Assembly (NCBI GenBank): GCA_026066175.1 | Contig: GCA_026066175.1_4721.1 | Length of the DNA stretch: 64,000 nt | Reading direction: 5' to 3' (one strand) | Source: a phage | Shown here: in pieces, positions 1 to 64,000 of the stretch | How positions within the stretch are numbered: the stretch's first letter is position 1 | How the letters are laid out: each line of letters opens with the position of its first letter | Translations under genes and position numbers: made by a program | Notes under the pieces: model-generated | Seen by the model: only the letters and a program-made list of their open reading frames with translations | Told to the model about the DNA's origin: nothing | Database searches by the model: none

Positions 1-1217
1 GCAGCCGGTGTACCCATATCGTCGGTAACACGTTGTGGGCTATCCGCAACCAGTTTCGCCATCGCGTTATACCCGTAAGCAGAAGTCACCATGTCGATCG
101 TGATATTGCTTTCCTTATTACGCATGATGCGTGTATAATTGCTGGCTTCAAGTGTGCGTGCAAAGAACTCGGGTATATTCGCGTTCTGTTCTAACATCGC
201 ACCGACAATGACATCGTCAGGAAGTTTATACAACTCGTGGATGCGATTATGCTCGAAGGTCAAATGCGTTTTCAAGCCGCTATCACGGACAATAACTTCC
301 AACGTTAAATCGCGAAGTGATTCAGCACCATCAGCACGTTCAACGAAATAGCTGACGTAATCAACAGGAATCCCGTAATCACGATGCGTAAGCATGCGGA
401 TACTATTTTCCTGGTTGGTGTGGTAGTAACGTCCTTTTCCGTTAGGGCCTTTCACGTAAATATCGACATCATCACGATACTGAATCTTAATATCTTTCTC
501 ATCTTTCGGTGGATGAATCAGATACTTCACTTTCTTGTCCAGATCGCTGTTATACGTTTTAAGGTCTTCGACACGGAAACTGTAACGATGGACAACCGTA
601 CCGTCGTAAACGACCTGAATGCTATCACCGATCTTAAAACTTGACGGCGGGATATCTTCAACCGCTTCACCGTTGATGCTACAATGCGTCCAACCGATTC
701 CGGTTTCCTGGATCTTTTTACGCCATGCGTATAGCTGACGTTGCCACTGCAGAACCTGTGTGGAACTCGTCACGATACCGCCCAGGATATGCACTTCACG
801 ACCCGTCGGTTTTGTATACGCTGGATAACCTTCAGCGAAGTCTGCGTTGAGATAGGTACGCCAGTAATAATCACCAACGCCAAGATCGGCGATATTCGGT
901 TGATCCAGTACGCAGATCAACATCGTTTCATTTTCCAGGTTACCGGTCCACGTCAGTGTTAACGGGAATTCTTTACCGTCTTCGGTATAGATGTTGTAAT
1001 AAGACCCTTTCACTTCGCAGAACTTGCTCAGTTCTCGCCACCATAACCGACCCGCCCCGACATTAAAATCCTCCCCCATATGGCGTCCGATAACAAACAC
1101 ATGGAACGTATTCGTATCGTCAGGAAGATTGAAGGTTCGATGCCATGCGGTAAAATTTTTTACAGCGCCGGTTTTTCCGGTGATACGACGCATCTTGATA
1201 CGATGCTGGTTGTCCAT
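1..1217 (-). CDS. hypothetical protein, partial (3' end lies beyond the window start)
   Basis: Manual reverse-strand translation from ATG (revcomp of ~1215-1217) gives >400 sense codons with no stop to the window edge (MDNQHRIKMRRITGKTGAVKNF...). Absent from the ORF track because the stop is outside the window; the plus-strand ORFs listed here are short. Start codon not certain (frame stays open further upstream). Confidence 0.5.
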   Translation of the reverse strand, partial: MDNQHRIKMRRITGKTGAVKNFTAWHRTFNLPDDTNTFHVFVIGRHMGEDFNVGAGRLWWRELSKFCEVKGSYYNIYTEDGKEFPLTLTWTGNLENETMLICVLDQPNIADLGVGDYYWRTYLNADFAEGYPAYTKPTGREVHILGGIVTSSTQVLQWQRQLYAWRKKIQETGIGWTHCSINGEAVEDIPPSSFKIGDSIQVVYDGTVVHRYSFRVEDLKTYNSDLDKKVKYLIHPPKDEKDIKIQYRDDVDIYVKGPNGKGRYYHTNQENSIRMLTHRDYGIPVDYVSYFVERADGAESLRDLTLEVIVRDSGLKTHLTFEHNRIHELYKLPDDVIVGAMLEQNANIPEFFARTLEASNYTRIMRNKESNITIDMVTSAYGYNAMAKLVADSPQRVTDDMGTPA

Positions 1218-1275
1218 TAACGGACGGCAGTTCACGTTCAGCGCAGCATGATTGATCAAGTATTGCGCGGTAGGA

Positions 1276-2223
1276 TTAGAAGCGTTCAACACCACGGCAT
1301 GCCTCCAAGAGGTATTTCATATTGGCTTGGAAATCATTGACGTCACGCGCCATGCGACGCTGATCCGCCATGAGACGAGCCAACACGGTATCACGATAAC
1401 CACGGTCGTGGTCAGCAGAAGAGCATAAAAGGATAAATGTTGGCGGATGCTCTAAAGCGATCCCGGCAACTTCTTTACTGTATCCCCCAACCCAACTGTA
1501 GGCGGTAATCTCAAACAACAGCGCTTGCGTTAACGTGTTCAAACGTGGGCTGATATTGCTTTCTTTTAATGCGGTAACAAAAGCCGCCATGTTAGGGATA
1601 AAGCCCAGGTTCTCGGTAACGATTCCGATGCTCGCAAAGTCGTAACGAAGCGTTGTCTGGATGGTACGTACCATCGTGAGTCTTTCATTATTTGTAAGGC
1701 TATCTTTAAATAAGCAAAGATAGTACCACGCTGTTATGATGGCAACATCACGACGCTGTTGGAGATCCAAACCTAAACGTTGAGTAATTTGTCCGCTGAT
1801 CCAATCGCAGAAGACACGCATCGGGATAGGACCAAGACGTTCAAAAGGGCGTGTGCCCAAGGATTCCCATCCTACCTGAAGATACGCACGTGATTGAAGA
1901 AAGTTATATTCACGTTCGTTAACGACGGTAGTACGCGATCCTGGGCGTGAAGTGTCGGTTGGTGTGCGAGCATAGGCACGCTGGTCGATGACGACGCGTT
2001 GTCCATCCATCACCGTTTTAATCACCAGCGGATGACCGAAGGAAGGAATATCGTCTAACGTGTTTTTGTTACCGATAACTTCTAAGACGGGGGTGTTTAC
2101 ACCATTTTCTTCTCCGGGTGCGCTTAACAACCCACCGACATAAGCAACCTCGATGGCGGTGCGAATACGGTCAATCCCTTTGAGTTTTGTTCCAACAGTT
2201 GTGTCGTAAGGAGAGATGAACAT
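1276..2223 (-). CDS. hypothetical protein
   Basis: ORF track 1276..2268 trimmed to internal ATG (MFISPYD...) preceded by AAGGAA Shine-Dalgarno; no recognisable motif. Confidence 0.6.
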   Translation of the reverse strand: MFISPYDTTVGTKLKGIDRIRTAIEVAYVGGLLSAPGEENGVNTPVLEVIGNKNTLDDIPSFGHPLVIKTVMDGQRVVIDQRAYARTPTDTSRPGSRTTVVNEREYNFLQSRAYLQVGWESLGTRPFERLGPIPMRVFCDWISGQITQRLGLDLQQRRDVAIITAWYYLCLFKDSLTNNERLTMVRTIQTTLRYDFASIGIVTENLGFIPNMAAFVTALKESNISPRLNTLTQALLFEITAYSWVGGYSKEVAGIALEHPPTFILLCSSADHDRGYRDTVLARLMADQRRMARDVNDFQANMKYLLEACRGVERF

Positions 2224-2368
2224 AGATAATTCCTTTATTACGGCATAGTAAGAAAACGGGTTACGCACACAGATTTAAGCATAATGGTAATATTTTACGT
2301 AATGCCTATGACATTGTGTCACGTGTGCAATTATGTCATACAATTTCCTTAATTTAAGGAGAGTTATA

Positions 2369-4447
2369 ATGAGGCTCAAAAACAGTACGCCTCGCGCGAT
2401 TTTCACGGGCTTTAAAGAGGGTCTCACTACGGATCCGGTAACCGCCCCTGAGATCACGCCCATTCACCTCCCGTATGTATACATTCAGGGTGGTCGTGGT
2501 AAAGAGGATACCTTGCTTTTAACAGGGGACGCCCTGTCCACCGTTTACGGTGACGAAATGTTGAATTACCGTAGTAAGTATGCTTCTCCTGCAACACTGA
2601 TTGCACGTCAAGCGGCTTCAACCGGTAGCGCAATTTTCACCAAACGTTTGGTATCACCCGATGCAAAATACGCACGTATTCGTATCGGCGTAGAAGTGGT
2701 TGACGATGTTCTTCCGGTATGGCAACGTAACCCCGACGGCTCCTATAAAAAGGATCAGGACGGTAACCGTATTCAGGATGCAGACAAGACCACAAACAAA
2801 GTTAAAATGCGTTGGGTCGTTAACCACGACAAAGACGCTGACTCACCGCATGAATTCGGTAAAGATGAGGTCACTATCGGATCAATGACCGCAACCGCGG
2901 ACGACGCGCAGAGTAACTACTATCCGATTCTGGATGGCCTGGTAAGCTGGCGTGGTGAGGAAGGCAACAATATCGGTCTGCGTTTAGAAGCGCCTACCGC
3001 ATTGAGCAGCAATCCGACCCGCACCGACATCATCGAACGCATCGGTGCATTCCTGTATCGCATTCAGTTCGTTGAACGTAAATCGGCACGTACTGCGCCA
3101 ACTGTCGTTCGCACCATCAGCGGTATGGAACAAGAAACGTTCGCATTGCAGACAGGTGTTATTCACCCGGACGACGAAACCGATCTGTCCTTTGATAAAG
3201 TCGTTGTTGATGCCTACGAGTACAATGAAACGGGGAATACCCCGATCTTTGCACCGATGGATCAACTTCACATTTATCAGAAGAATATCGACGAGCTGAC
3301 TAAGCGTCTGTATGATGCTGAGAAAGCGGAAGCCGGAAACCATCTGCTGACCGACGTGGAATTCGTTGAAGGTCAGATGAACATCCTTACCGGTGTTGAC
3401 TACAACGGTATTCCGTACTACGCGGTGGAAGTCCTGGATGCGGACGAAGGCGGCGTTATCTTTGATGGTAGCAGCACCTTCTACGCGATCGACGGCAGCG
3501 ATGGCACCGTTGACTGGGATACCTTCGATGCGTTAGCGCAACAGCAGTTCGCGTCGTTCGGTAACATGGGTGAAGACCTGGAAGACATGGCGTATTATCC
3601 GTTCTCTATCGTGTACGACATTGGTTACAAAGTCGATACGAAGAAAGCAATGGCTAACGTCTTGTCCCTGCGTCCAGACGTCATGATTATTGCGTCAACC
3701 CATACCTGGAAAGGTGTGGAACTGAACGTCGACGAAGAAAGCTCCATGGGTGCAATGCTGCGTAACTATTATCGCCTGCATCCAGAAAGCGTGCTTTATA
3801 ACACCCCAGCGTGTCGTGCTGCTGTGTTCATGCAGTACGGTGAAAGCATCGAAGCGCCGAGCTTAGGTAAAGTTCCATTAACCATGGAAGTGGCTAACAA
3901 GCTGGCAACCTACATGGGTGCTTCCGATGGTGTTATTCGTGGAACCCGCATCGATAACAACCCTGGTAACGTTGTCACAACGATGCGTAAAATCAACAAG
4001 ACGTATCGTAACGCAACGGTTCGTGATCGTGATTGGGAAAACGGTTTGAACTATGTTCAGACTTATAACCGTAATTCCAACTTCTTCCCGGCGTGGGGCA
4101 CGATCTACAACAACGACCGTTCGGTATGGCGTTCGTTGATCAACGTGATCATCGGTTGCGATCTGACTCGCGTATGCTATCGTCTCTGGGCAGAAACCAC
4201 CGGTACAACAGGAATGGATGAAACCCTGTTCCTGAAACTGATGGGCGAACGCTTCCTGGAATACACCACGGGTCGTTATAACGACCACGTGACCGTTAAG
4301 GGACGTTTCTACCTGGATAAAGAAGACGGTTATAACGGCTTCAGCTATCATGGTGATATTAGCCTGATCGGTGATCCGGGTATGACCGTGGGTACGTTTA
4401 CCATCACCGGGCTGCGTCGTAACACCGAAGCAGCTGAAGCGGCGTAA
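2369..4447 (+). CDS. putative tail sheath protein (by size and context only)
   Basis: ORF track 2333..4447 trimmed to ATG at 2369 with AAGGAG SD. ~692 aa, immediately followed by a ~296 aa gene and a strong hairpin terminator; size pair resembles the sheath/tube pair of phiKZ-like myophages. No motif-level confirmation. Confidence 0.4.
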   Translation: MRLKNSTPRAIFTGFKEGLTTDPVTAPEITPIHLPYVYIQGGRGKEDTLLLTGDALSTVYGDEMLNYRSKYASPATLIARQAASTGSAIFTKRLVSPDAKYARIRIGVEVVDDVLPVWQRNPDGSYKKDQDGNRIQDADKTTNKVKMRWVVNHDKDADSPHEFGKDEVTIGSMTATADDAQSNYYPILDGLVSWRGEEGNNIGLRLEAPTALSSNPTRTDIIERIGAFLYRIQFVERKSARTAPTVVRTISGMEQETFALQTGVIHPDDETDLSFDKVVVDAYEYNETGNTPIFAPMDQLHIYQKNIDELTKRLYDAEKAEAGNHLLTDVEFVEGQMNILTGVDYNGIPYYAVEVLDADEGGVIFDGSSTFYAIDGSDGTVDWDTFDALAQQQFASFGNMGEDLEDMAYYPFSIVYDIGYKVDTKKAMANVLSLRPDVMIIASTHTWKGVELNVDEESSMGAMLRNYYRLHPESVLYNTPACRAAVFMQYGESIEAPSLGKVPLTMEVANKLATYMGASDGVIRGTRIDNNPGNVVTTMRKINKTYRNATVRDRDWENGLNYVQTYNRNSNFFPAWGTIYNNDRSVWRSLINVIIGCDLTRVCYRLWAETTGTTGMDETLFLKLMGERFLEYTTGRYNDHVTVKGRFYLDKEDGYNGFSYHGDISLIGDPGMTVGTFTITGLRRNTEAAEAA

Positions 4448-4462
4448 TGAGAGGAGTCCATA

Positions 4463-5353
4463 ATGCGTCCTGATAATACCCTACTCGGTGAACAGGGTGT
4501 TGGTGCTCTTAGCAACGCGGCTATGGTCGATATTCGTGCAGGTGCCCAAAACGGGTACATCAGCAATATCGGTACGTACGTTGCTAACGCCAACTACATT
4601 CCGAACCAAATGTTCTGCCTCCTGCTGGAGGCACCACGTGGTTTCAACTACCTGCCTAACCCGGATGTCCAGATCGGCTATCTGAAAGCGCTGGTAGAAG
4701 AAGTTGCGCATTCGATTACCGGTCTGCAACGTGGACTGGAAGTTGAATTCGTTAGCGTCCCGGTTTCTGGTTCCGGTGAAATCCAGGAAGAAGTCTCTGA
4801 CGTTAAACGTCCTCGCTCTAACCCGACCTTCGGGATCTATGAGAAAGAAGGCCGTTCTGTCAGCTACTTCCTGGAGCAATGGATCACGTATCTGTTGATG
4901 GATCCGGATGCCAAGTATCCGATGCTGTCGTCTATCGTATCCACTGGTGGTCCAACCGACCTGCTGGCGGATTATCGTAGCGCAACAATGCTGTTCGTTG
5001 AGCCAGACCGTCAACACAAGAAAGTGGTTAACGCCTGGCTGTGCACGAACATGATGCCTCACGGTACCGGTGACTGGACATCACGTCGTAACAAGAACGA
5101 TGCGCCAAACGTGGTAGAATTGAGCATTCAGTTCACCGCGTTAACACAGACCAACTACGGCGTGCGTGCTTTTGCACAACGTCTGCTGGATAAGATGAAC
5201 CTGCTTAAAGTGAACCCGGATTTCCGTCCGGCATACTTAAGCGACATCGATCCGGCTGTTGCTGCACAGAAGGTGGGTTACACCTTCGACTTTGATAACA
5301 ACGATACCTTCGAGGTACCGAGCGCTTATCAAAACGTAACACCTCGCGTGTAA
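4463..5353 (+). CDS. putative tail tube protein (by size and context only)
   Basis: 296 aa ORF with GAGGAG SD, 15 nt after the upstream gene, followed by an A-run and a 12-bp-stem hairpin; context-based call. Confidence 0.4.
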   Translation: MRPDNTLLGEQGVGALSNAAMVDIRAGAQNGYISNIGTYVANANYIPNQMFCLLLEAPRGFNYLPNPDVQIGYLKALVEEVAHSITGLQRGLEVEFVSVPVSGSGEIQEEVSDVKRPRSNPTFGIYEKEGRSVSYFLEQWITYLLMDPDAKYPMLSSIVSTGGPTDLLADYRSATMLFVEPDRQHKKVVNAWLCTNMMPHGTGDWTSRRNKNDAPNVVELSIQFTALTQTNYGVRAFAQRLLDKMNLLKVNPDFRPAYLSDIDPAVAAQKVGYTFDFDNNDTFEVPSAYQNVTPRV

Positions 5354-5374
5354 CGTAAAAAAAAAACATATTAC

Positions 5375-5412
5375 ATCCTCCTTCCCCGGCCTGATGGCTA
5401 GGGAAGGAGGAT
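5375..5412. terminator. GC-rich hairpin, likely bidirectional intrinsic terminator (ATCCTCCTTCCC-loop-GGGAAGGAGGAT)
   Basis: Perfect 12-bp inverted repeat with 14-nt loop between convergent genes, flanked by A10 and T-rich tracts; same arms recur at 52920-52957 with the loop reverse-complemented. Confidence 0.6.
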
Positions 5413-5422
5413 TATGGTTTAT

Positions 5423-5962
5423 TTACTGTTGGTTCTTAGCTTCACGAATGAAAATGACATCAGGGTATTCTTGGGATTCAATGAATTCAGGATTACGATA
5501 ACGACGAATATGACGCATTGTCGTACAAGCAAGTTTGTAAAGATGTTCCTCCTCACGTTGTGTTAATAACATCAGTTGCGCGTCTGGAATCACGAATGGG
5601 AGTCTTTCATTCACGTATTCCCGAAGGTCATCGAGATCATCGTGATGAATGCCCTCTGAGAGCTTATATAACGCTTCCAGCAATTCTAATCCACCGAACT
5701 GGTAACTTCCTATTGTCGTCTTAAACAATGCGCCAGAACGCGTGGTGGATGCTCTATCGGCGACATCGTATTGTTCTAACATATATCCGTAGACCATGCT
5801 ACGTCGATCCAGTGTATCCGTAACGAGATTACGCCACCGTTCCAGTCTTTCGAGCGCTTTGTCGATAGAGTAAACGATCATGCCATGTTCATCCAACTCT
5901 TCCGCAATACCCAATAGTTCATTGTTGTTAGGTTTTGCTGCACCGATAAGAAAAACACTCAT
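5423..5962 (-). CDS. hypothetical protein
   Basis: 179 aa ORF; start ATG overlaps the stop of the upstream gene (TAATG), suggesting translational coupling. Confidence 0.65.
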   Translation of the reverse strand: MSVFLIGAAKPNNNELLGIAEELDEHGMIVYSIDKALERLERWRNLVTDTLDRRSMVYGYMLEQYDVADRASTTRSGALFKTTIGSYQFGGLELLEALYKLSEGIHHDDLDDLREYVNERLPFVIPDAQLMLLTQREEEHLYKLACTTMRHIRRYRNPEFIESQEYPDVIFIREAKNQQ

Positions 5963-6375
5963 TACTCAAACTCCTTATTCCAAAACTCGATTAATGAATC
6001 GAGCTGTTCCTTACTGGTTATCTCACCTCCCCTAACAAAATGAAATCGTTCCTGAATGGCGATCTTTTCAAGGATATCGGTAAGCAAATGACGGTGACAG
6101 AAATTTCCTGCAGGACAATAACACCCTAACACCACAACAGGATGGGAGAATAAAACCAACCATTCCGGTGTATGATCAACAAAGCTTTTGCGCATAAGCG
6201 CGTAGTAGCCTGTGGTATATTCATCCTCGGTTAACGTTTTTGATTTGATTCCTGTAACAAGTTCCCATGAAGGTGCGAAGAGTGGGTTACCTGTTTTCAC
6301 CGTCGTGTCCAGTAGGAACGCTCGTGTGTCTGAAAGCCAACGATGTTTGGCTAATTGAAGGGTGTATAAAAACAC
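5962..6375 (-). CDS. DUF488/DUF4326-like protein (conserved C-x-C...CHRH motif)
   Basis: 137 aa ORF containing VVVLGCYCPAGNFCHRHLL, resembling the LLC-x-C...CHR signature I recall for DUF488-type proteins; not database-verified. Confidence 0.45.
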   Translation of the reverse strand: MFLYTLQLAKHRWLSDTRAFLLDTTVKTGNPLFAPSWELVTGIKSKTLTEDEYTTGYYALMRKSFVDHTPEWLVLFSHPVVVLGCYCPAGNFCHRHLLTDILEKIAIQERFHFVRGGEITSKEQLDSLIEFWNKEFE

Positions 6376-6414
6376 AGCGCTAACCCCAAAGGATAAAAAT
6401 AAAACCTTGACATA

Positions 6415-6450
6415 ACCACCACCGCAACCCCATACAGGGCTACGGTGGGG
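6415..6450. terminator. imperfect GC-rich hairpin downstream of minus-strand gene 6481..6960
   Basis: ACCACCG...CGGTGGGG inverted repeat followed by T-rich tract on the transcribed strand. Confidence 0.4.
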
Positions 6451-6480
6451 TTTATACAGAGAGACGAGTTAAATTACAAA

Positions 6481-6960
6481 TTAGCCTTTCAGCAGCTCAG
6501 CTGCATATGCACTGATGTTATCGCGAATATGCTTAACCTGAGTTGTTGGGAAGGATTTCTTATACGCGGTAGTCAGACGTCCGTAAACCTGTTTCTTCTC
6601 GTTAGAGCCGAAACCAACTTCAGCGCTACGTTGAACGGTTGCTGATACAACGTCTTTACCCAGCGGCAGCGTAACAGAAACAACGTCAACCTGCTTGTTG
6701 TCTGCCATGAACTGCGCACCAACGCGACCCACTGCCAGGCCATGAGCCAGACCGATGTCTGTTGTCAGTTTCTGTGCTTTTTCCAGGATTTCTTTTTCTT
6801 CTGGTGTTACCAGCGTACCAATGAAATCACTGCCCAGCTTCTGGCTACCTGATTCGTCCAGTTTGAGACCAGCAGCGATTTTATCAGAAAGAGCCTGAAC
6901 TTCCGGACGTACGTTAGAAGTGGTTTCAGTCGCTACGGTGGTTTCTACTGCTTCAGACAT
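6481..6960 (-). CDS. hypothetical protein
   Basis: ORF track 6481..6993 trimmed to ATG (MSEAVETT...) with GGAG SD; lies ~120 nt downstream of a TATATTAC-type motif on its strand. Confidence 0.65.
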   Translation of the reverse strand: MSEAVETTVATETTSNVRPEVQALSDKIAAGLKLDESGSQKLGSDFIGTLVTPEEKEILEKAQKLTTDIGLAHGLAVGRVGAQFMADNKQVDVVSVTLPLGKDVVSATVQRSAEVGFGSNEKKQVYGRLTTAYKKSFPTTQVKHIRDNISAYAAELLKG

Positions 6961-7080
6961 GTTAGTACTCCAATTAGTTTTTCGATCGATCAAAAGGATA
7001 AAATCAGAAGATTCTTTTCTTCATAGGGAAAACACAAGTCGGTTAAGGTTTACTTCTCAAACTCCTTGCGTTCTATCAGT

Positions 7081-7095
7081 TAGGTAATATAGACC
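7081..7095 (-). promoter_or_regulatory. candidate phage early promoter motif (GGTCTATATTACCTA on the transcribed strand)
   Basis: Plus-strand TAGGTAATATAGACC; one of five copies of GTAATATAG(C/T)C, all placed so that TATATTAC reads toward a downstream minus-strand gene start. Confidence 0.45.
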
Positions 7096-7893
7096 TCAAC
7101 TTTTTTCCAATAATGCCGCAACGGAACGGGCGAATCGGATAACCTTGTAGTTGCGTGTCTGTGTGACATCTTCCCCATCGCTGTCCTCTTCGGACGGATC
7201 TTCCCACGTGAACTCTTGTTCCTCCGCTTTCTGGAGGTAACGATACAACTGCACCATACTGCGGGCTGTCGGAGAGATCGCTTGAAGTTCAGTTAAGTCA
7301 TCTTCCGTCAACAACACGTGCGGTGAACGCAGCGGTTCCATCGTGGTATTGCATAACAGACGAATCAGAAGATCCACGCATGGAATAATCGAACCTGGTG
7401 ACGCGATTTCAGGATGCAGCGTATACTGCCAATATACAGTGTTGTAATACGTCAATACCGCAGGTAACGACGGGTGTTCCATTACACGTGCGATTTGCTG
7501 TCTTACGATTGATGCGCGATCATTCAGAACATCAAGCGTGATCTGTTGTGGTTCCATCACCGCCATTGAAATGCCGTATGCGTCAGCCACGCCCAGGATT
7601 TCATGAAGGGACTGATGTTCTTCTTCAACAGATGTTGTTCCAACGGCTTTACGTCCAGCCAGCTCAATAAGCATGGGTGTAACGGTCTCTTTAACCGCGT
7701 TAAAAGAAGCCTGGTAAGCATGCTTGTGGAGATACAACGTCCAGGCTAATGCACGTTCTGCCGTATGCAGAAGATCAACATAAGACAGATCTTGATAACA
7801 AGGTCCGTATACGCTTACGGCAAGCTTGGTGGCTTTCTCGGATGCAGCCATAATAGCATCCGGTGATTTAGGCATATCGCGTTCTTCTTGCAT
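7096..7893 (-). CDS. hypothetical protein
   Basis: 265 aa ORF from track; no motif recognised. Confidence 0.65.
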   Translation of the reverse strand: MQEERDMPKSPDAIMAASEKATKLAVSVYGPCYQDLSYVDLLHTAERALAWTLYLHKHAYQASFNAVKETVTPMLIELAGRKAVGTTSVEEEHQSLHEILGVADAYGISMAVMEPQQITLDVLNDRASIVRQQIARVMEHPSLPAVLTYYNTVYWQYTLHPEIASPGSIIPCVDLLIRLLCNTTMEPLRSPHVLLTEDDLTELQAISPTARSMVQLYRYLQKAEEQEFTWEDPSEEDSDGEDVTQTRNYKVIRFARSVAALLEKS

Positions 7894-7904
7894 CTTTTTA
7901 ATTC

Positions 7905-7994
7905 CTACTCAACAAAAGGTTCGTGTTCGACATCACGTGTCATGTATCCGTAGAATAATGAGTCCTGGTAAGCTTTTACATCAAAAGACGGCAT
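7905..7994 (-). CDS. possible small ORF (29 aa, MPSFDVKAYQDSLFYGYMTRDVEHEPFVE)
   Basis: Found by manual translation; ATG preceded by GAGGAGG SD at ~10 nt spacing; too short for the ORF track. Confidence 0.2.
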   Translation of the reverse strand: MPSFDVKAYQDSLFYGYMTRDVEHEPFVE

Positions 7995-8177
7995 AAAAAG
8001 TACCTCCTCACCCACAAGGGGCAAGGAGGTTCGTCCATCACGACGGAAGGACGTTATGTGACGCGGTGTCCATAACGGCCCTGGTAGCAGGCATTAAAGA
8101 TAACAAAAAGGATGTAAGTTGAGCTAAACCACCTAAATACGGTAACGATGACTTCCGTACACAATATACTGCAACAC

Positions 8178-8987
8178 TTACCACTGGTTAAAGCTACCCG
8201 CTTTAACGACATCGCAACGCAGATGGTTACGTAACTGATCCAGGAAGACAACCGGGCTATCGCCGGATAGCATGGTCAGGGCATGTTGTCCACCGGAACG
8301 AACAACCAGCTCATCAACCATCGGTGCGGTAATCGGAAGATCGTACGCATCCATGATGGCTTTAGCTTCCTGTTCGAGGTCTTTCTGGAAGCCTTCCATC
8401 GTTGGAGAGTCGTATTTGGTTGCAAACTCGATCCCCGGTAAGTTGACATAATCGTACGTCATAACGCGGGTCATTACACGACGTCGCTCATGTTGCCAAA
8501 TCTGAGGATCGGTTAACGCGCGTACTGAAAAACACACGTTCACCAACGGCGTTTCAAAGTCTTTACGTAACGCATCACCATACGGACCACAAGGAATAAC
8601 ATCCCCCATCACCATCACGACAGGACGACCACGACGGTCGCGTCCTGATTCCTCTAACCAAATCTTAGAAAAGCAATGGCTTACCTTGGTTTCTTCGATT
8701 CGTAATGCACGCTGTAAAAAACTGGTTGCATCCTGACCAACTTCTGGTTTCGGATGACCGTACTCACCTTTCAATGAACGGTTACGTGCATTCGTTTGCA
8801 ATAAGCTGTTTTCTAAGAACAGCGGTTTCGAACGTTCAAGTTCGTAATATTCTTCGGTATTGTTAAAGCAGTTAAATCCGCCTATGACACAGGTGTAGGC
8901 ACCGTCGGCGTTAGGACGGATAATGCCTTTCTTATTTACACCAAGATAACTGGTGCAAACAAGATTACTAATTGGTGGTTGCATCAT
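8178..8987 (-). CDS. hypothetical protein
   Basis: 269 aa ORF with AAGGGG SD. Confidence 0.65.
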   Translation of the reverse strand: MMQPPISNLVCTSYLGVNKKGIIRPNADGAYTCVIGGFNCFNNTEEYYELERSKPLFLENSLLQTNARNRSLKGEYGHPKPEVGQDATSFLQRALRIEETKVSHCFSKIWLEESGRDRRGRPVVMVMGDVIPCGPYGDALRKDFETPLVNVCFSVRALTDPQIWQHERRRVMTRVMTYDYVNLPGIEFATKYDSPTMEGFQKDLEQEAKAIMDAYDLPITAPMVDELVVRSGGQHALTMLSGDSPVVFLDQLRNHLRCDVVKAGSFNQW

Positions 8988-9020
8988 AACCCCTTAATAA
9001 GCAACTAAATGAAAACACGA

Positions 9021-9752
9021 TTACCACGCATACGATCCAGCGCTTTGATGTCCTAAAAGGACCAACGCATCATCTTTAGCAGCCAGGTATTTATCCATTG
9101 TAATTTTCGTTACCGACACATTGGAAAAATCCATAACCCCCAACCGATGATCGTAATGGTTAATTTGCATTCGGTAATACCCTTTCTTTACAACCAGGAA
9201 CTCACCTTGACGCAACCATAACGGAACATCATCGACTTCCGCATGAATGTAGAACACAGGACACTCTGTCGATACGGAGCTGTCTTTTCCGTCTTTGTCC
9301 TTGATCTTACCCTTGGGTATAGCCGCAATAAAACATTCACCGATACGTTTGGTGTGGTAACCTTCCGGGTATCGTGGGTCGTGAAATAACCAATGTTCGT
9401 CACTGATATCAACATCGGATAACAGCGTACGATGAGGACGTAATGCAAGATCGAACGGAACCCGATAGATGACATACCCACCTAACCAGTGCGCGAGATT
9501 ACCCCCAGAGTAGTACTGCTTAATGGCGGTGCTGTAGCCGTATATGCAACCCATCAGACTGCTGGATACACAAATCCGTGGAAACGAACCATCCTCCATC
9601 CTCAAGGTACGCTGAGGAATACGAGGTGTCATCGTTGTCAATTCGGTATCGGTGCTGATGTGTAATAAGCCGAACGGTAACGTTCTGCTGGGTACCCACG
9701 CACAGCGTTCCATAATCGCTCTTGGGACAATTGTCTCGATAGTCGATAACAT
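9021..9752 (-). CDS. hypothetical protein
   Basis: 243 aa ORF with GAGGGGG SD. Confidence 0.65.
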   Translation of the reverse strand: MLSTIETIVPRAIMERCAWVPSRTLPFGLLHISTDTELTTMTPRIPQRTLRMEDGSFPRICVSSSLMGCIYGYSTAIKQYYSGGNLAHWLGGYVIYRVPFDLALRPHRTLLSDVDISDEHWLFHDPRYPEGYHTKRIGECFIAAIPKGKIKDKDGKDSSVSTECPVFYIHAEVDDVPLWLRQGEFLVVKKGYYRMQINHYDHRLGVMDFSNVSVTKITMDKYLAAKDDALVLLGHQSAGSYAW

Positions 9753-9753
9753 A

Positions 9754-10464
9754 TTACCCCCTCAGAATCGCTTCTGTTTCGCTGATCGTATCCGCAGGAT
9801 AAACCAAACTACTGTCGATGGCGTTATTGACATAACCACCCATTAAGTTGGTGATGGTGTTTGTACCGCTATCGATGATGTTTCGTAATCCGATATCGAT
9901 GGCTTTTAACGTGCTGCGTTCCTCATCCGAAAGCAAACGCCATGCCCGACGACGGTCGTTGGGATCACGCGTGGTGATAGACGCCAGAACAGAATAAATG
10001 CTGCTGTCTGCGTTCAGCTTAACTCCGGCTAATTTTGCAGAGGTATACAACAACTGGTATTTCTCTTTCTCGGTATACCACCATGGTACCTTACCGAGTG
10101 TGTAGATCTCGTTATACATCAACCAAGGAAAAGAGTTGCGCATAACAACATCGGTCGATACCAACACGGTATCACCTGGAAGAAAGACAAATTCATAAAA
10201 CGGTTGACCATCCATGGTAATCTCACGGATGTCGGACGGGTCGATATGGAGCTGGGTCAATGCGTGGCTGACACCATACTGACCATCAGGAAGAAGAATC
10301 GGGCAGCATGCACATACCCGGTTCTCGCTCCCGATGATAGATAAACCCAATCCTTCGTAACGGACGGGTGTCAGAATTGAACACCCGCCTCGTGTCACAA
10401 CGGATTTATCTTCTTGTATGTCCCAGTCCGCCAGTACCGCAGCACCGTTGCGGACAAGCGCCAT
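9754..10464 (-). CDS. hypothetical protein
   Basis: 236 aa ORF; ATG immediately after the TAA of the upstream gene with GAGGTG SD. Confidence 0.65.
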   Translation of the reverse strand: MALVRNGAAVLADWDIQEDKSVVTRGGCSILTPVRYEGLGLSIIGSENRVCACCPILLPDGQYGVSHALTQLHIDPSDIREITMDGQPFYEFVFLPGDTVLVSTDVVMRNSFPWLMYNEIYTLGKVPWWYTEKEKYQLLYTSAKLAGVKLNADSSIYSVLASITTRDPNDRRRAWRLLSDEERSTLKAIDIGLRNIIDSGTNTITNLMGGYVNNAIDSSLVYPADTISETEAILRG

Positions 10465-11985
10465 TTACACCTCGCTAATCTGAATAACGTAAAGCTGCTG
10501 GGCCACGTAATCGGTGGTCAGATGCATCGTTGCGATCGTTGCCGCTTCGAAAACGGTAAGCTCGGGACGTTCGCGCATGATCAAATCGATTTCATCGATC
10601 AAACGGTTAACGCCCTGGGCGTCTTCATGATGCATGACTTTGACGTATAGCGTACGGAAGTATTGCTGGAAATTAGCCACGTCGGTATCGGTCAGATTAG
10701 CCACTTCACCGCGTACGATTTCCAACACTTTCTTACGGGTGTCTTCATCGAGGTCTACCGTAATCAAATCAGCAAATACACCCTGCAGCGCCAACGCGTA
10801 TGCGCGTAAGCGGTTTGCAGCTTGCTGGCTGGCTTTCATGTTAATGTAGTTACGATAGTGCTGCATGAAGCCTGCACCGTTCGCTAACAGTTCATCTTTG
10901 CTTATGAGTTCACGTTCCAACAGAACCGCTGCGGTTAATGCTTCTGGTGAACCACCTTCTTGCAGATAACTCATGTAGACATCGGCGTTAACGAAGATCG
11001 TCATCGTTGATGCATCTTCGGCACGTTGAATCTGAGATGCGGATGGCGCAGAAAGAATCAGTTCACCACGCTCCATACGCAGGATACGATCACGACCAAT
11101 ACGTGCCATCCCGTTGATCGCTGCACTACGGGCCTGTTGCATCTTCGCACGATAGTTCTCGAGCATCATGTCGTTACCGTCCTGGATATCTTCCAGTAGG
11201 TTAACCGCCCACATATAGCAGAGGAAAGCCGGGGTTGCAGCGGCACGTGAACCCTGGAAGGCGACGTTGTCGCTATCCGGATACGCGATCAGGAAAACGT
11301 TGTTGGTAGCGGATGCCGAACCACGGAAGAAATGGTTGTAAATATCTTCCAGTGCTTGATCGCTCATTCCTTCGGTTGCTTGCTGGACGAAACGGTCCAG
11401 GTTTTCATTACCGGTATACAACAAAGTGCGGAGTTTGTCGCCGGTGATATAGGCCAGCTTCTCGGTTGGGGTAAACTCATTGTTAACATCGATCAGGCCG
11501 TTAAGGTTATACTCACCCACCAACGCCTGATATTCTTCAGAGTTATAAAACTCAGGATAGTAACTCAAACTTACTGTCGGGATCAGTTTAGGTGCCAGGA
11601 TGATCGCGTCGATGCGTTTTTCCAGTTCCGGGTACAAGGCACGGCATTTCGGCAGGATGGTATTACGCGCCAGCTCTTTGGCATACACCACCTTTTCCAC
11701 CACGTCTTGAACTGCGGTCTGTAAAACTTCATCATGAATATAAACCTCGCGTTCGCCAGCAGGTCGTACGACACCGTCCTCGGTTTCATCAAGGGTTTCA
11801 GCGACCACCACACGCTCAGCACTCAGCTGTACTAATGCATCAGCATCTTCTGGCGGTTGGTTCCAATGCATAGTTTCACAAACCGCAGCAAGCGGGGTAC
11901 CTGGAATTGCTGCAACGATCTGGTTGCGTTTAATAAACCCTTCAACGATCGGCTCAACGGCATAAACGGTTTTATTGGTAATCAT
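10465..11985 (-). CDS. hypothetical protein (506 aa)
   Basis: Long ORF in the same operon as 9021..12218; no convincing motif. Confidence 0.65.
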   Translation of the reverse strand: MITNKTVYAVEPIVEGFIKRNQIVAAIPGTPLAAVCETMHWNQPPEDADALVQLSAERVVVAETLDETEDGVVRPAGEREVYIHDEVLQTAVQDVVEKVVYAKELARNTILPKCRALYPELEKRIDAIILAPKLIPTVSLSYYPEFYNSEEYQALVGEYNLNGLIDVNNEFTPTEKLAYITGDKLRTLLYTGNENLDRFVQQATEGMSDQALEDIYNHFFRGSASATNNVFLIAYPDSDNVAFQGSRAAATPAFLCYMWAVNLLEDIQDGNDMMLENYRAKMQQARSAAINGMARIGRDRILRMERGELILSAPSASQIQRAEDASTMTIFVNADVYMSYLQEGGSPEALTAAVLLERELISKDELLANGAGFMQHYRNYINMKASQQAANRLRAYALALQGVFADLITVDLDEDTRKKVLEIVRGEVANLTDTDVANFQQYFRTLYVKVMHHEDAQGVNRLIDEIDLIMRERPELTVFEAATIATMHLTTDYVAQQLYVIQISEV

Positions 11986-12218
11986 TACTGCGCTCCCTCC
12001 AACGCGTTGTTACGTACCGGCTCTTTGGTTTCCAGACGGCTGTTCAAGCGCGCAGCAACCGCATCTTCCAATCCCAACGGCATAACCTTTTTATTCACAT
12101 CAGGATCCGCTGCATCGTTACCGACGGTCTGACGGACGACCTCAGCAACCAACGTTACCGCGTTCGTCAGCGCAACAAAGCTCGCTGCCCGAGCCGTATT
12201 AAGTTGTTCTTGGTTCAT
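11985..12218 (-). CDS. hypothetical protein (77 aa)
   Basis: Short ORF from track, first gene after the terminator hairpin at 12253-12278; 1-nt overlap with the downstream gene. Confidence 0.45.
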   Translation of the reverse strand: MNQEQLNTARAASFVALTNAVTLVAEVVRQTVGNDAADPDVNKKVMPLGLEDAVAARLNSRLETKEPVRNNALEGAQ

Positions 12219-12252
12219 TCACTTTTCCTTTACCACGTTCAGCGAAATAAAT

Positions 12253-12278
12253 GAGCAGGGGCATAACGCCCCTTGCTC
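12253..12278. terminator. hairpin terminator after the RNAP beta-like fragment
   Basis: GAGCAGGGGC-ATAAC-GCCCCTTGCTC stem-loop, followed by a U-rich tract on the minus-strand transcript, directly after the stop at 12279. Confidence 0.55.
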
Positions 12279-13409
12279 TTATTTGGCTTCATTAAAATAA
12301 ATATCAACGGCACGTTCCGTTGCGTAGAGAAGACCCAGATTCACGGTCCCTACCACTTCCGGTGAACCGATGATACGGTTAGCGATACTGGTGCCACTGA
12401 AGATAGCATCAAGGGTGTGCCCGTCTTCGGTTTTGTTCACACCATGACCCACGGAAGAGACAACGGATTTCGCCTGTGCGGCGAAGGTACCTTTATCCCC
12501 CATTCCCGCACCAAGGTCGTAACGCATGAAAATACGGATCGCGATCTGGTTCTCACCTAACGGATTACCGTCTATTCTCACGTTACTGTTATTGATGCGT
12601 CCCGTTGTTGCTTCGTTGAGTTTCAGTTCCTTAACACGTTTAGCTCGCGCCTTATCAGCGTCACCCACAAGTGCTGCCATGGTTTCGCTCATGTCTTCAA
12701 TCTGAGCGCGGTACAACACATCGATCTGTACGACTTCACCATGCACGTCAGCGCGTGGGTTATACTGACTCATACGGCGTAACGCTTCAACCGCTTCCTG
12801 ACTTTCATCGCTCAGATCGGTTGCAATAGGTTCTTCCAGTGTTGCCAGGATCGTCCGAGGTTCAACATGATCGCCGATTTTCACCAAACCACGAATGTTG
12901 AGATGAGCGTCAACAATGAGCGTACGGCTCTTAATCGATGGGGTTACGAGACGATCGGCAAGATTGTCGAAGATATACGAACTGTCCTCGTGCGTTTCTG
13001 GAATATCCAGAATACCAACCAGAGACAACACGCCTGCGCGCCAAACAACCTGACCTGGGTTCCACCAATCCCGTTTAAAATAAAGACGATGGAAAACCAC
13101 TACATCCTGGTCCTTAACGCGATCCCCGACTTTATAATCGGTAATGAGATCGTGAGGATAATACTTACCTGGTCCTTTCCCGATTATCGTACCGAGTTGG
13201 AAAACCTCTTCCCCTAATTCTGGATCGTCGTATTGTATCGTAAGCGCTGTTTTGGTGACCTTCTTCACAACACCATCGCCTTGAGCAGCTGCTGCGAAGA
13301 GTTTACCAACACGATGCGCGATAACAGTCTCGCCACCAGTGCGCCATGGTTGTACGTCGTAACCTTCAGCGGCTATCATGCGGTTGTGTTGGATGCCTAT
13401 AAACACCAA
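12279..13409 (-). CDS. multisubunit RNA polymerase beta-like subunit, central fragment (possible downstream exon)
   Basis: By-eye alignment to bacterial RpoB: FIGIQHNRMIAA resembles the conserved ANRALMG segment; IRIFMRYDLGAGMGDKGTFAAQAKSVV resembles [26 protein letters not shown]. Track start is TTG with no SD and the frame is open for 8 codons upstream, consistent with an exon. Not database-verified. Confidence 0.5.
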   Translation of the reverse strand: MVFIGIQHNRMIAAEGYDVQPWRTGGETVIAHRVGKLFAAAAQGDGVVKKVTKTALTIQYDDPELGEEVFQLGTIIGKGPGKYYPHDLITDYKVGDRVKDQDVVVFHRLYFKRDWWNPGQVVWRAGVLSLVGILDIPETHEDSSYIFDNLADRLVTPSIKSRTLIVDAHLNIRGLVKIGDHVEPRTILATLEEPIATDLSDESQEAVEALRRMSQYNPRADVHGEVVQIDVLYRAQIEDMSETMAALVGDADKARAKRVKELKLNEATTGRINNSNVRIDGNPLGENQIAIRIFMRYDLGAGMGDKGTFAAQAKSVVSSVGHGVNKTEDGHTLDAIFSGTSIANRIIGSPEVVGTVNLGLLYATERAVDIYFNEAK

Positions 13410-13733
13410 TCTCTTGGGCGAATTTAGTTCTTATTCAGTATTAACATACCGTTACCGAAATAAGACTGAGATTAGATTGTTCAGATAAGGTCGTTAATCT
13501 TATCCCGGAGGTGATGATAGGCACATCACCTCCCGCTTACGTTCTCACGCAAGAGCAGACTATATCACATCTCGTTTCAAACGGTGCTTCTTCAGCACCT
13601 CAACGAGAGTTCACTTCTTCCCAGCGCATCCAGCGCCATTCTCTTATCCAAGGAGAATGCCTCACTCGAGGGGTACAGGGGGATGAATCCCTTAGTCGTT
13701 GAACCGTCACCCTAGAACGTTTCACAACGATCC

Positions 13734-14945
13734 TTAGGCGATTGGCTGCGGATTACCCTTGGCCTGCGGACCACGAACTTTTGTCGCGGTCAACTCTTCA
13801 TTTTTAAAGCCTGCTTCACGAGCAATACGTCTCGCTTCTCGCACGTCTAACGTTTCCGTTTCCGCTTTGGCTGAAGGCAGCATTGGGCGTCCCCGCAATT
13901 CAATGAATCTCGTCCATACGTCACCGTATAAACGGACCCGCTCTTTGTAAACAGAATAGTAGATATAACGTTTTCCGTCAGGAAATTTAGTCATTCCATC
14001 CGACTTTAAACGGTAATTGAGTAACGTAGTAGATATACCCATTTCTTCAGCGCAATCGACGGCCGAAAGGTACAACAGAGGTACATCATTTTCAGGAATG
14101 ACGACAATAGCACGTTTGTTGGTTGTCTTCTCCAACTCCAGGATACTATCTTCGACTTCTCGCCATGGCGTCTCATCAGTAACCCACTTAACTTGATAAC
14201 AACCATTAACGACAGGTTGGTTCTTGTCGTTAACGTACATCGACGCAGTGGATAACTTAACACCAATGTGATTCGCGAATTCAGTCAATGATTCGAAAAG
14301 ATGAATCTCTTTTGTTATCGTTGACCTTGCAATCACACCCTTACTTCCCGTATCCGTCAACGTTGCTAACTCGTATTTGGTGGGAATACGCCATGGTTCA
14401 TCGCCGTAATCTTTGCGGTACTGCTTACGTTCAGGAAACGCTCGCTGTTTGCCTCTATAGACACGATGATGAATGAAGTCGATATTCACACCAAGATCGC
14501 GTGCCGCTTCCGTCATGGATGGATATCTGGTTACAACACCGGTATCAACATCACGAACCTGAATAGGTTTACCGTAGGCAGCAATTGAACGTTTACGCAT
14601 GTTCATAATGCGAGCATGCTGATTGTTCTCTTTCTGCGTAACCCATTCAAGATTGTCATTCTCGGCGTTACCGTCGGGATCAAGGTAGTTATTAAGTCTG
14701 TTGCCGTCCTTGTGGTTCACATGGAGCAAATGCGCATCATCGATGTTACGGAACGTTAACATTAGAAGCCTGTGCATGGAACGGTAAACCAATGTTCCAT
14801 CGTGACCTCGAAACGAATAACGATAATACCCAGCAATGATGGTGGGCAAATATTCAAACTTCGATTCCTTGTTACGCAATGTTCCATCTATGGATATCTC
14901 CAGGAACGGGAATTCCGGTACGGTCTTAAATACCTTCTCACTCAT
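13734..14945 (-). CDS. HNH homing endonuclease with NUMOD-like DNA-binding repeats
   Basis: HVNHKDGNRLNN...NLEWVTQKENNQHA HNH motif near the N-terminus; three helix-turn-helix-like repeats (TEAARDLGV, TEFANHIGV, VDCAEEMGI). AAGAGGAA SD before the ATG and a TATATTAC-type motif ~45 nt upstream. Confidence 0.8.
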   Translation of the reverse strand: MSEKVFKTVPEFPFLEISIDGTLRNKESKFEYLPTIIAGYYRYSFRGHDGTLVYRSMHRLLMLTFRNIDDAHLLHVNHKDGNRLNNYLDPDGNAENDNLEWVTQKENNQHARIMNMRKRSIAAYGKPIQVRDVDTGVVTRYPSMTEAARDLGVNIDFIHHRVYRGKQRAFPERKQYRKDYGDEPWRIPTKYELATLTDTGSKGVIARSTITKEIHLFESLTEFANHIGVKLSTASMYVNDKNQPVVNGCYQVKWVTDETPWREVEDSILELEKTTNKRAIVVIPENDVPLLYLSAVDCAEEMGISTTLLNYRLKSDGMTKFPDGKRYIYYSVYKERVRLYGDVWTRFIELRGRPMLPSAKAETETLDVREARRIAREAGFKNEELTATKVRGPQAKGNPQPIA

Positions 14946-14985
14946 TGACTATATTCCTCTTGTGCAGTGAAACTAACTACACTTT

Positions 14986-14997
14986 CGTAATATAGCC
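14986..14997 (-). promoter_or_regulatory. candidate early promoter motif upstream of the HNH gene (GGCTATATTACG on the transcribed strand)
   Basis: Plus-strand CGTAATATAGCC in the 75-nt gap between the beta-like ORF stop and the HNH start. Confidence 0.4.
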
Positions 14998-15020
14998 TTA
15001 ATTCTGTTTACATTGAAGCC

Positions 15021-18000
15021 TTAATCATCTCTATCAGCAGCAGGTACTGCAAGTGCTGATGTACTCATTATTGACGAGCTACCATCCGTTTTCTCGTCGT
15101 AGGGTTTCGTTTCACCGTATACAGACACAATGTTTGCGTTAGGTGCGAGGTAAGCAGAAATACCTACGTCCCCACTATCCTTCGTACCTTCGGATACAAC
15201 ACCAATGTCCGACTTGTCGTACTCACGATCGCGTGCGCGTCGAAGCGATGTTTTCGAACGACCCCCGATACCGGTCATCGTTGCTTCTTCACCCTGCTTG
15301 ATATCCAGCATCGGGTTGGTTTCATCGATGACGATAGAAGCACTGTCGTCAAGGATTTGGTTCCAAACGCTCACCGGACTGATTGAGATCTTCTGTCGGT
15401 TGCCTTGGCTGCTGTTCTCGTTTTGACGAATAGCACCAACCAGATCCTTATACACCAACTCAGCGAACTTATCGTACGTTTTGAAGCGCTGGTAGTTCAC
15501 GTCGTTCGTGTTAGGTGCCCAATCGTCCAGAAGCAGTTCAACCGCACGTAATAACAACATGGCGAAATCAGTCGGTTCGCCCATGTTCTGTAATAACGTA
15601 CGACTTACCGGGTCGACGAAAAGACGCTCCATGAGTTCAAGTTCGCGAAGATGACGAACCTTAAGACCTGCACCATCGACAACGTTAAAATAGATATCCC
15701 GATTGTCGAAAGCACCTCGAGCGTAACCAATGTAGTTACGGTATTCGTTGAATCCGCCTAACAACAATGTCGTCATTCGATCATCTTTACTGAAGATCAA
15801 ACTTTCATCGTCGAAGCTCACCGCGAATTCATCCGATGCTAATCCCATACGAGAACCACGAGGTACCGTACGGTAGTTCGCTTTAAGATGTTCTAATAAC
15901 GGTGTAAGACCACCTAAGTAACTTAACACAACACCAACCGGAATACGTACGCCCATGAACTCAAGGTCAGCGGCTTCGATGGGCATCTTCGCGGCATTGA
16001 TACCGAAGAAATCAGGGAACGTTCCAACCGGCGTTGGGGTTTGATTCGGTTCGTAAACGTATAACTGATTCTGACCATCCACCGCCAGGAATTCGCCGTT
16101 GGTGTTTTTGGCGAACGTTAAGAATCCACCCGCCAGCTGTTCGGTGAATAAATCTTCACCGATGTGTTCCGGCAACGTTTTGATATCGAGGCGTATGTCC
16201 CAATCCGCAAATTGGATTTGGGTGTAGTTACGTGCAAGCACCGCGAAGTAATACGGAACTTTGACAGACGGATCAAAGACGTTACCACGTTTTAAGGTGG
16301 TTAAGGGCGAGGTTTTATCGTAATACATCGCTGTGAGTTGACGTGTTAACCAACGACCAGCATTATTAACCACGCGTTCTGAACGCTTAACGAACACCTT
16401 ACCGTAGGCGGTACTCAACGCAACTTCGGATGACGATACCTTTCTGATTGGTTTATCGACACGTTGTTTACGCATTCGATATTTAATGCCGTTAACGACA
16501 TAAATGCCGTCCTTACGAACCTTCGGTAACATCACCGGGAACGTGGTCGGAACACCGCCTACCGGAGCCAGCTTGATCGTGATGACCTGGTAATCACCCA
16601 TCACGTCAACAACATCTTCAACTTTATATCCGGTAACAGGATAGCCCGCTTGCTGCACCGCCACAACGGCTGCTGCGATGTCCTTTTGCATGACATGTTC
16701 GACGTAGTGTTTATCCCATACGGCAAGCGTCGATTTGCACAAGCTCTTATCAACGATAACGTCCGCTTCCGGCATCACCTTCTCAGGTGCTAATTTCGCG
16801 GCTTTTGGTTTAACCTCAACGTATTCAGCAAGCGTGAGTCCAGAACCGTCAGGTGCTTCAATTTCATGAATCGCGTCAGCGTTACGCATCGCTGCTTTAT
16901 ATTGAACGCCGCTTAATTGACCAGCATCCGCGAGGTCGCTTGCACGTACCAGCACTGCATCGGATAACGACTGAATATATTCACCGTGCGTTTTCGGTAA
17001 CGTTGCCGCATCGAAGACATCAACTTTTTCTTCCGGCATGTCATCGTTGACAACCTCAAAGAGATCATCGGTGATGTCTTGATCTTCGTCCGGTTGAAAA
17101 TCGGGCTGAACTTCAACGCCAGGGACTTCACGAACATCTTCAAACGCACGTTCAACAACCGCGTTCCATGCTTCAGCGTCGTCATCTTCATCCGATCCTC
17201 CGATCAACTCGCTTTCCAGTTCATCGGGGTCAAGAACGGTATCAAGGTCCTCACCGTTAGGAAGCACGACATCACGTTCATCGTACTCCGCATCGGGACT
17301 GTCTGCGAGAATATCACGCTCTTGACGAAGAACCTGCTCCTCTTCTTGTTTCTGTTCTTCTTCATTGGCGCTCTGCGACCACAGACGGGTTACCGCCATC
17401 ATCCAACGACGCTGGAACGTTTCAAGCGTTGTCTTATCAAGTTCCTCGCCTTCCTTCGCTAAACCCGAACGCCATTCTTCCATTAAACCAAGATTCAGAG
17501 TAAAGAAATAGACGCCGTCCGTAAATACAACGTTAAGCTTATCCAGCGAAGCACGGTCCAATGATACCATCGTGCTGTTCTCACGATCGACACCTAACCA
17601 ACGGAAGAAGTCAAAGAACGACAGCTCCTCGGAGGTGGCAAAATTCATGAGGTTATTACGGGTTGGGGCTTGTTGTGTCGTACGCATCAACGATATCTTC
17701 GGTAACGTCGACGGGATACGGAATAACAAGAACTGCTGACGGTCGCTTTGTTGGGCGATCTCGTTTGCTTGCGTCCAAATCGTTTTACGCACGTTGAACC
17801 ATTCATCATACCAACGGGTCAGTGTCGGACGATAGATGTACATGTGGTTAAGATGCGCATAGTTAGCCACGATCTGGGCGTTGATGTTCTTCTCAACCTT
17901 GCTAAGATCGGTGACCAAACGAAAACGACGATGCGATGCACGGTAATCCAGTTTCGCACGCGGTAGCTGGAATCGCTGATCGCGTCGAGGTGCGCCTTGC

Positions 18001-18230
18001 TTGGTTGCAAGATCATCCGCGAATGATATCCAAAGCTGGGCGCTTTCTTTGCTCAGCATGTATTCGTTTTCAGGAGGACCGATTAACGAAGGATCGGTTG
18101 CTGTATAATGATAAACCGCATAACGCGGCAGCTGCAAAAGCTGCACCAAACGCAATCTAGGTGATAATAACTCTTGATAACGTCGTACACCGAATTGTCT
18201 GTAGTAATCAAGGTATTTAAGTTTTGCCAT
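15021..18230 (-). CDS. multisubunit RNA polymerase beta-like subunit, N-terminal fragment (possible upstream exon; ORF tail may be intron-encoded)
   Basis: 1069 aa ORF starting 4 nt after the beta-prime fragment stop. C-terminal RSKTSLRRARDREYDKSDIGVVSEGTKDSGDVGISAYLAPNANIVSVYGETKPYDEKTDG resembles the RpoB segment ...[44 protein letters not shown]. Contains a strongly acidic insertion around 17030-17380. By-eye comparison only. Confidence 0.5.
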   Translation of the reverse strand: MAKLKYLDYYRQFGVRRYQELLSPRLRLVQLLQLPRYAVYHYTATDPSLIGPPENEYMLSKESAQLWISFADDLATKQGAPRRDQRFQLPRAKLDYRASHRRFRLVTDLSKVEKNINAQIVANYAHLNHMYIYRPTLTRWYDEWFNVRKTIWTQANEIAQQSDRQQFLLFRIPSTLPKISLMRTTQQAPTRNNLMNFATSEELSFFDFFRWLGVDRENSTMVSLDRASLDKLNVVFTDGVYFFTLNLGLMEEWRSGLAKEGEELDKTTLETFQRRWMMAVTRLWSQSANEEEQKQEEEQVLRQERDILADSPDAEYDERDVVLPNGEDLDTVLDPDELESELIGGSDEDDDAEAWNAVVERAFEDVREVPGVEVQPDFQPDEDQDITDDLFEVVNDDMPEEKVDVFDAATLPKTHGEYIQSLSDAVLVRASDLADAGQLSGVQYKAAMRNADAIHEIEAPDGSGLTLAEYVEVKPKAAKLAPEKVMPEADVIVDKSLCKSTLAVWDKHYVEHVMQKDIAAAVVAVQQAGYPVTGYKVEDVVDVMGDYQVITIKLAPVGGVPTTFPVMLPKVRKDGIYVVNGIKYRMRKQRVDKPIRKVSSSEVALSTAYGKVFVKRSERVVNNAGRWLTRQLTAMYYDKTSPLTTLKRGNVFDPSVKVPYYFAVLARNYTQIQFADWDIRLDIKTLPEHIGEDLFTEQLAGGFLTFAKNTNGEFLAVDGQNQLYVYEPNQTPTPVGTFPDFFGINAAKMPIEAADLEFMGVRIPVGVVLSYLGGLTPLLEHLKANYRTVPRGSRMGLASDEFAVSFDDESLIFSKDDRMTTLLLGGFNEYRNYIGYARGAFDNRDIYFNVVDGAGLKVRHLRELELMERLFVDPVSRTLLQNMGEPTDFAMLLLRAVELLLDDWAPNTNDVNYQRFKTYDKFAELVYKDLVGAIRQNENSSQGNRQKISISPVSVWNQILDDSASIVIDETNPMLDIKQGEEATMTGIGGRSKTSLRRARDREYDKSDIGVVSEGTKDSGDVGISAYLAPNANIVSVYGETKPYDEKTDGSSSIMSTSALAVPAADRDD

Positions 18231-18233
18231 GAG

Positions 18234-19913
18234 TTAGGCTCCACGAGGTCCCGTTAAGTTGCGTAATAGGAACGCAACCGTATCGTAACCAATATCAATG
18301 TTGAATTTATTTTTACCGCTTACCCAGAAAGCACGCTTCTTGTGCGAGTTGGTAATTTCGTCGATGGCTTCCATGGAATAAAGAACGTTAACAGAGACCG
18401 TATCACCGTCGAAATCGGCCCCGAGCCCGGCGAGAAACACTTGGCCGACTTGGGTCGTTTCTACGAACGATGCTTTTAATGACCAATCTGGGTATTCCCA
18501 CGCCATATAACGATAGCCTTCCATCGGTTGCCAGCTATCGTCGAGTTCTATTCTCGGTTTTGTATTAACCGTCGTTCTCACATAGCAAGTTAACGGTATA
18601 ACTGACTGCATCCCGGATACCGGATAACGTGTAACCATCGCACCGAGTTTATTCCAAAGATGGTAACCACTCAGATAAATCAACTCGCAATAGGTAATTG
18701 GGTGAACATTCGCACCAGGTTTGTTAAGCATCTCTGGTGGTAATTCACTCATACCACGGAACAGCCGGAATGAGTTGTTGTTCACATAGACCAAACAGAG
18801 ATAGCGACCATTCACCATGATAGGTTCGTTACGTACACCAGGATCGCTTAGGGTGTTTAATAAACGTTCGATGCCGTCCCAGGTTGTAAAGTCATCGATG
18901 GTATCTGGGTCTAGCGTGACACGTTCACGTTCCATCGTTTCGGTATCGATAAGCTCAGCTTCAGTAACATCGCGAACAAAGATTTCTTGTAATATCCCTG
19001 TACGTAACGCATGTTGCGTTATCGGAAGGGCTGCTTTGCTCATCTGGTATAGGCCGAGCTGTACAGACGTACACGATGTTTGGTTTGGAGAGCCAAGAAC
19101 TTCGGTCGTTGGAATAACTGCTGAAATAACGTTACGGGTTGAGTTCCAAACACGACGTGAACCGAACTTACCTTGGAAGATCCCTTTCTTACCCTGGAAC
19201 ATATCCAACAGCAATGCGTAGATATCATTGAAGGTTCTTTGCAGGCTCCAGCGCTGTCCGTCGTAGACAGGATCGTTGTAGTCCTTTAACCCATCGGGAA
19301 CGGTATTGGAGATAGCAAGGAAACGACGATAAAGCTCCGTGATTTCTTGTTCGCTTTCATACCCGCCTTCTTTTACTTCTATTTCACGAAGACCAGCAGG
19401 TAACACCAATAAATGACGGGTCATCGCTTTGAACATGTTTTCTTCGACAACTTTAATACGCAGTTCTCGTTGCGCTGAACCTGTTGAAACGAACATGATC
19501 TCCGCAACGTGTTGTGCGAAGAAACCGTAGCCGGTTTGTCCCGTTAACGCATCAGCGGCAACGAAATCACGTTGTTCTGGATCCCATCGCGCATAAGCTT
19601 TACCGGACATGATATCGCCATAAAGGTGTTTCAATCGAATAAGGCGATCGTAAATGACCGGATGCAAGATTTCCACTTTACACTCGATGACCGCAAAGCG
19701 GCGATCACGATCTTCGCTTCCCGCGCTCCCAAAAATGGTGTACGAATAAAAACCATCGTCATGGAAATTACCCGTGCTCGGGTCGCGGATACTCATGCTG
19801 GTAATCTTAGGAAGGAAACGCAACTGCTGCTTATCAAGATGCAGTATACTGATATTGAACGGCTCTCTGACTTTAGCCATGGATGCACTCCTTAAATAAG
19901 GCGGCGGTATCAT
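18234..19913 (-). CDS. multisubunit RNA polymerase beta-prime-like subunit, N-terminal fragment (virion RNAP-like)
   Basis: Contains GADFDGDTVSV (universal beta-prime catalytic NADFDGD motif), GIFQGKFGSRRVWNSTRNVI (cf. RpoC [20 protein letters not shown]) and LVLPAGLRE (cf. VLPPDLRP). The ORF ends ~50 aa after DFDGD, as expected for the split beta-prime of phiKZ-like phage RNAPs. Confidence 0.8.
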   Translation of the reverse strand: MIPPPYLRSASMAKVREPFNISILHLDKQQLRFLPKITSMSIRDPSTGNFHDDGFYSYTIFGSAGSEDRDRRFAVIECKVEILHPVIYDRLIRLKHLYGDIMSGKAYARWDPEQRDFVAADALTGQTGYGFFAQHVAEIMFVSTGSAQRELRIKVVEENMFKAMTRHLLVLPAGLREIEVKEGGYESEQEITELYRRFLAISNTVPDGLKDYNDPVYDGQRWSLQRTFNDIYALLLDMFQGKKGIFQGKFGSRRVWNSTRNVISAVIPTTEVLGSPNQTSCTSVQLGLYQMSKAALPITQHALRTGILQEIFVRDVTEAELIDTETMERERVTLDPDTIDDFTTWDGIERLLNTLSDPGVRNEPIMVNGRYLCLVYVNNNSFRLFRGMSELPPEMLNKPGANVHPITYCELIYLSGYHLWNKLGAMVTRYPVSGMQSVIPLTCYVRTTVNTKPRIELDDSWQPMEGYRYMAWEYPDWSLKASFVETTQVGQVFLAGLGADFDGDTVSVNVLYSMEAIDEITNSHKKRAFWVSGKNKFNIDIGYDTVAFLLRNLTGPRGA

Positions 19914-20053
19914 CTGAACACATGAGAGACGTAATGGGTGAAGCCATCACCCATCGCTTCCCTGCTTGATGCGAGGAAGGTATTAAATTACGTACCTGTT
20001 CGACAGCATCGAACAGGCGATGTATGAAGCTATGCTTCAATTTGGAGGTATAC

Positions 20054-23000
20054 ATGGTAGATAAAACCCGTGTTGAGGGTGATGATAATTGGGATAACTG
20101 GGATGATGACTTCTCCCTGGATCTCGATTTTAACGAACCCAAAGACGATCGTAAACCGATAACACGCTTTGCGGTAGGCGCGGTTAAAGGTGCTGCTGAG
20201 GATCTTACTTCCTACGAAAGAATGAAGGAGATCGCCAGAAACGCATTACCTAAGGGTTATAGCGACGGTATGGATCTTATCGATTCCGCCGTCGGATCCA
20301 CGAAGGAACTATACAATGAAGCCGTTCGTGACATTCTTCCGAAGGTACAAAGCTCAAAACGGTTAGCCGCACAACTGACGAAAAAATACCGTGCGAGCAT
20401 GCCCGATTTCTCGAAGAAAATCATCGAGCGTTGGGAGCAGGAAGCCAAGGAAGAAGACGAACGTAAGCAGGCGGAAGCCGATCTCAAACAACGCATGGCG
20501 AATGCAGGTGATGAAGAAATCGCTCGCAAGGTCGCTGAAGCGTTAGGCGAAGCGGCTAACCAGAACGCGGATCAGTTTGCGGAACAACAAGCAAAAGAAA
20601 GTATCCGTGACGATATTGCTGATAAACGTTATAATGTCACCAACAAACAGATGAGCGCGATGCAGGAAGGCATCGCCAAGATGGTTGGTTTCAATAACGA
20701 ATTCGCCGCACGCTATATGCGTAAAAGCCTGGAACTGAAATACCGTTCTTTGGCGATACAACGCGCGAGTTTCGATCAGCATAAAAAGTTAGCCGAAGTC
20801 TATATCGGTTTATTACAGAACATCCAAAAGAACACAGCTTTACCGGATGCGGCTAAAGCAAAAATGTCGGAAGAATTTCGTCGTACGGCGTACCAACGTT
20901 TCTTTGGTAACGCATTGAATGCGATGAGTTCTTTCGAGAACCGTTTCTTTGCTGATGTTAAGAAAAACCTTGCAACCAATGCACTGGGTGCGTTAAAAGG
21001 TGTTGCGTCTGGTGCGCACGACGCCCTCTCTGGTTTAAACGAAGCACGTGACTCGATGTCCATGATGGACGGCATGGGGTCAGAAGGCGATATTAAGGAA
21101 ATGCAAGGGAAGATGTTGGGTCAGTTAATCGGCTCAACCGTTGCACCATGGATGGCTAATAAAGGCATGACGGCATTGCGGGATTTAGCAAAACGCCATC
21201 CTAACGCTAAATTCGCCAACGCGTTAAAAGCGGTCGATCAAGGCGGTGAAGCTGCCGCTTATACAACGCGTAACGTCGGGAAACTGCTGCAAGAAGATAT
21301 TCGTAAAAACGAATTCAACCTCAGCGATCCTTTCTACAAACAGTTCCTCCGTGGAGCTGGACGTTGGGCCTTCAATCTGGACGGCGGTCGTAACTTCCGT
21401 GTAATGAACGACACCGCAGAGACATTAGCCGAACAAACGTCTTTCGATGGTTTAACCTATCGTAGCATCAACGAGGTCATTCCTGGATTTCTTGCTCGGA
21501 TACTGAAAAGCACTGAAGGTATCCGTACCGGTGAAAGCGATCCTGATTACGAGGTCTATGATGGCATCAGTGGGCAATTCGTTGCTCAGCGTACCCGCGA
21601 GCAAGGCGTAACCGACACGCTCTTTAACAAACGCTCGTTCGGTTATTACGCCGGTCGTTTTAATGAAGTTATCTCGGTTATCGATCCTGATAAACAGCTG
21701 TCAGAAAAGGCAAGGAAAGCCTTGGCTAAACAGCTGGCACGCGACAGCGATGCGAACATGGCTTTCGATCCTGCTCGATATACCGACGAAAGTAACTTTG
21801 ATCGCAGCATCGATAGAGACGCCATTAAAGAACTTTCTGCGTATTTCAAAGATCGTTACGGTATTCGTGATGATGTTGATGATGAAGGTAACCGTCAGCA
21901 GGTTATTGAAAACCGTGGGCAGTACTACACGGAACGTAACCGCGCTGACCTGCGGTACGGTAATCTGAAATCATTACAGCCGGATATCCAACGCAACCTT
22001 AACCTTCTGAAGCGTACCGGTGATATTCAATACCTGGAACGTATCGGGATCGTAACAAGAAACAGCGATGGCAGTTATTCGGTTAATCACGATCGTTACT
22101 TCTCTGAAATCGATCGATACATCGACCGACCGGAATATGCTGACCGCGGCGATGTTAACACGCGACTCAGTGCCCAACAGACCAGGGCGTTAGCGTTAGG
22201 CTATCGTGATGACGTTGCATCAAACACTGACGTACAAAATCGTGCGTTACCAAACCTTGATCGAACAACGGTCGGGACGGTAAACATCGATGAGAACATC
22301 GGGTACGAGAAATGGTGGAACGACGCGGGTGTTATCACCACATCGCTTGAAGACCAAAATCGCGCATGGCAAGAACTCTATCTTGAAGCGCTTCAGGAAG
22401 CTTCACATCAGCGTGAAACAATGCTGGAACTTCTGAAAGCGATCTCAGAAAAAGAATGGGGTGGTAACGGCATTGGACTCCAGGGCGAACCTGGCGGGGA
22501 AGAAAGTGATGATCGCTCTATGTTAAGTCGGATCTCCGACTTAACACTGGGTAAAGCCGGTAGCTATGCCTGGAAAGGTGCGAAAGGGGCTACCAAGTTC
22601 GGATGGAAATGGGGTCGAAAAGCGGCAACATGGGGCGCGAAACGTACATGGGGAAGCTTCGTAAACTCAGCGCGTCGAATTATCAACTTCAACCGTTTTG
22701 TGTTTGGCGCATTATCTAAGGTCGATCAAGTTCCGTTTGACATTTACGTTAAAGGTGAAGATCGTCCACGTATCTTAGCTGCGAAACTTCGTCAAGGTCT
22801 TTATTTCGATGAAGCCACCGGCAAAGCCGTCAAACGGATGAAGGATATTAAAGGTCCGTTAGTTGATGCTGATGGCAATATCGTCATCAGCGCTGAAGAT
22901 ATCGAGAAGGGCTTGATTACGCGTGCTGGACGCGCCTTCGAAAACTCCGGTTTGAAAGCATGGGCACGTGAAGGTATTAACGGTATCACCACGGTCTTAA

Positions 23001-26000
23001 GTTTACCAAGACTTTTAAAGCGTGGTGCTACGGAGCTGTACAAGCATTTCGATAAAACACCTGATGTATACGTGGCCGGTGAATCCACCCCACGTTTGCT
23101 TTCTCTGGTGATGGCAGCTGGCGGTTATTTCCGTAAGTCCGATGGGAAAGTCATCAAGCATCTGGAAGACATCGACGGTGATGTGGTTGACGCACAAGGA
23201 AACGTCATCCTGACCCACGCTGATATGCAGAAAGGGTTGGTCGATAAATACGGTAAGAAGATACGTCGCCTGAAAGAAAAGCTGATCAACTTCGGTGTGA
23301 AAGCTTTCACCTTACCGTTAACCTTATTGCGTAAGACAAAAGACATCCTGAAGAATCTCCCCACGAAAGCCATGAACGGGTTGCGTCGTATGGGCCTGAA
23401 CTTCCGTTTACCGGAAGAGGTGCTTATCGGTACAACCGCAGGCATGGTGGATCGTCTTGACGCTATTTATCAGCTTCTTGATAAACGCATGCCGGGTGGA
23501 GATAAGGATTATCGTGATTGGAACGGTGACGGTGTCCGTGAAGGATCGCTTGAAGATCTGAAACGTAAACGCGCTGAGAAAGAAGGAGAAAAAGGAGAAG
23601 GTACAGGTAAAGGATCCGGGAAAGGAGAAGAGAAGGAGAAGAAAAAAGGAATTCTTGGGAGCCTTTTCGACATGCTTGGTGACACCGCACTTGGTAAACG
23701 TTTAATGGCGAGTCCGCTTGGAAAGATTCTGGGTGGCCTTGGATCCATTCTCAGTGGTGGTGCATCATTAACGGGGTTACTCGGGAAAGGTTTGCTTAAA
23801 GGCTCAGGCGCACTCCTCAGAGGGGGTTTAAGTGCTGCGGGTTGGTTAGGGCGCGGTGCTCTGATGGCGGGCGGTGCTGCGCTTAATGCGGTAGGAGGAT
23901 TATCCGGGCTTGGTGCTGCGCTTATCTCCCCGGTTGGGTTAGCGATTGCCGGTGGGGCATTAGCGGTATACGTAGGCTGGAAGATCTATCAGCATTATGC
24001 TGAGAAACCTGACCCGATGCAGAAGCTTCGTCTTATTGCATACGGTGCAAAAGGGGATGACAAGGACTTCAACAAGAAGTTATTACAAACTGAAACCTAC
24101 CTTACCGACCATGTGGTCATGACGGGAGATACCATCGGATTCAATCCAAAAGCGGATTCTGAAAAGATTCTTGAAATCTGGGAACTGTCATTGGAAGATA
24201 CCGACCGGATGAATGAATGGAAGCGCTGGTATCTGCATCGCTTTATCCCCGTTTTCGCTCGTGCGTATAAGCTCTGGAAAGAGCATATGCCGGACGAGAA
24301 GAAGTACATGGAGATGGACGACTACCCCAACGGTGAGAACAAGGTCAAATGGTCGGAAGCCTTCATCTGGCCATCGGACAGTCCAGACAGCCCGTACTAT
24401 GTTGAAGCTAACCCGTTAGGTTCGGCTGGCGCAACGTTATACATCGCAGGGCAAGATGTTAAAAAGCTCATGGAGAGCCAACTGGAAGTCATCAGGAAAG
24501 AATATCAAAACCAGATCAAGAAATACACGCACGATGAAGCGATTAAAGACTGGTCGAAGATGTCTGACGCTCAGCGTAAATCTGTTGCACCTAACGCGTT
24601 ACGTGGTCAGAAAGCCTCTTTACGTTTCAACGACAAACGTTATAACAGTGCGGGTGTTAAAGGTCGTCAGAAACTGGACGCTACCGCGGTTGTTGAAAGC
24701 GTGGATCGTCGCGGTAAGAAATGGATGGCCGGTGGGTATATTGATGAACTTACCAGTTTGCGTATCCGTGCGTATGGGTTAGAGGTTCCGCTGTTAAGCC
24801 AAATCAAGGTATTGATGGAACTGGAAGACGCGGTTGAACCTGGCGTTGTTGCTGAAGGTAAAGGCGTCAAATACGGCGGTAATCTCGCGGAGCTGTATAA
24901 GAAGTTCGCGTCTAAGTTCGGTCGGGATGTCAACGGCAAACAAGACCAGAACATCTGGTTCGCCTGGATGAACAACCGTTTCTTGCCGGTCTTCTTAACG
25001 TACTATCAGCAAGTTGGCGAGATGGGCGGACAAGGGCTGTTATCAGATGTTGTACAGAATCTGAAAGACAGCCAGCGTTGGGAAATCGGTGAGGCGTTGG
25101 TTGCTGCGCAATACAAGGATGAGAAGGGTGCGCTACAGCCGGTATGGTCGTGGAACAGTTGTGGTTTCTCTGGCACCAAAGCAAACATGTCCAGCAGTTC
25201 AACCAAGAGCCAACTCGATCTGTTAAAAGAATACGCAGATAAAGAGAAGGTTCGTGAGAAGAACGCTGAAGCATCGCAGGAGGATGAAGATAAATTATCG
25301 AAAATCCAAGAGCAGTTGATGAAGCAAGCGGGATATGAGAAGAAGGACGGTGTTTGGCAGAAGAAATCACGTATCACGGGTGGGATGAGCAACGCGGAGG
25401 CGAACTACAATCCGAACCGTAACGAGGTTGGCAGAAGTAGCTTTACTGCTTCAGCAACCTCCAGCGCAGGTTTGGGTAGTGGTGGACCGGATATCACCGG
25501 GTTACCGAACATGGGACTGAAGAAACCCGCATCAGGTCCTGGTCCAGAAGCGGGTCGTCGTGCGGCAATTAAATCAGCGGTGAAGCACGGTATTACCGAT
25601 CCGATGGAAATGGCGATGTTCTTATCGAACCTCGAACATGAATCCGGTAACTACAGGTATGTCCGCGAACTTAACTACACAAAACCCGAAAGTCTGAAGA
25701 AAGCGTTCAACCGGAAATTCAGGGATGAACAAGACGCTGCGCAGACCATCAGCATGGGTCCAGAGGCTGTATTCGAACGTGTTTATGGCATGCGTAAGGA
25801 CCTGGGAAATACCCAGAAAGGTGACGGAGCGAAATATCTGGGGCGTAGTTATATCCAGGTTACAGGCAAAGCCAACTACGCACGATTGTCGAAGATCCTG
25901 AATAAAGATCTGGTTAGCGATCCATCGTATTTGGAAACCCCAGAAGGTGCAGCCGAAGGGAGTGTTGCATGGTGGCTTAACAGGGGTAACGTATTACGTG

Positions 26001-26725
26001 ATCCTGCAAAGCGTGGCGATGTGCGCCAGGTTCGTTATCTGGTTAACGGAGGATATAATGGGCTACGCGATGTTGAGCAACGTTCAGCGTATTGGATTCA
26101 AGCTGCTAAAAGCGGCACGTTGAAGAAAATGATGGATGAGGTTGCGGGTGCAACCTCGGACGATCAAGCTGAAGGTCCGTCTACCGCCAGCCAAGTGAAG
26201 AACGAGGAGGCGCAAGAAACCAACAGCACGCCAACGTCAAGCAACGATCCGCAAGCACCGACGGCGACCACGACGCCTGAAGTCAAACCATCAGCGGCCT
26301 CCGGCACTGCACCCGCACCCGGAACGGCAACACCGACACCAGGAAGTTTCGATACCGCAAAAGCTGCTGCTGGACAACCAGCATCAACACCAGCACCTAG
26401 CGATTTACCGTCAAACCCTGGTGCAAATCGAGGAATTTCAGTTCCAAATACACCCGCGCAGGTTGCGCAGTCCGCAACACAAACATCGGCAGCAAGTGAA
26501 AACTTCTACGGTAGTGCAGGTGAGATTCTTCGTCAGCAGTTGACCGTGCAACAAAACATCGAGAAGAACACCGGTAAGACCAACGAACTTATCTCAGAAT
26601 TGATCCAGGCTGTTAAAGGGTCAACGATCGGTAAAGGTTCGACAGGATCTTCTCAACAACAGACGATGTCGCTACCTAATCGTCCGCAAGGGATCTCTCC
26701 AACACGGACAAGGTACGCGCAGTAG
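20054..26725 (+). CDS. giant virion-associated protein (~2220 aa) with C-terminal GH19-type muralytic (lysozyme/chitinase-like) domain
   Basis: ORF track 20024..26725 trimmed to ATG with GGAGG SD. Region ~25560-26060 encodes AMFLSNLEHESGNYRY...YLGRSYIQVTGKANY...VAWWLNRGN, matching GH19 endolysin signatures. Also has tandem ~108 aa internal repeats (~22738-23390), a KE-rich tract and a ~110 aa Gly-rich segment (~23650-23990). Architecture is analogous to the phiKZ giant tail protein with a C-terminal lytic domain. Confidence 0.75.
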   Translation: MVDKTRVEGDDNWDNWDDDFSLDLDFNEPKDDRKPITRFAVGAVKGAAEDLTSYERMKEIARNALPKGYSDGMDLIDSAVGSTKELYNEAVRDILPKVQSSKRLAAQLTKKYRASMPDFSKKIIERWEQEAKEEDERKQAEADLKQRMANAGDEEIARKVAEALGEAANQNADQFAEQQAKESIRDDIADKRYNVTNKQMSAMQEGIAKMVGFNNEFAARYMRKSLELKYRSLAIQRASFDQHKKLAEVYIGLLQNIQKNTALPDAAKAKMSEEFRRTAYQRFFGNALNAMSSFENRFFADVKKNLATNALGALKGVASGAHDALSGLNEARDSMSMMDGMGSEGDIKEMQGKMLGQLIGSTVAPWMANKGMTALRDLAKRHPNAKFANALKAVDQGGEAAAYTTRNVGKLLQEDIRKNEFNLSDPFYKQFLRGAGRWAFNLDGGRNFRVMNDTAETLAEQTSFDGLTYRSINEVIPGFLARILKSTEGIRTGESDPDYEVYDGISGQFVAQRTREQGVTDTLFNKRSFGYYAGRFNEVISVIDPDKQLSEKARKALAKQLARDSDANMAFDPARYTDESNFDRSIDRDAIKELSAYFKDRYGIRDDVDDEGNRQQVIENRGQYYTERNRADLRYGNLKSLQPDIQRNLNLLKRTGDIQYLERIGIVTRNSDGSYSVNHDRYFSEIDRYIDRPEYADRGDVNTRLSAQQTRALALGYRDDVASNTDVQNRALPNLDRTTVGTVNIDENIGYEKWWNDAGVITTSLEDQNRAWQELYLEALQEASHQRETMLELLKAISEKEWGGNGIGLQGEPGGEESDDRSMLSRISDLTLGKAGSYAWKGAKGATKFGWKWGRKAATWGAKRTWGSFVNSARRIINFNRFVFGALSKVDQVPFDIYVKGEDRPRILAAKLRQGLYFDEATGKAVKRMKDIKGPLVDADGNIVISAEDIEKGLITRAGRAFENSGLKAWAREGINGITTVLSLPRLLKRGATELYKHFDKTPDVYVAGESTPRLLSLVMAAGGYFRKSDGKVIKHLEDIDGDVVDAQGNVILTHADMQKGLVDKYGKKIRRLKEKLINFGVKAFTLPLTLLRKTKDILKNLPTKAMNGLRRMGLNFRLPEEVLIGTTAGMVDRLDAIYQLLDKRMPGGDKDYRDWNGDGVREGSLEDLKRKRAEKEGEKGEGTGKGSGKGEEKEKKKGILGSLFDMLGDTALGKRLMASPLGKILGGLGSILSGGASLTGLLGKGLLKGSGALLRGGLSAAGWLGRGALMAGGAALNAVGGLSGLGAALISPVGLAIAGGALAVYVGWKIYQHYAEKPDPMQKLRLIAYGAKGDDKDFNKKLLQTETYLTDHVVMTGDTIGFNPKADSEKILEIWELSLEDTDRMNEWKRWYLHRFIPVFARAYKLWKEHMPDEKKYMEMDDYPNGENKVKWSEAFIWPSDSPDSPYYVEANPLGSAGATLYIAGQDVKKLMESQLEVIRKEYQNQIKKYTHDEAIKDWSKMSDAQRKSVAPNALRGQKASLRFNDKRYNSAGVKGRQKLDATAVVESVDRRGKKWMAGGYIDELTSLRIRAYGLEVPLLSQIKVLMELEDAVEPGVVAEGKGVKYGGNLAELYKKFASKFGRDVNGKQDQNIWFAWMNNRFLPVFLTYYQQVGEMGGQGLLSDVVQNLKDSQRWEIGEALVAAQYKDEKGALQPVWSWNSCGFSGTKANMSSSSTKSQLDLLKEYADKEKVREKNAEASQEDEDKLSKIQEQLMKQAGYEKKDGVWQKKSRITGGMSNAEANYNPNRNEVGRSSFTASATSSAGLGSGGPDITGLPNMGLKKPASGPGPEAGRRAAIKSAVKHGITDPMEMAMFLSNLEHESGNYRYVRELNYTKPESLKKAFNRKFRDEQDAAQTISMGPEAVFERVYGMRKDLGNTQKGDGAKYLGRSYIQVTGKANYARLSKILNKDLVSDPSYLETPEGAAEGSVAWWLNRGNVLRDPAKRGDVRQVRYLVNGGYNGLRDVEQRSAYWIQAAKSGTLKKMMDEVAGATSDDQAEGPSTASQVKNEEAQETNSTPTSSNDPQAPTATTTPEVKPSAASGTAPAPGTATPTPGSFDTAKAAAGQPASTPAPSDLPSNPGANRGISVPNTPAQVAQSATQTSAASENFYGSAGEILRQQLTVQQNIEKNTGKTNELISELIQAVKGSTIGKGSTGSSQQQTMSLPNRPQGISPTRTRYAQ

Positions 26726-26735
26726 TCATTAGTTC

Positions 26736-26756
26736 GGGGTGGGGAATCCCCACCCC
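26736..26756. terminator. hairpin terminator GGGGTGGGG-AAT-CCCCACCCC
   Basis: Perfect 9-bp stem, 3-nt loop, 10 nt after the stop of the giant gene. Confidence 0.5.
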
Positions 26757-26775
26757 CCTTCTTGAGGAATGGTAC

Positions 26776-28917
26776 ATGGGTATTCTTGTTCAAAACGCCC
26801 TCATCACAAAACAAGCCTTTTTATTACCCGGTGACAGCAGCACGCTTAGTGCTGACATGATTAAAGCGAGACATACACCCTATTCCTACGATAACGTCGA
26901 TGATACAACACTGGGTGGGAACTGGGTACTTAACCCGCCACCGCAATATACGAAATTTGCTGATATCAAAGAACGACGGCGTGCAGTTATGCCTGGATCA
27001 ACAGGTATGGGACGTGGGTACAGTGAAAGCATCAACAGCTTTAAAGAAGTTGTTACATTACGATTCGGTAAACCACGTTTTACAGGTGCGAGTATCTTCT
27101 TTACTGATTTCTACGACGCCGATGTTGCGGTCACCGTGAAAACCGGTCGTGACCCAGGTATTCTTTATTACGCCGCCAAAGCGTATACCACCGTGCTTTC
27201 TTATCTCACACCGTTACCTTATATCTACATGCTGGGTCGTATCGGCCGATACTTCATGGGCAAACCAACCAGTCAGTACTACTATCAAGTACCGACCATG
27301 CATGTATACTGGTCCTCGTTCCAGACGTTGGTTAACCAAGCAGCAATAAACATGGGTATCGTTGCGGGGATGGGTAAGGACAAAGGGTATGTCGAGGAAG
27401 GCGGTACCGTACTCCACCAATTCTCGATTGGTGGTCAGGATGTTGAAGAATTCATCAACTACGCTTCTAAAACGCTCCCAGGCATTTATAAGAAAGGCGG
27501 TGGGATCGATATCTATCAAATTGCAACACGTCGCCAACGCATACAGAACGCATGGGTTCGACGTATTCAATCCATGATGGAGAACGATTACGCGTCTTAC
27601 GAGGAATTCTGGAACGATCTTGATAAACGACTCGATAGCGGAGCATTTCCATCGGACGTTACCGGCCGTACGCTAACACAGTACCTTGCTGATACACAGA
27701 AGTCTGCCGTTTACAGTGCTGCAGCAGGTGATAACAAACAGACGATGGACGACCTGTTATTCGGCAGGGCTTCCTACAGCAACAAAGATGCTGATGCTAA
27801 CTTCAATATCTCTGCTGCCACCTCCGACGGCGGTACGTCAGCACAAAGTCAGGGTACGACAGCTAACGTCGGTAATTCAACATCGGGGACAACGCAAGCT
27901 TCAACCGCAGCATCAACGGCTGGAGGTGCGAACGTACAGAGCAAAGGCATCGGGCAAACGAATGCGGCTGAAGAAGCGACGTTCCTTGATCTGATGGATG
28001 CCGAACTGGCCGATGGTGCTCAGTTTATCAGTTTTCGGGTCGATTCTGTAACCAGTGTAACCGAAACATTCTCAAACAGCGCTTCGGAAAGTTCAATCGC
28101 ACAAACGATGAACAGCAAAGCGCAGGCGAACATCGAACGACGTTTTACGTTGTCTGGCGGTCAAACCGGCTGGGCTATGCTGGACGCGGCGATAAAGGGT
28201 GTGTCGGATACCATCAACGGTGCTATTTCAGGAATGGGTTTGGATGGTATCTTTGGTGCCTTCATGGGTTCTGGCTTCGCAGACATTCCAAAGTTCTATT
28301 CTGGGTCATCGGTAAGCCTTCCACGTGCAGATCTGACAATGGAATTACGTTCCTGGAGTGGAGATCGTTGGTCGATCTTTACGAACCTCATGGTACCGCT
28401 TTTAGCGATCCTTGCAGGCGGTTTACCGCAGTCTACCGGTAAATCGTCTTACGGGATGCCATTCATGTGCGAGTGTTATATTCCTGGTAAGGTCCAGATT
28501 AAAATGGGTCTTATTGATAATATCACAGTTACACGCCATGTCGGGAACGTGCCGTCAACACGTGAACGCTTACCGTTAGGTATTGATGTCAGTTTCAGTG
28601 TGTATGACCTGTCGTCGATCGTTGCAATGCCGATCACCACCACAGCAGCATCATTAGCAAAATTGGATCCTCGTGGCTTCTTAAGTGATCTTCTTGCTGA
28701 TGATACGCCGCTGAACAACTATCTTGCTGTGTTATCGGCGTTGACGCTTACCGAACAGGTTTACATGATCCCAGATTTAAGTCGTCGTATGCATAAGACC
28801 ATGGCTGATATCGATAGTTTCTGGAGCAAAGGTAATTTTGCTAACTGGTTATCGGACACCATGCCTGGCAGGATAGCATCAGGGCTGTTATGGAAACGTA
28901 CCGAACGACCGTTCTGA
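26776..28917 (+). CDS. hypothetical protein (713 aa), probable virion protein by context
   Basis: Long ORF directly downstream of the giant virion protein gene; Ser/Thr/Ala-rich central region; no motif recognised. Confidence 0.6.
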   Translation: MGILVQNALITKQAFLLPGDSSTLSADMIKARHTPYSYDNVDDTTLGGNWVLNPPPQYTKFADIKERRRAVMPGSTGMGRGYSESINSFKEVVTLRFGKPRFTGASIFFTDFYDADVAVTVKTGRDPGILYYAAKAYTTVLSYLTPLPYIYMLGRIGRYFMGKPTSQYYYQVPTMHVYWSSFQTLVNQAAINMGIVAGMGKDKGYVEEGGTVLHQFSIGGQDVEEFINYASKTLPGIYKKGGGIDIYQIATRRQRIQNAWVRRIQSMMENDYASYEEFWNDLDKRLDSGAFPSDVTGRTLTQYLADTQKSAVYSAAAGDNKQTMDDLLFGRASYSNKDADANFNISAATSDGGTSAQSQGTTANVGNSTSGTTQASTAASTAGGANVQSKGIGQTNAAEEATFLDLMDAELADGAQFISFRVDSVTSVTETFSNSASESSIAQTMNSKAQANIERRFTLSGGQTGWAMLDAAIKGVSDTINGAISGMGLDGIFGAFMGSGFADIPKFYSGSSVSLPRADLTMELRSWSGDRWSIFTNLMVPLLAILAGGLPQSTGKSSYGMPFMCECYIPGKVQIKMGLIDNITVTRHVGNVPSTRERLPLGIDVSFSVYDLSSIVAMPITTTAASLAKLDPRGFLSDLLADDTPLNNYLAVLSALTLTEQVYMIPDLSRRMHKTMADIDSFWSKGNFANWLSDTMPGRIASGLLWKRTERPF

Positions 28918-28931
28918 TATTCGCTGCATAG

Positions 28932-28967
28932 AGCCCTCCTCCTTCCCTTCCGGGTTGGAGGAGGGCT
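28932..28967. terminator. GC-rich hairpin (AGCCCTCCTCC-TTCCCTTCCGGGTT-GGAGGAGGGCT), bidirectional terminator candidate
   Basis: 11-bp inverted repeat between convergent genes 26776..28917 (+) and 28972..30039 (-). Confidence 0.6.
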
Positions 28968-28971
28968 TATG

Positions 28972-30039
28972 TTAACCTAACGTCACCGTCGGTAAATCAG
29001 GATAAAGTTTCTTCAAGCCTGCCATCGTGGTGGTAGTTGTATAATTCTTACCCATCACAGCAAGAGATGCGTATTTCCTACTGCGGGAGAAAAGAGAATA
29101 GAACCCACTGGATGTTTCCATCCACATCGTGAGACGTTCTGCATCCTTACCGTGATAGTTCGTTTTACCCCATCCCGGTTTAAACGCATCAGCAAAATCA
29201 ATTAAACGTGACGCTTCAGCGTCGTATTCTTTAAGGGTGATGTACGACGGTATACGGTAGTTGCGAAATAGCAAAGTGATGAGTTCAGGGACCACACTAC
29301 GTGCGCGTTCAGCCGTAATGAGTTCGGTAATAACGGCAGCTGTACGGAAATCACCGTTCTGACCAACGCTACTTAATGACTCTGCTAAAGTGGTTGCCAT
29401 CGCCACTTTATCTTCCGCTGATCCTGAATCATACAAACTACGCACGTCGATATAGTTGCCCGCTAATGCAGCTTGACGAATCAACGACGTAACAACAGTT
29501 TGGTTCGTCTTGTAGTCGTTATAGCTGAACGACGTACGTTCCTTTCCTTGGTCAGAAAGATACTTATCAACGATCGTAGACAGTTTGTAATACTCATCGC
29601 CAGACATCAGACTGTCGAGAAGTTTTACATTACCCTCTTTATCGATAAGCTTCCCTAGCGCACCATTAGACTGTTGGTTGATGGTGCTGTAAATCTGATC
29701 TTTGACTTGCGATAAGATGTTATCCGTTGATGTGATATTCAAGCCGGTAACATCTTTGATCTTATTCATTAACGCGTTTTCATTCAGCGAGATTTTACCG
29801 CCGCTGATGTCAATAAAGGAGTTAAGATCGCTGATGGAAATCAGGTTTCCTGTTAACGCCGATAATGTACTGTTGATGCTATTCGTAATACTGCTACGAA
29901 AACTGGTTAATGCGTCTGCTGCTGAAACAGCGGTACCGCTAACCGCTTTAAGGAGCGTATCACGCCCGGTTGAAAAATCGCTGGTGATGGTTTTGATCTT
30001 GGACGTATCTATACTCGGCAGTTTGTCGTAAAGACTCAT
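28972..30039 (-). CDS. hypothetical protein (Ser/Thr-rich)
   Basis: ORF track 28972..30090 trimmed to ATG (MSLYDKLP...) with AGGAGG SD. Confidence 0.6.
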   Translation of the reverse strand: MSLYDKLPSIDTSKIKTITSDFSTGRDTLLKAVSGTAVSAADALTSFRSSITNSINSTLSALTGNLISISDLNSFIDISGGKISLNENALMNKIKDVTGLNITSTDNILSQVKDQIYSTINQQSNGALGKLIDKEGNVKLLDSLMSGDEYYKLSTIVDKYLSDQGKERTSFSYNDYKTNQTVVTSLIRQAALAGNYIDVRSLYDSGSAEDKVAMATTLAESLSSVGQNGDFRTAAVITELITAERARSVVPELITLLFRNYRIPSYITLKEYDAEASRLIDFADAFKPGWGKTNYHGKDAERLTMWMETSSGFYSLFSRSRKYASLAVMGKNYTTTTTMAGLKKLYPDLPTVTLG

Positions 30040-30121
30040 CACGTCCTCCTGAAAAAGAAAAAAGAAATACGGCATAAAGCCTACCCACACAATGGTGGGT
30101 AGGCTAAGATCAACATCGATG

Positions 30122-30634
30122 TTAAACTTCTTCGTTTTCTGAACCTAATGATTCAGCATCTGGATCGTCAACAGGAACGGTTGCATCAAAATACCGCTTC
30201 GTATGCGTGGTTGTGTACCCTACGCTATCCGTAATGGAAATCGTAAACGTCACTTCCCTTGCACGTATTAAACGCAACTTGTTCATGAAGTTCCGAAAAG
30301 GCATGGATCCACGATTCAACTCCTTGATGACGTTTCCTCGAATGCTGGAAATGTCTTTATTCGTTTTATCGGGATGCCGTTTCTTCACGTCACGCATATG
30401 TCGGGTGATATACGAATTGAGCTGATTTGCGCCGATCCCTCTCTCCGTATAAATCTGCAACAAGAACTCCGTCAGGAAATCCTGTCTACCCGTAGGCGTC
30501 CAGAAGTTGTTACCGTGGTTATAGTTAGTCGCTCGTCCTCGATTACTTTGAGGATTTTCATCATCGCTTTCGTCACGACGCTTAAGCGGATTAATGCGTG
30601 CGCGAAAAGAGACTTCGTTATATTTATCTATCAT
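30122..30634 (-). CDS. hypothetical basic protein
   Basis: ORF track 30122..30679 trimmed to the ATG that overlaps the upstream stop (ATGA), implying translational coupling. Confidence 0.55.
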   Translation of the reverse strand: MIDKYNEVSFRARINPLKRRDESDDENPQSNRGRATNYNHGNNFWTPTGRQDFLTEFLLQIYTERGIGANQLNSYITRHMRDVKKRHPDKTNKDISSIRGNVIKELNRGSMPFRNFMNKLRLIRAREVTFTISITDSVGYTTTHTKRYFDATVPVDDPDAESLGSENEEV

Positions 30635-31146
30635 AGTACACCAGTGTATTGACTGAGTGCGAAGGTTAGGAGTTCGCAACAGTCTCTCGCTAGTTTCCTT
30701 GTTTTGCGTAATCCATAAGCCGCATCCAAATCGTCACGTTCCGCCAGCGCGTCTAACCACGTCGCAAGTATGCGTCCATACTCGATAACGTCACGCATGA
30801 GAACGTCGAACTGGATAACACGACCATCGGCATCAGCAAGCCAACGATTGAATGTAATTTGTGGTGCTAATATTGCATAGGTTCTCTCCTCTAATGTTAT
30901 TATGTTTATGTTGCCTTCGTTATCGAACGCTTGATGCCAACGGCGTAGGTCAAGCATCAACGACTCAGCATCCATATACCACAACGGTAAATACGTTTTA
31001 CGTGCAACACGTATATCGTAGATGTTGTGAACCCAGGACGTTGTTTTATAGAGCAACAAGAGTTCGTTTAACCGTTGCCTATCATCTTGAAACGTCTTCC
31101 TTTTATAACGTTGGAAAGCACGCCTCAAGAAAAAGCGATGTAACAT
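30631..31146 (-). CDS. hypothetical protein
   Basis: 171 aa ORF; first gene downstream of the TATATTAC-type motif at 31237-31249. Confidence 0.6.
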   Translation of the reverse strand: MLHRFFLRRAFQRYKRKTFQDDRQRLNELLLLYKTTSWVHNIYDIRVARKTYLPLWYMDAESLMLDLRRWHQAFDNEGNINIITLEERTYAILAPQITFNRWLADADGRVIQFDVLMRDVIEYGRILATWLDALAERDDLDAAYGLRKTRKLARDCCELLTFALSQYTGVL

Positions 31147-31236
31147 GGCATCACCTATGTATCATTCTTGCAGGTATCAATGATACCGTCACAAGAAGGT
31201 AACGTTTTACGTCGCCTCCATGACTGTTATCATGAA

Positions 31237-31249
31237 GGTAATATAGTCC
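31237..31249 (-). promoter_or_regulatory. candidate early promoter motif (GGACTATATTACC on the transcribed strand)
   Basis: Plus-strand GGTAATATAGTCC, ~90 nt upstream of the minus-strand start at 31146, in a divergent intergenic region. Confidence 0.4.
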
Positions 31250-31280
31250 TGATATTTTTTTCAATACGGAGAATAGAATA

Positions 31281-31895
31281 ATGAGCGAATACGGTGTTGT
31301 CCCCGTAGATGATGAACCGCAAGAGGCACCCGATAAATTCGAGGTCCGTCTCGATGAAACTCGTAACATCCGTCAACGATTTATTCAGCGTCTTGAAATG
31401 CTGTTAGATAGCGAATTCAAGGAATTTGAGCATAATCCCGGTGCGGATAATAAAGCCATCGTTGACGTAGAAAACGTCGACCGAATCGGGAAACTATTGC
31501 TGAAATCGTTGGGTGATAATGATAAAGTCGACTTAACGCTGAAACGCATTAGTGCTGACCAGGCCATGAACGACAGCGCATTGAAAACGGCGCAGGCCCT
31601 AACCGAAACCATGCTGCGCCGCTTAGGTCAGATGGATCAACATCCTCTCGCAGCAGGGGCTGTTTATGATGGCGAAGTCGTGCAACCGGTTACACCGGAA
31701 GAGCGCGATCGTCGACTTGGTTTTGCGTCGTTGGAAGAATTCGACAGCAAAGAGTTTTCACCGGGTATTCTCATCCAGGGACGTGTTGAAGAAACCAGCG
31801 ATGCTTTTTACGCTAGAATGGCTCAACTGACGGCGTCGGTTCGTGAAGAGGTGTCTCAGCAGATGACTGCTGAGGACGCACGCGAGGGGGAATAA
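31281..31895 (+). CDS. hypothetical protein
   Basis: 204 aa ORF with GGAGAA SD; its 3' end overlaps the convergent ORF 31813..32592 by 83 nt. Confidence 0.55.
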   Translation: MSEYGVVPVDDEPQEAPDKFEVRLDETRNIRQRFIQRLEMLLDSEFKEFEHNPGADNKAIVDVENVDRIGKLLLKSLGDNDKVDLTLKRISADQAMNDSALKTAQALTETMLRRLGQMDQHPLAAGAVYDGEVVQPVTPEERDRRLGFASLEEFDSKEFSPGILIQGRVEETSDAFYARMAQLTASVREEVSQQMTAEDAREGE

Positions 31896-32592
31896 AATAA
31901 CTGAACCATTTTATTCCAAAGAACCGCATGAACATCACGGGTGCGTTAGAAAGTTCAATCGCTTCGTAAAGTTGATCGTAAGCCAGATCGGAGTCAGGAA
32001 TGGTTTCGCTGATCCGTCTGGCTACCACCAATACGTTACAAATCGGATTATCTTCCAACAGCATTTGATTCGGGAGATGCCAACGTTTGAAATCGTAAAA
32101 GAACATCGCGTTATACGTTTTACGGATTTCTGCGGGATGCATCGTCGCCGGATGACGGTAGATAATCTCGACGATATCTTGCGCACCGAGATACTGTTGA
32201 ATACCCTCTTTTAACGCAACAGCTGCATCACCGACAAACTCAAACGGGTATGTGTTGACATGAACCGAAAAATCCGGCGATGCGATACCGGTTAATCGAT
32301 CCTTCATGTAATCCGCAACCACATAACACAACCGCCACATTAACTCCGTAGGAATGCATTTATCGAGAATGGTTTCGTCGATATTTGCTAACGCGTCCTT
32401 AAACTCCTCGTAAGTATAAGTAACGCCCGCCTGTTTCTCAGGTTCCAGGTTATAGGGCCTGTAATGCCATTTCTTTCCCCACTTCCTGATCGCTTCTGGA
32501 TCCAACGTTGTCGCTACTGCCATCTCAATGTCGAGCAGCGCTTCGAGTTCGACATAAACCGTAACATACGCTGCGCTTTCAATCATCATCAC
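31813..32592 (-). CDS. hypothetical protein
   Basis: 259 aa ORF; the 4-nt overlap of its start with the upstream gene (32589) supports it being real; 3' end overlaps the convergent gene. Confidence 0.6.
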   Translation of the reverse strand: MMMIESAAYVTVYVELEALLDIEMAVATTLDPEAIRKWGKKWHYRPYNLEPEKQAGVTYTYEEFKDALANIDETILDKCIPTELMWRLCYVVADYMKDRLTGIASPDFSVHVNTYPFEFVGDAAVALKEGIQQYLGAQDIVEIIYRHPATMHPAEIRKTYNAMFFYDFKRWHLPNQMLLEDNPICNVLVVARRISETIPDSDLAYDQLYEAIELSNAPVMFMRFFGIKWFSYFIPPRVRPQQSSAETPLHEPTPSVEPF

Positions 32593-33290
32593 TCTCCAGT
32601 ATTACCCGTTAGCATCTGCGCGTCAGGCGACGTTGCCATTTTCTTCTCGTACTCTTTGGTTTGTTTGAAGACCAACTCACCGATTTCTTCCAGTTCTTCA
32701 ACGGTGACGGTATGCAAATAGAGTAGCGGAATAATCCAGGTGTTCGCATTAAGCATGTCGCGGATATCATCAACGGATGGGAGTTCGGTAAAGAACTGTT
32801 CATCAACTGCGAATAAATCCCGTGCGATGCCGTCAACGAGTTTGTGATTGCTTTCATGGATCCATGCGAAACTTTCAGCAAGATGTTCCACGAGCATTTT
32901 AATATCATCGTCCGTTGAGAACACCGTACGACGAACATGCGTTGTAAGATCCATCGTGAATCCCATCAGCGAAGGGGTATCCTCAGAACGGAGTTCGCGC
33001 CACAAACGAAGCATGTTTTCAGGGATAAACAAATCATGGATAAAGGTGACACTGAACTTCGTCACCCAATCTCGAATCGTCGCGCCTTTCGAATACTGTT
33101 GCGGCGGGGAATACAAATACACCCAGCGTTTTGTATACGCGATGACTTCCTTTCGCATCATCGCATCTAAAACAAGCACATAACGATCGGAAGCAAGTTC
33201 TTCCAATAAAAGCTCGAACGCCGTATCGCTTTCTGGAGAGAACGATCGTTTGATCTCTGCAATACGTCGTGATAACGAACTACGTAGCAT
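32589..33290 (-). CDS. hypothetical protein
   Basis: 233 aa ORF in a tightly packed minus-strand operon. Confidence 0.6.
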   Translation of the reverse strand: MLRSSLSRRIAEIKRSFSPESDTAFELLLEELASDRYVLVLDAMMRKEVIAYTKRWVYLYSPPQQYSKGATIRDWVTKFSVTFIHDLFIPENMLRLWRELRSEDTPSLMGFTMDLTTHVRRTVFSTDDDIKMLVEHLAESFAWIHESNHKLVDGIARDLFAVDEQFFTELPSVDDIRDMLNANTWIIPLLYLHTVTVEELEEIGELVFKQTKEYEKKMATSPDAQMLTGNTGE

Positions 33291-33292
33291 GA

Positions 33293-33967
33293 TTAACCCT
33301 CGTCGAGATTATTCTGGAGATGCATTGCGGTGAGAATAACGCCAACTGCTGAAACCGATTTTGCTTTACTGTCTTCCGGAAGCTGTTCCAGACTTACCGT
33401 ACCGGTTTCTAACAACATGCGGTTCATCGCGTTGAACTTCTTATCGTCACCACCACGCGCCTGCATCAACTCTCGGTTTACGTTCGGCATCGACCGTCCT
33501 AACGTCGCCTGCATTTCTGGCTGGCTCCACGTTGAGCCTTTACTGTCACCCGTTGGCTGGTTGGTCAACTGGTCTTTGGTGTTGTTGTTCTTCGGGATCG
33601 ATATCTTAGCGCTCAACGTTTCAGCTTGGCGGCGGTTAGGAATCAAATACAATCGGGTTGGACGGTCACGAAGCACCAGCTGGCCGGTCTTCTGATCGGT
33701 AAGATAAATACGTTGGAAAAAAGGAAAACCGTATTTCTTTCCCACTTCCAAGGCACGCTTTATCGTGACCTCATTTTTGTTCATGTTGGGTACCCAGATG
33801 GGGAGGATTTCTTTCTTATCCCGACATAAACGCATATAAGCATCAAACGTCTCATCATCGATTTCAGCGAAACGTTTTTTGTAAATAGCGTATGTCGGGC
33901 TCGATTCTCCCACCAGGTCTTTGATGTACCCAAGAATGAATTTCTCTGCTGCAGCGCGGTTGGACAT
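33293..33967 (-). CDS. hypothetical protein
   Basis: 224 aa ORF. Confidence 0.6.
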   Translation of the reverse strand: MSNRAAAEKFILGYIKDLVGESSPTYAIYKKRFAEIDDETFDAYMRLCRDKKEILPIWVPNMNKNEVTIKRALEVGKKYGFPFFQRIYLTDQKTGQLVLRDRPTRLYLIPNRRQAETLSAKISIPKNNNTKDQLTNQPTGDSKGSTWSQPEMQATLGRSMPNVNRELMQARGGDDKKFNAMNRMLLETGTVSLEQLPEDSKAKSVSAVGVILTAMHLQNNLDEG

Positions 33968-33976
33968 AAACGTCTC

Positions 33977-34318
33977 CTATTGTCGTGTCTGTTGCGGAAA
34001 TACCCGAAACACCTGAACAATGATGTTCTTGTCCTCGCGGTTGGCGATGTCGATCATGTGTTTTGTTCCAGGGCTCTTAAAATCCCAGAACGCGATCAAA
34101 TGCGTAATAACATCGCCCATCCACTCATTGCGTCTGAATCCAGCACCTTTACGATAAGGACCATCCCAATCAGCAGGAAACGTGGTGTATTTAAACCCGT
34201 AATCCTTCGCGTAGCGGCGCACATGCAAATCAGCGCCTGAATGCGCACCGCCAGCAATGAGATGAACTTTGTCGTGAGGAAGGTTGTGTAACATCTGGTT
34301 CATACGCTTTTCGAACAA
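33977..34318 (-). CDS. hypothetical protein (113 aa)
   Basis: ORF from track with motif GGAHSGADLHVRRYA...AGFRRNEWM; no family confidently recognised. Confidence 0.55.
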   Translation of the reverse strand: MFEKRMNQMLHNLPHDKVHLIAGGAHSGADLHVRRYAKDYGFKYTTFPADWDGPYRKGAGFRRNEWMGDVITHLIAFWDFKSPGTKHMIDIANREDKNIIVQVFRVFPQQTRQ

Positions 34319-34371
34319 GGGATAATCATCCCAGTAGCGTGATCCTGATACCCCTACACGATAGGGTTCAC

Positions 34372-34692
34372 TTATCTTCCACCGCGCAATGACTTTACGT
34401 TGCGTGCAATAAACGGTGCAACGTAGTCGCGGAAATTATGGATCCATCCTTTAATGGGTTGGTTGTCGAGCAAACATTCTCGTACTGAGAATGTGCTGAC
34501 TTCTAATACGCCAAACTGCAATCGCCAATAACGGTTAATTTCAGCTTGGGTATGTTCTAATGTCATGTACTCAGGAACACGAGCCAGCAGGTCGTGTTTA
34601 AACTGCTCGGCAATCGCGGGTTGATGCGACGCAATCGTCTGCGTAACAACATCAATCAGTTCATGCGCGTGCTTGATAGCAGGTGCTGTCAT
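34372..34692 (-). CDS. hypothetical protein (106 aa)
   Basis: ORF from track. Confidence 0.55.
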   Translation of the reverse strand: MTAPAIKHAHELIDVVTQTIASHQPAIAEQFKHDLLARVPEYMTLEHTQAEINRYWRLQFGVLEVSTFSVRECLLDNQPIKGWIHNFRDYVAPFIARNVKSLRGGR

Positions 34693-34704
34693 TTATTTAG
34701 CCTT

Positions 34705-36195
34705 TTATTTTTTGCTCGGACGATTCAGCGCAGGCACCGGATTTTTCGGTTGCTTTGTTTTTTCATCCATCCAGTACGGGAAGTATTCACCTGTACGCAT
34801 GCGCAGTAAGTCCATGGTGGAAAGGAACGGAAGCGGATTTGGGTCGTCCAGATACGTCCAATAACCACGTGTGTTTAACAGTACATCCCAGTCGAAACCT
34901 TTTGCTTTAAGATCGTCGTACAGTTCCTGTGGAGTGCAATAAAGCTGTGGGTTCTCGTAAACTTCTTGACGCCAGAGATTATGCATCTGGCACAACTCCG
35001 AGGTAATCTCCAGAGCGCGTTGCAGATATTCATCTTCCTCGCAAAGAGAACGAATGGTTGTACGCTGTAATGCAACATCCGGATAAATATCCAAATACAC
35101 CGTAGAAGCACCCTCAGCAGGTTTACCACCGGATGCATGCATACCCCAACCACGCATCCATTCTTTATCGCGTAGGTAATGGTATTCTGTTAACGACGGT
35201 TTAACGCCTTCGCTCTGACTGACGACAATCGGAAACGGTAAACCTGTCGGTCCGTTTTTAGCACGCATGTTAAAGACTTGAATCAACTGCAGATCAGTAT
35301 CCCCGATAAGGTTGTCACCAGGCCCACGCGGATAAAGGACGCGTTTATCAGCGTTCTGAAGAATCGTCAGTTTATCGATTTTCCAGAGGTTATTCGTATA
35401 AAACGTGAAGCGTTCCGGGACGTTCTTAAACTTCTCATCGCCCTTAAACCCTTTCAGTTTTCGTACCGGTTGCTGTCCCGGCATACCACCAACGTTTACA
35501 CCGTCACCAAGGTGGGCGGTCATGGTAATGTAGATACCCGCCGACGCTGTGAGTACTGGCATCTGTGATAAAATCTGGCTTTTCGCTGCTGCGGAACGCA
35601 TCGCTTCAGCATTCAGTTTTGCACCACCTGCGGTTTCTTTATCGAACAGTGCATCAACGGCATCGATTGGTAATCCAGAGAAACTGTCAATGAGGACAAC
35701 GGTCGGTAACCACCAGGTGTAGTTCTCGCCGTGTTTATTAATAAACGGAACAGCTTTACGTTGTGACTTGTCTTTAACTTTGTCATCACGGAATTTCTTG
35801 ATTGCGTCGAACCAGATGTTGCCGCTCATCTGAACAGCGTCAGTGATAAACACACGTTCTTCTTCGAACAGGTCAACACCAGCGATATTAGACATGTTCA
35901 TCGCGAGCGTGAGGATACGGGTTGTCGTTAACGACATTTCGGTGTCATAAACGCTACTGTTACTGTTAGCGTAACGATCGATAACACGTAACAAGCGAAA
36001 CATTATGAACGTGGTTTTGTTCATGTTGCCGCGAGCGCCTGCGCCCTCAACGAGCATCATGCCGCCATTACAAATGCTTTCGCCGTGCTTACCGATGTAG
36101 TACCGACCACCAGATGTGGGAATATCCATCAAGCAACCAATGTTGAGATTAAAACGCATCTCTTCACCAGGAGAAAGGTACTTATTAAGATTCAT
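34705..36195 (-). CDS. hypothetical protein (496 aa)
   Basis: Long ORF; first gene of the minus operon diverging from 36294..37136. Confidence 0.65.
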   Translation of the reverse strand: MNLNKYLSPGEEMRFNLNIGCLMDIPTSGGRYYIGKHGESICNGGMMLVEGAGARGNMNKTTFIMFRLLRVIDRYANSNSSVYDTEMSLTTTRILTLAMNMSNIAGVDLFEEERVFITDAVQMSGNIWFDAIKKFRDDKVKDKSQRKAVPFINKHGENYTWWLPTVVLIDSFSGLPIDAVDALFDKETAGGAKLNAEAMRSAAAKSQILSQMPVLTASAGIYITMTAHLGDGVNVGGMPGQQPVRKLKGFKGDEKFKNVPERFTFYTNNLWKIDKLTILQNADKRVLYPRGPGDNLIGDTDLQLIQVFNMRAKNGPTGLPFPIVVSQSEGVKPSLTEYHYLRDKEWMRGWGMHASGGKPAEGASTVYLDIYPDVALQRTTIRSLCEEDEYLQRALEITSELCQMHNLWRQEVYENPQLYCTPQELYDDLKAKGFDWDVLLNTRGYWTYLDDPNPLPFLSTMDLLRMRTGEYFPYWMDEKTKQPKNPVPALNRPSKK

Positions 36196-36293
36196 GGGGT
36201 AAAGACTCCTTCGATTCTTCGACTAATTCTTAGTGTTCAGAGAATAACTATTTTTAGTTAAGACTGACAACCGTTATTTCCACGAGGACAATC

Positions 36294-37136
36294 ATGCATA
36301 AATTTACTATTCCTGAAGACCCGATTACGTTACAGACCCTTTGGGATTCGCATCGTGCATTATCGATGGAAGGCTTCGCACAAGACTTCGCATCATTGAC
36401 TGCGGTAACAAACCTTCGTAATATGTTCACCAACGGTAAAAAGTTCGTTACCGACTGGTTGAAGAAACGCGATGTTTCAGTCTACCCTAAAGTGTTCAAC
36501 GATCTTGATGCTATCTTCGATTATAACACGTATAGCGAGCTTATCGGCTATCGTGCTTTTATCCCTAACGGTCTGAACGTACCGATGTCGGATTATGTTC
36601 CGGCGTTAACACAAAGTCTCGATAGCGTTTTAGGTACCATCTTACCTGACCTGGATAAATTGACAACAACGTGCGCTAAAGCCGTCAACGACGTTAACTT
36701 CCGTCGTAGTAGTGGTATGGCTCAAACGTTACCTAAAAACGATCCAGAGAACGTTTTAGAGACGTTACGAACGATGTTCAAACGTGGGACTGTAACACAA
36801 ACGACAGTAGGTCGCGCGTATAAGAACGAAGATGATATTCGTTTAACCGGTAAAGACCTCGATGGATCGCGTACACGCGCATTGAACGTGAATCCTAAAG
36901 ACGTGAAGAAAGCCATCGAGCGTTTCATGGAAGTCGCGGACCGTCTCACCGAGATTCTCGTTCAGGATTATAACGAAGGTGCAGTCAGCAACGCGATGAT
37001 TCGTGATATCAGTGATGCGATTTACCAGACAGCGAAACAAGCCGAGCTGTATGCGTTTCTCGTGAATGCGTTGGCTGAAGCCATCATCGCATATAACGAC
37101 ACCTGGGACGCGGTTAAAAAGAACGCGAAAAAATAA
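36294..37136 (+). CDS. hypothetical protein
   Basis: 280 aa ORF followed by the hairpin terminator at 37145-37180. Confidence 0.65.
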   Translation: MHKFTIPEDPITLQTLWDSHRALSMEGFAQDFASLTAVTNLRNMFTNGKKFVTDWLKKRDVSVYPKVFNDLDAIFDYNTYSELIGYRAFIPNGLNVPMSDYVPALTQSLDSVLGTILPDLDKLTTTCAKAVNDVNFRRSSGMAQTLPKNDPENVLETLRTMFKRGTVTQTTVGRAYKNEDDIRLTGKDLDGSRTRALNVNPKDVKKAIERFMEVADRLTEILVQDYNEGAVSNAMIRDISDAIYQTAKQAELYAFLVNALAEAIIAYNDTWDAVKKNAKK

Positions 37137-37144
37137 CATAATAA

Positions 37145-37180
37145 CCCACCCTACTACCCCATTGAGGGCGGTAGGGTGGG
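37145..37180. terminator. hairpin CCCACCCTAC-loop-GTAGGGTGGG, bidirectional terminator candidate
   Basis: Perfect 10-bp stem between convergent genes, followed by a T-rich tract. Confidence 0.55.
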
Positions 37181-37187
37181 ATAAGGT

Positions 37188-37619
37188 TTATTTGCCGTAT
37201 AGATGTACCACTCGTTGTGTCGTAGGAACGCAGACTCTTACCAGAAGCTTTTTAATCTCCTGACGAATCGTTGCTTTATCATCATAGTAAAGCCATGGCG
37301 GAACGCGCTGCATGATACGCTGCACAGCTTCATCGTAGTTCGTCGTTTCGTTAAGTAACGTCTCACTATCCAGATCTTTCCATGCAGTGATGCCCAGTCG
37401 CGCAGCAAACATCAGCGCTGAAACTGACTCCGCTATCTCCAGTCGCTCATTCATATCCGCAAGACCTTTTAGCATGATGTAATTATCATCGTGCCGATGT
37501 AAGGTACCAAACAAACTTCCAAAGAGGAGGATGCGTTTGGCTTTTGCGGTTAAGAGGAACGACAGGAGAGCGTGTTTCAACGGTTGTTTCTCACGTTCTA
37601 CCTGTTCGACCATCTCCAT
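37188..37619 (-). CDS. hypothetical protein
   Basis: 143 aa ORF. Confidence 0.6.
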   Translation of the reverse strand: MEMVEQVEREKQPLKHALLSFLLTAKAKRILLFGSLFGTLHRHDDNYIMLKGLADMNERLEIAESVSALMFAARLGITAWKDLDSETLLNETTNYDEAVQRIMQRVPPWLYYDDKATIRQEIKKLLVRVCVPTTQRVVHLYGK

Positions 37620-37622
37620 TGA

Positions 37623-39149
37623 TTACTCCAACACATAACGTGGGTTACTGTATATGTTAGCCCATATCCCCACATCGTTACCTGATTCAATAATCACAGC
37701 AAAACGAAACGCGATATCAGACTCACGATAGGTTACTGCATACGCTTTCGTTTCGGGCGATGCTAAATAGCTCAAGTTCAGACGTTGAGGCAGGTCTAAC
37801 CCCAAGGACATGGTACACGACGTAACACCTTGTTTATCAGGGTTCAGTCTGTAGTTCATGTCCACTTTCAGGCTTTTCGTCACCTGCGTAATCGCACTAT
37901 GCACTTTGGTCACCGGTTTCCCTTTCTTGTCCTTTTCTGTTTCGAAAAGCACATCGGTAATATCAGTGACAACCAAACGCGGTGTGGATTCACGGTTATT
38001 GTCCAGCCATTCATCCAGTAACGTCTTCAAGAAGTTCAAGGAATCAATCGCACGCCAAGCAAGGTTCGGTGGATTACATGCTTCCATGAGAATCGCGGTG
38101 TTCGATCCACCCAACGGAAGATGCACGCTCTTACCGAGGCCCGTTGGACGCATGGTAAGATCGCACTCGCCCTCAAGAATATCGCGATGGTATTGACGAT
38201 GATGAAGGTTATCGATGTATGCAATATACACTGATTCCGTTGTCCCATGCTCTAATACCCGAGATGCATGCATACGCATAATCTCGACAGCATCATCTGG
38301 TTTGCTTAGATAGACAACGCTATACGCACTATCGCTGATTCTTTTCCCTAATTCAAGACGTCCTTTATTATCTTTATCGGTGTTACCACCGAAGTAGATA
38401 TAGCGACCATCTTTCGCACGTTCTTGCTGCTGGTTGGTGGTGAAGTAACAGCGCGAGAACGTAAAGAACGGGCTTATTTCCGGCTCGGGGTTCCAATAAC
38501 CTTTCGCTGGAAGCTCTCGGCGTATTTGGGTTCGTACAGCCCAGTCCTGGTTTTGTGACAGATACGTTCCACGCGTCGCCAGCATATCGGCACGCTCGTT
38601 ACCGATATTGCCCTCGTGTCCAGGAACGTATCGCAGCGAAATATCGATAGCGTCGCGCTTTGCATCCCTGATTGCACTATCGAGTTTTCGCCACCGTTCA
38701 GCATTCAACAACGGTTTATTATCGGATTTCACCCAGTTGTTTTCTCGCCAGTTAGCAAGATGGTTGGTGGTACCTACAACAACATATTGGCTATCCGACA
38801 ATAGCTGAATCCGTTTTGCCCCCTTCGCTTTTCCAAGTTCAATCGCACGAATCGCTGCGTCCAACTCCGCCTGATTGTTCGTCACGTTGAAACCTAACGC
38901 TTCTAACTCATCCACGTACTCTTTGGGTTCGACCAGCACAGCGTCTTTAGGAAAGTCGAGTTTAGGATCGACGTAACCGTATTGCGTCGGTTTGGGCTTT
39001 CCACTTTTTGAAGGTTCCAAGGTGCCTTTCACTTCTTTCATCAAATCGTAGGTGTAGCCATGTACGCCATAGCCACCGTACCCACTTGACGTTGGACGGG
39101 ATCCCCCGTCACAATAGAAAACGGCACCAAGCTCGTTATTTCCTGCCAT
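37623..39149 (-). CDS. RNase HI-like domain protein fused to a ~320 aa C-terminal domain of unknown function
   Basis: N-terminal ~190 aa carry RNase H signatures: YCDGGSR (Asp1), NNQAELDAAIRAIE (Glu), LLSDSQYVV (Asp), VPGHEGNIGNERADMLA (His/Asp; cf. E. coli RNase HI VKGHAGHPENERCDELA). Start trimmed to ATG with GAGG SD. Confidence 0.7.
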   Translation of the reverse strand: MAGNNELGAVFYCDGGSRPTSSGYGGYGVHGYTYDLMKEVKGTLEPSKSGKPKPTQYGYVDPKLDFPKDAVLVEPKEYVDELEALGFNVTNNQAELDAAIRAIELGKAKGAKRIQLLSDSQYVVVGTTNHLANWRENNWVKSDNKPLLNAERWRKLDSAIRDAKRDAIDISLRYVPGHEGNIGNERADMLATRGTYLSQNQDWAVRTQIRRELPAKGYWNPEPEISPFFTFSRCYFTTNQQQERAKDGRYIYFGGNTDKDNKGRLELGKRISDSAYSVVYLSKPDDAVEIMRMHASRVLEHGTTESVYIAYIDNLHHRQYHRDILEGECDLTMRPTGLGKSVHLPLGGSNTAILMEACNPPNLAWRAIDSLNFLKTLLDEWLDNNRESTPRLVVTDITDVLFETEKDKKGKPVTKVHSAITQVTKSLKVDMNYRLNPDKQGVTSCTMSLGLDLPQRLNLSYLASPETKAYAVTYRESDIAFRFAVIIESGNDVGIWANIYSNPRYVLE

Positions 39150-39199
39150 TGTAAACCTCATTAATCATTGTCCGTATGATAGCCCAAAGTTGTACGGTA

Positions 39200-39751
39200 T
39201 TACCGATTCTGTTCTGTTGATGTCGATTGATTGCGATTAACCTTCATTGACTGTAGTTTTCCTCCATTAATCACGCACTGATTGCGTTGTTCAACAGTAG
39301 TGAGGCTATTGCAGACATAGTAAGTATCAATGAAACGATCCACGCGTTCTTGAAACTTCCTTTCATCAGCTTGTTCTCGTTCGTAAGTTCGTAACGCACG
39401 ATCAACTTCACCCTGCAGGATCCGGTTCTGTTCAACCATACTGTCGATTAAACGGCCTCTTACTTCGTTCGATGTGTAGAGTTGACGAATCAGTTCTCGG
39501 TTGGTATCACGCGCATAACGCAATGTTGCATTCTCCTGACGTAAGCTATTAACATCAGCCATCAAGGTAATGATTTTTTCGCCAGCAAATAACGTCACGA
39601 TACCCAATACGATGAAAAAACCCGTAATCAAGAATATCGAGGACTGCCGAGCTCCATCTCGACGAGAACGTGCAGGCGGTCGCTTACTTCGCCGAAACAG
39701 CTCGCGAAGAAAAGGGAAAAGCCAGGGCAACGCCTTGAGTGTAGTAAACAT
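39200..39751 (-). CDS. predicted membrane protein with one TM helix and a coiled-coil-like C-terminal region
   Basis: ORF track 39200..39895 trimmed to ATG (MFTTLKALPW...) with AAGGA SD; IFLITGFFIVLGIVTLFAG hydrophobic helix, then a heptad-like charged region. Confidence 0.5.
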   Translation of the reverse strand: MFTTLKALPWLFPFLRELFRRSKRPPARSRRDGARQSSIFLITGFFIVLGIVTLFAGEKIITLMADVNSLRQENATLRYARDTNRELIRQLYTSNEVRGRLIDSMVEQNRILQGEVDRALRTYEREQADERKFQERVDRFIDTYYVCNSLTTVEQRNQCVINGGKLQSMKVNRNQSTSTEQNR

Positions 39752-39805
39752 GCGTGTGTCCTTGATAGTATGAAATTTCCAATACAACTTAACCGAGGAC
39801 GTCGA

Positions 39806-41146
39806 ATGATTAATATTTTTGGTTTTTATACGTACAAAGGGTACGCTAATAACCACCCAAAAACCACGGCGAAATTCGGTGAGTTCAGTCAGCACAGTGC
39901 TACGTTCAGTCGCGAGATCGGCATCTATACCAACACGGCGTACGCACGTACGACCTTATTAGTGTTGAATGCAGAAAACGAAGCTGGTGAGGCACAAACG
40001 CTGGATGACGACACCGCAGGCCGCATTCTTCAGGTTGGTCAATGGTTGCTGGAAAAAGCCTCATCGGGCGAAATCCAGGAAGACAGAGACCAAGTTATCA
40101 GCTACCTAAAAGACGACTTCACAACGTATCTGGATTCTATCGACATCCCAACACCCACCACCGATGGGAAAGTCTATCTACCGGCGTGGATCAGTTTCAA
40201 GATAACAGCCACCGGCGATGTTGTCAAGATTTGGTTGTCTGATAGCGTATTCCAAAGTCAATATCCAAAATACGAATATGAAGTCGTTCCTCCTGTTCCT
40301 AAGGATCAGTTAGATACCTTCTTCGAAGATCTGGCAACATTGAAGAAACTGGTTGACAGTCGAAGCAGCGAGAAACTGACCGAAGAAATCAACGAGGTGC
40401 GCGACCAATTCCCAGACACACAATTGTGGACGAAAACCTATAAAGCGTACGATTACACCGACGATTCGAAATACATTAATACCGATTGGACGGTGATCAT
40501 CTACGGTGCGGCAGGTAACAACATTGATAATATCAAGGAGTTCCTGCAAAACTGGATTCTTAGCAACAGCACGCACGGACGTCCAGACTGGGAAATCGTT
40601 CTGCCGGATCTTTTTATTCCGACGGAACACATCTTCATCCCAATCTGGAACCGCCACAGCGCCCCGGAAATGACCAATCAGGCACGTATCTATAGTCCTA
40701 TCTTCGATGATTCGTTGATGGATACCTACCTGAAAAACTTTGCTGATGGTTACGGTGAAACCACCGAAGTCCGTAAATCGCTTCAAGCTGTGCCGACGTT
40801 GTGGCGCTCGATCGGTTTCTTAAGCGTTGGTAACTCACGTAACCGTGACGGTAAGCTTAAGTTCTACGATCGCTGGCCGCAATACGCACTTATCAGCACA
40901 ACCAGTATCGACATTAACCGTATCGACGATGCGACACGTGAATTCATCACCTTCACTTACGAAATGCTGAAACTGGCAGAATCGCTCACCGAAGACGATC
41001 CAGTACCGTTGGGCTATAGTCGTGTTACGCGTGGCAGCAATAGCTTCTTAGCGAAAAGCCACAACGATGTTCAGTATCTCTTCTTAACAAAAGAAGCGTT
41101 CCTGAAGAAAATGCCGGATGAAGCCGACACACCTGTTGGAGGTTGA
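39806..41146 (+). CDS. hypothetical protein
   Basis: ORF track 39770..41146 trimmed to ATG with GAGGA SD. Confidence 0.6.
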   Translation: MINIFGFYTYKGYANNHPKTTAKFGEFSQHSATFSREIGIYTNTAYARTTLLVLNAENEAGEAQTLDDDTAGRILQVGQWLLEKASSGEIQEDRDQVISYLKDDFTTYLDSIDIPTPTTDGKVYLPAWISFKITATGDVVKIWLSDSVFQSQYPKYEYEVVPPVPKDQLDTFFEDLATLKKLVDSRSSEKLTEEINEVRDQFPDTQLWTKTYKAYDYTDDSKYINTDWTVIIYGAAGNNIDNIKEFLQNWILSNSTHGRPDWEIVLPDLFIPTEHIFIPIWNRHSAPEMTNQARIYSPIFDDSLMDTYLKNFADGYGETTEVRKSLQAVPTLWRSIGFLSVGNSRNRDGKLKFYDRWPQYALISTTSIDINRIDDATREFITFTYEMLKLAESLTEDDPVPLGYSRVTRGSNSFLAKSHNDVQYLFLTKEAFLKKMPDEADTPVGG

Positions 41147-41148
41147 TT

Positions 41149-41775
41149 ATGGCTGTAACACGCATGACGCCAAGTCCCGGCGCGGTCGGGGTATTCACAG
41201 TATCAGCGCCGTTCTCCGTTGGTGCATCAACGTTATATACCGTTACAGCGTTGCGAAGATTCAGCGAAGTCATCGGTAGTGGAATCGATCTATTTACGGA
41301 ACTATACGAACCGTTATCGATAGACAAATCCACTTTCGAAGCGCATCTTGAAGCAAATGCTTATCTCGTCACGTTACAGCCGGATTATGGTGCGCCAGTA
41401 CTGGTACCAGATACGTATATCACGTCGTACCCAAAGAACGATTCCTTACGGTATCGTCGCATTATTCTGGGTATTGATTTCGGGCCTCTTCCTCCCGGTC
41501 TTGACCTTTCGTATTTAACAACGATATTGAAAGGTAAAGCCAGTGATATTCTTGGTGTCGAACCTGAAGTTAAAACGATGGAAATCACTCTCGATGATAC
41601 CGTTACGCAGGAACAACATCAGATAAACGAAGCCCGTCGTCAGGCCGCGATAAAAGAGCGAGATACCATATACGCACGCTGTGAAACGCAAGAGAAGCAG
41701 ATAACGGCTTTGCTTGCAACCCAAAAGCAACTTATCAAATTGCTTCAAGACGCCGGTATCAATCCGACACCTTAA
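41149..41775 (+). CDS. hypothetical protein with C-terminal coiled-coil-like region
   Basis: Start ATG with GGAGG SD immediately after the upstream stop; followed by the hairpin at 41782-41813 and an A16 run. Confidence 0.6.
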   Translation: MAVTRMTPSPGAVGVFTVSAPFSVGASTLYTVTALRRFSEVIGSGIDLFTELYEPLSIDKSTFEAHLEANAYLVTLQPDYGAPVLVPDTYITSYPKNDSLRYRRIILGIDFGPLPPGLDLSYLTTILKGKASDILGVEPEVKTMEITLDDTVTQEQHQINEARRQAAIKERDTIYARCETQEKQITALLATQKQLIKLLQDAGINPTP

Positions 41776-41781
41776 CATATT

Positions 41782-41813
41782 CCCTCCTCCTTCCCTTACG
41801 GGTTGGAGGAGGG
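41782..41813. terminator. GC-rich hairpin (CCCTCCTCC-TTCCCTTACGGGTT-GGAGGAGGG) followed by A16
   Basis: Perfect 9-bp arms; the inner loop can itself form CCC/GGG around a UUAC (GUAA on the opposite strand) tetraloop; between convergent genes. Confidence 0.6.
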
Positions 41814-41888
41814 CTATGCCGTAAAGCAAAAAAAAAAAAAAAATGATAGTCACGAGCCCTCCAATGAAGGAGAGCCGTGACCGTCAGT

Positions 41889-42590
41889 TTAGGATGCGGA
41901 TAATCTAGCGTACTTTTGTCGAATATGGTTCTTACGGCGAACTTCGTCATCCTCGTCGCGCCATTCGAGGTAAGCTACGAATCGCCGTAACTGCGCTGCA
42001 GTCATTGTTGCTGACAGATCTTCTATTTCTAAAACAACATAGTGAACTTCGCCGACACCATCGCAGTCAGTATAACGGAATACCAAAAGATCCTTATCAT
42101 ATTCCGTGATAATAACCTTGAATCGTTTCTCGAACAAATAAAACAGTTCCGATTCGATAATCATCGGGATAACACAATTATCGTCACGTTCAATGATTTT
42201 CATCATCACACGTAACGCACGAAGCGTGTGATGGGCGAACGAACCATTAAATCGTTGATTCATTGCTTGTCCCACATCAACGATCTTTGTTCCTGGCCAG
42301 GGACGGATTACTGATTTCGGTGGTGTAAGACGGCAGCGGTACGCTTGTATAAACAACAGAATATCGGCGACATTAGGAAATTCTTCCTGGTCTTTGTACA
42401 GCTTACGGATAATATCCGGGATCGTAGTCAACAAATATTTCCTATCGCCTCCCACTTTCTCGAGATTAGCGATATGCCCTTCTACCACCGGCTGGTAAAC
42501 GAAATTATACCAGTGGTGGTATTTTGCAACGTGTTGGTATTTCGGGATGAAATTAAGAACAGCGTTCACTGCGCGTTTTAATGGGTTCAT
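41889..42590 (-). CDS. hypothetical protein
   Basis: 233 aa ORF. Confidence 0.6.
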   Translation of the reverse strand: MNPLKRAVNAVLNFIPKYQHVAKYHHWYNFVYQPVVEGHIANLEKVGGDRKYLLTTIPDIIRKLYKDQEEFPNVADILLFIQAYRCRLTPPKSVIRPWPGTKIVDVGQAMNQRFNGSFAHHTLRALRVMMKIIERDDNCVIPMIIESELFYLFEKRFKVIITEYDKDLLVFRYTDCDGVGEVHYVVLEIEDLSATMTAAQLRRFVAYLEWRDEDDEVRRKNHIRQKYARLSAS

Positions 42591-42604
42591 CAGAAGAATC
42601 CTTC

Positions 42605-43039
42605 TTATGTTTTAATATGCACATCGTCAATCCCCTCGGTAATCCAGCCGATGGGAAGGACAATCGTTGTTATCGTGTTATGTGTGTAAGGATTAAGAAA
42701 ATGGAAATAGTAATTTGTGTTAGATTGTTCGATGCGTAGGTCGAGCTGTGCGTCTTCAGGTAACCGTAACCAGGCACCGTACAGTTCATTAAACTTACGC
42801 TGAATTTTACCTGGGTTCATTGGAACCCCACGACCACGTTGATGTAGCTGACGTAATGATTCAATCAAACACTCAGAGATACCCGTTGTCGTTCCGTTAT
42901 CGCTTGTATCGACAACGATGAACTCTCGTGACCCACGACCAAGATAAAAACCAGCAACAAAAGCTGCAGCAACAAAAAATATCGTACCGATACCAATATA
43001 CCAATAGTAAGTATCCATAACGGCCTCACTTATACCCAA
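42605..43039 (-). CDS. small membrane protein (one N-terminal TM helix)
   Basis: 144 aa ORF; hydrophobic stretch IGIGTIFFVAAAFVAGFYL. Confidence 0.55.
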   Translation of the reverse strand: MGISEAVMDTYYWYIGIGTIFFVAAAFVAGFYLGRGSREFIVVDTSDNGTTTGISECLIESLRQLHQRGRGVPMNPGKIQRKFNELYGAWLRLPEDAQLDLRIEQSNTNYYFHFLNPYTHNTITTIVLPIGWITEGIDDVHIKT

Positions 43040-43557
43040 TAGTCGGCAAGCGGTTTCACCTTATTAACGGGTAATTGTACTTTACCGATATTCTCTACAT
43101 CTGCATCCGCGTAGAGAACAATTTTATCATTGTCTCTTTCCCAACGAATAATAAATCGACCAGGAAGAAGATTACCCTGTTCAAGAGACGCAGTAACCTG
43201 CTGCGTTAACACCGACAACCAAGCAGGCATCAGTGTTGCAATATCTAAGTCATTTGACCATTCAGCACGTTGCTCCACAGGGCGTAACATCCGTTGGATG
43301 GTGCGTTGAACCGTCGCAGTGATATAGCCTTTATCTTCATCACTGATCGGATCCGGACGAGACACAAAACGTTCAGTAGGCTTGTGGGTAATATGTTCAT
43401 GCAATTCGATGAGTGGTGTTGTCATAGTACTCGCTCCGTCAGAATGTAATTGGGTAACCCGCAGGGTTGTCTGCATGGTATTCAGAAGCGCAAAAGCGCC
43501 ATAAACAACAACGACACTAAGTACAACCAAAACAGAAATCATTAACGTATATTGCAT
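43030..43557 (-). CDS. small membrane protein (one N-terminal TM helix)
   Basis: ORF track 43030..43605 trimmed to ATG (MQYTLMISVLVVLSVVVVYGAFALL) with GAGGAGA SD. Confidence 0.55.
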   Translation of the reverse strand: MQYTLMISVLVVLSVVVVYGAFALLNTMQTTLRVTQLHSDGASTMTTPLIELHEHITHKPTERFVSRPDPISDEDKGYITATVQRTIQRMLRPVEQRAEWSNDLDIATLMPAWLSVLTQQVTASLEQGNLLPGRFIIRWERDNDKIVLYADADVENIGKVQLPVNKVKPLADYWV

Positions 43558-43625
43558 TGATATCTCCTCTTCATACGCATCTTGAAGATTAGTTAAAATC
43601 AACAAAAGAAAAAACGATATAAAGC

Positions 43626-43651
43626 AAGGTCCTCTGATATCAGAGGACCTT
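43626..43651. promoter_or_regulatory. perfect 26-bp palindrome AAGGTCCTCTGATATCAGAGGACCTT
   Basis: Read directly; lies between two membrane-protein genes of the same operon; could be an RNA hairpin (processing site or attenuator) or a dimeric protein-binding site. Confidence 0.4.
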
Positions 43652-43658
43652 GGATCAA

Positions 43659-44315
43659 TTAGCTTGCAGCTTCTTCATTTGTTTCAGGTTTGCTTCCCCC
43701 TAACAAACCGTCAAACAGACCCGTATGTTTCAGGTAGAAGAGAGCGATAGCGCCCATTGCTGCTGCGCTCGTCGCCGTTAATGCAACCCCTGCACGATAC
43801 TGCCATTTACGGTCAGGCTTTTGATCAAGCGCCATACGACGCATGTATTCAGCCTCTGCTTCATTCCGATGAATTTCGGATTCGGCCAAGCGGGCTAAGG
43901 TATCGCGGTCAAGGTTATCATAACGTGCGTTCATGGTGGTTTCCTCTTGTTTGGAAGTTGATTGCTTGGTAGATTCTTGGTCAACAGTCGTTTCGGTTGG
44001 TTCAAACGGCTGGTTGTTCATTTTCTGATCTTTATTGGACATGATAGGCTCCTTCGATTTTTGAGACGAAATTGATTTAAACCATCGTGGATGGCGGTAT
44101 TCGGTTTTACATGTACAGTTAAGTTTCTCATGCAGGAAGGCGTAAAAACGTTTCGCACCTACACGTAAGGCTTTCAGCATTACCCATCCACGAGCACTCA
44201 AACGGTGTAGCTGTTGCGGTATGTCGAGTTTCCTAGCCAAGCGAAAGTATCTCTCAATCACTTCGATAGGAAACCATTGTTGTTCCACATCGGTGAGACT
44301 GAAAGTCTTATCCAT
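43659..44315 (-). CDS. membrane-anchored protein (C-terminal TM helix)
   Basis: 218 aa ORF; C-terminal GVALTATSAAAMGAIALFYL hydrophobic helix; first gene after the motif at 44346-44357. Confidence 0.55.
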   Translation of the reverse strand: MDKTFSLTDVEQQWFPIEVIERYFRLARKLDIPQQLHRLSARGWVMLKALRVGAKRFYAFLHEKLNCTCKTEYRHPRWFKSISSQKSKEPIMSNKDQKMNNQPFEPTETTVDQESTKQSTSKQEETTMNARYDNLDRDTLARLAESEIHRNEAEAEYMRRMALDQKPDRKWQYRAGVALTATSAAAMGAIALFYLKHTGLFDGLLGGSKPETNEEAAS

Positions 44316-44345
44316 GAATGAAATCTCGCTGGCTTACTTCACTTA

Positions 44346-44357
44346 AGTAATATAGCC
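44346..44357 (-). promoter_or_regulatory. candidate early promoter motif (GGCTATATTACT on the transcribed strand)
   Basis: Plus-strand TAAGTAATATAGCCGTGAAA, ~30 nt upstream of the start at 44315; the same 20-mer recurs at 59607-59626. Confidence 0.45.
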
Positions 44358-44465
44358 GTGAAAAATGATGGAATAAGTTAAATACGACAACCGCAACTAA
44401 TTTTATAGGCTTTTAGCCTAAACCAATCATCTTCGGAATCATCATCTTTGAAACAGGAATCTATC

Positions 44466-45287
44466 ATGGAAAAAGTATTTGTTTGTAAGTTGTTTACCAA
44501 CGGCAATAGCCAACCAATGTATCTGACCGATCCTGTTCTAGGTAATCGGAACAGTACCGTATTCAAAGAAGCTTTCGAATACGCTAAAAATAAAGCCGTG
44601 AGAACACTGACGTCCGATGACTGTATCAACGGTATCACGTGGGCAGAGTTATTCGGTGATGCTGTTAGACACTTCGTTCAGGACGCAAGAAAACAGGAAA
44701 TCAGTCTCACGACTATCGTTGTGCGCGAAAACGCAGAAATTTTATCAAACGTTTTAGTTGATTTTAATGACGTTTGCGTGTTTAATCCAGAGAACACGTT
44801 TGAACAATATCTTACTACCCTGAACAACCAGCTCGGTAAAGATATTCATCCCGAATTCGCCAAGTTAACGTATCAAGTGCTTTTTAACGACGTCGATCCA
44901 AACACAAAGATCAACACCAGCTTATCGTCCCTGGTAAAGAAATACGGATCGGTTCTTGCTACGGCAACACCCACCACCGATGGCGGTTATGATATCGAAT
45001 TGGATGGTCCATTAAAAGAACAAGAACCTACTGGGATTCGGGCGGTACATCACAACCTCGTCGTTAAATCTGATGGATGCGATGAACATTACGCTATGAT
45101 AAACGATGAAAACAATTACCGTTTAAGTCAAGCGATTGGTGTTCTACGCTATACCGAACCCACTGTTGTAGACGATTATACATCGACAACAACACACACC
45201 ACGTGTTTCATTTTCATCTATCCCAATGAAAGTGTATACATTACCGACTGCTATGGCAATACCGTAGATAGCTTACGTCGTTATTAA
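44466..45287 (+). CDS. hypothetical protein
   Basis: ORF track 44448..45287 (TTG start) trimmed to ATG with AGGAA SD. Confidence 0.6.
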   Translation: MEKVFVCKLFTNGNSQPMYLTDPVLGNRNSTVFKEAFEYAKNKAVRTLTSDDCINGITWAELFGDAVRHFVQDARKQEISLTTIVVRENAEILSNVLVDFNDVCVFNPENTFEQYLTTLNNQLGKDIHPEFAKLTYQVLFNDVDPNTKINTSLSSLVKKYGSVLATATPTTDGGYDIELDGPLKEQEPTGIRAVHHNLVVKSDGCDEHYAMINDENNYRLSQAIGVLRYTEPTVVDDYTSTTTHTTCFIFIYPNESVYITDCYGNTVDSLRRY

Positions 45288-45292
45288 TCATC

Positions 45293-45320
45293 AAGCCTGT
45301 CCTTCGGGGCAGGCTTTTAT
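45293..45320 (+). terminator. intrinsic terminator (AAGCCTGTCC-TTCG-GGGCAGGCTT + TTTT)
   Basis: Classic stem-loop plus T-tract 5 nt after the stop of 44466..45287. Confidence 0.65.
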
Positions 45321-45395
45321 GCCGTTAAATAACTGGAATAAGAATTAACAAAATAGGAAAATGGTGTGAATATAACACAAAGGAGGGAGATGATT

Positions 45396-45512
45396 ATGTT
45401 ACTCATTCTAATGGAGAGAGCATTGCTGGCGGGTATCTGCGCATTCTCTGTTAAACACGCTGTTGCTATCATGGCTGAAGAAAGGCGTAATACGCATAAT
45501 GTATTACGCTGA
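45396..45512 (+). CDS. possible small hydrophobic protein (38 aa, MLLILMERALLAGICAFSVKHAVAIMAEERRNTHNVLR)
   Basis: Found by manual translation; AAAGGAGGG SD 7-9 nt upstream of the ATG; below the ORF-track size cutoff. Confidence 0.3.
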   Translation: MLLILMERALLAGICAFSVKHAVAIMAEERRNTHNVLR

Positions 45513-45621
45513 AAACACTGTGTGCATTAGTGTATGACGAGAAATCGTCGAGGCCCCCGTCTTCACGAGGGCCAACACCTATGCATGATTATCCACCGTC
45601 TGTTAAACAAAGGTTATAAAC

Positions 45622-45930
45622 ATGAGCAATTTGAACGTTGAGTTTACTTCAACAACGCCTGTCATGAATGGTGTTGGCACTGAAACCAAAATCGTATTAG
45701 AACCCATTCCAGGGTTACGCGATCTCGGTGATTTTTATCCACTGATGCCGCGTATACGGAAGGCCTTAAACAGTATCGATCTTGATTCCAATAAAGATTT
45801 CCAACACGATACAGAAAATACCGATCATGTATTGCTGCCATCAGGGATCGCAAAATTCACCTACACGCAAACATTGAAAGCCTCTGATGGTGAAATCCGT
45901 CGTTTTATCGTTGAAGTAGAAAGCGCATAA
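45622..45930 (+). CDS. hypothetical protein (102 aa)
   Basis: ORF with AAAGG SD, followed by the hairpin at 45935-45966. Confidence 0.55.
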   Translation: MSNLNVEFTSTTPVMNGVGTETKIVLEPIPGLRDLGDFYPLMPRIRKALNSIDLDSNKDFQHDTENTDHVLLPSGIAKFTYTQTLKASDGEIRRFIVEVESA

Positions 45931-45934
45931 AAAC

Positions 45935-45966
45935 CATCCTCCCAACCCGTAAGGGAAGGGAGGATG
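45935..45966. terminator. GC-rich hairpin (CATCCTCCC-AACCCGTAAGGGAA-GGGAGGATG)
   Basis: 9-bp arms; the loop is the reverse complement of the loop at 41791-41804; between convergent genes. Confidence 0.55.
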
Positions 45967-45983
45967 AAATATGCCGTTAAACG

Positions 45984-46613
45984 TTATTCAACAAACCCTG
46001 CGTTCAACAGATTGTCGTAAACACGATTAGCGACATCAACAGGAGAATGTGTGTTACTGGTATCTATACGCAGCGTTTTCGCGTCGCCGAGATAGTCCAT
46101 AAAATCCATGTAACGATAACGTCGTTTATTGAATGTCGCTTCATCGATGTTATCAAACATCTGATGTTTAGCGTGACGAACACGGAACCGTCTTAAATAC
46201 GTAGGATAGTCAATATCCAGATAAACATAGTAAGATGGCATGATAATCGACGGTAGGTTCGGCAACAATGCGTCAAACAACTTAACGTTAGCGTCATTAA
46301 CCTGATAAACATACGTCGAAGCAATCGAACGATCGCTAAGCACGGTCTTCCCTTCGTTAAGGGCTGGATGAATCACCTTGTTGAAGAGATGATTACGTTG
46401 CGACATCATCGCCAACAGTTCAGTTTCTGGATCGAATCTGTTCGTTGGTGTCTGATCTTCCAGGATAAGTTTACGAATGGCTTCTCCGTAGAGCGTACCA
46501 CCGGGTTCACGTACAACACAGACGTTGTTTAAACGACTGTGTAAAGACGAGATAACCGAACTCTTTCCTGAATAATCCAAGCCTTCAATAACGATATATT
46601 TATTACGAGACAT
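45984..46613 (-). CDS. tmk: thymidylate kinase (dTMP kinase)
   Basis: P-loop IVIEGLDYSGKSS (cf. Tmk IVIEGLEGAGKTT), REPGGT lid-like motif and LSDRSIASTYVYQ (DRY/DRH-type motif); start trimmed to ATG (MSRNKY...). Confidence 0.75.
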   Translation of the reverse strand: MSRNKYIVIEGLDYSGKSSVISSLHSRLNNVCVVREPGGTLYGEAIRKLILEDQTPTNRFDPETELLAMMSQRNHLFNKVIHPALNEGKTVLSDRSIASTYVYQVNDANVKLFDALLPNLPSIIMPSYYVYLDIDYPTYLRRFRVRHAKHQMFDNIDEATFNKRRYRYMDFMDYLGDAKTLRIDTSNTHSPVDVANRVYDNLLNAGFVE

Positions 46614-46629
46614 TCCCCGCTCCAATTAA

Positions 46630-47805
46630 CTACTTCGTTTTCGCCGTTATCGGCTGCGATACTGTAATCTCGACCCGATCGACATCGGTACGTTTAACGA
46701 TGATAAGGCTGCGTCCATCACCAAATGGTTCTGAAACCTTACAAGCCTCTTTAAGATTTTCGAGAATCTTGCCATATGGTTCAAACACCGCAAAACCGGA
46801 ACTAGCGTCGATTCTTATTAGACTTACACGCGTACCGTTTACGGTAATGGTGTCATCCGTCTTGAATTCACAACAGGAGGGTAGACGGAACTGGCCGGGA
46901 ATACCGGCTACGTATGCCTCACCACCGAACATTTCTATTAATGTCACCGGTTTGAATGCTTTCTCTGGGAAAGCACTATTAAGGGTATCGTTTCCATTCA
47001 CAAACCAGATCGTTACTTTATCTTCGGAATACGCTAGACGGTACGGTTGGGTTGCGGACGCTTGCGCTTTATGCTGGTTGAATAACTTTGATTTTGTCGC
47101 AATTACAGCACGACCTTGGGCATCAAAGTACAGAACTTCATACCCAACACATCCGATAAACACGCGACGGTTATTAAGTTCCGGAATTCTGACTACTAAT
47201 GCATTACCATCTTCCGTCGGTGTAATACCACGTAGAATAATCGATTCGTTATTCAATACTGAGTTGTCCACGACGATGCTTCGCATTACCGCTGGGGTTA
47301 CTGTTTTATCTGCGGTAGGTTCAGGTTGCTCAGCAATGCGGTCAAAAGGTTCGATGGATACCATGGGAACGAAGTATTCAACTATATGCTTGTTTGCAGC
47401 ACCGACGTCCATGACGGTGATCTGCAAACGCGTAGCATCCGAATTCAATGCTTGTTTCACACGTTCTGCATTAGGAGTATCACGGTCAATATGAATCAAG
47501 GCTTTTACCACACCGTCGTCTTCCAACCATCCCGTTAAAACGCGACCGACGATATCGTTCACGTCACGAATCGGGAAGCACAGTTCAGCGCCATCGAGCA
47601 CCGCTTCGATTTTACTGCTAATGACGGGCACCTTACCGTCGTTAAGATGCGCCAGCAGACCGGTTACTGCACCTTCACTAACCGGATGTTTTGTCGTCGT
47701 ACTGACCAACGGTACGATAAAACGATCTTCGCTGTATTTCTCTGCACCACAGATAACCGGGACTTGAGGACAATAATCAACCAGGCCCCATTCAACAGTA
47801 TTCAT
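46630..47805 (-). CDS. hypothetical protein
   Basis: ORF track 46630..47883 trimmed to ATG (MNTVEWG...) with AAGGAA SD, which removes the overlap with the upstream gene. Confidence 0.55.
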   Translation of the reverse strand: MNTVEWGLVDYCPQVPVICGAEKYSEDRFIVPLVSTTTKHPVSEGAVTGLLAHLNDGKVPVISSKIEAVLDGAELCFPIRDVNDIVGRVLTGWLEDDGVVKALIHIDRDTPNAERVKQALNSDATRLQITVMDVGAANKHIVEYFVPMVSIEPFDRIAEQPEPTADKTVTPAVMRSIVVDNSVLNNESIILRGITPTEDGNALVVRIPELNNRRVFIGCVGYEVLYFDAQGRAVIATKSKLFNQHKAQASATQPYRLAYSEDKVTIWFVNGNDTLNSAFPEKAFKPVTLIEMFGGEAYVAGIPGQFRLPSCCEFKTDDTITVNGTRVSLIRIDASSGFAVFEPYGKILENLKEACKVSEPFGDGRSLIIVKRTDVDRVEITVSQPITAKTK

Positions 47806-47839
47806 AACGTTTTTTCCTTCTTGGGTTTTGTACGAGTTG

Positions 47840-48454
47840 CTAACGGCGTTTTGTACCGACCTTCCCGTTTCGATGGTCATCAAGAATACGCCATTCTTCG
47901 AACAGGAGTTCAGCTGCGAAATAACCGACGGCGATGCTGTCTATTGCATGCTCATCAAGATTCGCTAACACAACACCGTTCCTAGGTGTGATGTTCATGA
48001 GGTTCAACACTTTCTGGCGAACATCATCCTTACCGACACGGGACGTCATAATCCCAACAGCGCGTTTTGCGCTTCGGTTATCAACCCCTAAGAAAGACAC
48101 CGTAGGGTCAAAATCGATAACCGTCGTCTGAATCGCTGAAAACAGCTCACTGAGCGCCATACCGCTTTGCTTGAAACGACCGATGAATGGCGTCTCACAA
48201 GCGACCGCTTGCGGCCGGTACTCTTGCAATAACGTTGTCAGCGAACGACGGTGTTCTTGGATACGTGCGGCACGATTACCGTATCCAAGCGCAATATCAC
48301 CATCGGGATCATATCGACGTGAAGCGTGCCATGTCCCCGCATACAGCAGTTCAATATCTTCGACACGCACGTCCAAACGTAGTAACGACGCACCGAGCGT
48401 ATCGGTGCCAGGGTCGATTGCCAGAATATCGTAAGCGTATTCTGGTGGGATCAT
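47840..48454 (-). CDS. RuvC-like Holliday junction resolvase
   Basis: YDILAIDPGTDTLGASLL (RuvC motif I, cf. ILGIDPGSRVTGYGV), AVACETPF (Glu) and LDEHAIDSIAVG (cf. DAADALAIA); start ATG overlaps the upstream stop (ATGA). Confidence 0.7.
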   Translation of the reverse strand: MIPPEYAYDILAIDPGTDTLGASLLRLDVRVEDIELLYAGTWHASRRYDPDGDIALGYGNRAARIQEHRRSLTTLLQEYRPQAVACETPFIGRFKQSGMALSELFSAIQTTVIDFDPTVSFLGVDNRSAKRAVGIMTSRVGKDDVRQKVLNLMNITPRNGVVLANLDEHAIDSIAVGYFAAELLFEEWRILDDHRNGKVGTKRR

Positions 48455-49266
48455 GGTGTTACAACAGCCTCTACTGACCATGGGAAGGTTTTCGCAATAA
48501 CACCTTCCAGGAAGCGTTCAACTTCCGATTGCTCATACACCGAAAGCTTTTCAAACGGCGTTTGGTCTTCGGTTAAACCCACCGCGTGAATAGGACCCAG
48601 GTCTTTAACCAGAGTAACTTCGCCTTTAACGCCTTCGCGTTTAACGATGATCGCATGATCATTAACCTTAGGATCATACAGCACACGCATCATGGTTACC
48701 GCGTCATCCGGTTCATGACCGAAATCGATGGCAACACGAGCATTCGTCCCTTCTTCGTCCAGAAGCTTGCTTAGCGCTTTACAACGGTCTTCAATCCAAT
48801 CCAACGCGACCACGGTTTCTTGGCGTAGCTGAACCTCAACCTCTTTTCCTTGTTCGTCGATACGTTTCACGGTAACAAAATCATGCAATAAACGGTCAGG
48901 GAGGAGAGAAGCAATAAGTTCAACGTTGGGTTCAGGTTTTTCGTTTTCCAGAATGATGGTCGCTTGTGCGTCCAGATGTTCTTTAAAACGGATGTAACGT
49001 GTTAATCGCAGAACTTCATCTTGGGATTTTGCGTCTTCGGGAATAATCTCCGTCATGACGTTATAAATCTTTTCAGCGAACGTCGGAATTACGGTGATTG
49101 TAATTCGTGCTGGTGTACCACGCTCCTGGTACTCATCGGCTAACTTCTTCGCCATCCCGTTAAAATAAGTCTGGAGAAACGGTTGCTGCGTTAAAAACAT
49201 TTTCTCCAGATCGGAATAGCGATGCTTGCGTGCATGGCCTAGCTTCTTCATGGGTTTTTTCATCAA
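48451..49266 (-). CDS. hypothetical protein, translationally coupled to the RuvC-like gene
   Basis: 271 aa ORF between the SbcC-like and RuvC-like genes; no Mre11/SbcD phosphoesterase motifs seen. Confidence 0.6.
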   Translation of the reverse strand: MMKKPMKKLGHARKHRYSDLEKMFLTQQPFLQTYFNGMAKKLADEYQERGTPARITITVIPTFAEKIYNVMTEIIPEDAKSQDEVLRLTRYIRFKEHLDAQATIILENEKPEPNVELIASLLPDRLLHDFVTVKRIDEQGKEVEVQLRQETVVALDWIEDRCKALSKLLDEEGTNARVAIDFGHEPDDAVTMMRVLYDPKVNDHAIIVKREGVKGEVTLVKDLGPIHAVGLTEDQTPFEKLSVYEQSEVERFLEGVIAKTFPWSVEAVVTP

Positions 49267-49284
49267 CAGAAATCCTTATTTGTC

Positions 49285-51741
49285 TTAAATAATCGTGACG
49301 TGTTCGTTATATGTTTCAGGGAGAATGATGTTCGTTTTATCAAGAACCATACACTCGGCTTTACGGAATGATGCATGGTTGATCACATAGTGACTGATGA
49401 ACCACACCTGGCTTACGCGGTGACCATCAACCAGACGACGAACAAAATCCATGGCATTAGATTGGTGCTGCGGATCAAATGTTGATGCGAATTCATCTAA
49501 CATCAACGGATAATCCGTAAACCCCTTGTAATGCATCATCGCGATGATGAACGCGATATTGATAATTTCCTTTTGTCCCTTACTCCCATAAACAATATCT
49601 TTTCGCGGTGTCGGATACTTCTCAGTTAAAAGCGGAAAACGATAGTTCAATCCTTGCGCGTCGATAGCACACGGGAGTATCTGCAGTTGGTATTCCCAAA
49701 TACTCGCAATGATGCCGTTCATGTACTCAACGAACGCGTTGATGGGACCCGCAATTGTTTCGGCAATCAGTCCGTTGGATGGACTCAACTCATCCAGAAC
49801 AAGTTGTGCGTAACTGAGCTGTTCTTCCACCTCTTTTTGTGTCGTTTCCAACTGAGCCAGAAGCTGCTGGTCGGTTTTAGCTTCCTGTAGTTGCTGTTCG
49901 ACATGACTTATTCGGCGAACTGTATCAGACATCGCAGCACGTAACGATTTCGTGTAGAGGTGTTGCAGATACTCTAACCACAGTTGCGTTAACGCTTTAT
50001 CGCTGTTATCAGAACGTACCTGATCTTCCATAATCGCCGTAATGGTTTCCAATCTACCTTCCGTAGCTGTGATGGCTTGTGTTAACCGCTCAACGGTTGT
50101 TAACAACTCTGTCCTGTTCTTATAAAGCAATTCTCGACGTTGCTGTAACGGTTCAACATCAACCGCTTGTACCCGTTCGAGCATGCCTTGAAGATGTTTA
50201 CGTTCTTGTTCGGCTTGTGTATAACGTGCGAGTTTCTCGAATGCAAGCAACCAATCATTAATGATTCCAATGCTGCGGAATCCTAATCCGTTTTTACGTC
50301 CTTCTTCCAGCAGATTGTCCCACATGGGTTTAATGGCGTAATAATCCTTCGTCCAACGTGTTAACTGACGATGTTGTTCCATCCAGAGCGTATAACGCTG
50401 AACCTTCTCGCTAAGCTCAGCTAACGATTTCTCTTGTTCTTCAACCCAAGCACGGCCTTTCTGAATGCGTTGTTCAATACTCGCTTTGCTGGTCTTTTCC
50501 GTTTCACCAACATGAAAGCGATAATTGCATTTTGGACAGCTGGTCTGGGGTTGATGATTCAGATGGTCGAGATGCGCTTCCAAATCGGCTAACGCATGTT
50601 TCGCGTTACGCAAACGCATTCTTGCTGCCTCTTCCTCCTTGATGTAAGCTTCAGCATCGTAAACATGATAGGTGTTGTCGGTATCAATCCATTCTTGCAA
50701 TAGTTCTGTTAACGGAGCCTGAACTTGCGTGAGCTGTTGTAAACAAACCGCGGCGTCCAGATTCATCGTCAAAAGCTCACCCGGATGATCTTGCTGAAGT
50801 TGTTCGTCCAAACGTGCGAGGCGGGCTTTAATCTGATCGATATCGCCTTCGCCAGACTGTTTCAACTGGTCAAGGATATTATCGATACCCAACAGCTCGT
50901 CGACCTGACTTTCAAGTTTCGCATTCGCATTCGCGAGTTGTTCTCTTAGTTCAGCCAGATTCTGCTGTTCTTGTTGCGATGTTCCTCCTTGGTAACGAAC
51001 AACCGCGCGAAGAAGTTCGCGATTAAAATGATGGGCACGTTGTGCGGATTCCAGAAGCTGTCGTTGATCAACATCACTATCGAATAACGGCAATCCCATC
51101 ATCGCTTCGAGCGCTGAGCGTTGCTGTTTTAACTCTGCTTCCAATCCCTGGTGGTCGGTTCCGGTGTATTTCGCTTCAATTCGCTGTGATGTTTCAACCA
51201 ACTTATTCAATGTATGCTCATTCACCGCTTTCAGTGAACGTACTTGTTGCTTAACCACCTGAAACAACTCAAGCGCATAATCGACGTTAACCGGACATAT
51301 TTGTGTTAATCGTTCGCGTCGTTTCATCGGTCCCATTTCGGTGAACTGGTAAGCTGTTTCGTAACCTAACAACAAACGAATGGTGTCGTCATTAAGTTCG
51401 AAATGTTCTTCGATCAGTTTCCACTGGGCTGGTTGTGTACCACCACCGTTCAGGTTCTCACTGTCGTTAACGTAGAACTCATGCTTAAACCCTTTTTCTA
51501 AACGACTGATAAGACGGTATTGCTTATTACGGTGTTCGCAGCGGTACTCGTAATACCCATCTTTATCAAAATCGGCGCGCTCGGGAACGGTTGGATACAG
51601 CAAAGGCAGTAGACTACTCTTACCCGAACCGTTGCTGCCTAAAATGAGTTGTACGGGATTATCTGGCCGGATGACCAGCTCCCGAATCATCCCGGTATCA
51701 AAACGATTGAATCCACGTAAGTGGAGATACGTACATCGCAT
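49285..51741 (-). CDS. SbcC/Rad50-like ATPase with zinc hook
   Basis: N-terminal Walker A LILGSNGSGKSSLL, long heptad-rich middle region containing CPKCNYRF (CxxC hook), C-terminal LMLDEFASTFD (Walker B/D-loop). Confidence 0.7.
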   Translation of the reverse strand: MRCTYLHLRGFNRFDTGMIRELVIRPDNPVQLILGSNGSGKSSLLPLLYPTVPERADFDKDGYYEYRCEHRNKQYRLISRLEKGFKHEFYVNDSENLNGGGTQPAQWKLIEEHFELNDDTIRLLLGYETAYQFTEMGPMKRRERLTQICPVNVDYALELFQVVKQQVRSLKAVNEHTLNKLVETSQRIEAKYTGTDHQGLEAELKQQRSALEAMMGLPLFDSDVDQRQLLESAQRAHHFNRELLRAVVRYQGGTSQQEQQNLAELREQLANANAKLESQVDELLGIDNILDQLKQSGEGDIDQIKARLARLDEQLQQDHPGELLTMNLDAAVCLQQLTQVQAPLTELLQEWIDTDNTYHVYDAEAYIKEEEAARMRLRNAKHALADLEAHLDHLNHQPQTSCPKCNYRFHVGETEKTSKASIEQRIQKGRAWVEEQEKSLAELSEKVQRYTLWMEQHRQLTRWTKDYYAIKPMWDNLLEEGRKNGLGFRSIGIINDWLLAFEKLARYTQAEQERKHLQGMLERVQAVDVEPLQQRRELLYKNRTELLTTVERLTQAITATEGRLETITAIMEDQVRSDNSDKALTQLWLEYLQHLYTKSLRAAMSDTVRRISHVEQQLQEAKTDQQLLAQLETTQKEVEEQLSYAQLVLDELSPSNGLIAETIAGPINAFVEYMNGIIASIWEYQLQILPCAIDAQGLNYRFPLLTEKYPTPRKDIVYGSKGQKEIINIAFIIAMMHYKGFTDYPLMLDEFASTFDPQHQSNAMDFVRRLVDGHRVSQVWFISHYVINHASFRKAECMVLDKTNIILPETYNEHVTII

Positions 51742-51806
51742 GCTATGATAATCCTTATTCGGTACTATTTTCTATATCGTTATTCAAATCAGTAGGAGAT
51801 TACAGC

Positions 51807-52895
51807 ATGGGTGATCAGGCAACGGATAACCGTACAAAAGGGAGCCAACTCGCTCCGGATAACAACGTCAGCGTTTTTCGTATTTTTGCCTTGGGTACTG
51901 TAGCAGCTGACTTTTCCAACAAAAGCCTGGAAGAAGACCCTAATCAAACGCTGGAAGTCTTTCTCGATGAAATGATGTCAGGCGCTGACGGGAAAGTTGA
52001 AGCAGCTGGAAGCGTTAAGGAAGTGAGTGCGACAGACGCACAAGGAAACAGCTATACAGCAAAGGCTGCAACAACAACCAGCGTACAATGTTACTGGTTA
52101 CCATTCGGAAGCAACCGCATGACCGCACCTAACTTAAGGAAAGGTCAACGTGTGGTGGTTTGGCGTACCGCGGATGAAGAACAGCTTTATTGGCAGCCTA
52201 AAGGGGGCGATAGTGAGCTGATGACCATGGAATCGGTGATTCTTACCGTGAGCGCACGTCCGAGCGCGAAGAAAGATCGTAAGTCGATTTCCACCGAAGA
52301 CTGTTACTACCTCATGGTCGACACGTTCCTCAAGAAAGCCGTTATCGGCACCAGCGCCCAGCTTGGTGAAGTCACGCAGGTATACATGGAACTGAACTTG
52401 GATGAAGGCTATCTACAGGTGGCGGATAGCGTTCATCAAAACCTGTTGTTGCTGCATTTCGTTGAACACATGCTGCGTTATCAAAACCAAGATGACAGCA
52501 TCATTGATGTAACGAAGAAAAACATCACGTTCCAATGCGAAGACACACTCAAAGTTATCGCTAAGAACGATATCCGGATGAAAGCGAAAAACATCTATAC
52601 GGAATGCGAGAATTTCGAACGGACAAGCAAGACAGAGAAAGTAACCAGTCAGAACGTTTCATTGAAGTGTGAACGCTATACCGCACAGGTCTCTGGACAA
52701 ACCACGTTCAAATGTCCGAAAACGGTATTCACTGGTGCGGTAAGCTTCACCGGTGAAGACGGCAACACCATGACGTTGAATGGAAACTTCGTGCATGTAG
52801 CGGGGTCTTGGCGTTCACCATCAGGAACCAACGTCTACACGCACGATCATGGTGGCGTAGAACGTGGTGGTGGTAAAACAGATCCGTTCCATTAA
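51807..52895 (+). CDS. putative tail spike / cell-puncturing protein (beta-helix-like repeats, C-terminal HDH motif)
   Basis: C-terminal third has repetitive short beta-strand-like segments (KNITFQCEDTLKVIAKNDIRMKAKNIYTECENFERTSKTEKVTSQNVSLKCERYTAQVSGQTTFKCPKTVFTGAVSFTG) ending in YTHDHGG, reminiscent of gp5/gpV-type spikes with metal-binding His; pattern-based only. Confidence 0.35.
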   Translation: MGDQATDNRTKGSQLAPDNNVSVFRIFALGTVAADFSNKSLEEDPNQTLEVFLDEMMSGADGKVEAAGSVKEVSATDAQGNSYTAKAATTTSVQCYWLPFGSNRMTAPNLRKGQRVVVWRTADEEQLYWQPKGGDSELMTMESVILTVSARPSAKKDRKSISTEDCYYLMVDTFLKKAVIGTSAQLGEVTQVYMELNLDEGYLQVADSVHQNLLLLHFVEHMLRYQNQDDSIIDVTKKNITFQCEDTLKVIAKNDIRMKAKNIYTECENFERTSKTEKVTSQNVSLKCERYTAQVSGQTTFKCPKTVFTGAVSFTGEDGNTMTLNGNFVHVAGSWRSPSGTNVYTHDHGGVERGGGKTDPFH

Positions 52896-52919
52896 TCAAA
52901 AAAAAAAAACAATGTTGTT

Positions 52920-52957
52920 ATCCTCCTTCCCTAGCCATCAGGCCGGGGAAGGAGGAT
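52920..52957. terminator. GC-rich hairpin, same arms as 5375-5412 with reverse-complemented loop
   Basis: ATCCTCCTTCCC-TAGCCATCAGGCCG-GGGAAGGAGGAT preceded by A12 and followed by TTATGGTTTATTTA, the same flank as the 5375 copy. Confidence 0.6.
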
Positions 52958-52970
52958 TATGGTTTATTTA

Positions 52971-53360
52971 TTAACGGATTGCGTTTTGGATGATTTCTTT
53001 TCCGATCGTAATCAAAGCAGGTATCTGTACTGCGGTTGCACCTTGATGACGAAACGCGGTCGCTAACGCGGTATCGATGCTCACAGCACGTCCGTGAAGA
53101 CGATCGAAATAGACTTGAGTGATAGCAGCGGCATACTCTTTTCGCTGTTTCTTGGTTTGGTTTACCATCGTCGCACTACTACCGACGATGAAATAAGCGA
53201 TTAAGAAGAATGCGGCTGACCGTGAGCCGGGTAGAAAGCCTTGGCGTTTAGGAAGCATTTCACAATCACGAACAGTAATACTGTTCGTGAGCTTTTCCAT
53301 GTCGACATGGCATAATTTTGCATAGGTGTGAAGATGATGGGTAAAAGTAGAATTTAACAT
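52971..53360 (-). CDS. hypothetical protein with one hydrophobic helix
   Basis: 129 aa ORF with GAGGAAAGAA SD; last gene of the minus-strand operon that starts at 59523. Confidence 0.55.
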   Translation of the reverse strand: MLNSTFTHHLHTYAKLCHVDMEKLTNSITVRDCEMLPKRQGFLPGSRSAAFFLIAYFIVGSSATMVNQTKKQRKEYAAAITQVYFDRLHGRAVSIDTALATAFRHQGATAVQIPALITIGKEIIQNAIR

Positions 53361-53464
53361 TTCTTTCCTCGGTTACAATGAGTTCAATGTATGGCGTAAA
53401 CGTCACAGAACGACGTATAACAGTTTGTTTTGATTTCTAAGGTGTTTCCCTATCTAAGAGTGAA

Positions 53465-53827
53465 TTAAAGCGTTCTGAAGAGTTCTGTGGCGTTCTCAGC
53501 ATGTAAACATGCTTCGTTCAACAACTCCGCTAACAACTTCGATCTAACTTCAACGAATGTCCTGGTACGATGCTCCCAGTCTAAACGGATGGTGTAAGTA
53601 TCATCCATGTTTCTGTGGTCAACAACAGATGTTGAACAACGTGTTTCTTGTTTATTCACAGCACTCCAGACATCACGGATAATCTTCATGCCTTTCTTGG
53701 TGCACGTAAACGTCAAGATACAACGATTATTCGCTGCTTCTTCACAAACGTGAATAAATTCGCTTCGTAGCGATGAGGTCTTGGTCAATCGATCGATAGC
53801 AAGCGATAACCCAATACGTTGTTGCAT
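53465..53827 (-). CDS. small paralog family A protein (120 aa), unknown function
   Basis: Shares LTFTCTKKGMKIIRDVW with FTFVCTALGKTLLEAAFW (53829..54242) and LGFVFSQTGKDVLENIFW (54258..54701). Confidence 0.55.
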   Translation of the reverse strand: MQQRIGLSLAIDRLTKTSSLRSEFIHVCEEAANNRCILTFTCTKKGMKIIRDVWSAVNKQETRCSTSVVDHRNMDDTYTIRLDWEHRTRTFVEVRSKLLAELLNEACLHAENATELFRTL

Positions 53828-53828
53828 A

Positions 53829-54242
53829 TCAAATTCCTTCTTTCAAAATCTCATTAAGGCCGTCTGCAACCGCGTCCAAATGGGCATCCATATCCGTTAC
53901 GGTGCCAGCGGTAACTGTCCAGACGTGCCGTATTAATGTCTCACCATTCGTACATTTTACCATTTCCATCGCCAACTTTGTTTGTCCTGACGATGGTGAG
54001 ATCTCATTGCTCCGCCAAAACGCAGCCTCGAGTAATGTTTTACCTAACGCTGTACACACAAAAGTAAATTCTACTTGACCAATACCTACCACCGAAGCGG
54101 ATAACGGTTGGATATGTTCGCGCAGCTTATCATCTTCACGTAGGAGCAGCAGTGTACGATGTAAGTGTGTACGGTGGGTAACAATAGCGTCGTAATGACC
54201 GATGCGTACATCGGCTACTGATTCAGGCCAGTTAATTTTCAT
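53829..54242 (-). CDS. small paralog family A protein (137 aa), unknown function
   Basis: See shared motif F-x-F-x-x-T-x-x-GK-x-[LI]-[LI]-x-x-x-[FV]-W; starts 2 nt after the upstream gene. Confidence 0.55.
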   Translation of the reverse strand: MKINWPESVADVRIGHYDAIVTHRTHLHRTLLLLREDDKLREHIQPLSASVVGIGQVEFTFVCTALGKTLLEAAFWRSNEISPSSGQTKLAMEMVKCTNGETLIRHVWTVTAGTVTDMDAHLDAVADGLNEILKEGI

Positions 54243-54257
54243 GTTCGATTCCTCGTA

Positions 54258-54701
54258 TTAACACTGTGTTCCATTCGATAAGCGGGTGGTATCAAAACGA
54301 TCCAGTTGGTGTACAATGCTATTAGCAACACGATGCAAATAGTGTATTTTGTCCATTCGTGAAATCGCAGAAATCGTCCAGCAAGCCTCTGACGTCCAAT
54401 AGGTGCCGTCTTCACTAAGGCTAACGTTATAAACTAACTTCGTCATCACATTTCTCGCCTTATGCTCAGCAGACCAGAATATGTTTTCTAACACATCCTT
54501 CCCCGTTTGTGAAAACACGAACCCAAGCTTCACGTCGAAGTCGGATGCTTCAAGATTAACAAAGTGAAGATGATTCTCCAAAGGCGCAAAAGAGGCTAAA
54601 CGTTCCAGCGCGTTTTGCAGCGTGGGATGATCGAGCTTTTCGAGATCATCCACAGGTTGTTCAGGTACAATCGCGATCGATTTACAGAATTTAATTTCCA
54701 T
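54258..54701 (-). CDS. small paralog family A protein (147 aa), unknown function
   Basis: Shared motif as above. Confidence 0.55.
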   Translation of the reverse strand: MEIKFCKSIAIVPEQPVDDLEKLDHPTLQNALERLASFAPLENHLHFVNLEASDFDVKLGFVFSQTGKDVLENIFWSAEHKARNVMTKLVYNVSLSEDGTYWTSEACWTISAISRMDKIHYLHRVANSIVHQLDRFDTTRLSNGTQC

Positions 54702-54731
54702 GGTAGGTTCCTCTTGATAGATGGTAGTAAC

Positions 54732-54751
54732 GGGGATACCGCGGTATCCCC
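54732..54751. promoter_or_regulatory. perfect 20-bp palindrome GGGGATACCGCGGTATCCCC within the operon
   Basis: Read directly; in the 57-nt gap between 54759..55229 and 54258..54701. Confidence 0.4.
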
Positions 54752-54758
54752 TAAGTCT

Positions 54759-55229
54759 TTATAACACGCCCCAAGCCATATTGGGTACAGGCTCGTTACG
54801 TTCGATGTAATACATCAAGCGTTCTTTAAGTTTGGTTAACGCCTCAGCAACGATGTTCTCCATGGCAATCACCTTTCCAATGTAATCCATGGTATCCTGC
54901 CACGTAAACCATTCGACGGTATTGACGATGTAAAGGGTTTCATCGTCGTCGGTCATGACCTTGGCATTTTCACGATGATCGCGGGTCGCGTATAACGGTG
55001 TTTTTAGATTCGCTCTGATACGTACCCAGAGCTTCTCCAGGAAATCGCTCGGTTGACTATCTGTCGTGATGATAAGTTCACTCCGTACTGAACGCTCTCC
55101 ACGCTTTTCAATAACAAGTAAACCATCGTAAGTGATGTTCATCAAGTTACGAAGGTCATCATTGCTATTCCAGTCTTTTACAACAGCAGGAAGTTGGCTA
55201 TTGTACTCTTCAGGTAATCTCTTAAGCAT
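54759..55229 (-). CDS. hypothetical protein
   Basis: 156 aa ORF; 8-nt overlap with the upstream gene. Confidence 0.55.
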   Translation of the reverse strand: MLKRLPEEYNSQLPAVVKDWNSNDDLRNLMNITYDGLLVIEKRGERSVRSELIITTDSQPSDFLEKLWVRIRANLKTPLYATRDHRENAKVMTDDDETLYIVNTVEWFTWQDTMDYIGKVIAMENIVAEALTKLKERLMYYIERNEPVPNMAWGVL

Positions 55230-55674
55230 CGGTTTCTGCTCCTATATCACGTTTGAGTTCGGCGACCAGTTTGTCGTAATGGTCTTTTATCACATTCGCC
55301 ATAACGAATTGCGCTTTTCTCACTAGCTGCTCATTGGCATCACTGAATGTAAAATACTCTCGCACTTCAACCGGATGTGATACGCCACCGATATCGTAGG
55401 CTTTATTCGATGTGCGTTGAGCGATCACTGGGAGCGGTTTCGCGGCGTTCAGCGCAGTACAGATTTCCGTAACGAGTTCTTGAATTTGGCTTTTCCCTTC
55501 GATGATAACGCTGCAACGATAAACATCCACCTCGTTAAGTTGTTCAACAACATCCGCCTTGATTTTGAATTGACCTACAAGCGCGCTTACTAAAGTGCGG
55601 TGCCAATTGTTCACCACTCCAACCAGCAATGGATGATTCTCAAGATCTCTTCTGTTCATTTCTGAGCTCCTCAA
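55222..55674 (-). CDS. hypothetical protein
   Basis: 150 aa ORF. Confidence 0.55.
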   Translation of the reverse strand: MRSSEMNRRDLENHPLLVGVVNNWHRTLVSALVGQFKIKADVVEQLNEVDVYRCSVIIEGKSQIQELVTEICTALNAAKPLPVIAQRTSNKAYDIGGVSHPVEVREYFTFSDANEQLVRKAQFVMANVIKDHYDKLVAELKRDIGAETDA

Positions 55675-55697
55675 TCGCTCTATAACAAACTTTTAGA

Positions 55698-55720
55698 GGA
55701 AGGGAATATGTTTCCCTTCC
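55698..55720. promoter_or_regulatory. hairpin GGAAGGGAA-TATGT-TTCCCTTCC within the operon
   Basis: Perfect 9-bp inverted repeat in the gap between 55739..56014 and 55222..55674. Confidence 0.4.
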
Positions 55721-55738
55721 TTGAGTTAGTTTATTGCG

Positions 55739-56014
55739 TTATACAACTTTTCTGTGCGCGTAGAACACCTTCGTTCCGTTGTTGATCGCCTCAACCACAT
55801 CCAGGGTTAACACAACGGCGTTATCGCTTCGCGACGACGGTGCGTAATACCCTTCACCGTTCTCGGTAATCAGGCGATAACGGACTAAGCCTATACATGG
55901 TTCAACGCGTACCACTCTTTCGAGTTTGTACTTGATGATCTTCGTCAGGCCGATAGTCTCTGATGCGTAGATGGCTTTATAAACTTTGTTCTTTGCTGTC
56001 GTTTTCATCAACAT
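55739..56014 (-). CDS. hypothetical small protein (start uncertain)
   Basis: ORF track 55739..56083 overlaps the 3' end of 55977..56873; trimmed to an internal ATG (MLMKTTAKN...), leaving ~38 nt of overlap; weak SD. Confidence 0.4.
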   Translation of the reverse strand: MLMKTTAKNKVYKAIYASETIGLTKIIKYKLERVVRVEPCIGLVRYRLITENGEGYYAPSSRSDNAVVLTLDVVEAINNGTKVFYAHRKVV

Positions 56015-56873
56015 GGTTTCTGTTTTCCTTGGTTTGTTGTGGTCCCAGGTCAGAGATATCCCAACGGATATAACCAACATCACGGATTCGCTCGGCTATT
56101 TCTTCGAATTGTGAATCACGACTGATAACCGGTAACCATTCCCCTTCTCGGGTTATCTTAACTTCGGCGATCTGTAAGCTCATGTTCCAACGAACGTCAT
56201 AAACCAGCGCGTAACCAAGAGGATGAACAAGCCCATCCTGGTTATACATCTTCAAAAGACCTCTTACGTCTTCGCTGCGCGGTAATTCCGCCATAGCAGG
56301 ACGTACACGTTGAAGTCTCTTTGTGGTATCGTATCCTAGCTCAATATCTTTCCAGCCCGTCATGACGTAAGGAACAACGTTGCGGCGACGGAGTTGATGG
56401 TTGTGAGTGGTTTCTTCGGCGGTAAGGTGTACCCAACCGAGATCGCTGTACGCCACGAACCGCGCTCCTTCTCCATCGAGCACTGTGTGCTCATCTAACG
56501 CTGCTGCAACACCATGGCCTGCGTAATACGGCGGAAGAACGTTCAGCATTTTAATACGGCTTTCTTGACCGGTATGGTCAGGGTCGATATGCGCGTAGTA
56601 ATAATTACGGCTTACCGGACGACCTTCCGCCATACGTCCACGGAAGACAGGGTCCTGCATTCCAAGCGGATGGTAATACGCGAGCTGTTGTTCGTCACCT
56701 TCCCCGATGACCAACAAACGATCTTCACGACTTGGTGTGCTAGGATCTTTCACCGTGATGTAGGTAACAATCACTTTCAGATTGTCTAAAATGTCCTGTG
56801 GAAGTTTCTCTAAATCCCGTGCGTCGTAAATACGATTAACAACAACGTTTGCAATGTGTTTTGGTAAGCTCAT
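55977..56873 (-). CDS. paralog family B protein (298 aa), unknown function
   Basis: Shares blocks with three upstream paralogs: AYYHPLGMQDPVF, GWVHL, VVPYVMTGWKD, KRLQRVRP, GLVHPLGYALVYDVRWN, WLPVIS, GYIRWDISDL. Confidence 0.6.
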   Translation of the reverse strand: MSLPKHIANVVVNRIYDARDLEKLPQDILDNLKVIVTYITVKDPSTPSREDRLLVIGEGDEQQLAYYHPLGMQDPVFRGRMAEGRPVSRNYYYAHIDPDHTGQESRIKMLNVLPPYYAGHGVAAALDEHTVLDGEGARFVAYSDLGWVHLTAEETTHNHQLRRRNVVPYVMTGWKDIELGYDTTKRLQRVRPAMAELPRSEDVRGLLKMYNQDGLVHPLGYALVYDVRWNMSLQIAEVKITREGEWLPVISRDSQFEEIAERIRDVGYIRWDISDLGPQQTKENRNHVDENDSKEQSL

Positions 56874-56953
56874 TTTAGATCTCTCTTTGTTATTGGTAAA
56901 ATAAATAACGGCATAAAGGGGACATAACTGCCCCCGTGTTAAATATCAACTGT

Positions 56954-57796
56954 TCACGCTTTCAGATCTGAAATATCCCAACGTACGTAACCGGTACGCT
57001 CAATGTCGTCAACCAGTTGCTTGGTTTGATTTTCAACACCAACGACAGGCACCCAATTTAAACGCCAGCGCCCACCGACATTAACCTCAACACGCTGCAG
57101 ATCTTCATTCCAACAAACCCCATTCGGTCTCAAAAAGCCCATCGGGTGGACGAAGTCCTCATCGTAATCTTTCAATAGCGCGAGAATATCGCTTCGGCTA
57201 TAAGTCTTCACGCTTGCTAGATGTACGCTTTGTAGCTTATCGCGCAGACCCCAACCATACTCACAATCACGCCATTCAGGCATGACAACCGGCAGTACAT
57301 TCCGATGACGGATGTATTTTGCCGCTTCAGCAATATCAGCTGGAAGATGTATCCAACCTAAATCGCTGTTAGCAATAAAATCAGGACTGTCCATTTCATG
57401 GATGTAATGATCGTAAAGCGTAGCAGCGAGTCCTTCAGCAAGCACGTTTGTTGGAAGGAGGCAGTTGGCGCTTATCTTGAAATCGAATACATCGGCATCA
57501 GGATCCACATACGCGTAAAACCCGCGTGCGAAAGCGCCGCCATGTTCTTTGAAGCAGTACTGGAATACATTGTTTTGCATTCCGATGGGGTGGTAGTAAG
57601 CCAACACACGTTGTTCGCCGTCCGTGATTTCAATGAGCTGATCTTTCGGCTTCGGCCAGGTGATCTTCTCAACACCGCAAACGCTGACGATCTTTCGTAG
57701 ATTCACCTTGATATGTTCCGGGAGATGCCCGATTTCATTTTCATGATAAACACGGGTGATAACGGTATTGATAACCGGCTGTGGTTTAGCTATCAT
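56954..57796 (-). CDS. paralog family B protein (280 aa), unknown function
   Basis: AYYHPIGMQNNVF, GWIHL, VLPVVMPEWRD, DKLQSVH, FVHPMGF, WVPVVG, GYVRWDISDL; GAGGAA SD. Confidence 0.6.
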   Translation of the reverse strand: MIAKPQPVINTVITRVYHENEIGHLPEHIKVNLRKIVSVCGVEKITWPKPKDQLIEITDGEQRVLAYYHPIGMQNNVFQYCFKEHGGAFARGFYAYVDPDADVFDFKISANCLLPTNVLAEGLAATLYDHYIHEMDSPDFIANSDLGWIHLPADIAEAAKYIRHRNVLPVVMPEWRDCEYGWGLRDKLQSVHLASVKTYSRSDILALLKDYDEDFVHPMGFLRPNGVCWNEDLQRVEVNVGGRWRLNWVPVVGVENQTKQLVDDIERTGYVRWDISDLKA

Positions 57797-57836
57797 TTAT
57801 CGTTTCCTCTTCGTTTTGTGGTTATTGATATTCGTA

Positions 57837-58703
57837 TTACGGTTTAAGATCTGCGATGTCCCAGCGGACATAGCCAACACGTTCGATTTCGCGAGCAAGG
57901 TCTTCGTTGTGAACGTCTACCCCAACAACAGGTAACCAGTTCCCATCTTTGCTGATCTTCACATGAACGATGTTTTGCGAAGTGATGAACTGATTAACAT
58001 CGTGCACCAACGCATAGCCTAACGGATGGATAAAGCCTTCAGCGCAGCATGAATCACGAAGAACGCTCAACATGTCGACGGCTGAAGGGCTAACGCAACG
58101 GACAGGGCGTACGCTTTGCAATTTGTCGGATGCCGCTTGGGCAACGCGTGCATCACGCCATCCCGTCAAGTATACCGGTTTTATATCCCGTTTTAGTAGA
58201 TGTTCGATCTGGATCGCTGTGTCATTATGAACATACACGCAGCCCTGTTCGGTTTCGGTGTCGTAGTCACCTTCATTAAACGCGTTTATTCGGGCAGGAT
58301 AAACCTTCTGGTCTATCGTCACGGCAACCCCTTCAGCGAATGTGGTCAACGGAAGAAGACGTTCTAAACACGCGATTGGATAATCCGCTGATGCTCCAGG
58401 ACGAATATGCGCCAGCATTCCCCAACCATCAGGGAATCCATGTCGGTACATGTATTGCTGGAATACCTCATCCTGCATTCCTAACGGGTACCAGCGTGCA
58501 AGCCGCTGCTGCTCACCGTCCTGAATAACAAAAAGCATTTCTTTGCGTTTAGGCCAGCGGTGATGTTCTACGGCCAAGCCCTCAACGATCGGTTTCAAAT
58601 TGGCTTTGATATGCTCAGGAAGTTGATCCACCTCTTCACGACGATAAATACGATCGATGAGGGTAACGTCGATCTTCTGGCCCATCATCTGCATTAAACT
58701 CAT
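57837..58703 (-). CDS. paralog family B protein (~288 aa), unknown function
   Basis: ORF track 57837..58844 trimmed to ATG (MSLMQMM...) with AGGAG SD; ARWYPLGMQDEVF, PVYLTGWRD, DKLQSVRP, FIHPLGYALVHDV, WLPVVG, GYVRWDIADL. Confidence 0.6.
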   Translation of the reverse strand: MSLMQMMGQKIDVTLIDRIYRREEVDQLPEHIKANLKPIVEGLAVEHHRWPKRKEMLFVIQDGEQQRLARWYPLGMQDEVFQQYMYRHGFPDGWGMLAHIRPGASADYPIACLERLLPLTTFAEGVAVTIDQKVYPARINAFNEGDYDTETEQGCVYVHNDTAIQIEHLLKRDIKPVYLTGWRDARVAQAASDKLQSVRPVRCVSPSAVDMLSVLRDSCCAEGFIHPLGYALVHDVNQFITSQNIVHVKISKDGNWLPVVGVDVHNEDLAREIERVGYVRWDIADLKP

Positions 58704-58770
58704 TTTTATTTCTCCTGCTGTTTTACGATGCATCGTTTTGCTCCTGTGGTTCTTTGTTTTCGGTATCGTG

Positions 58771-59523
58771 TTATGCCTGGCGTAGCATGGTAACGTCCCA
58801 TCGTACCAGCTTGCTTCGCTCAAGCATCCCCTGCGCATGCGCAACGCTTAAGTCCGACGGCACCACCACCGGCAACCAACGTTCGTTAAGCACCTTCGCT
58901 TCCAGCCGCTGCTTGCGTTTGTTGTAACGCACCTCGCTAACCCATGCATAACCGAAAGGATGGATAACCCGTAGGTAGTAACGTTTCAGCATGGCAAGAC
59001 GTTGCTGATAAAGCATATCGGAACCTGCGCTGACGAACAAGGCCACCCGTTCCAACCGCCTGGTGTAATACGTTCCAACGGTATGGTTGATCCAACCCGG
59101 AAGCACCAGTTCATCAGGCGTATCCGCCCATGAGGTATCGTGCACCTCACCGCTATACACCGTCCCAGTCACCTGGCCCGATGCGTCCAACAACGACCGT
59201 GGTAAATCATCCGCGGTAGGATACAACCATGCATCATCAAGTCGCTCCCCCGATGCAAGCACGCGTAACCCGCTTGCGCTTACCCGCGATGGATGCTGGC
59301 TCTTATGCGCACGCAATGACACCACAGACAGATCCGTTGGATGAGCAAGACAACACCCCCGCTGACGGAATAACCCAACCGTACCATCCACCCCTTCGAT
59401 CATGCTTCCTTCCAAACCGTCCCACCAGTAGTTTACCTGCACGCATTCTGCTTTCACTGCCTCAGGCAACAGTAAATAGTCACGTTCAATGAACACGGTA
59501 TCAAAAATGATTTTATCGCTCAT
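58771..59523 (-). CDS. paralog family B protein (250 aa), most diverged member
   Basis: VIHPFGYAWVSEVRYN, WLPVVV, LVRWDVTML align with the other three; AAGGAA SD; first gene downstream of the motif at 59608-59622. Confidence 0.55.
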   Translation of the reverse strand: MSDKIIFDTVFIERDYLLLPEAVKAECVQVNYWWDGLEGSMIEGVDGTVGLFRQRGCCLAHPTDLSVVSLRAHKSQHPSRVSASGLRVLASGERLDDAWLYPTADDLPRSLLDASGQVTGTVYSGEVHDTSWADTPDELVLPGWINHTVGTYYTRRLERVALFVSAGSDMLYQQRLAMLKRYYLRVIHPFGYAWVSEVRYNKRKQRLEAKVLNERWLPVVVPSDLSVAHAQGMLERSKLVRWDVTMLRQA

Positions 59524-59607
59524 GGATAAAGTTCCTTGTTTTCACGTTGTTTGATTAACGTACTGATTTCTATTTGACAGAAGACGAACATTGTACGCAT
59601 CTATCAC

Positions 59608-59622
59608 GTAAGTAATATAGCC
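59608..59622 (-). promoter_or_regulatory. candidate early promoter motif (GGCTATATTACTTAC on the transcribed strand)
   Basis: Plus-strand GTAAGTAATATAGCC, ~90 nt upstream of the start at 59523; 20-mer TAAGTAATATAGCCGTGAAA is identical to 44343-44362. Confidence 0.45.
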
Positions 59623-59734
59623 GTGAAAGGATTTGTATTACAGAAAGGATATTTGTTTTCTAAGAAGGGATGGTTACCAGGAAGGAGGTTATCGATAGGT
59701 GTATTTCAAGGAAGGTTTAAGAGGATAGGTATTG

Positions 59735-59905
59735 TTGTTTTGTTTATCTTAGTTTGTCTATGTATTCGTTTAATGTGTTATCTTAGTTTTAATGATCTTT
59801 TCAAAAGTGTTATCATGTTTATCTTAGGTTATATTTTAATTGCTTTAAGTTATTTGTTTTATCTATCTTGTTATCTTGTTTAAGTTGTTAATTGCTTATC
59901 TTCAA
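59735..59905. repeat. cluster of at least 8 direct repeats of TTATCTT(A/G) in an AT-rich noncoding region
   Basis: Copies read at ~59745, 59779, 59805, 59819, 59860, 59865, 59872, 59894; embedded in a ~800 nt region with no credible ORF. Confidence 0.5.
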
Positions 59906-60335
59906 AACAATGGATAACATGTGTTTACTACAACTTCAGTAACACATGTCATCTGTGCATTACACTACGTTACATGCTTATAATCAGATAACTCTAAAAA
60001 ACCATTTGTGATACTCTTCTTCACGTTGTTCATCAGAGTATCTCGTCTACACTTGCTTCGCGCGTATACGACATCACCGTTAACGCTAACGCTACGCTTA
60101 TAGCTTATAACTCTAAGGATAAAAACATAAACTCGCTTCGCTCGTTTAGTTTTTCTTTTTCTTAGAGTTATCCTGTTGCTCGTCTCTAAAGGACTTCGCT
60201 CCTCCCCCGTCCCCCGAAGGGGCCGAGGTCGTGGAAATTTTACTTTCCAAATACATTTACAACGTCTGTAAACTTTTACCGACACATACCTAATCTTATA
60301 TTTAAATATTAGAAAAAGAGAAAATACGAACATAA

Positions 60336-60367
60336 CCCTCCTCCTTCCCTGATGGGTTGGAGGAGGG
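60336..60367. terminator. GC-rich hairpin (CCCTCCTCC-TTCCCTGATGGGTT-GGAGGAGGG)
   Basis: Perfect 9-bp arms, immediately downstream of the stop of minus-strand gene 60385..61278. Confidence 0.55.
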
Positions 60368-60384
60368 GATAACAGTCTATTTAA

Positions 60385-61278
60385 TTAATCGGAAGTGTTA
60401 TAACCGAATACTGCTTTACCGTAGGTGTGAGTACCATCACTTAGTGACAATACCAATACGTGGTTATACGCATCGTTAACACCCTTGTCGGTAGAATCGG
60501 TGGTAACACCGTTGTAGACAAAGGTAGCTGATTGCAGATTGGTTTTCAGTTCATTGATGATATCATCACTTACACCAGTCTGCTCTTTAATCAGAGTAGT
60601 CAGGTTACCTGCTAAGCTTGCGTCGAGATTTACTTCGTTGCCAGTAATAGCTTGTAAACCTGAAGCGTAAGTACTGAAGTCTAACGGATAGGTTAACAGA
60701 CGTGCTGACGTTTTGGTACCATTGCCTTCATCAACGTAGGTTAAGTTACCCAGGTTGGTAACCTTGATGATGTTAGACAGATCCAGCGTTGTGTTATAAA
60801 CTTTAACTTGAACAGAACCATACCAAGCCAACGAATCTTCTTTGGCTTCCAGGGTAACGGTTTGGATACCTGACTGATCAAAGGTAACGGGATTAGATAA
60901 CGTTTCAGCTTTGATGTCTTTTGTTTTATCCAGGAACTTCTCGCCGGAAGGCGTAACCATACCGTAGCGTTGAGCTACGAGGTCGACCACGTCACCGATG
61001 GTGGTGTTTGCTTCAACACTAACGCGCACCGCGATCTTCTGGAACCATTTAGCCAGATCCAGACGATGATAGGTGACATCGCGGGTATTGAAGTACGGTG
61101 TACCATCACCCGGACTGAGTGTTAATGTTGCTGCACTATCAGAATCGCTTTTGGATTTAAGAACGTATTTGAGATCAGTGTATTTGAAACTGGCTCCCGT
61201 ATCGGCGTTAAGCTGGTTGATCTCATCAACGATAAGTTGCCACGGTGTTTTCAAAGTAAGTGATACTCGACTTGTCAT
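60385..61278 (-). CDS. hypothetical protein; distant paralog of 61420..61962
   Basis: 297 aa ORF with GAGGTAAAAA SD; segment GIQTVTLEAKEDSLAWYGSVQVKV resembles VGQVTLNAIENGLVYTGTLQVAL in the divergent neighbour. Confidence 0.6.
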   Translation of the reverse strand: MTSRVSLTLKTPWQLIVDEINQLNADTGASFKYTDLKYVLKSKSDSDSAATLTLSPGDGTPYFNTRDVTYHRLDLAKWFQKIAVRVSVEANTTIGDVVDLVAQRYGMVTPSGEKFLDKTKDIKAETLSNPVTFDQSGIQTVTLEAKEDSLAWYGSVQVKVYNTTLDLSNIIKVTNLGNLTYVDEGNGTKTSARLLTYPLDFSTYASGLQAITGNEVNLDASLAGNLTTLIKEQTGVSDDIINELKTNLQSATFVYNGVTTDSTDKGVNDAYNHVLVLSLSDGTHTYGKAVFGYNTSD

Positions 61279-61419
61279 TTTTTACCTCGATGGTTGTTAC
61301 ATCACTCTCAAAAGATGTAAATGTTTACAGAAAATAATATATTTTATATTTAATGTAAATGATATGGAGAACGACTCCGAATCTCCTTTTCGACCATCAA
61401 AATCAGAGGACACACAGTC

Positions 61420-61962
61420 ATGGCCTTAGACTTTAACAAAGCAGCGAAATCCCTTCTGCTCGATCTTATCAACACCAAAGCAACTCGCACACTGACCGAA
61501 GAAGAACTGCAGTTCGGTACTCCGGGGGCATCTTCCGAACATTCTAAGAACACCGTTATTCAGCTGGATGCTGCGGATGAAGCAGAAAACCTGCAGGGTA
61601 CTCAGCAGTTCTACTACGATCGTCTGGCTCTATCTGACGTTTTCGCTGATGTAACCGGCGATGTTACTTTCGAACTGCCGCACGGTACTGACAGCATTCA
61701 GGCTTCTGAGCTGGTAAGCAAGCTGGTCACCAAATTCGGCCTGGCTTCCCTGACCGGTGAAATCAAAGAAGAAACCTTCCAGCTGTCTGCAGGTACTGTT
61801 GGTCAGGTAACTCTGAATGCGATCGAGAACGGCCTGGTATATACCGGTACTCTGCAGGTTGCCCTGACCTATGCAGCAGCACCGAAAGACGAACTGGCAA
61901 CCGTTCTGGCGAATAACGTAGCTGAAGGTTTCGTGAAACCTGAAGTAGCTGTCGTTGGCTAA
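61420..61962 (+). CDS. hypothetical protein with strongly biased host-optimal-like codon usage (likely very highly expressed)
   Basis: 180 aa ORF with GAGGA SD; almost exclusive use of CTG, GGT, ACC, CCG, GAA, AAA, CGT codons, unlike neighbouring genes. Confidence 0.65.
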   Translation: MALDFNKAAKSLLLDLINTKATRTLTEEELQFGTPGASSEHSKNTVIQLDAADEAENLQGTQQFYYDRLALSDVFADVTGDVTFELPHGTDSIQASELVSKLVTKFGLASLTGEIKEETFQLSAGTVGQVTLNAIENGLVYTGTLQVALTYAAAPKDELATVLANNVAEGFVKPEVAVVG

Positions 61963-62161
61963 TAAGCACGTAGAGCAATAGTATGGGTTTTGTACAGCTC
62001 GGCTATTGCTCTTCTACAATTTGGTTGTAACAATCTGCGTGGTTGCACGCTTATCTTTCTCATTGAACGCTTCGTATGATGCGTGGTGTTGAAAGGGTTG
62101 TGGATCTCCTCAAGCGGCCAGGGACCCAGACCAACCTGAATAAACACAAACACATGTTAAG

Positions 62162-62195
62162 CCCCTCCTCATCCGTTATTGGGTGGGGAGGGGTC
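62162..62195. terminator. GC-rich hairpin (CCCCTCC...GGAGGGG)
   Basis: Inverted repeat ~200 nt downstream of 61420..61962 and ~60 nt from the stop of the convergent endolysin gene. Confidence 0.4.
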
Positions 62196-62256
62196 TTATA
62201 CGTCTTTATGCGTTCCGTTCGTTCTGGAGCGTTTTAGAACGGTTTACGACAGGGTT

Positions 62257-62892
62257 TTATTCAGCACTGAAACCGTTCAAACGGATAGCTTCGTAACGTT
62301 TACGTTCACGACGTTTACGCGCCTGCCAACCGTAAATGAACTTCTCGTCTTTCTCACGACGTTCAGCTAATTCGATGTAATACATGCTCTGCATATCCAG
62401 CATCGCGTCGATAAGGTAATCTTTACCTTGCTCGCCACGTTTTGCGATATAAGCGTCCAACGCACCTAAGGTTTTAGGTCCCATCCCACCATCAGCGTCA
62501 ATATCTTTCCAGTAAGTTTGACGGTTGTTCATGACGTTGAGGTAACGCTGGAGGTTCTTAACGGCAACGGATTTGCCTGCATTGATACCTAAGTCAAAGA
62601 GACGGTCAGCTAAGAACACGGAACGCTTCATGACGTCATCAAGCTTCATCTTATCCCAGAAGTGGGTTTTGTAGATGAAGAACGCCATGTCGTAGGTCAG
62701 ATTGCGCATATTACCATTCCAACCGAATTTCGTTTTCAGCGTGGTTTTGTATTGATCGGCGAGCGCTTTCGTAATTCCCATCATGGTTTCATTACCGCTG
62801 TCATCCGGGTCGTTGACATAACCTGCTTCGATATTTGTTTTATCACGAATGATGAATTCGCAGGTAAAATCTTTTTCAGTAATCTTGGTCAT
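62257..62892 (-). CDS. endolysin, GH108-type N-terminal domain with PG_binding_3-like C-terminal domain
   Basis: EAGYVNDPDDSGNETMMGITKA matches the GH108 signature EGGYVNDPxDxGGxTxxGIT; C-terminal GMGPKTLGALDAY resembles the PG_binding_3 motif; GAGGAG SD. Confidence 0.75.
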   Translation of the reverse strand: MTKITEKDFTCEFIIRDKTNIEAGYVNDPDDSGNETMMGITKALADQYKTTLKTKFGWNGNMRNLTYDMAFFIYKTHFWDKMKLDDVMKRSVFLADRLFDLGINAGKSVAVKNLQRYLNVMNNRQTYWKDIDADGGMGPKTLGALDAYIAKRGEQGKDYLIDAMLDMQSMYYIELAERREKDEKFIYGWQARKRRERKRYEAIRLNGFSAE

Positions 62893-63031
62893 TAGAACTC
62901 CTCGTTTAAAATCGTTATTTTAAAGGGATAGGAAGCCCTAGAACATAACGAACGGCTTAAGGTGAGGGTTTGCCTACCTTAAAACTTTTTTGCGTTAAAT
63001 CGTGTTCCAGAGCTTTTTAAATGATGGGACA

Positions 63032-63988
63032 TCAGGCAACCAGTTTACCGGTGCGTGCCCATTGCAACGCTTCCTCGATGGTAGCGTAACCACAACCTAA
63101 CATGAACGCGTAACTTGTTAATACGTCGTTAGGCATCCTACCATGTGAGCTAGGGTCGTACACAAGCAAATCGGATCGTTCAAAATACCGTCTTACAGCC
63201 GACGCCGTACGCTGTGGATCAAGTCTGTTGAACGTACCAACGCCTAATTGCCTCAAGAACGATTCGATTTCACTGAATCGACTATCGCTTGCGTTATTAG
63301 GACCGTAGAACGACACACGGCTACGGGTGAAGTTATACAACCGGTTGCGTCCTGTTTGTACGTTGGTTAACCAGTTCCCACTGATCATCTGCGATGCCCA
63401 ACCAGGAACAGCATTCCCTTTCGCATTCATGACGTCGGTTGCCCAGCCAGGGAAGCCTCGCTCTTGACGATAAAGCGATAGTCCGATCACCGAACAGAAC
63501 CCGTAAGAACGTGCACTGTTAAGATCGCCGCAACAACCGAATGGGAGAAGACGATCGATGTATTGTTCGACCGGTATGGGTTGTTTAAGATCCAAATTGC
63601 GGATGTAGTTAGGCACGCCATCTTTAGGTTGGTCGGAGAAGTTAATCGAGGAAATTGCGACGTTTCTTCCGATCTGGCTCCAGGGTTTGTTCCTGGGGTC
63701 GATGGAACCGGGATCCATCATGATCGGTGTTAACCACCAATAATGACGACCACTATGTTTCTGTTTGCGGCTCCAGCAGTCAAGAAGGATAGCATCGATA
63801 GTACAACCACGATACTGCTGAAGTTTGGCACGTAAGTCAACACAGAAGATTTGAATCCCGTCGTTATAATACTCACCGCCCGGTTCATTCCCATAGCCCG
63901 TGGTTAGACCCGTCCATCGTGTCTGGTTGGTGTTCGCTACCGAACTATGTTTAACCCGATCGAATTTAACCCACACCCTAGCCATCAT
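63032..63988 (-). CDS. hypothetical protein (318 aa)
   Basis: ORF with AAGGAGGG SD at the window edge; no motif recognised. Confidence 0.6.
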   Translation of the reverse strand: MMARVWVKFDRVKHSSVANTNQTRWTGLTTGYGNEPGGEYYNDGIQIFCVDLRAKLQQYRGCTIDAILLDCWSRKQKHSGRHYWWLTPIMMDPGSIDPRNKPWSQIGRNVAISSINFSDQPKDGVPNYIRNLDLKQPIPVEQYIDRLLPFGCCGDLNSARSYGFCSVIGLSLYRQERGFPGWATDVMNAKGNAVPGWASQMISGNWLTNVQTGRNRLYNFTRSRVSFYGPNNASDSRFSEIESFLRQLGVGTFNRLDPQRTASAVRRYFERSDLLVYDPSSHGRMPNDVLTSYAFMLGCGYATIEEALQWARTGKLVA

Positions 63989-64000
63989 AGCCCTCCTTGC

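Follow-up and report, generated by a model that had tools for sequence, protein, structure and literature searches.

What does a short run of phage genes for small membrane proteins do, when it is headed by a promoter-like motif and interrupted by a perfect palindrome? The run lies within a 64,000-nucleotide stretch of phage DNA (the window) that belongs to a Goslar-like, nucleus-forming chimallivirus (~92–95% identity with the Escherichia coli phage Goslar). The motif, open reading frames (ORFs) and palindrome listed in an initial annotation were all found, on the minus strand and with small corrections, and the four genes are homologues of Goslar gp004, gp003, gp002 and gp001, with gp005, a DUF7194 gene and gp248 as their neighbours. 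Low dN/dS values for the four ORFs (0.06–0.18 against Goslar and 0.10–0.18 across nine Goslar-like genomes), which reflect purifying selection, identify them as real genes. A literature search found no account of Goslar gp1–gp4. Taking the explanation as a whole, we consider it somewhat probable that the region constitutes an accessory unit, transcribed early, in a Goslar-like phage, its early timing being read from the promoter type.

The unit opens with an early promoter of the virion RNA polymerase (vRNAP) type (44331–44376, minus strand). The motif originally spotted at 44346–44357 (GGCTATATTACT, read from 44357 to 44346) belongs to a far longer conserved motif, ttattccatcatttttcacggcTATATTACttaagtgaagtaagcc (44376–44331; 46 nt), and lies 32 nt upstream of gp004. 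Its core, TATATTAC (44354–44347), which we take to be the phiKZ early core as well, is by itself only marginally enriched (5 observed; 2.0 ± 1.5 expected), and the significance of the motif therefore comes from its extended context. The extended form occurs four times in the window and 12 times in Goslar (237 kb), always on the minus strand and co-oriented with the downstream genes. Presumed early operons are preceded by it, including that of the known early gene chmA (gp189), for which the Goslar copy lies 72 nt upstream of the ATG; the sequence displayed for the chmA transcription start in the Goslar RNA-seq paper begins at −91 (5 min post-infection). The promoter core and 5′ untranslated region (UTR) are unchanged in 12 Goslar-like genomes, with divergence farther upstream, and the identical motif type is found upstream of the remote gp004 homologues in the relatives L011 and L027. 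The vRNAP early promoters of phiKZ-like jumbo phages have a conserved AT-rich block of ~10 nt near −10 that is repeated before early operons (PMC7598289), and the early promoter consensus of phage AR9 is AAATATATATTAT-(6N)-G(+1) (PMC5312081). Here, too, a conserved AT-rich motif of ~10 nt lies ~10 nt before the predicted start, and TATATTAC-N6-G parallels the AR9 arrangement; with AR9 as the analogue, transcription is predicted to start at the G at 44340 (MK327938 position 2553), giving a 25-nt 5′ UTR. The Goslar-type motif differs from the phiKZ-like and AR9-like promoters in its greater length (tttcacGGC upstream and GTGA at the start) and in having only 12 copies in the 237 kb of Goslar, and the start site compared here is a predicted one.

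Immediately after gp004 lies an intrinsic terminator or attenuator (43603–43652, minus strand), formed by the palindrome and the following CTTTATATCGTTTTTTCTTTTG. The palindrome had been described as a perfect repeat of 26 bp (43626–43651); it is perfect but longer, with 28 bp (43625–43652) in two 14-nt arms (43625–43638 and 43639–43652) that are 100% complementary. About 2.4 × 10−4 such palindromes are expected by chance per 64 kb (64,000 × 4^−14), and no other perfect hairpin stem in the window is as long. The RNA folds into a 12-bp stem (7 G–C pairs) with a 4-nt loop (minimum free energy (MFE) of −24.1 kcal/mol; z = −5.05 against shuffles), the perfect palindrome arising because the AUAU loop is self-complementary. 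Ten of the 11 positions of the phiKZ terminator tail (BYTTATKYYGT) agree with the tail here, CTTTATATCGT, after which comes TTTTTCTTTT. The window contains other hairpin terminators with TTTATGCCGT at 7996, 30077, 45317 and 56916, and the GenBank record of Goslar already labels the palindrome as a terminator; an Rfam search of the region gave no match. Across 12 genomes the palindrome is invariant except for one A-to-G change that retains a G–U pair. In the remote relatives L010, L027 and L011, hairpins of unrelated sequence occupy the same position after the gp004 homologue, indicating that structure rather than sequence is conserved. When these three were compared, 100% of cells were paired (30–63% with the register slid), with at least one compensatory double change and three G–U-compatible changes; with only three sequences the covariation statistics are weak (173 of 500 shuffles equalled the score).

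We conclude that the palindrome forms the hairpin of an intrinsic terminator of the phiKZ type, an ordinary phage terminator placed after the first gene. Terminators of this type consist of a stable G+C-rich hairpin directly followed by YTTATKYYGT (Putzeys et al. 2024, PMC10914365), the arrangement found here and in the four further terminators of the window. The present hairpin differs in that its stem is not of the CCYCCCC/GGGRRGG type, in its perfect dyad and in its position inside a gene cluster, for which reason it probably attenuates the unit rather than ending it. Of the two roles first suggested for it, attenuator and RNase III site, the former agrees with the phiKZ-type tail and the positional hairpins of the remote lineages. 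RNase III substrates usually span about two helical turns of double-stranded RNA (~20 bp or more), and the stem here has only 12 bp. A perfect 28-bp dyad centred on GATATC, unchanged in nearly all Goslar-like genomes, might equally suggest a site bound by a dimeric regulator, but either of these other uses is most improbable: the tail belongs to a terminator family, a hairpin of different sequence is kept at this spot in remote lineages, the G–U pair of the single variant can form in the sense-strand RNA only, and the window holds no second copy.

Between this hairpin and gp003 is a conserved leader (43558–43602, minus strand), which comprises a small inverted repeat (GTTGATTTTAAC), an ATGAAGA/GTGAGA element and the Shine–Dalgarno (SD) sequence GAGGAG, with analogues in L010, L027 and L011; the leader might act as a second promoter or as an operator. 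The terminators of these three relatives carry uninterrupted U7–8 tracts directly 3′ of the hairpin, the canonical efficient form. Because they look efficient and a conserved leader follows, gp003–gp001 may own a promoter. There would then be two units: gp004, early and monocistronic, and gp003–gp002–gp001, for which the ~65-nt leader would hold an unrecognised promoter, used possibly by a non-virion polymerase and at another time. The inverted repeat and GTGAGA-like element are kept after the hairpin in all lineages, and many phiKZ units consist of one gene with a start site before it and a terminator after it (PMC10914365). We nevertheless regard two units as rather unlikely—the leader has no early-type motif and no motif that is repeated elsewhere in Goslar, a sigma-70 scan of its minus strand gave nothing convincing, and the genes keep the order and spacing of a single unit. 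Gaps of only 11 and 14 nt link gp003, gp002 and gp001, and a strong intrinsic terminator closes the unit (41828–41881, minus strand; 13-bp hairpin then T16; MFE of −27.7 kcal/mol, z = −5.7); it is conserved in nine genomes, with its loop inverted in L013.

Three of the encoded proteins had been described as single-pass membrane proteins, and hydropathy analysis agrees, giving one transmembrane (TM) segment each at positions that are kept in the remote homologues. The gp004 homologue (43659–44315, minus strand; 218 aa, 98.2% amino acid identity to Goslar gp004) has a conserved N-terminal domain (residues ~1–80), a disordered linker rich in S, T, Q and E, a helix and a C-terminal tail-anchor TM. 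This architecture recurs in the remote homologues P0040 and P0039, which were found by exhaustive HMMER searches, and dN/dS varies along it (0.07 in the N-terminal domain, 0.34 in the linker and 0.04 in the C-terminal part). The TM segment (residues 175–195, nt 43731–43793; Kyte–Doolittle 19-residue mean of 1.76) is the sole hydrophobic segment and is followed by a 23-residue tail; a position within ~30 residues of the C-terminus and the absence of an N-terminal signal agree with tail-anchored proteins. The AF2 model of gp004 is poor (pLDDT of 38). An excisionase-like helix–turn–helix was considered for the N-terminal domain and found no support in a Pfam scan.

Two sites within gp004 might also serve as translation starts, giving a shorter isoform as a working hypothesis. 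The first combines the SD sequence AAGGAG (44054–44049) with an in-frame ATG, Met92 (44042–44040; the site spans 44040–44054 on the minus strand), and the second pairs GAGGAA with Met128 (ATG at 43934–43932, minus strand). Their predicted anti-SD duplexes (−8.0 kcal/mol for Met92 and −6.0 kcal/mol for Met128) are the strongest among the in-frame starts, the annotated start reaching −3.6 kcal/mol, and equivalent linker sites occur in L010 (M129), L011 (M167) and L027 (AAGGAA-N6-ATG, read from the sequence). Lambda S105/S107 is a dual-start membrane protein gene, and gp004 resembles it in that two in-frame starts may yield two membrane proteins, the second from the better SD sequence. In gp004, however, the candidate start lies 91 or 127 codons downstream, removing a whole domain rather than two residues, and is a predicted one.

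The next two proteins have N-terminal anchors. The gp003 homologue (43030–43557, minus strand; 175 aa) has a TM segment at residues ~4–26 (Kyte–Doolittle 19-residue mean of 2.75) and a C-terminal domain of ~145 aa, and its remote homologue in L010 and L027 shares 21–25% identity (pairwise E of 1e-7). An upstream extension of gp003 to a TTG at 43605 was rejected, given the in-frame TAG that closes it in Goslar. For the third ORF, first placed at 42605–43039, the frame stands and the TTG start at 43039 gives way to the likelier ATG at 43018, which has the SD sequence GTGAGG and is the start annotated in Goslar. The resulting gp002 homologue (42605–43018, minus strand; 137 aa) has a TM segment at residues ~6–27 (Kyte–Doolittle 19-residue mean of 2.15) and a C-terminal domain of ~105 aa ending in a conserved P-x-x-W-x-x-EGID motif; its remote homologue shares 27–32% identity (E of 9e-17 pairwise and 9e-10 against the whole phage collection). 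The last gene of the unit encodes the gp001 homologue (41889–42590, minus strand; 233 aa), in which we found no hydrophobic segment, in keeping with its earlier description as soluble. It is variable, with 79% amino acid identity to Goslar compared with 93–98% for its neighbours, and its homologues fall into 26 clusters at 59–93% identity. Its AF2 model is weak (pLDDT of 58) and had no Foldseek match below E = 0.1 in BFVD or the PDB.

Membrane topology was assigned from hydropathy and the positive-inside rule only. In four gp004 homologues the charge is +4–5 before the TM segment and +1–3 after it, which would leave the N-terminal bulk in the cytoplasm. The gp003 TM segment is preceded by no K or R and followed by K/R, and both gp003 and gp002 are predicted to be N-out/C-in with cytoplasmic C-terminal domains. 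Both the location of the TM segment and the asymmetry of charge around it recur from lineage to lineage. From the charge distribution, a cytoplasmic orientation is predicted for all three soluble domains, and mechanisms acting in the periplasm are weakly disfavoured on that ground. This bears on whether the membrane proteins could be lysis proteins (holin, antiholin or spanin-like), making the unit part of the lysis programme. Single-pass proteins of holin-like or inner-membrane spanin-like size would fit, as would the two possible gp004 starts, which recall dual-start holins, and in phage SEGD1 an endolysin lies in a convergent cluster a few kilobases from the DUF7194 gene. We find a lysis role highly improbable all the same. 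Besides the predicted cytoplasmic domains and the early-type promoter, there is no adjacent endolysin, the Goslar hydrolases being gp098 and gp024; none of the four proteins has an N-terminal lipobox Cys, and no outer-membrane lipoprotein partner was found. The SEGD1 neighbours have neither TM helices nor similarity to the proteins studied here, and Goslar offers a better lysis cluster around the SleB-like hydrolase gp098 (four-TM gp100, two-TM gp101, secreted gp103 and gp104, and gp094 with an N-terminal TM).

How widely the unit is distributed was assessed by homology searches. With the four proteins and their remote homologues as queries, tblastn against 50,697 phage records returned Goslar as the sole match; scans of IMG/VR, metagenomes and genomes returned Goslar-like contigs only; Pfam, PHROGs and NCBIfam gave nothing above noise; and PDB sequence searches with alignments gave no match. 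No paralogy was found among the four proteins, elsewhere in the window or in Goslar, and hhalign gave a probability of 0.4% for the gp002 family against the gp003 family. Two remote lineages, with 21–32% identity, retain the early promoter, the gene order and the terminator hairpin after the first gene, the hairpins being fully paired and different in sequence. In L010 and L027 the order is gp004-like gene, hairpin, gp003-like gene and gp002-like gene, with unrelated genes in the gp001 slot, and in L027 the module is in syntenic position, flanked by a gp005-like gene on one side and the DUF7194 and gp248 genes on the other. What is new, as judged from these sequence comparisons, is that gp004, gp003 and gp002 form a conserved module and that the gp001 slot is variable. 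Since flanking genes share 54–66% identity compared with 21–32% in the module, the module evolves much faster than its flanks.

Membrane anchors, predicted cytoplasmic domains and an early promoter would also suit a module that works at the membrane to anchor or remodel the early infection vesicle, the nucleus as it first forms or the PhuZ cytoskeleton. The Goslar vesicle derives from the host membrane (bioRxiv 10.1101/2023.09.20.558163), and no phage membrane protein is assigned to the vesicle stage in the literature surveyed. Such a structural role is quite improbable in our estimation. A core compartment-anchoring function is disfavoured because tblastn detected the module in no other isolated chimallivirus, and no analogous TM module lies beside the DUF7194 gene at the syntenic place in SEGD1, phiKZ or PCH45. 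The vesicle, moreover, forms before phage gene expression, and the flanking genes are far more conserved than the module. It is a long shot that the three proteins assemble into a complex of phage origin, not recognised before, that sits on the cytoplasmic side of either the host inner membrane or the early vesicle and serves a lineage-specific step; the tail-anchored subunit would be in excess, perhaps as two isoforms, and the step might be, for example, handover of the genome from vesicle to nucleus, anchoring of the PhuZ vortex or disabling of vesicle formation by competitors.

The working that we favour for the unit runs as follows. Injected virion RNA polymerase would start at the consensus early promoter (core TATATTAC, near 44340), transcribe gp004 and meet the phiKZ-type terminator nine nt past its stop codon. 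Most transcripts would end there, so that gp004 protein would be in excess over the others, and a fraction would read through into gp003, gp002 and gp001 and stop at the hairpin–T16 terminator. The gp004 protein, perhaps accompanied by a shorter isoform from an internal SD sequence and ATG, would be held by its tail anchor and expose its conserved N-terminal domain to the cytoplasm, and gp003 and gp002 would be held by their N-terminal helices with their C-terminal domains likewise in the cytoplasm. Because they are inherited as one module, the three proteins probably work jointly on the cytoplasmic side of the inner membrane. As to what they do there, we tentatively propose a conflict or host-takeover module that protects the established infection at the membrane, by keeping out phage genomes that arrive later or by blocking host functions or defences associated with the membrane. 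This guess follows from the module being non-core, faster-evolving than its flanks and located beside a variable cargo slot. Of the roles raised in the initial annotation—superinfection exclusion, interference with host envelope functions and anchoring of replication compartments—each is a candidate only. Superinfection exclusion specifically seems to us unlikely. The module proteins showed no similarity to Sie families in PHROG, Pfam or NCBIfam, and strong exclusion is not favoured because Goslar co-infections are seen by microscopy, according to a published legend.

If the module proves to be a superinfection-exclusion or anti-defence device only, it would be one more fast-evolving accessory system, with little significance beyond that. 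Its promoter and terminator are ordinary, yet they supply a consensus for early promoters and terminators that can be applied to Goslar-like genomes. Given that nucleus-forming phages start in a membrane vesicle, an early-type three-protein membrane module that is kept together in Goslar-type lineages is a worthwhile target—concrete and cheap—for knock-down (CRISPRi-ART) and localisation. Among known systems, T4 Imm and Sp and lactococcal Sie are early superinfection-exclusion membrane proteins from virulent or temperate phages, small, located in the inner membrane and bitopic or two-pass. The proteins described here resemble them as small, presumably early inner-membrane proteins that are accessory and fast-evolving; they differ in sequence, with no similarity detected, in forming a conserved three-protein module with soluble domains predicted to be cytoplasmic, and in having no known exclusion phenotype. 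The early membrane proteins p16.7 and p1 of phi29 organise phage DNA replication at the membrane. The module proteins share no sequence similarity with these and have no detected nucleic-acid-binding domain, and chimallivirus DNA replicates inside a protein shell, off the membrane. The likeness lies in the plan of the proteins: early by promoter type, each with a single anchor and a domain predicted to face the cytoplasm, they match a phi29 pair of which one has an N-terminal anchor and the other a C-terminal hydrophobic region.

Goslar belongs to the nucleus-forming jumbo phages (family Chimalliviridae). The 3-kb region was 91.6% identical to Escherichia phage vB_EcoM_Goslar (MK327938), with the match starting at base 1 of that record, and a 16-kb stretch around the region showed 92.6-94.7% identity to Goslar and two IMG/VR contigs. 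The four minus-strand ORFs of the window are homologues of Goslar gp004, gp003, gp002 and gp001, all of which carry the annotation "hypothetical protein" in MK327938. All elements described in the initial annotation (an early operon with three membrane proteins and a palindrome between genes) were present in the window. The start of gp002 is most likely ATG 43018, matching the Goslar annotation, rather than TTG 43039; gp003 starts at ATG 43557, since in Goslar the TTG extension is interrupted by an in-frame TAG. The four ORFs are genuine genes, and all are under purifying selection (dN/dS of 0.06-0.18 against Goslar and 0.10-0.18 among nine Goslar-like genomes). Scans of the four proteins against Pfam, PHROG and NCBIfam gave no match, no relatives were found in the PDB, structure models were without usable quality and, across 50,697 phage records, the proteins were absent outside Goslar.

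When the gp004 alignment was used as the query of an exhaustive profile search, two remote homologues of full length were recovered, P0040 (E 5e-8) and P0039 (E 4e-9), whose contigs were compared together with a 101-kb sister contig reached via cluster membership. Two contigs of these remote lineages (L010 and L027) share the order gp004-like gene, hairpin with U7-8, gp003-like gene (21-25% identity), gp002-like gene (27-32% identity, with E 9e-10 in a search of the complete phage collection) and then unrelated genes. In the third (L011), the stop codon of the gp004 homologue is followed by a hairpin, ATGTGCCCTC-UUCG-GAGGGCAUAU with U7, and then by an N-terminal-TM protein. In L027, the module has a gp005-like gene on one side and the DUF7194/gp248 pair on the other, as in Goslar. 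In the window, this pair comprises a DUF7194 protein (PHIKZ161 homologue; 41143-41775, plus strand), which 288 phage records contain, and the gp248 virion protein (39770-41146, plus strand). Both are convergent neighbours of the unit; their L027 counterparts share 54% and 66% identity with them, respectively. These comparisons show the three membrane-protein genes to be a conserved module with much faster evolution than the genes around it, and the fourth position to be a variable slot. At DUF7194, isolated phages have 36% identity or less to the Goslar type and the uncultured L027 is closer; L027 is nearer Goslar in DUF7194/gp248 than any isolated phage and therefore represents an unsampled Goslar-related group.

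Hydropathy analysis showed one C-terminal segment in the 218-aa gp004 (43659-44315; residues 175-195), one N-terminal segment each in gp003 (43030-43557) and gp002, and zero hydrophobic segments in the 233-aa gp001. A K/R cluster lies ahead of the gp004 anchor, and K/R residues follow but do not precede the gp003 and gp002 anchors, in all lineages; by the positive-inside rule, the soluble domains of these three proteins would face the cytoplasm. Constraint in gp004 is strong in the N-terminal domain (dN/dS 0.07; invariant W14, F15, R38, R42, G43, H62, K64 and motif P76-R77-W78-F79) and in the helix and tail anchor (dN/dS 0.04), and is relaxed in the low-complexity linker between them (dN/dS 0.34). 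This disordered linker contains in-frame ATGs with strong Shine-Dalgarno sequences (44040-44054 and 43932-43949), including the strongest Shine-Dalgarno match in the gene (-8.0 versus -3.6 kcal/mol). An equivalent Shine-Dalgarno and ATG is kept in every lineage, which suggests that a short tail-anchored gp004 isoform may exist; codon 92 is TTG, not ATG, in one Goslar-like genome (L020). Variability is highest in gp001, which is 79% identical to Goslar and falls into 26 protein clusters (59-93% identity) although the phages are otherwise nearly identical. Along the unit, synonymous divergence climbs from gp004 (0.12) to gp001 (0.41), and the gp001 slot (41889-42590) is a diversity hotspot, where L027 (11091-13225) holds three unrelated genes.

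The promoter of the unit is of an ordinary, known type. By itself, TATATTAC was barely enriched in the window (5 copies, every one on the minus strand, versus 2.0 +/- 1.5 expected); they have a long motif in common, and the surrounding context is what counts. Eight Goslar sites were used to derive a weight matrix, which matched 12 sites in the 237-kb Goslar genome (eight with TATATTAC and four with TACATTAC), with the next-best score far lower, and all 12 are on the minus strand, each ahead of genes. One precedes the shell gene chmA, with the motif ending 72 nt ahead of the ATG; this position agrees only to within ~25 nt with the start site of the Goslar RNA-seq paper, in which the chmA start-site sequence is drawn from -91 at 5 min post-infection. 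Extended motifs lie on the minus strand of the window at 7091, 31245, 44354 and 59619 (consensus ~ttaatccaacatttttcacGGCTATATTACyTAaGTGAag), and the fifth TATATTAC copy, at 14994, has a weaker context. According to published work, an AT-rich motif occurs near -10 of early operons in every RNAP-encoding jumbo phage (PMC7598289). Taking the spacing of the AR9 early consensus, AAATATATATTAT-(6N)-G(+1) (PMC5312081), as an analogy, transcription of the unit is predicted to start at G 44340. Among 12 Goslar-like genomes, the promoter motif and 5' UTR were invariant and the DNA directly upstream had strongly diverged. L027 carries the TACATTAC variant and L011 has the same early promoter as the window (tatttcagggcTATATTACttaacTGATAG), 47 nt ahead of the gp004 homologue; the L010 contig begins 14 nt before the gene, placing the upstream region outside it.

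The palindrome between gp004 and gp003, initially proposed as a possible RNase III site or attenuator, is a terminator of the known phiKZ type. It is perfect, as had been described, but two bases longer than the 26 bp given (arms of 14+14 at 43625-43652; chance expectation ~2.4e-4 in 64 kb), and no other perfect hairpin in the window is as long. The RNA folds into a stem of 12 bp capped by a 4-nt loop (-24.1 kcal/mol, z = -5.05); only the self-complementarity of the AUAU loop makes the element look like a perfect DNA palindrome. The hairpin starts 6 nt past the gp004 stop codon and is followed by CTTTATATCGTTTTTTCTTTTG; the Goslar record already contains a "putative transcriptional terminator" between these genes. 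Intrinsic terminators mapped in phiKZ by ONT-cappable-seq share a hairpin and then ...BYTTATKYYGT (PMC10914365), which the tail after the gp004 hairpin matches at 10/11 positions. Four other strong window hairpins, at 7996(-), 30077(-), 45317(+) and 56916(-), are directly followed by TTTATGCCGT and, with that of gp004 at 43622(-), followed by TTTATATCGT, form a family that fits the phiKZ tail TTATKYYGT (Putzeys et al. 2024). Processing by RNase III is unlikely given a stem of only 12 bp. Within the 12 Goslar-like genomes, the single hairpin substitution (A to G in L025) keeps a G-U pair. Across lineages, the terminator after the first gene is conserved in position and structure, with differing sequence: 100% of alignment cells pair in register versus 30-63% in slid registers, and one or two changes are compensatory and three G-U-compatible. 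A shuffle control on these sequences, only three in number, was not significant. The terminator may attenuate transcription within one operon or may end a monocistronic gp004 unit. It is followed by a conserved leader (window 43558-43602; L010 735-783; L011 1531-1580; L027 10041-10093) containing a small inverted repeat (GTTGATTTTAAC, GTCAAATTTGAC, TGTCAAGTTTGACA or TGTCATCTTTGACA) and then, ahead of the gp003 start, a GTGAGA-like element; this leader may be a second promoter or operator.

A repeated hairpin element, CCCTCCTCCTTCCCTTACGGGTTGGAGGAGGG (41782-41815, 28934-28967 and 60336-60367; partial at 45942-45959), resembles a dynamic repeated terminator in its behaviour; in Goslar-like genomes, the inner part of this hairpin is found inverted (L025) or duplicated (L018 and L021). 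In one IMG/VR genome (L013), the 6-nt loop TTCATT of the gp001 terminator (41862-41867) is exactly reverse-complemented (AATGAA) with the stem kept, which is a hairpin-mediated loop inversion. Directly upstream of the remote gp004 homologue, L011 carries a SUKH_5/SUKH_6 immunity-family gene (70-510) and then a phiKZ-type terminator (CCCCTACC...GGGTAGGGG TTTATGCCGT).

The accessory status of the module, its rapid evolution and its position beside a variable cargo slot make a role in conflict or host takeover at the inner membrane possible, if somewhat short of probable. Lysis proteins are unlikely, with no adjacent endolysin, no lipobox and a better, probable lysis cluster elsewhere in Goslar (MK327938 108183-113340), which comprises the SleB-like hydrolase gp098 (signal/SAR N-terminus), 4-TM gp100, 2-TM gp101, secreted gp103 and gp104, and N-TM gp094; an early-type promoter lies upstream at 113797. 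A core compartment function is likewise unlikely, as the module is missing from all other isolated chimalliviruses, and the position beside DUF7194 (PHIKZ161) in phiKZ, SEGD1 and PCH45 is occupied by other genes without TM helices. The regulatory interpretation of the initial annotation was largely right though ordinary, in that promoter and terminator are both of known types, and the only new result, of moderate interest, is the conserved membrane module of three genes.

Follow-up and report, generated by a model that had tools for sequence, protein, structure and literature searches.

A 38-codon open reading frame and a near-invariant intergenic element upstream of gp007 in a Goslar-like jumbo phage

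The open reading frame of 38 codons at positions 45396-45512 (hereafter ORF1) in a stretch of phage DNA of 64,000 nucleotides, which was analysed as a whole and is referred to below as the window, is restricted to a single phage genus and carries good translation signals, with no detectable selection on its product. What comparison of related genomes brings out is an almost unchanging element of about 100 nt, which begins within the last codons of ORF1 and continues beyond its stop codon towards the next gene, gp007. We consider it somewhat more probable than the contrary that the ORF1 peptide is not the selected product of this region and that selection acts on the invariant element, as a leader or promoter working in cis on gp007. 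The preliminary description of this DNA had presented ORF1, together with a second small frame at 7905-7994 (ORF2), as potential host-takeover factors; we found no support for this idea for either frame. As it was put forward, ORF1 matters little, and the non-coding elements present at both loci form a better lead than the two ORFs.

ORF1 and its genomic setting

Goslar is a nucleus-forming jumbo phage of 237 kb and belongs to the genus Goslarvirus. The window is a relative of this Escherichia phage at 87-97% identity: when both sites were compared with the phage collection, Escherichia phage vB_EcoM_Goslar was the sole match, at 97% identity for the ORF1 locus (site 1) and 87% for the ORF2 locus (site 2). 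The two sequences are collinear across the ends of the linear Goslar record, window positions 41789-53864 corresponding to Goslar 1-12130 and window positions 1-41843 to Goslar 194,856-237,307; the stretch around ORF1, window 45286-45626, equals Goslar 3500-3840. Judged by this identity and collinearity, the window phage is a Goslar-like chimallivirus. The ORF1 locus was aligned in 14 Goslar-like genomes, i.e., the contigs that encode ORF1 homologs and two IMG/VR contigs, whereas the comparison of ORF1 with gp007 was limited to 12 genomes in which both are covered, and the ORF2 locus was compared in nine genomes, the window included. Complete E. coli genomes gave no match when searched for further relatives, and neither did GTDB genome contigs in one scan with the core of site 2.

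The features of the ORF1 locus are as follows.

45293-45316, plus strand: intrinsic terminator hairpin of the gp005 ortholog, AAGCCTGTCC-TTCG-GGGCAGGCTT, followed by TTTAT
45316-45325, plus strand: post-hairpin motif TTTATGCCGT, which contains TATG; TATGCTGT in most relatives
45326-45379, plus strand: AT-rich, fast-evolving leader 5' of ORF1, with 8/54 variable sites in 12 genomes and 13/54 in 14 genomes
45380-45389, plus strand: Shine-Dalgarno sequence of ORF1, AAGGAGGGAG, with its GGAG core in 14/14 genomes despite flanking changes
45396-45512, plus strand: ORF1, 38 codons and stop, ortholog of Goslar_00006 (gp006); alternative in-frame ATG at 45390
45484-45510, plus strand: predicted 11-bp RNA hairpin GGCGUAAUACG-CAUAA-UGUAUUACGCU, spanning the final nine codons of ORF1 up to the first base of the stop
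45487-45584, no strand assigned: near-invariant block of 98 nt, i.e., the last eight codons of ORF1, its stop and 72 nt downstream
45522-45586, plus strand: predicted three-way junction with outer stem GUGCAU/AUGCAU and inner stem GUGU/ACAC
45533-45536, plus strand: TATG, a candidate start motif of the phiKZ-type nvRNAP, in the invariant block and 86 nt before the ATG of gp007
45580-45594, plus strand: TATGCATGATTATCC, with a second TATG (45580-45583), 39 nt before the ATG of gp007
45622-45930, plus strand: gp007 ortholog, 102 aa, under strong purifying selection
45938-45969, no strand assigned: bidirectional terminator hairpin CATCCTCCC...GGGAGGATG after gp007, followed by AAATATGCCGTTAAA on the plus strand

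The spacer between the upstream gene and gp007 measures 334 nt (45288-45621). It had been described as holding an ATG with a Shine-Dalgarno sequence and a frame of 38 residues at 45396-45512, between a terminator and the start of the gene at 45622, and all of this is present in the sequence: the frame MLLILMERALLAGICAFSVKHAVAIMAEERRNTHNVLR comprises 38 codons and ends in a TGA stop at 45510-45512, the hairpin at 45293-45316 with its TTTAT lies upstream, and gp007 starts downstream at the position given. The hairpin was recovered in our own hairpin scan, is an annotated terminator in Goslar and is near-invariant in 12 genomes. ATGs occur at both 45390 and 45396, the latter having the better spacing to the Shine-Dalgarno sequence (6-9 nt); one genome has GTG at 45396 and keeps the ATG at 45390. 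The Shine-Dalgarno sequence itself lies outside any hairpin.

The statement that ORF1 is unannotated did not hold. An identical ORF is annotated in Goslar as Goslar_00006 (HOV27_gp006; QBO63799.1), a hypothetical protein, which matches ORF1 at 100% over 38 aa in tblastn. The DNA is identical to that of Goslar over positions 45335-45595, the longest perfect run in the 64-kb window, within which the near-invariant block falls. The order of gp005, terminator, ORF, gp007 and a convergent thymidylate kinase is shared with Goslar and recurs in four of the related genomes (L009, L012, L014 and L016). ORF1 shares its 38-aa sequence, its DNA and its place after the gp005 terminator and before gp007 with Goslar gp006; it is the ortholog of this annotated hypothetical gene and as such was already known. 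A literature search found no paper that mentions Goslar gp006.

Among 5.8 billion proteins, a word-indexed search recovered nine clusters of ORF1 proteins in which gene callers had likewise given a product of 38 aa, 84-97% identical. A profile search of 1.84 billion representative proteins yielded no homolog of ORF1 beyond the same family, Goslar was the only match among 50,697 phage records in tblastn and in distant blastn, and neither Pfam nor PHROGs holds a family for the peptide. Because the protein, profile, phage, Pfam and PHROG searches gave nothing further, the ORF1 family appears to be confined to Goslar-like phages. A protein of 492 aa with a weak profile match to ORF1 (E=5e-4, spread over four short stretches) is probably spurious.

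Substitutions in ORF1 and its peptide product

The share of variable sites along the locus, in 12 genomes, is as follows.

45326-45379: leader, 15%
45380-45395: Shine-Dalgarno sequence and spacer, 19%
45396-45419: ORF1 codons 1-8, 8%
45420-45486: ORF1 codons 9-30, 24%
45487-45512: last eight codons of ORF1 and stop, 0%
45513-45584: next 72 nt, 4%
45585-45621: 37 nt before gp007, 32%
within 45622-45914: third codon positions of the gp007 ortholog, 28%

Conservation in related phages had been proposed as a check on ORF1, and in one respect the frame passes it, since Shine-Dalgarno sequence, start and open frame are intact in 14/14 Goslar-like genomes. ORF1 has no internal indels while its flanks have several, although this is weak evidence as the latter lie in homopolymer runs. 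The intact frame carries little weight, however, because the probability that no stop would be gained in 25 neutral changes in ORF1 is 0.81.

The substitutions themselves do not have the signature of a conserved protein. Counted per site and not on a tree, within one genus-level clade with a peptide identity of at least 84%, ORF1 shows nine synonymous (S) and 16 non-synonymous (N) changes in the 14 genomes, distributed over the three codon positions as 11/5/9. The synonymous share of 36% compares with a neutral expectation of 33% under the observed transition bias (binomial p=0.83). In the 12 genomes covering both genes ORF1 has S=3 and N=14 (codon positions 9/4/4), whereas gp007 has S=28 and N=8 (codon positions 3/4/29), a difference in S/N that is significant (Fisher p=5.5e-5). 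The excess of synonymous changes and their concentration at third positions, by which purifying selection on a protein is recognized, are thus not seen in ORF1. In codons 9-30, 16 of the 67 sites vary, against 18.6 expected from the third positions of gp007. Together with the leader and the Shine-Dalgarno sequence, these codons evolve at roughly the neutral rate, and replacements of amino acids are not avoided. On these few counts from a shallow clade, the substitutions in ORF1 look neutral, i.e., indistinguishable from drift, and a pattern that is neutral-looking or rich in N would also be expected of a peptide under diversifying selection.

ORF1 might accordingly be read as encoding a functional small peptide, possibly membrane-active and of the host-takeover or lysis-timing type, with a centre under relaxed or diversifying selection, a reading that we regard as unlikely. 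The peptide (which includes the stretches MLLILMER, ALLAGICAFSVK, HAVAIMAEER and NTHNVLR) is indeed hydrophobic, as had been described, with a GRAVY of 0.61. The hydrophobicity of its N-terminal 27 residues and its basic C-terminus would fit a positive-inside orientation in a membrane. In Pfam and PHROGs it falls in no recognised family of small membrane peptides. Its best Kyte-Doolittle windows of 19 residues reach 1.97 and 1.83, both being interrupted by a charged pair, E7/R8 or K20/H21. Structure prediction confidently returned one helix (pLDDT 84), which would fit a functional peptide and is in itself uninformative. A functional peptide would also agree with the canonical Shine-Dalgarno sequence, start and open frame in all 14 genomes and with the retention of ORF1 in one genome (L011) that has lost most of gp005. 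The ratio N:S of 14:3 exceeds the neutral ratio of about 2:1, but this N excess is not significant (p=0.21) and there is no excess of synonymous changes. Furthermore, radical replacements (L3P, C15R, R30G and R31C) are among those tolerated, and a search of 1.8 billion representatives produced no homolog beyond the genus, and Pfam and PHROGs no family. Goslar gp006 is not listed in the examined part of Table S4 of the virion LC-MS/MS study (10.64898/2026.04.21.720040), and its absence there bears on a role as a virion component only.

The two ends of the peptide deserve separate consideration. Its first eight and last seven residues (MLLILMER and NTHNVLR) are invariant, which could reflect a function of the peptide instead of a constraint on RNA or DNA. 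At the C-terminal end, however, the codons are invariant at their third positions as well and invariance extends for 72 nt past the stop, both of which argue against the peptide as the cause. Probably, therefore, in so far as these comparisons can tell, the ORF1 peptide is not a selected product.

The near-invariant block, its predicted fold and gp007

The block at 45487-45584 contains three variable sites out of 98 in 12 genomes, where 27 would be expected from the third positions of gp007 (Poisson p=5e-9). Because this invariance spans third codon positions and runs through the stop of ORF1, the constraint appears to act on the nucleotides and not on the peptide. Folding of positions 45476-45600 on the plus strand gave -42.5 kcal/mol (z=-4.3), and 0/200 shuffles folded as well; the complementary minus strand folds equally well (z=-4.75). 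In addition to the 11-bp hairpin at the end of ORF1, the predicted structure contains a three-way junction with the hairpins GACGA-GAAA-UCGUC and GGCCC.CGU-CUUC-ACG.GGGCC. Over 45484-45586, 31 of the 34 predicted pairs never vary; the covariation test has no power here and showed none. The changes that do occur are at 45486 (C-G to U-G in two genomes of the eight-row alignment), at 45585 (U-A to U-G in three genomes of the same alignment) and at 45484 (G-U to A-U in genome L010, which lies outside that alignment). All three are tolerated on the plus strand; on the minus strand, two would disrupt a pair. The one substitution within the junction itself (45557) affects a predicted bulge.

Other readings of this fold were considered and rejected. 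In the minimum-free-energy fold the Shine-Dalgarno sequence and start of ORF1 pair over a long range with 45583-45600, but this 3' partner varies without compensation. The hairpin at 45485-45509 is unlikely to serve as a terminator on the minus strand, since no gene on the minus strand reads into it (transcripts from the thymidylate kinase block on that strand first meet the terminator at 45938-45969), and also because the changes at 45486, in the hairpin, and at 45585, in the junction stem, retain pairing only on the plus strand. Rfam gave only chance-level sub-threshold matches at the ORF1 site at E<=10, and hence no small RNA above threshold.

The gene that follows is the ortholog of Goslar HOV27_gp007 (YP_009820692.1), a protein of 11.4 kDa. 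A 2026 preprint on the Goslar virion reports about 250 copies of it per particle, with a peptide coverage of 64% (LC-MS/MS, Table S4, 10.64898/2026.04.21.720040). We conjecture that the invariant element most likely serves as a promoter and/or structured 5' leader that controls this highly expressed gene. The object under selection would then be the element of about 100 nt as a whole, with its predicted 11-bp hairpin, its three-way junction and its two TATG motifs.

A promoter function is suggested by comparison with phage phiKZ. In the late promoters of the phiKZ nvRNAP a core TATG is necessary, its G being position +1, and downstream sequence also matters (PMC4666361). The present phage is similar in that TATG follows many of its hairpins and is present at two places in the invariant block that precedes gp007, a virion gene; it differs in that TATG alone is insufficient in phiKZ and the extended TATGCCGT and TATGCATGATT contexts have not been described there. 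By analogy with phiKZ only, the TATG at 45533 may act as the promoter of gp007. TATG also occurs at 45318 and at 7995 (minus strand), and it is a common sequence, so its presence is weak evidence. The second TATG is part of TATGCATGATTATCC, and a 15-mer almost identical to it is found some 100 nt upstream of another gene (34705-36195, minus strand); TATGCATGATTATCC itself is partly variable, CATG being replaced by CGCG in three genomes.

A role for ORF1 itself could follow from its position. Its ribosome-binding site is free, canonical and conserved, and for this reason ORF1 is probably translated from any transcript that includes it, which could arise when a polymerase passes the gp005 terminator or starts at the motif with TATG just after it. 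To arrive at the UGA at 45510, a ribosome translating ORF1 would need to open the 11-bp hairpin, and the stretch that it occupies would extend to the base of the junction; because of this, ORF1 is most plausibly a cis-acting leader ORF. Otherwise, the main alternative to a role in cis is that it has no role at all. Leader peptides of the trpL type and the small ORFs found by Ribo-seq in phages offer a parallel, as ORF1 is short, has a strong ribosome-binding site and lies in the leader of a downstream gene; as in trpL-type leaders, its 3' end overlaps a predicted stable hairpin and its peptide sequence is poorly constrained. Unlike trpL-type attenuators, the locus lacks a U-tract, an anti-terminator pairing and a regulatory codon run, and the stop of ORF1 lies 110 nt from the start of gp007, too far for translational coupling. 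A classical attenuator was, therefore, rejected: the hairpin at 45484-45510 is followed by UGAAAACAC without a U-tract, and there is no conserved alternative pairing.

It is quite unlikely, in our estimation, that ORF1 is merely a chance or young ORF without function, transcribed negligibly or not at all because a strong terminator lies upstream of it and the gp007 promoter downstream. Such an origin would be in line with the neutral evolution of codons 9-30 and with the probability, given above, of a frame remaining open by chance. Moreover, a scan for sigma-70 promoters found nothing above shuffled expectation near ORF1 or ORF2, no sigma-70-like or CTATATTAC-type promoter precedes ORF1, and any transcripts initiated at the TATG motifs at 45533 and 45580 would begin only beyond it. 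However, AAGGAGG at an ideal spacing to the ATG is retained in all genomes while the leader around it changes, only two sites vary in the 24 nt of the first eight codons, and the TATG motif at 45318, after the terminator, could start a transcript that includes ORF1. Furthermore, all 249 annotated genes of Goslar were above the detection threshold at some time point, according to the account of the RNA-seq experiment (10.1101/2023.09.20.558163), which gives expression as classes.

The least probable reading, that the spacer encodes an independent small non-coding RNA (hairpin and junction, at about 45484-45590) which ORF1 overlaps by accident, could draw on the strong constraint at nucleotide level, the stable predicted fold (z=-4.3), wobble-compatible changes that fit the plus strand and the existence of a second conserved element at 8031-8165 (minus strand) that ends in a terminator, so that such elements may be a feature of this phage group, but it is improbable given that the structure has neither a terminator nor a U-tract behind it on the plus strand, that neither an Rfam match nor covariation was found and that the structure abuts the start region of gp007, for which a cis-acting leader or promoter is the simpler explanation.

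Look-alike start signals and the site at 7905-8165

The features of the second site are as follows.

7905-7994, minus strand: ORF2, 29 codons, in the 5' region of the gp213 ortholog; not a conserved gene
7988-7997, minus strand: motif TTTATGCCGT, which supplies the ATG of ORF2
8002-8030, minus strand: intrinsic terminator, a hairpin of 12 bp with the tail ACTTTTTATG; the supposed GAGGAGG Shine-Dalgarno sequence (8009-8003) is the 3' arm of this hairpin
8031-8165, minus strand: conserved non-coding element of about 135 nt, between the stop of the prohead protease gene (8178) and the terminator

ORF2 had been described as a similar small ORF of 29 residues with a Shine-Dalgarno sequence GAGGAGG. 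Its letters are as described, with an ATG at 7994, a stop ending at 7905 and GAGGAGG 8 nt upstream of the ATG, but the interpretation as a gene has to be abandoned, as the supposed Shine-Dalgarno sequence is an arm of a terminator. This terminator (8030-8002) has 12 pairs, seven of them G-C, a loop of 5 nt and the tail ACTTTTTATG. One of its stem pairs is A-U in seven genomes, G-U in one (the window) and G-C in one, and two further pairs switch only between Watson-Crick and wobble, so that both a stem-loop with a T-run behind a gene and compensatory change in the stem, by which intrinsic terminators are recognized, are present. Disruption of the frame in close relatives, which had been named as grounds for giving it up, was found in seven of the nine genomes: these have one additional nucleotide after ATGCCGTC, which reduces the product to MPSF before a stop, and an 8-nt indel further on, and the long frame is confined to the window and to L026, its closest relative. 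With a terminator arm for a Shine-Dalgarno sequence, an ATG supplied by TTTATGCCGT and a frame that does not stay open in most relatives, ORF2 is, on the evidence of these alignments, not a gene but an artefact of the terminator.

With their GC-rich stem and T-run, both the hairpin at 8030-8002 (minus strand) and that at 45293-45316 resemble ordinary intrinsic terminators, but the T-run in this phage is short and leads into the recurrent TATGCCGT or into TATGG. The 10-mer TTTATGCCGT has five exact copies in the window, four of them directly after a GC-rich hairpin, and the core TATGCCGT has nine, six of which are intergenic, where about two in all would be expected by chance. A scan of the window for GGAGG or AGGAG at 4-10 nt before an ATG gave 39 cases. 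About half of these are true gene starts; the intergenic remainder consists mostly of 3' arms of CCTCC/GGAGG-rich hairpins that are followed by TATG (e.g., those at 5414, 52959, 41816, 45971, 28969, 28929 and 7994). Because many terminator stems in this phage are rich in CCTCC/GGAGG and are followed by TATG, a sequence resembling a Shine-Dalgarno sequence with an ATG arises systematically. ORF1 is the only intergenic case of at least 35 codons with a Shine-Dalgarno sequence outside a hairpin arm. The lesson for this phage group is that terminator hairpins with a GGAGG arm, together with TATG, mimic ribosome-binding sites and lead to false calls of small ORFs, and a more general one is that a dozen closely related genomes can tell selected sequence from mere look-alikes of genes.

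The conserved element at 8031-8165 has about 6% variable sites (estimated by eye) against about 27% in the adjacent coding sequence of the protease, and it contains a perfect run of 103 nt to Goslar inside a region of about 85% identity. Because it has indels of 1-2 nt, it is evidently not coding. Rfam gave only chance-level matches at this site at E<=10. More tentatively, and with the odds rather against it, the two near-invariant blocks (45487-45584, and 8031-8165 on the minus strand) may both be functional RNAs or cis-regulatory elements of Goslar-like phages that have not been described before, in which case translation of ORF1, as a leader ORF acting in cis, would remodel the first of them. 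Candidate roles would be the structured leader of a late virion gene and a small RNA that is either derived from a 3'UTR or stands alone. To our knowledge, the promoters and RNA elements of Goslar are still largely undefined, and the two constrained non-coding elements and the two recurrent intergenic motifs are targets for the mapping of Goslar transcription; the eCLIP data of the ChmC paper concern PhiPA3, not Goslar. As for RNA genes in the window at large, a scan for tRNA and tmRNA found none, and the sole match to Rfam 15 at the gathering threshold is a group I intron at 13536-13959.

A conserved non-coding element following the prohead protease gene

The stop codon of the prohead protease gene (8178) directly precedes a non-coding stretch of approximately 135 nt (8031-8165, minus strand) with few variable sites among nine genomes. 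By eye, approximately 6% of its sites vary in these genomes vs. approximately 27% in the adjoining coding sequence, and it contains a run of 103 nt that is perfectly identical to Goslar in a region of otherwise approximately 85% identity. Since 1-2-nt indels are present, the stretch is not coding. It is closed by a covarying terminator (8002-8030, minus strand), and its variable columns are all either located in predicted loops or wobble-compatible. The element is a candidate for either a small RNA or a conserved 3' UTR; Rfam returned no match for it, and the Goslar annotation has no feature at its counterpart. A weaker form of the ggCTATATTAC-N5-TGAtag motif described below, TATATTGT, occurs at 8168 (minus strand), where the element begins.

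Recurrent motifs and hairpins

Three recurrent elements were encountered in the window, the first of which, (TT)TATGCCGT, is repeatedly found 0-5 nt after GC-rich hairpins.

Recurrent elements in the window
45316-45325, plus strand: (TT)TATGCCGT after a hairpin
7988-7997, minus strand: (TT)TATGCCGT after a hairpin
30069-30078, minus strand: (TT)TATGCCGT after a hairpin
56908-56917, minus strand: (TT)TATGCCGT after a hairpin
41815, plus strand: (TT)TATGCCGT after a hairpin
45970, plus strand: (TT)TATGCCGT after a hairpin
59619, 44354, 31245, 14994 and 7091, minus strand: ggCTATATTAC-N5-TGAtag
5354-5422 and 52896-52970: two copies of an element of approximately 77 nt

(TT)TATGCCGT is a recurring motif, terminator-tail or promoter-like in character, which is specific to the group of Goslar-like phages. 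A simple promoter role is disfavoured for the copy at 45970, because the next 5.8 kb contain no gene on the same strand. The second motif, ggCTATATTAC-N5-TGAtag, resembles the promoter consensus of a phage RNA polymerase. Its five copies are all intergenic and on the minus strand, and minus-strand genes start 39-99 nt downstream of four of them; the position equivalent to the fifth lies approximately 96 nt upstream of Goslar_00021. The element of approximately 77 nt consists of a poly-A tract, a 12-bp hairpin (ATCCTCCTTCCC...GGGAAGGAGGAT) and TATGGTTTATTTA, in this order, and the 14-nt hairpin loop of one copy is the reverse complement of that of the other. In both copies, a hairpin arm and TATG mimic a ribosome-binding site, which yields strong but spurious combinations of a Shine-Dalgarno sequence and ATG; the small ORFs created in this way have 50 and 35 codons.

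The gp005 and gp007 orthologs

In one relative (contig L011, 3634-4000; ENA ERZ28649724 scaffold_1) the gp005 ortholog (273 aa) has been largely lost. The 3' end of this gene, the terminator, the 38-codon ORF1 and gp007 are retained, which indicates that gp005 is dispensable while the downstream unit is kept. The gp007 ortholog (45622-45930, plus strand) belongs to no Pfam or PHROG family; a 2026 preprint (10.64898/2026.04.21.720040) puts gp007 at approximately 250 copies per virion. Its start may be 45622 or the upstream ATG at 45581, both being candidates. In the window and in Goslar this ATG opens a 12-codon ORF ending at TAA 45617-45619; in several relatives a 1-nt indel near 45608 brings it in frame with gp007, and for two of these (contigs L015 and L016) gene callers consequently give a length of 116 rather than 102 aa.

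Apparent intron differences from Goslar

Compared to Goslar, the window carries a 1.6-kb insertion within the Goslar_00228 ortholog and lacks approximately 2.1 kb.

Regions differing from Goslar
13408-15038: 1.6-kb insertion
13536-13959, minus strand: group I intron match in the insertion (RF00028, 51.4 bits)
13734-14945, minus strand: 403-aa ORF in the insertion, preceded by the CTATATTAC motif
18413-18454: site of the missing approximately 2.1 kb

In Goslar, the missing sequence contains Goslar_00230 and Goslar_00229, the latter being annotated as a group I intron. Together, these differences resemble a polymorphism in which mobile introns are either present or absent.

Follow-up and report, generated by a model that had tools for sequence, protein, structure and literature searches.

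The stretch of DNA analyzed here (hereafter the window; 64,000 nucleotides) belongs to a chimallivirus, i.e. a nucleus-forming jumbo phage, that is related to Escherichia phage Goslar, with about 95% nucleotide identity at this locus (96% by megablast over positions 46000-52000). Goslar positions 1-9979 correspond to positions 41789-51765 of the window at 94.9% identity, and Goslar 194856-237307 to positions 1-41843. The locus is a co-directional minus-strand run that begins with an sbcC-type gene for an 818-aa SbcC/Rad50-like ABC ATPase (49285..51741), a core gene of chimalliviruses whose orthologs are Goslar gp012 and phiKZ gp165. It continues with an orphan gene for a 270-aa protein without a family (Goslar gp011; 48451..49263, or 271 aa when read to 49266), a gene for a 204-aa RuvC-like Holliday junction resolvase (Goslar gp010; 47840..48454, position 47840 being the end of its stop codon), and a 391-aa neighbor (Goslar gp009; 46630..47805). 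The thymidylate kinase gene tmk (Goslar gp008; 45984..46625; Pfam Thymidylate_kin E=9.8e-28, phrog_761 E=7.4e-37) closes the run. The gaps from sbcC to tmk are operon-like (21, -4, 34 and 4 nt), and a search for minus-strand terminator-like sites inside the cluster found none.

The sequence-only reading had called the 818-aa product SbcC/Rad50-like, and family searches bear this out, with matches to phrog_77 'SbcC-like subunit' (E=4.7e-74) and Pfam SMC_N (2.7e-10) and a full motif set. By residue, the motifs are Walker A GSNGSGKS (35), SKGQ (720), Walker B PLMLDE (745) and the H-loop ISH (782), and G35, N37, G38, G40, K41, S42, S720, D749, E750, S783 and H784 are invariant among 6 homologs of 23-49% identity. 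A CPKC hook lies at residue 402 of 818, with C402, P403 and C405 invariant in the 6 homologs, down to 23% identity. Residues 369-483, the hook region, align with positions 441-552 of NCBIfam Rad50_Sulf (E=8.6e-6). A single-sequence phmmer search of the ATPase against PDB sequences gave nothing significant; with the family profile as query, the best 11 matches are all Rad50 heads from archaea (1e-7 to 5e-5), and the profile also matches the human RAD50 hook structure 5gox at positions 374-480. We assign the protein to the Rad50/SbcC family of ABC ATPases; its ATPase site is intact, and a CPxC zinc hook sits in the middle of a long, predicted coiled-coil insert.

This architecture, in which a long coiled coil bearing a CxxC zinc hook interrupts the ABC head, is that of SbcCD, T4 gp46/gp47, T5 D13/D12 and Mre11-Rad50. 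At 818 aa, the phage protein does not reach the length of E. coli SbcC (1048 aa by E. coli CDS coordinates), and its similarity to cellular proteins is very low. By tblastn, SbcC-like genes are found in 287 phage records, and all records of the exact protein of the window come from contigs of 6.5-7 kb. Its phiKZ ortholog gp165 is only 23% identical, but all motifs are common to both. Antisense knockdown of phiKZ 'SbcC-like nuclease 165' lowers plaquing (PMC12571901), and transposon insertions in phiKZ orf165 are not tolerated (bioRxiv 10.1101/2025.11.23.690004). This essentiality counts against the idea that the ATPase and its neighbors form a defense or counter-defense system of the Lamassu/ABC-ATPase type rather than repair genes. 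Such an idea could draw on weak PADLOC matches of the ATPase to LmuB (1e-12), mad3 (2e-10) and AbiLi, but these scores reflect generic SMC/ABC similarity and fall far below the phrog_77 match. Neither LmuA nor another effector lies nearby, and gp011, ruvC, gp009 and gp178 (described below) have no PADLOC match. Given that the gene is a core chimallivirus gene, we give a defense function next to no credence.

The RuvC-like call is likewise confirmed: the protein scores 24.5 bits against Pfam RuvC (cut-off 22.2) and E=9e-22 against phrog_159. The match to NCBIfam ruvC is weak (about 21 bits against cut-offs of 100-163). D14, E87, E168-H169 and D172, in the contexts DPG, (C)E and EHxxD, are unchanged among the 6 chimallivirus homologs compared. 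We take these positions to be the RuvC acidic catalytic residues and the fold to be a predicted RNase H-like one. In the Pfam match and in these acidic and histidine residues the protein resembles RuvC family resolvases (bacterial RuvC and the poxvirus A22 type). In total, 212 phage records carry the gene. According to Iyer et al. 2021 (PMC7824862), RuvC is typical of group 1 jumbo phages, RusA replaces it in phiKZ-like phages, and the chimallivirus protein has no phage-encoded RuvA or RuvB partner.

The proposed ATGA coupling of the orphan gene to ruvC can be read directly in the sequence. On the minus strand (...ACA CCA TGA TCC...), the TGA stop of gp011 overlaps the ruvC ATG at 48454, and a Shine-Dalgarno-like GAGG lies 13 nt upstream of this start; no Shine-Dalgarno sequence accompanies the alternative in-frame ATG at 48481, which would give 213 aa. 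The overlap raises the possibility that gp011 is an accessory subunit of the resolvase, binding or targeting junctions in a RuvA-like role and produced at a fixed ratio through the coupling. Both the lack of a phage RuvAB and the retention of the gp011-ruvC order in all Goslar-like relatives examined are consistent with such a role. In other chimalliviruses, however, the place upstream of ruvC is taken by members of unrelated families, either phrog_3315 or the phrog_1037 virion protein, and the profile-profile comparison of gp011 with phrog_3315 members was negative (probability 0.5%). In addition, gp011 has no DNA-binding domain signature, and translational coupling is common among unrelated phage genes. 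We therefore regard a dedicated RuvC subunit as conceivable but unlikely.

The sequence-only reading had grouped these genes into a DNA repair module. The gene calls within it hold, but the module is not kept outside the Goslar lineage: ruvC and sbcC lie 13-27 kb apart in other chimalliviruses. In both this phage and phiKZ a baseplate gene lies divergently upstream of sbcC. Downstream the two differ: gp011, ruvC and tmk follow in the Goslar lineage, whereas phiKZ, PhiPA3, RAY and PhiEaH1 carry unrelated small ORFs. The adjacency of ruvC and tmk also occurs in Klebsiella phage LPKP23 and in the diverged relative L011. The order sbcC-gp011-ruvC-tmk is a juxtaposition specific to the Goslar lineage, with sbcC and ruvC being core genes.

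The 391-aa neighbor is co-directional with this cluster but is not a conserved member of it: gp009 is missing from L011, where ruvC adjoins tmk. Among Goslar-like phages its N-terminal ~165 aa are highly variable, and its C-terminal ~225 aa are nearly invariant. Searches of Pfam, PHROGs, NCBIfam and PADLOC gave no family match and no phosphoesterase signal. The AF2 model has a pLDDT of 48.7, and the N-terminal domain gives a weak prohead-protease-like match; this sole structural hint does not point to a nuclease fold.

That the flanks of the ATPase gene hold no SbcD/Mre11 was also claimed, correctly: the products of 46630-47805 and 48451-49263 show no phosphoesterase signal, and a profile of the chimallivirus SbcD-like family had no match among all window ORFs of at least 50 aa (best E=0.32). 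This absence is a statement on the 64-kb window and not on the genome, because a candidate partner in Goslar, gp178 (380 aa; 162609-163751), lies about 31 kb past the left edge of the window. The trail to this gene runs through phiKZ, where a Pfam scan gave one additional weak Metallophos match that a motif scan assigned to gp65 (E=0.0013). Goslar gp178 itself yields nothing against Pfam Metallophos at E<=0.01, but the two proteins are orthologs (blastp 1e-51, 32% identity) and both match phrog_100 'SbcD-like subunit' (1.8e-40 for gp178 and 2.7e-53 for gp65).

The residues D20, H22, G56, D57, D60, G96, T97, H100, D101, H172, G173, G209, H210 and H212 are invariant in a 37-sequence alignment of the gp178 family. 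Four of the five phosphoesterase motifs, I (D-x-H), II (G-D-x-x-D), IV (M-H-G) and V (G-H-x-H), keep their canonical form throughout these sequences. Motif III is a variant, G-T-x-x-H-D in an E-G-T-P/x-S/x-H-D context, replacing the G-N-H-D/E of Mre11/SbcD. The best 15 matches of the family profile against PDB are all Mre11/SbcD, with T. maritima 2q8u foremost (1.7e-9). With motifs I-V and a length close to that of Mre11 (about 380 aa), gp178 is predicted to be a calcineurin-like phosphoesterase, as Mre11 and SbcD are. Judged by its sequence, it is a divergent SbcD/Mre11 phosphoesterase, the one that Goslar encodes, and its conservation suggests that it is active as a nuclease. The suggestion that the nuclease is encoded elsewhere is thereby upheld, at least for Goslar, which is 94.9% identical over the region.

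The window's own phage probably carries an ortholog of gp178 as well, in view of Goslar and Goslar-like contigs: at 100% identity, gp178 falls in a 254-member sequence cluster and is present on a Goslar-like contig of 236,896 bp. More broadly, the SbcD-like and SbcC-like genes occur in 315 and 287 phage records, respectively. The corresponding counts by genus are 81/81 in Pseudomonas, 62/60 in Erwinia, 24/24 in Salmonella, 23/22 in Vibrio, 21/21 in Serratia, 19/19 in Aeromonas, 16/16 in Klebsiella and 13/13 in Ralstonia. The two families share essentially one phyletic distribution across ~300 chimallivirus records. SbcC and SbcD are practically universal among jumbo phages (Iyer et al. 2021, PMC7824862), and antisense knockdown of phiKZ 'Nuclease 065', like that of gp165, lowers plaquing (PMC12571901).

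In none of the chimalliviruses checked are the two genes linked; the distance is ~81 kb around the Goslar map and ~113 kb in phiKZ (gp165 vs gp65). This arrangement is unusual in comparison with T4 46/47 and differs from E. coli sbcDC, in which the genes overlap in one operon. Nor was a canonical sbcD found that shares an operon with a second sbcC; only a single sbcC is present, and the SbcD-like gene is on its own. The separation might suggest that the ATPase acts mainly without a nuclease, as an SMC-like protein that tethers or organizes the phage chromosome within the phage nucleus, and that the SbcD-like gene serves a separate purpose. A zinc hook on a long coiled coil would suit tethering, and the knockdown strengths in phiKZ are unequal ('++' for gp65 and '+' for gp165). 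Against this, the two families co-occur, and among solved structures the ATPase is closest to Rad50 heads and not to SMC or MukB. To our knowledge, moreover, every characterized Rad50/SbcC acts together with Mre11/SbcD. We consider a mainly nuclease-independent role of the ATPase rather improbable.

With an SbcD-like protein that co-varies with the ATPase, little room is left for the proposal that gp011 is a non-canonical nuclease partner replacing Mre11/SbcD. Its start 21 nt downstream of sbcC, a place between sbcC and ruvC that is kept in relatives at 44% identity, and an uncharacterized sequence that could hide a novel fold are in its favor. Nevertheless, gp011 is confined to Goslar-like phages, in contrast to the ATPase with its 287 chimallivirus records, and other members of the group have unrelated small genes in its place. 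Five matches only were found among 1.84 billion representatives, and tblastn of 50,697 phage records returned Goslar only. No His or Cys is invariant among homologs of 43-44% identity, PD-(D/E)xK, HNH and metallophosphoesterase signatures were looked for and not found, and the metal-binding His/Asp motifs of Mre11/SbcD are absent from the protein. Since gp011 also appears unrelated to the nuclease families that could be compared, the proposal is largely refuted and, in our judgment, very improbable.

An acidic protein (pI 5.3), gp011 has an N-terminus rich in Lys and Arg, and its AF2 model is poor (pLDDT 46.8). Searches of Pfam, PHROGs, NCBIfam, PADLOC and PDB sequences, the last also by profile, gave no match above threshold. 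It is a fast-evolving gene of the Goslar lineage that separates two core genes and shows translational coupling to ruvC. Our best guess is that gp011, co-produced with the resolvase, may be an accessory factor without catalytic activity, such as a partner that binds DNA or has a regulatory role.

Taken together, the region probably holds the standard recombination and repair genes of a Goslar-like chimallivirus and not an SbcC that lacks its nuclease. The gp012-type ATPase and the gp178-type nuclease would assemble in trans into a complex of the SbcCD/Mre11-Rad50 type. By ATP-driven clamping of DNA ends or hairpins, this complex would promote their cutting and processing in phage replication and recombination. 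The RuvC-like enzyme would resolve Holliday junctions or branched concatemers ahead of packaging, and both would act on phage DNA, presumably within the phage nucleus.

The SbcC-, SbcD- and RuvC-like genes of phiKZ-like jumbo phages are already known core or near-core genes, annotated in many relatives, and many chimallivirus records already label the former two as SbcD or SbcC. The value of this analysis for discovery is therefore small, and its practical value is corrective. A window of 64 kb is too short to conclude that the partner is absent, because sbcC and sbcD are separated by 80-110 kb in chimalliviruses. In the Goslar reference record gp178 is named 'hypothetical protein', which invites the misreading of a missing partner, and the GTxxHD variant of motif III defeats simple GNHD/E scans as well as Pfam Metallophos at ordinary thresholds. 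As for gp011, it is improbable that the protein is a new adaptor linking SbcCD end-processing and RuvC junction resolution, or a regulator of one of them, in the phage nucleus. If it were, gp011 would represent a recombination accessory factor without a known homolog.

The cluster around the SbcC/Rad50-like ATPase belongs to a close relative of a known phage. Positions 46000-52000 of the window have Escherichia phage vB_EcoM_Goslar as their sole megablast match, at 96% identity. Goslar is a chimallivirus, i.e. a nucleus-forming jumbo phage, with a genome of 237 kb. When the whole window is mapped, its positions 41789-51765 align with Goslar 1-9979 at 94.9% identity and positions 1-41843 with Goslar 194856-237307 at 82-93%, so both ends of the Goslar record fall inside the window. 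Five co-directional ORFs on the minus strand, whose calls match the Goslar annotation, encode the 818-aa ATPase (49285-51741, gp012), a 270/271-aa protein (48451-49263/49266, gp011), a RuvC-like protein of 204 aa (47840-48454, gp010), a 391-aa protein (46630-47805, gp009) and thymidylate kinase (45984-46625, gp008). Neighbouring genes are separated by 21, -4, 34 and 4 nt, and no terminator-like site was found on the minus strand within the cluster. The ATGA overlap between gp011 and ruvC is confirmed (...ACA CCA TGA TCC..., with GAGG 13 nt 5' of the ATG). The ATPase, the 270/271-aa ORF, the RuvC-like gene and their overlap, as described in the sequence-only reading, are all real, as judged from ORF calls, profiles and the sequence at the overlap.

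Two other parts of the window depart from Goslar. Positions 56024-59894 have no megablast match to it, and the ORFs of this stretch (56954-57796, 57837-58844 and 58771-59523) have no PHROG match; here the sequence has therefore either diverged from that of the reference phage or been replaced. On the minus strand, about 1.6 kb at 13409-15054 is missing in Goslar, where 208353 and 208395 are contiguous. Within this insert lie a group I intron (Rfam RF00028, 13536-13959, 51.4 bits) and, at 13734-14945, an ORF for a NUMOD1/I-TevI-like homing endonuclease; the insert splits a virion RNA polymerase beta-like gene (Goslar gp207, 1448 aa) into 15021-18230 and 12279-13409.

Judged from its motifs and profile matches, the 818-aa protein is genuinely Rad50/SbcC-like. 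It scores 4.7e-74 against phrog_77 'SbcC-like subunit' and 2.7e-10 against Pfam SMC_N, and carries Walker A GSNGSGKS (35), CPKC at its midpoint (402), SKGQ (720), Walker B PLMLDE (745) and ISH (782). All of these motifs, including C402-P403-x-C405, are invariant in the chimalliviruses phiKZ, PhiPA3, RAY and PhiEaH1 and in a metagenomic homolog (23-49% identity). A six-sequence ATPase profile gives archaeal Rad50 heads as its best matches (~1e-7) and, over positions 374-480, also matches the hook structure of human RAD50; the NCBIfam Rad50_Sulf match likewise covers the hook region. PADLOC returned generic SMC-type matches alone (LmuB, 1e-12). A tblastn search found the gene in 287 phage records, and in every case the host is of the chimallivirus type.

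A Rad50-like ATPase without an Mre11-family partner had been proposed from the window, and several searches at first agreed. No SbcD or Mre11 is listed in the Goslar annotation. A GN[HC][DE] regex run on every ORF of Goslar, phiKZ and the window gave nothing relevant, the lone phiKZ match being the terminase. E. coli SbcD as a tblastn query against phages reached no chimallivirus, and was thus too insensitive. When 216 Goslar ORFs and two sentinel copies of gp157, the one protein annotated as a metallophosphoesterase, were scanned with Pfam, no Metallophos match was obtained at E<=0.01 besides gp157 itself (Metallophos_2). We considered whether gp157 could be a minimal Mre11, and rejected it: it belongs to phrog_547 'phosphoesterase', a family found mainly in Enterococcus, Streptomyces and Bacillus phages with just 3 Pseudomonas phage records, and because this distribution is sporadic and out of step with that of the ATPase, gp157 is not the partner. 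The gene (185 aa) lies at Goslar 140999-141556 (29003-29557 of segment L004), occurs also in some Erwinia jumbo phages, so that its carriers are unrelated to one another, and its product shows a similarity, weak and below threshold, to the ligase-associated endonuclease PdeM of NCBIfam.

Since SbcC and SbcD have been reported as practically universal among jumbo phages (Iyer et al. 2021, PMC7824862), phiKZ was scanned too. The Pfam scan yielded one additional weak Metallophos match (E=0.0013), which is gp65; the motif scan shows that it contains '...LTVGDVHMGH...ITGDLFDR...'. Goslar gp178 aligns with gp65 in blastp at 1e-51 and 32% identity, and on this similarity is its clear ortholog. This 380-aa protein (HOV27_gp178), encoded outside the window on the minus strand of Goslar NC_048170.1 at 162609-163751 (1613-2752 of segment L005), is recorded as 'hypothetical protein'. 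In a 37-sequence alignment of the gp178/gp65 family, the invariant residues are D20 and H22 of motif I, G56, D57 and D60 of motif II, G96, T97, H100 and D101 of motif III, H172 and G173 of motif IV, and G209, H210 and H212 of motif V. Motif III of the family is thus G-T-x-x-H-D, not G-N-H-D/E; for this reason the GN[HC][DE] scan was a false negative and the early searches came up falsely negative; gp178 is missed by motif scans for GNHD/E as well as by Pfam Metallophos at E<=0.01.

Profile comparisons point to Mre11/SbcD. The best 15 PDB matches of the SbcD-like family profile are all Mre11/SbcD, among them T. maritima 2q8u (1.7e-9) and 3qg5, an Mre11-Rad50 complex whose Mre11 chain scores 4.5e-8. 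Both gp178 (1.8e-40) and phiKZ gp65 (2.7e-53) match phrog_100 'SbcD-like subunit', and several metagenomic gp178 homologs are annotated with Pfam PF00149 or are named 'SbcCD nuclease subunit' by JGI. By tblastn, 315 phage records contain the SbcD-like gene, and its counts per genus equal those of the ATPase; many of these records already call it SbcD, including Noxifer, PhiEaH1, RisingSun, Ea35-70, SPN3US and pTD1. By sequence, gp178 is a motif-complete SbcD/Mre11-like phosphoesterase.

A profile of the chimallivirus SbcD-like family (A10) has exactly one match each in Goslar and phiKZ, and no ORF of the window matches it. Therefore, the partner exists in Goslar, at a position about 31 kb past the left edge of the window, and is predicted for the window's own phage. 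The genome-wide search for an Mre11/SbcD homolog thus succeeded with gp178 in the Goslar genome and found none within the window. The apparent lack of a partner arose because the view was limited to 64 kb, whereas the genome measures 237 kb and the two genes are always unlinked: they lie 113 kb apart in phiKZ and, measured around the map, about 81 kb apart in Goslar. The fallback suggestion that the nuclease is encoded elsewhere was the one borne out by Goslar.

The other suggestion, that the 271-aa protein is a non-canonical nuclease partner, is not supported: profile searches of 48451..49266 gave no nuclease match, and no invariant His or Cys is present in the gp011 alignment. The protein is not a metallophosphoesterase. 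It has nothing above threshold in Pfam, PHROGs, NCBIfam, PADLOC or PDB sequences. Word-seeded search, full HMMER of 1.84 billion representative proteins, tblastn and a PDB profile search revealed no homologs beyond Goslar-like phages; five of the representatives match, three of them over the full length (P0002, P0003 and P0124), and among 50,697 phage records tblastn found gp011 in Goslar only. Residues 1-105 are the best-conserved part of this acidic protein (pI 5.3), whose N-terminal tail is basic. Its AlphaFold2 model is of low confidence (pLDDT 46.8) and Foldseek gave no usable match with it. A diverged phrog_3315 protein, the family found upstream of ruvC in other chimalliviruses, was also considered and rejected, as hmmsearch and hhalign were both negative. 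Our best guess, a tentative one, is an accessory role with RuvC, which is suggested by the translational coupling of the two genes.

The 391-aa gp009 has no family match in Pfam, PHROGs, NCBIfam or PADLOC, and its place in the cluster is not conserved, since the gene is absent in a diverged Goslar-like relative (L011). Across Goslar-like phages it is a mosaic, with a nearly invariant C-terminal portion of ~225 aa and an N-terminal one of ~165 aa that occurs in two very different forms, lowering whole-protein identity to about 60-65%. In its poor AlphaFold2 model (pLDDT 48.7), Foldseek found no nuclease fold; the N-domain, which is better modelled, bears a weak resemblance to the prohead-protease fold of T4 gp21 and herpesviruses (E=0.013, low-confidence model).

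The 204-aa protein scores 24.5 bits against Pfam RuvC (cut-off 22.2) and 9e-22 against phrog_159. Its short basic C-terminal tail reads GKVGTKRR; some chimallivirus RuvC-like proteins have long Lys/Arg-rich tails, e.g. KKKKRGGRRRRKKGKKG, encoded at L017:3495-4145 (Vibrio phage pVa-21) and L011:7591-8337. Goslar-like relatives keep the order sbcC-gp011-ruvC(-gp009)-tmk, including one in which gp011 is only 44% identical and gp009 is lacking. What chimalliviruses share is the baseplate gene upstream of sbcC, which is transcribed divergently; the genes downstream differ among phiKZ, PhiPA3, RAY and PhiEaH1. In RAY/Ea35-70-type phages, PS119XW, EL and pTD1, ruvC lies 13-27 kb from sbcC. In these phages a phrog_3315 gene, in some cases together with one for a phrog_1037 virion protein, comes before ruvC, and tmk sometimes comes after it.

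In phiKZ, the ATPase ortholog gp165 tolerates no transposon insertion (bioRxiv 10.1101/2025.11.23.690004) and its ASO knock-down gives a phenotype, while gp65 is listed in the core genome as 'Nuclease 065', its knock-down phenotype being scored '++' (both PMC12571901). The sbcC-gp011-ruvC arrangement is a module in the Goslar lineage only, and the system is the SbcCD and RuvC recombination set of chimalliviruses, which is already known.

Follow-up and report, generated by a model that had tools for sequence, protein, structure and literature searches.

Tail-less intercistronic hairpins as candidate leaky 3'-end signals in an early operon of a jumbo phage related to Goslar

Genes, promoter and inverted repeats of the operon

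The DNA analyzed here (the window) is a 64-kb stretch that is collinear as a whole with the genome of the Escherichia jumbo phage vB_EcoM_Goslar (Chimalliviridae, nucleus-forming), with few indels. Region 52900-59600 is ~87% identical to Goslar, and by its sequence the window is a relative of this E. coli jumbo phage. All genes of 52971-59523 are carried by the minus strand, encode small products and are partly homologous to Goslar_00014 to 00021. Searches of ten operon proteins against Pfam and PHROGs gave no Pfam match and no informative PHROG match (a 137-aa protein had one marginal PHROG match, E = 7.7e-4), so that the gene context offers no clue to function.

Two short gaps within this operon each contain a perfect inverted repeat. 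IR1 (GGGGATACCGCGGTATCCCC, 54732-54751, minus strand) is a perfect 20-nt palindrome in the 57-nt spacer 54702-54758, flanked on its 5' side by a 156-aa gene (54759-55229, a divergent Goslar_00018 homologue) and on its 3' side by a 147-aa gene (54258-54701, a Goslar_00017 homologue without Pfam or PHROG match). It starts 7 nt past the TAA of the former (54761-54759) and leaves 30 nt up to the ATG of the latter (54701), and the spacer also contains a Shine-Dalgarno sequence, AGAGGA, at 54709-54714. As RNA, IR1 consists of an 8-bp stem, GGGGAUAC/GUAUCCCC, with a CGCG tetraloop. IR2 has the core GGAAGGGAA-TATGT-TTCCCTTCC at 55698-55720 and extends to a 10-bp stem (AGGAAGGGAA/UUCCCUUCCU, minus strand) with a 5-nt loop, ACAUA, at 55697-55721. 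It lies in the 79-nt spacer 55660-55738, starting 17 nt past the stop codon (55741-55739) of a 91-aa gene on its 5' side (55739-56014, a Goslar_00019 homologue) and leaving 37 nt up to the start codon (ATG, 55659) of a 145-aa gene on its 3' side (55222-55659), which is present in the relative L006 and missing from Goslar. The IR2 spacer as a whole folds with z = -3.98. An earlier note on this DNA had given the sequences, coordinates and short-gap positions of both repeats exactly, and its remark that they lack a T-tract is borne out by their sense-strand (minus) tails, GTTACTACCATC for IR1 and CTCTAAAAGTTTG for IR2.

The early promoters of phiKZ and 201phi2-1 share a consensus with the core TATATTAC (PMC7058600). 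Five copies of this core occur in the window, every one on the minus strand and within the extended consensus ..cacGGC-TATATTAC-ttaaGTGAtAG. The sole copy of the operon, at 59612-59619 on the minus strand (within ..tttcacggcTATATTACttacgtgatag), is a phiKZ-type motif for an early (virion RNA polymerase) promoter and probably marks the operon start; no copy, exact or with 1 mismatch, is found beside IR1 or IR2. Its position ~90 nt upstream of the operon's first gene and its conservation in relatives (L004, L007, L012 and L014) point to an early unit, which by analogy would be transcribed by the virion polymerase. Phages of this kind are transcribed by their own multisubunit polymerases and not by the host RNAP (PMC7598289).

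Along the operon, the order of signals is a tailed internal terminator, IR2, IR1 and a closing terminator. The closing element (52920-52957) is a bidirectional terminator hairpin in a convergent gap, annotated as a putative terminator in Goslar. The internal one (56906-56935, minus strand) is a canonical phiKZ-type terminator: its hairpin at 56918-56935, GGGGGCA-GUUA-UGUCCCC (GGGGGCAGTTATGTCCCC), is followed by TTTATGCCGTTA. Because of this canonical terminator (hairpin plus TTTATGCCGT), region 52971-59523 is not a clean single unit, and the earlier description of it as one transcription unit was too simple. Internal hairpins follow the first gene or genes in every early-promoter-driven operon of the window.

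Tailed and tail-less hairpins in the window

To place IR1 and IR2 among the hairpins of this DNA, we counted perfect stems with a loop of at most 10 nt over the 64-kb window, with forty dinucleotide shuffles as control. Stems of at least 9 bp numbered 12, against a shuffle mean of 2.15 (maximum 7), and stems of at least 10 bp numbered 9, against a mean of 0.5 (maximum 3). Six of these nine are intergenic, while intergenic DNA makes up 7.2% of the window (binomial P ~1e-5). IR1 and IR2 are thus non-random stem-loops.

We then compared the best hairpin of each intergenic gap together with its downstream tail. The dominant class is long and GC-rich, often of the form CCCTCCTCC..GGAGGAGGG, and is followed within a few nt by (T)TATG, commonly as TTATGCCGT. 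TTAT or TATG occurs within ~8 nt in 20 of 27 hairpin-strand combinations, compared with 8.7% of random 16-mers. About a dozen clear tailed members are present in the window (for example 56918-56935, 60336-60367, 30078-30105 and 45293-45316); they are bidirectional in convergent gaps, where most are tailed on both strands, and are found in many co-directional gaps as well. The motif BCCYCCCCHWWDGGGRRGGBYTTATKYYGT was described in 61 phiKZ terminators (PMC10914365) and again in 201phi2-1 (PMC11512511), and its signature of a GC-rich hairpin followed by (T)TATGCCGT is shared by most intergenic hairpins of the window other than IR1 and IR2.

Stability is kept relative to Goslar in 9 of the 11 hairpins compared (P <= 0.02), the exceptions being IR2 and 19925-19963, a hairpin in the divergent gap 19914-20023 (P = 0.26). 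Leaving aside IR1, IR2 and a hairpin at 26736, the random-mutation test gave P < 0.005 for 7 of 8 hairpins. In addition, G.U wobbles on the sense strand are found in 8002-8030, in 56918-56935 when compared with L006, and in a hairpin upstream of IR1 in some relatives (see below). At 56918, the L006 stem reads GGGGACA, so that L006 has A-U in place of the window's G.U, in keeping with an RNA of the sense strand. Retained stability and sense-strand wobbles together argue for selection on the structure of the transcribed RNA and speak against a DNA site bound by a dimer.

A minority of three hairpins, namely IR1, IR2 and 26736-26756, is without TTAT or TATG within ~8 nt. All three lie in co-directional gaps and have G-rich 5' arms, and the distance from their 3' end to the next Shine-Dalgarno sequence is 8 nt (26736), 17 nt (IR1) and 24 nt (IR2). 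The hairpin at 26736-26756, GGGGUGGGG-AAU-CCCCACCCC, is located between two plus-strand genes on that strand; in Goslar it reads GGGCGGG..CCCGCCC, with a compensatory change from T:A to C:G, and its stability is retained (P ~0.01). Two further candidates for this class, 13507-13533 and 13570-13608, were dropped, as they lie in or adjoin a group I intron.

The phage of the window belongs to the same family (Chimalliviridae) as phiKZ and 201phi2-1, whose terminators are GC-rich sense-strand hairpins in short gaps, often within read-through operons. IR1 and IR2 are likewise GC-rich intergenic hairpins on the transcribed strand of co-directional gaps (57 nt and 79 nt), with folding energies of -13.3 kcal/mol for IR1 and -14.8 kcal/mol for IR2. 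However, both lack the TTAT(G)KYYGT tail, and the phiKZ-type pyrimidine-rich 5' arm (CCYCCCC..GGGRRGG) is replaced by the opposite polarity in IR1 (GGGGAUAC) and IR2 (GGAAGGGAA). They resemble instead the large fraction of mapped phiKZ and 201phi2-1 3' ends without the motif. With rho-independent terminators they share a GC-rich stem-loop just past a stop codon, but not the U-tract on the transcribed strand, and such phages use their own polymerases rather than host RNAP (PMC7598289).

On either strand the stems of IR1 and IR2 pair perfectly by Watson-Crick rules, so that these two hairpins could themselves act on either. They could in principle be plus-strand terminators that stop antisense read-through past 52920-52957 and protect the early operon from antisense RNA. 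A consensus scan for rho-independent terminators, which finds IR1 on neither strand, flags IR2 as terminator-like on the antisense (plus) strand only, where it also folds better (-19.3 versus -14.8 kcal/mol). On that side, both have T-rich tails with TTAT 8-10 nt downstream (TAAGTCTTTATAAC for IR1, TGAGTTAGTTTATTGCG for IR2) that resemble canonical plus-strand tails such as ATAAGGTTTATTTGCCG. These TTAT motifs, however, arise from the sequence around the stop codons of the upstream genes, and the AATAAAC that follows the 91-aa gene is conserved with or without IR2; their offsets of 8-10 nt fall outside the canonical tail range of -2 to +7. Considering also that no plus-strand gene or early promoter is nearby, with all five TATATTAC sites on the minus strand, we regard antisense termination as very improbable.

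Variation of the two hairpins among relatives

Relatives were sought in a phage database (near and distant modes), IMG/VR, metagenome data and a 5.8-billion-protein set with its encoding contigs. The resulting comparison set comprises 13 sequences, the window and 12 related ones including Goslar. Across the databases and metagenome scanned, no relatives more divergent than close Goslar-like genomes were found, and two IR1 alleles occur among these; this diversity is too low for a covariance model.

The IR1 position carries a hairpin in 13 of 13 sequences, as two structural alleles and one loop variant. Allele A, GGGGATAC-CGCG-GTATCCCC, is found in the window, L007, L008 and L011, and in L006 with the loop CGCT, which breaks the center of the DNA palindrome and leaves the stem intact. 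Allele B, GGGGAC-ATCGCC-GTCCCC, is found in Goslar (MK327938, 13016-13033) and seven others. The alleles differ in their sixth pair, T:A in A and C:G in B, and in loop size; GTTACWA follows both. In Goslar, -12 kcal/mol is retained despite 7 edits (P ~0.02 against random mutants with an equal number of changes). The genomes with allele B also have a second hairpin upstream of IR1, the one with sense-strand G.U wobbles mentioned above. Compensatory or wobble pairing, as expected for a conserved structured RNA, is therefore seen in IR1, where it amounts to essentially one allele replacement; in IR2 it is not seen. Judged from these close genomes and this single replacement, IR1 behaves as a selected RNA hairpin of which the structure rather than the sequence is conserved.

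The same comparison bears on the proposal in the earlier note that the repeats are binding sites. IR1 is a perfect 20-bp palindrome, as a site for a dimeric regulator would be. Alternatively, the hairpins could be translational insulators that leave the next ribosome-binding site accessible, considering that a Shine-Dalgarno sequence follows each of the three tail-less hairpins after 8-24 nt and that their 3' arms are C/U-rich and anti-SD-like. Yet the spacing between the half-sites GGGGA and TCCCC is 10 nt in allele A and 8 nt in allele B, and the palindrome center is broken in L006. Neither half-site motif has a second exact copy elsewhere in the 64 kb; for IR1, this means that neither the fixed spacing nor the recurring half-site of a dimeric operator is found within the window. 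The folds, moreover, are without a notable alternative structure that sequesters the Shine-Dalgarno sequence. A hairpin kept with a compensatory pair, a new loop and a new spacing argues for an RNA element and not for a DNA site bound by a dimer, and we consider operator and insulator roles alike to be highly unlikely.

IR2 has a different history. The window and L006 have it intact, L012 has 8 bp of it, and it is degenerate in Goslar, L003, L004, L007, L008, L013, L014 and L015. In Goslar the degenerate form, AGAAGGGAAACTATACCTTAAC, folds with -3 kcal/mol, and its stability is not retained beyond chance (P = 0.69, random-mutation test). In sequence comparison, IR2 is thus a polymorphic and not a fixed feature, and it is dispensable in most relatives. 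Its spacer (55660-55738) is mosaic among relatives, with recombination junctions within and beside the hairpin: L012 combines a Goslar-like left flank and the IR2 hairpin with a Goslar-type downstream gene, and in L013 the left flank resembles the window and the right half Goslar. These mosaics indicate that IR2 is not tied to the extra 145-aa gene. The genes nearby vary between relatives in presence and copy number, which by the same comparisons places IR2 at a recombination-prone boundary among variable gene cassettes.

Such a setting recalls the PeSL (promoter-early stem-loop) cassettes of T4-type phages, in which an early promoter is joined to a stem-loop. The likeness lies in stem-loops that border small, variable early genes in a recombining region, with the mosaic IR2 spacer as an example; the difference is that neither IR1 nor IR2 is accompanied by an early promoter. 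One possibility is that the hairpins, and IR2 especially, are neutral relics, either decayed or nascent terminators or recombination scars between gene cassettes, with no present role. The degenerate IR2 in Goslar and seven relatives (with the P value of 0.69), the junctions of L012 and L013 in or beside the hairpin and the variable neighboring genes are all in line with this, as is the resemblance of the allele-B stem of IR1, GGGGAC..GTCCCC, to the tailed stem at 56918, GGGGGCA..TGTCCCC, as if a tail had been lost. On the other hand, IR1 and 26736 are maintained by compensatory change, a perfect 10-bp stem is unlikely to last unselected, and the promoter that belongs to a PeSL is missing. A relic without function is an unlikely, though not a negligible, explanation.

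The earlier note had also proposed RNA processing sites. The RNase III sites of the early genes of phage T7 (R0.3-R1.3) are irregular duplexes, at least ~20 bp long and interrupted by an internal loop, and E. coli RNase III normally needs about two helical turns, ~20 bp. Like the T7 sites, IR1 and IR2 are intercistronic in a phage early polycistronic mRNA. For IR2, the sequences of the window and L006 also allow an 8-bp lower stem, AAUAAACU/AGUUUGUU, on which the hairpin can stack with an internal loop in between, for 18 bp in total. Their own stems, though, are just 8-10 bp, far below that requirement. The lower stem of IR2 is not conserved in L012 or Goslar and competes with another small hairpin (IR2b), so that the 18-bp composite is interrupted and not conserved; IR1 has no stem extension at all, and no Rfam family matched over 52800-60400 (0 matches at E <= 1). 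Given the short stems and the interrupted, unconserved composite, processing by RNase III is very unlikely.

The competing hairpin, IR2b (55675-55688, minus strand), is a weak 5-bp stem, UUGUU-AUAG-AGCGA, just 5' of the Shine-Dalgarno sequence GAGGAG (55667-55672). It recurs in three spacer types, as UCGUU-GUAG-AACGA in L012 and as ACGCU-UAGAG-AGCGU in Goslar, with changes that pass via sense-strand G.U wobbles. Since its register is off by 1 nt in Goslar, the covariation of IR2b is only suggestive.

Possible roles in transcript 3' ends and expression

We tentatively favor, at somewhat less than an even chance, a reading in which IR1 and IR2 are leaky stem-loops that form RNA 3' ends and grade expression along the operon. 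Both hairpins would fold in the sense-strand polycistronic early mRNA that starts at the TATATTAC promoter (59612-59619), as part of a genome-wide set of intergenic hairpins punctuating the phage operons, minus the (T)TATGCCGT tail. A minority of transcripts would end at the hairpin or be trimmed back to it, and the hairpin would then protect the upstream cistrons against 3'-to-5' exonucleases. Most polymerases would read through, and the combination of partial ends and read-through would lower expression step by step along the operon, while the genes downstream would not be insulated. The suggestion of the earlier note that the repeats are attenuators grading expression is reasonable in this respect, considering that no early operon in the window is without internal hairpins; the function itself is suggested by comparison with other phages.

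The comparison draws on ONT-cappable-seq, by which 133 transcript 3' ends were mapped in phiKZ and 132 in 201phi2-1 (PMC10914365, PMC11512511). Only 61 (phiKZ) and 52 (201phi2-1) of these are canonical or intrinsic, so that over half lack the canonical motif, yet most 3'-end regions fold stably (PMC10914365, PMC11512511). Intercistronic stem-loops and abundant non-canonical 3' ends are already documented in these two phages, and by analogy some of the transcripts would have their 3' ends at IR1 and IR2, with protection of the cistrons upstream. Whether such ends arise from inefficient termination or from exonuclease trimming after read-through cannot be separated by sequence, as both predict the same 3' ends.

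Intercistronic hairpins that stabilize mRNA are well known, as in the REP element between malE and malF of E. coli and in the puf operon of Rhodobacter, where the expected outcome is a graded abundance of cistrons. IR1 and IR2 are like these in being stable hairpins between co-transcribed genes without terminator features. Unlike REP, they are not dispersed repeats and are shorter and weaker than REP pairs. A pure stabilizer would act under full read-through: host RNase E would cut the AU-rich, single-stranded spacer downstream, and the hairpin would block PNPase and RNase II, giving the upstream RNA a longer half-life. The (T)TATG tail is strongly conserved on canonical hairpins, and may be needed for termination, in which case the tail-less ones may not terminate at all. 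This near-universal tail on strong terminators, together with the lack of both tail and U-tract in IR1 and IR2, gives the stabilizer model substantial weight. It also agrees with the AU-rich, unstructured spacers behind IR1 (CUAAAAGUUUGUUAUAG) and IR2 (GUUACUACCAUCUAUCAAG) and with the fate of chimallivirus mRNAs, which are exported from the phage nucleus to the host cytoplasm, where they are translated and degraded (PMC11077065). Against it, an RNase E site is not provable from sequence, the stems are modest (8-10 bp, -13 to -15 kcal/mol), and the predicted 3' ends are the same as those of weak termination. Stabilization alone is accordingly a serious possibility, to which we give a clearly smaller chance than to leaky 3'-end formation.

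The tail itself suggests one more interpretation. The (T)TATG sequence is the same as the phiKZ late-promoter initiator T-3ATG+1, and this identity raises the idea that the tail pauses the polymerase and so converts a hairpin into a terminator. It would be an improbable outcome that the tail is such a polymerase-recognized pause, or that the tail-less GGGG..CCCC hairpins are a separate signal class read by a phage factor for RNA binding, export or decay. Binding by ChmC was rejected as an explanation for the hairpins: its eCLIP peaks, which show no motif, are found 25-30 nt past the start codons (PMC11077065) and not at intergenic hairpins.

Taking leaky 3'-end formation as the preferred reading, IR1 and IR2 are most likely weak signals for transcript ends or attenuation. 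Phage regulatory elements of this kind are ordinary, and the discovery is a modest one. If this reading is correct, mixing tailed terminators with tail-less hairpins would be a way for a nucleus-forming jumbo phage to set how much each gene of an early operon yields relative to the others. The practical value lies mostly in annotation, where transcription architecture can be read from sequence via TATATTAC promoters, tailed terminators and tail-less hairpins. In addition, the contrast between tailed and tail-less hairpins is a clean natural test of the role of the tail for phage polymerases, and if the tail is a pause signal, the tail-less hairpins are natural controls that have the hairpin without the pause.

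Early promoters and an internal terminator

The early operons of the window are defined by five copies of the early-promoter motif, all on the minus strand (7084-7091, 14987-14994, 31238-31245, 44347-44354 and 59612-59619), which share the extended consensus ..cacGGC-TATATTAC-ttaaGTGAtAG, closely matched by the early promoter of phage 201phi2-1. Upstream of the last of these lies an A-rich non-coding stretch with repeated CTAAGATAAAC / AAGATAACA units (59650-59900, minus strand), at whose position the related phage Goslar has a gene-free gap of 854 nt.

The region 52971-59523, supposed to be a single operon, contains an internal canonical phiKZ-type terminator, consisting of a hairpin followed by TTTATGCCGTTA (56906-56935, minus strand) and located between the genes for 280-aa and 298-aa proteins. 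This terminator is followed by an early-promoter core with one mismatch, TATTTTAC, at ~56896-56903. Both flanking genes belong to a minus-strand tandem array of four paralogues (250, ~286, 280 and 298 aa; 55977-59523), the products of which share the C-terminal motif (Y/L)(V/I)RWD(I/V)..L. Copy number and gene type in the array differ among the relatives compared (L004, L006, L007 and Goslar): Goslar carries genes for 260-aa and 99-aa proteins in its place, and the related sequence L004 shows a mixture.

The conserved terminator tail

Window-wide, terminators share the conserved tail (T)TATG, for example at 41780-41814, 28931-28968, 45935-45966 and 60336-60367. The four bases TATG are identical to the phiKZ late-promoter initiator, T-3ATG+1 (PMC7598289); in view of this identity, the tail may conceivably be recognized as a pause signal by the phage polymerase. 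One 38-nt terminator hairpin occurs in two identical copies, 47 kb apart and in opposite orientations (5375-5412 and 52920-52957), both of which are flanked by TATGGTTTATTTA and lie in convergent gaps.

Hairpins derived from or lying within coding sequence

In the related genomes with allele B of the hairpin preceding the 147-aa gene, the gene upstream of the 147-aa gene ends earlier (L002, L003, L004, L005 and L012-L015), and a second strong hairpin, CCCGCCTGTACCC-CATC-GGGTACAGGCGGG, precedes the 147-aa gene by ~60-95 nt. This second hairpin derives from the former C-terminal coding sequence of the upstream gene; its stem is perfect in L003 and contains sense-strand G.U wobbles in the others. 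Separately, two perfect 12-bp hairpins lie within coding sequence of the window (53266-53290 and 22521-22546); the former lacks conservation in Goslar.

Intron and endonuclease insertions

A 1.63-kb minus-strand insertion absent from Goslar (13409-15037) interrupts the homologue of Goslar_00228, leaving two ORFs (15021..18230 and 12279..13409). Within it lie a group I intron (Rfam RF00028, 13536-13959, 51.4 bits, above the gathering score) and a 403-aa HNH/NUMOD/I-TevI-like homing endonuclease ORF (13734..14945), the latter with an early-promoter motif of its own, TATATTAC, ahead of it at 14987-14994. Conversely, ~2.1 kb of Goslar (L009 18755-20838, corresponding to Goslar 211754-213837) is missing from the window at 18413-18454. 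This segment holds Goslar's annotated group I intron and Goslar_00230, so the intron/endonuclease insertions differ between the two phages: each carries distinct insertions in one shared polymerase-gene neighbourhood.
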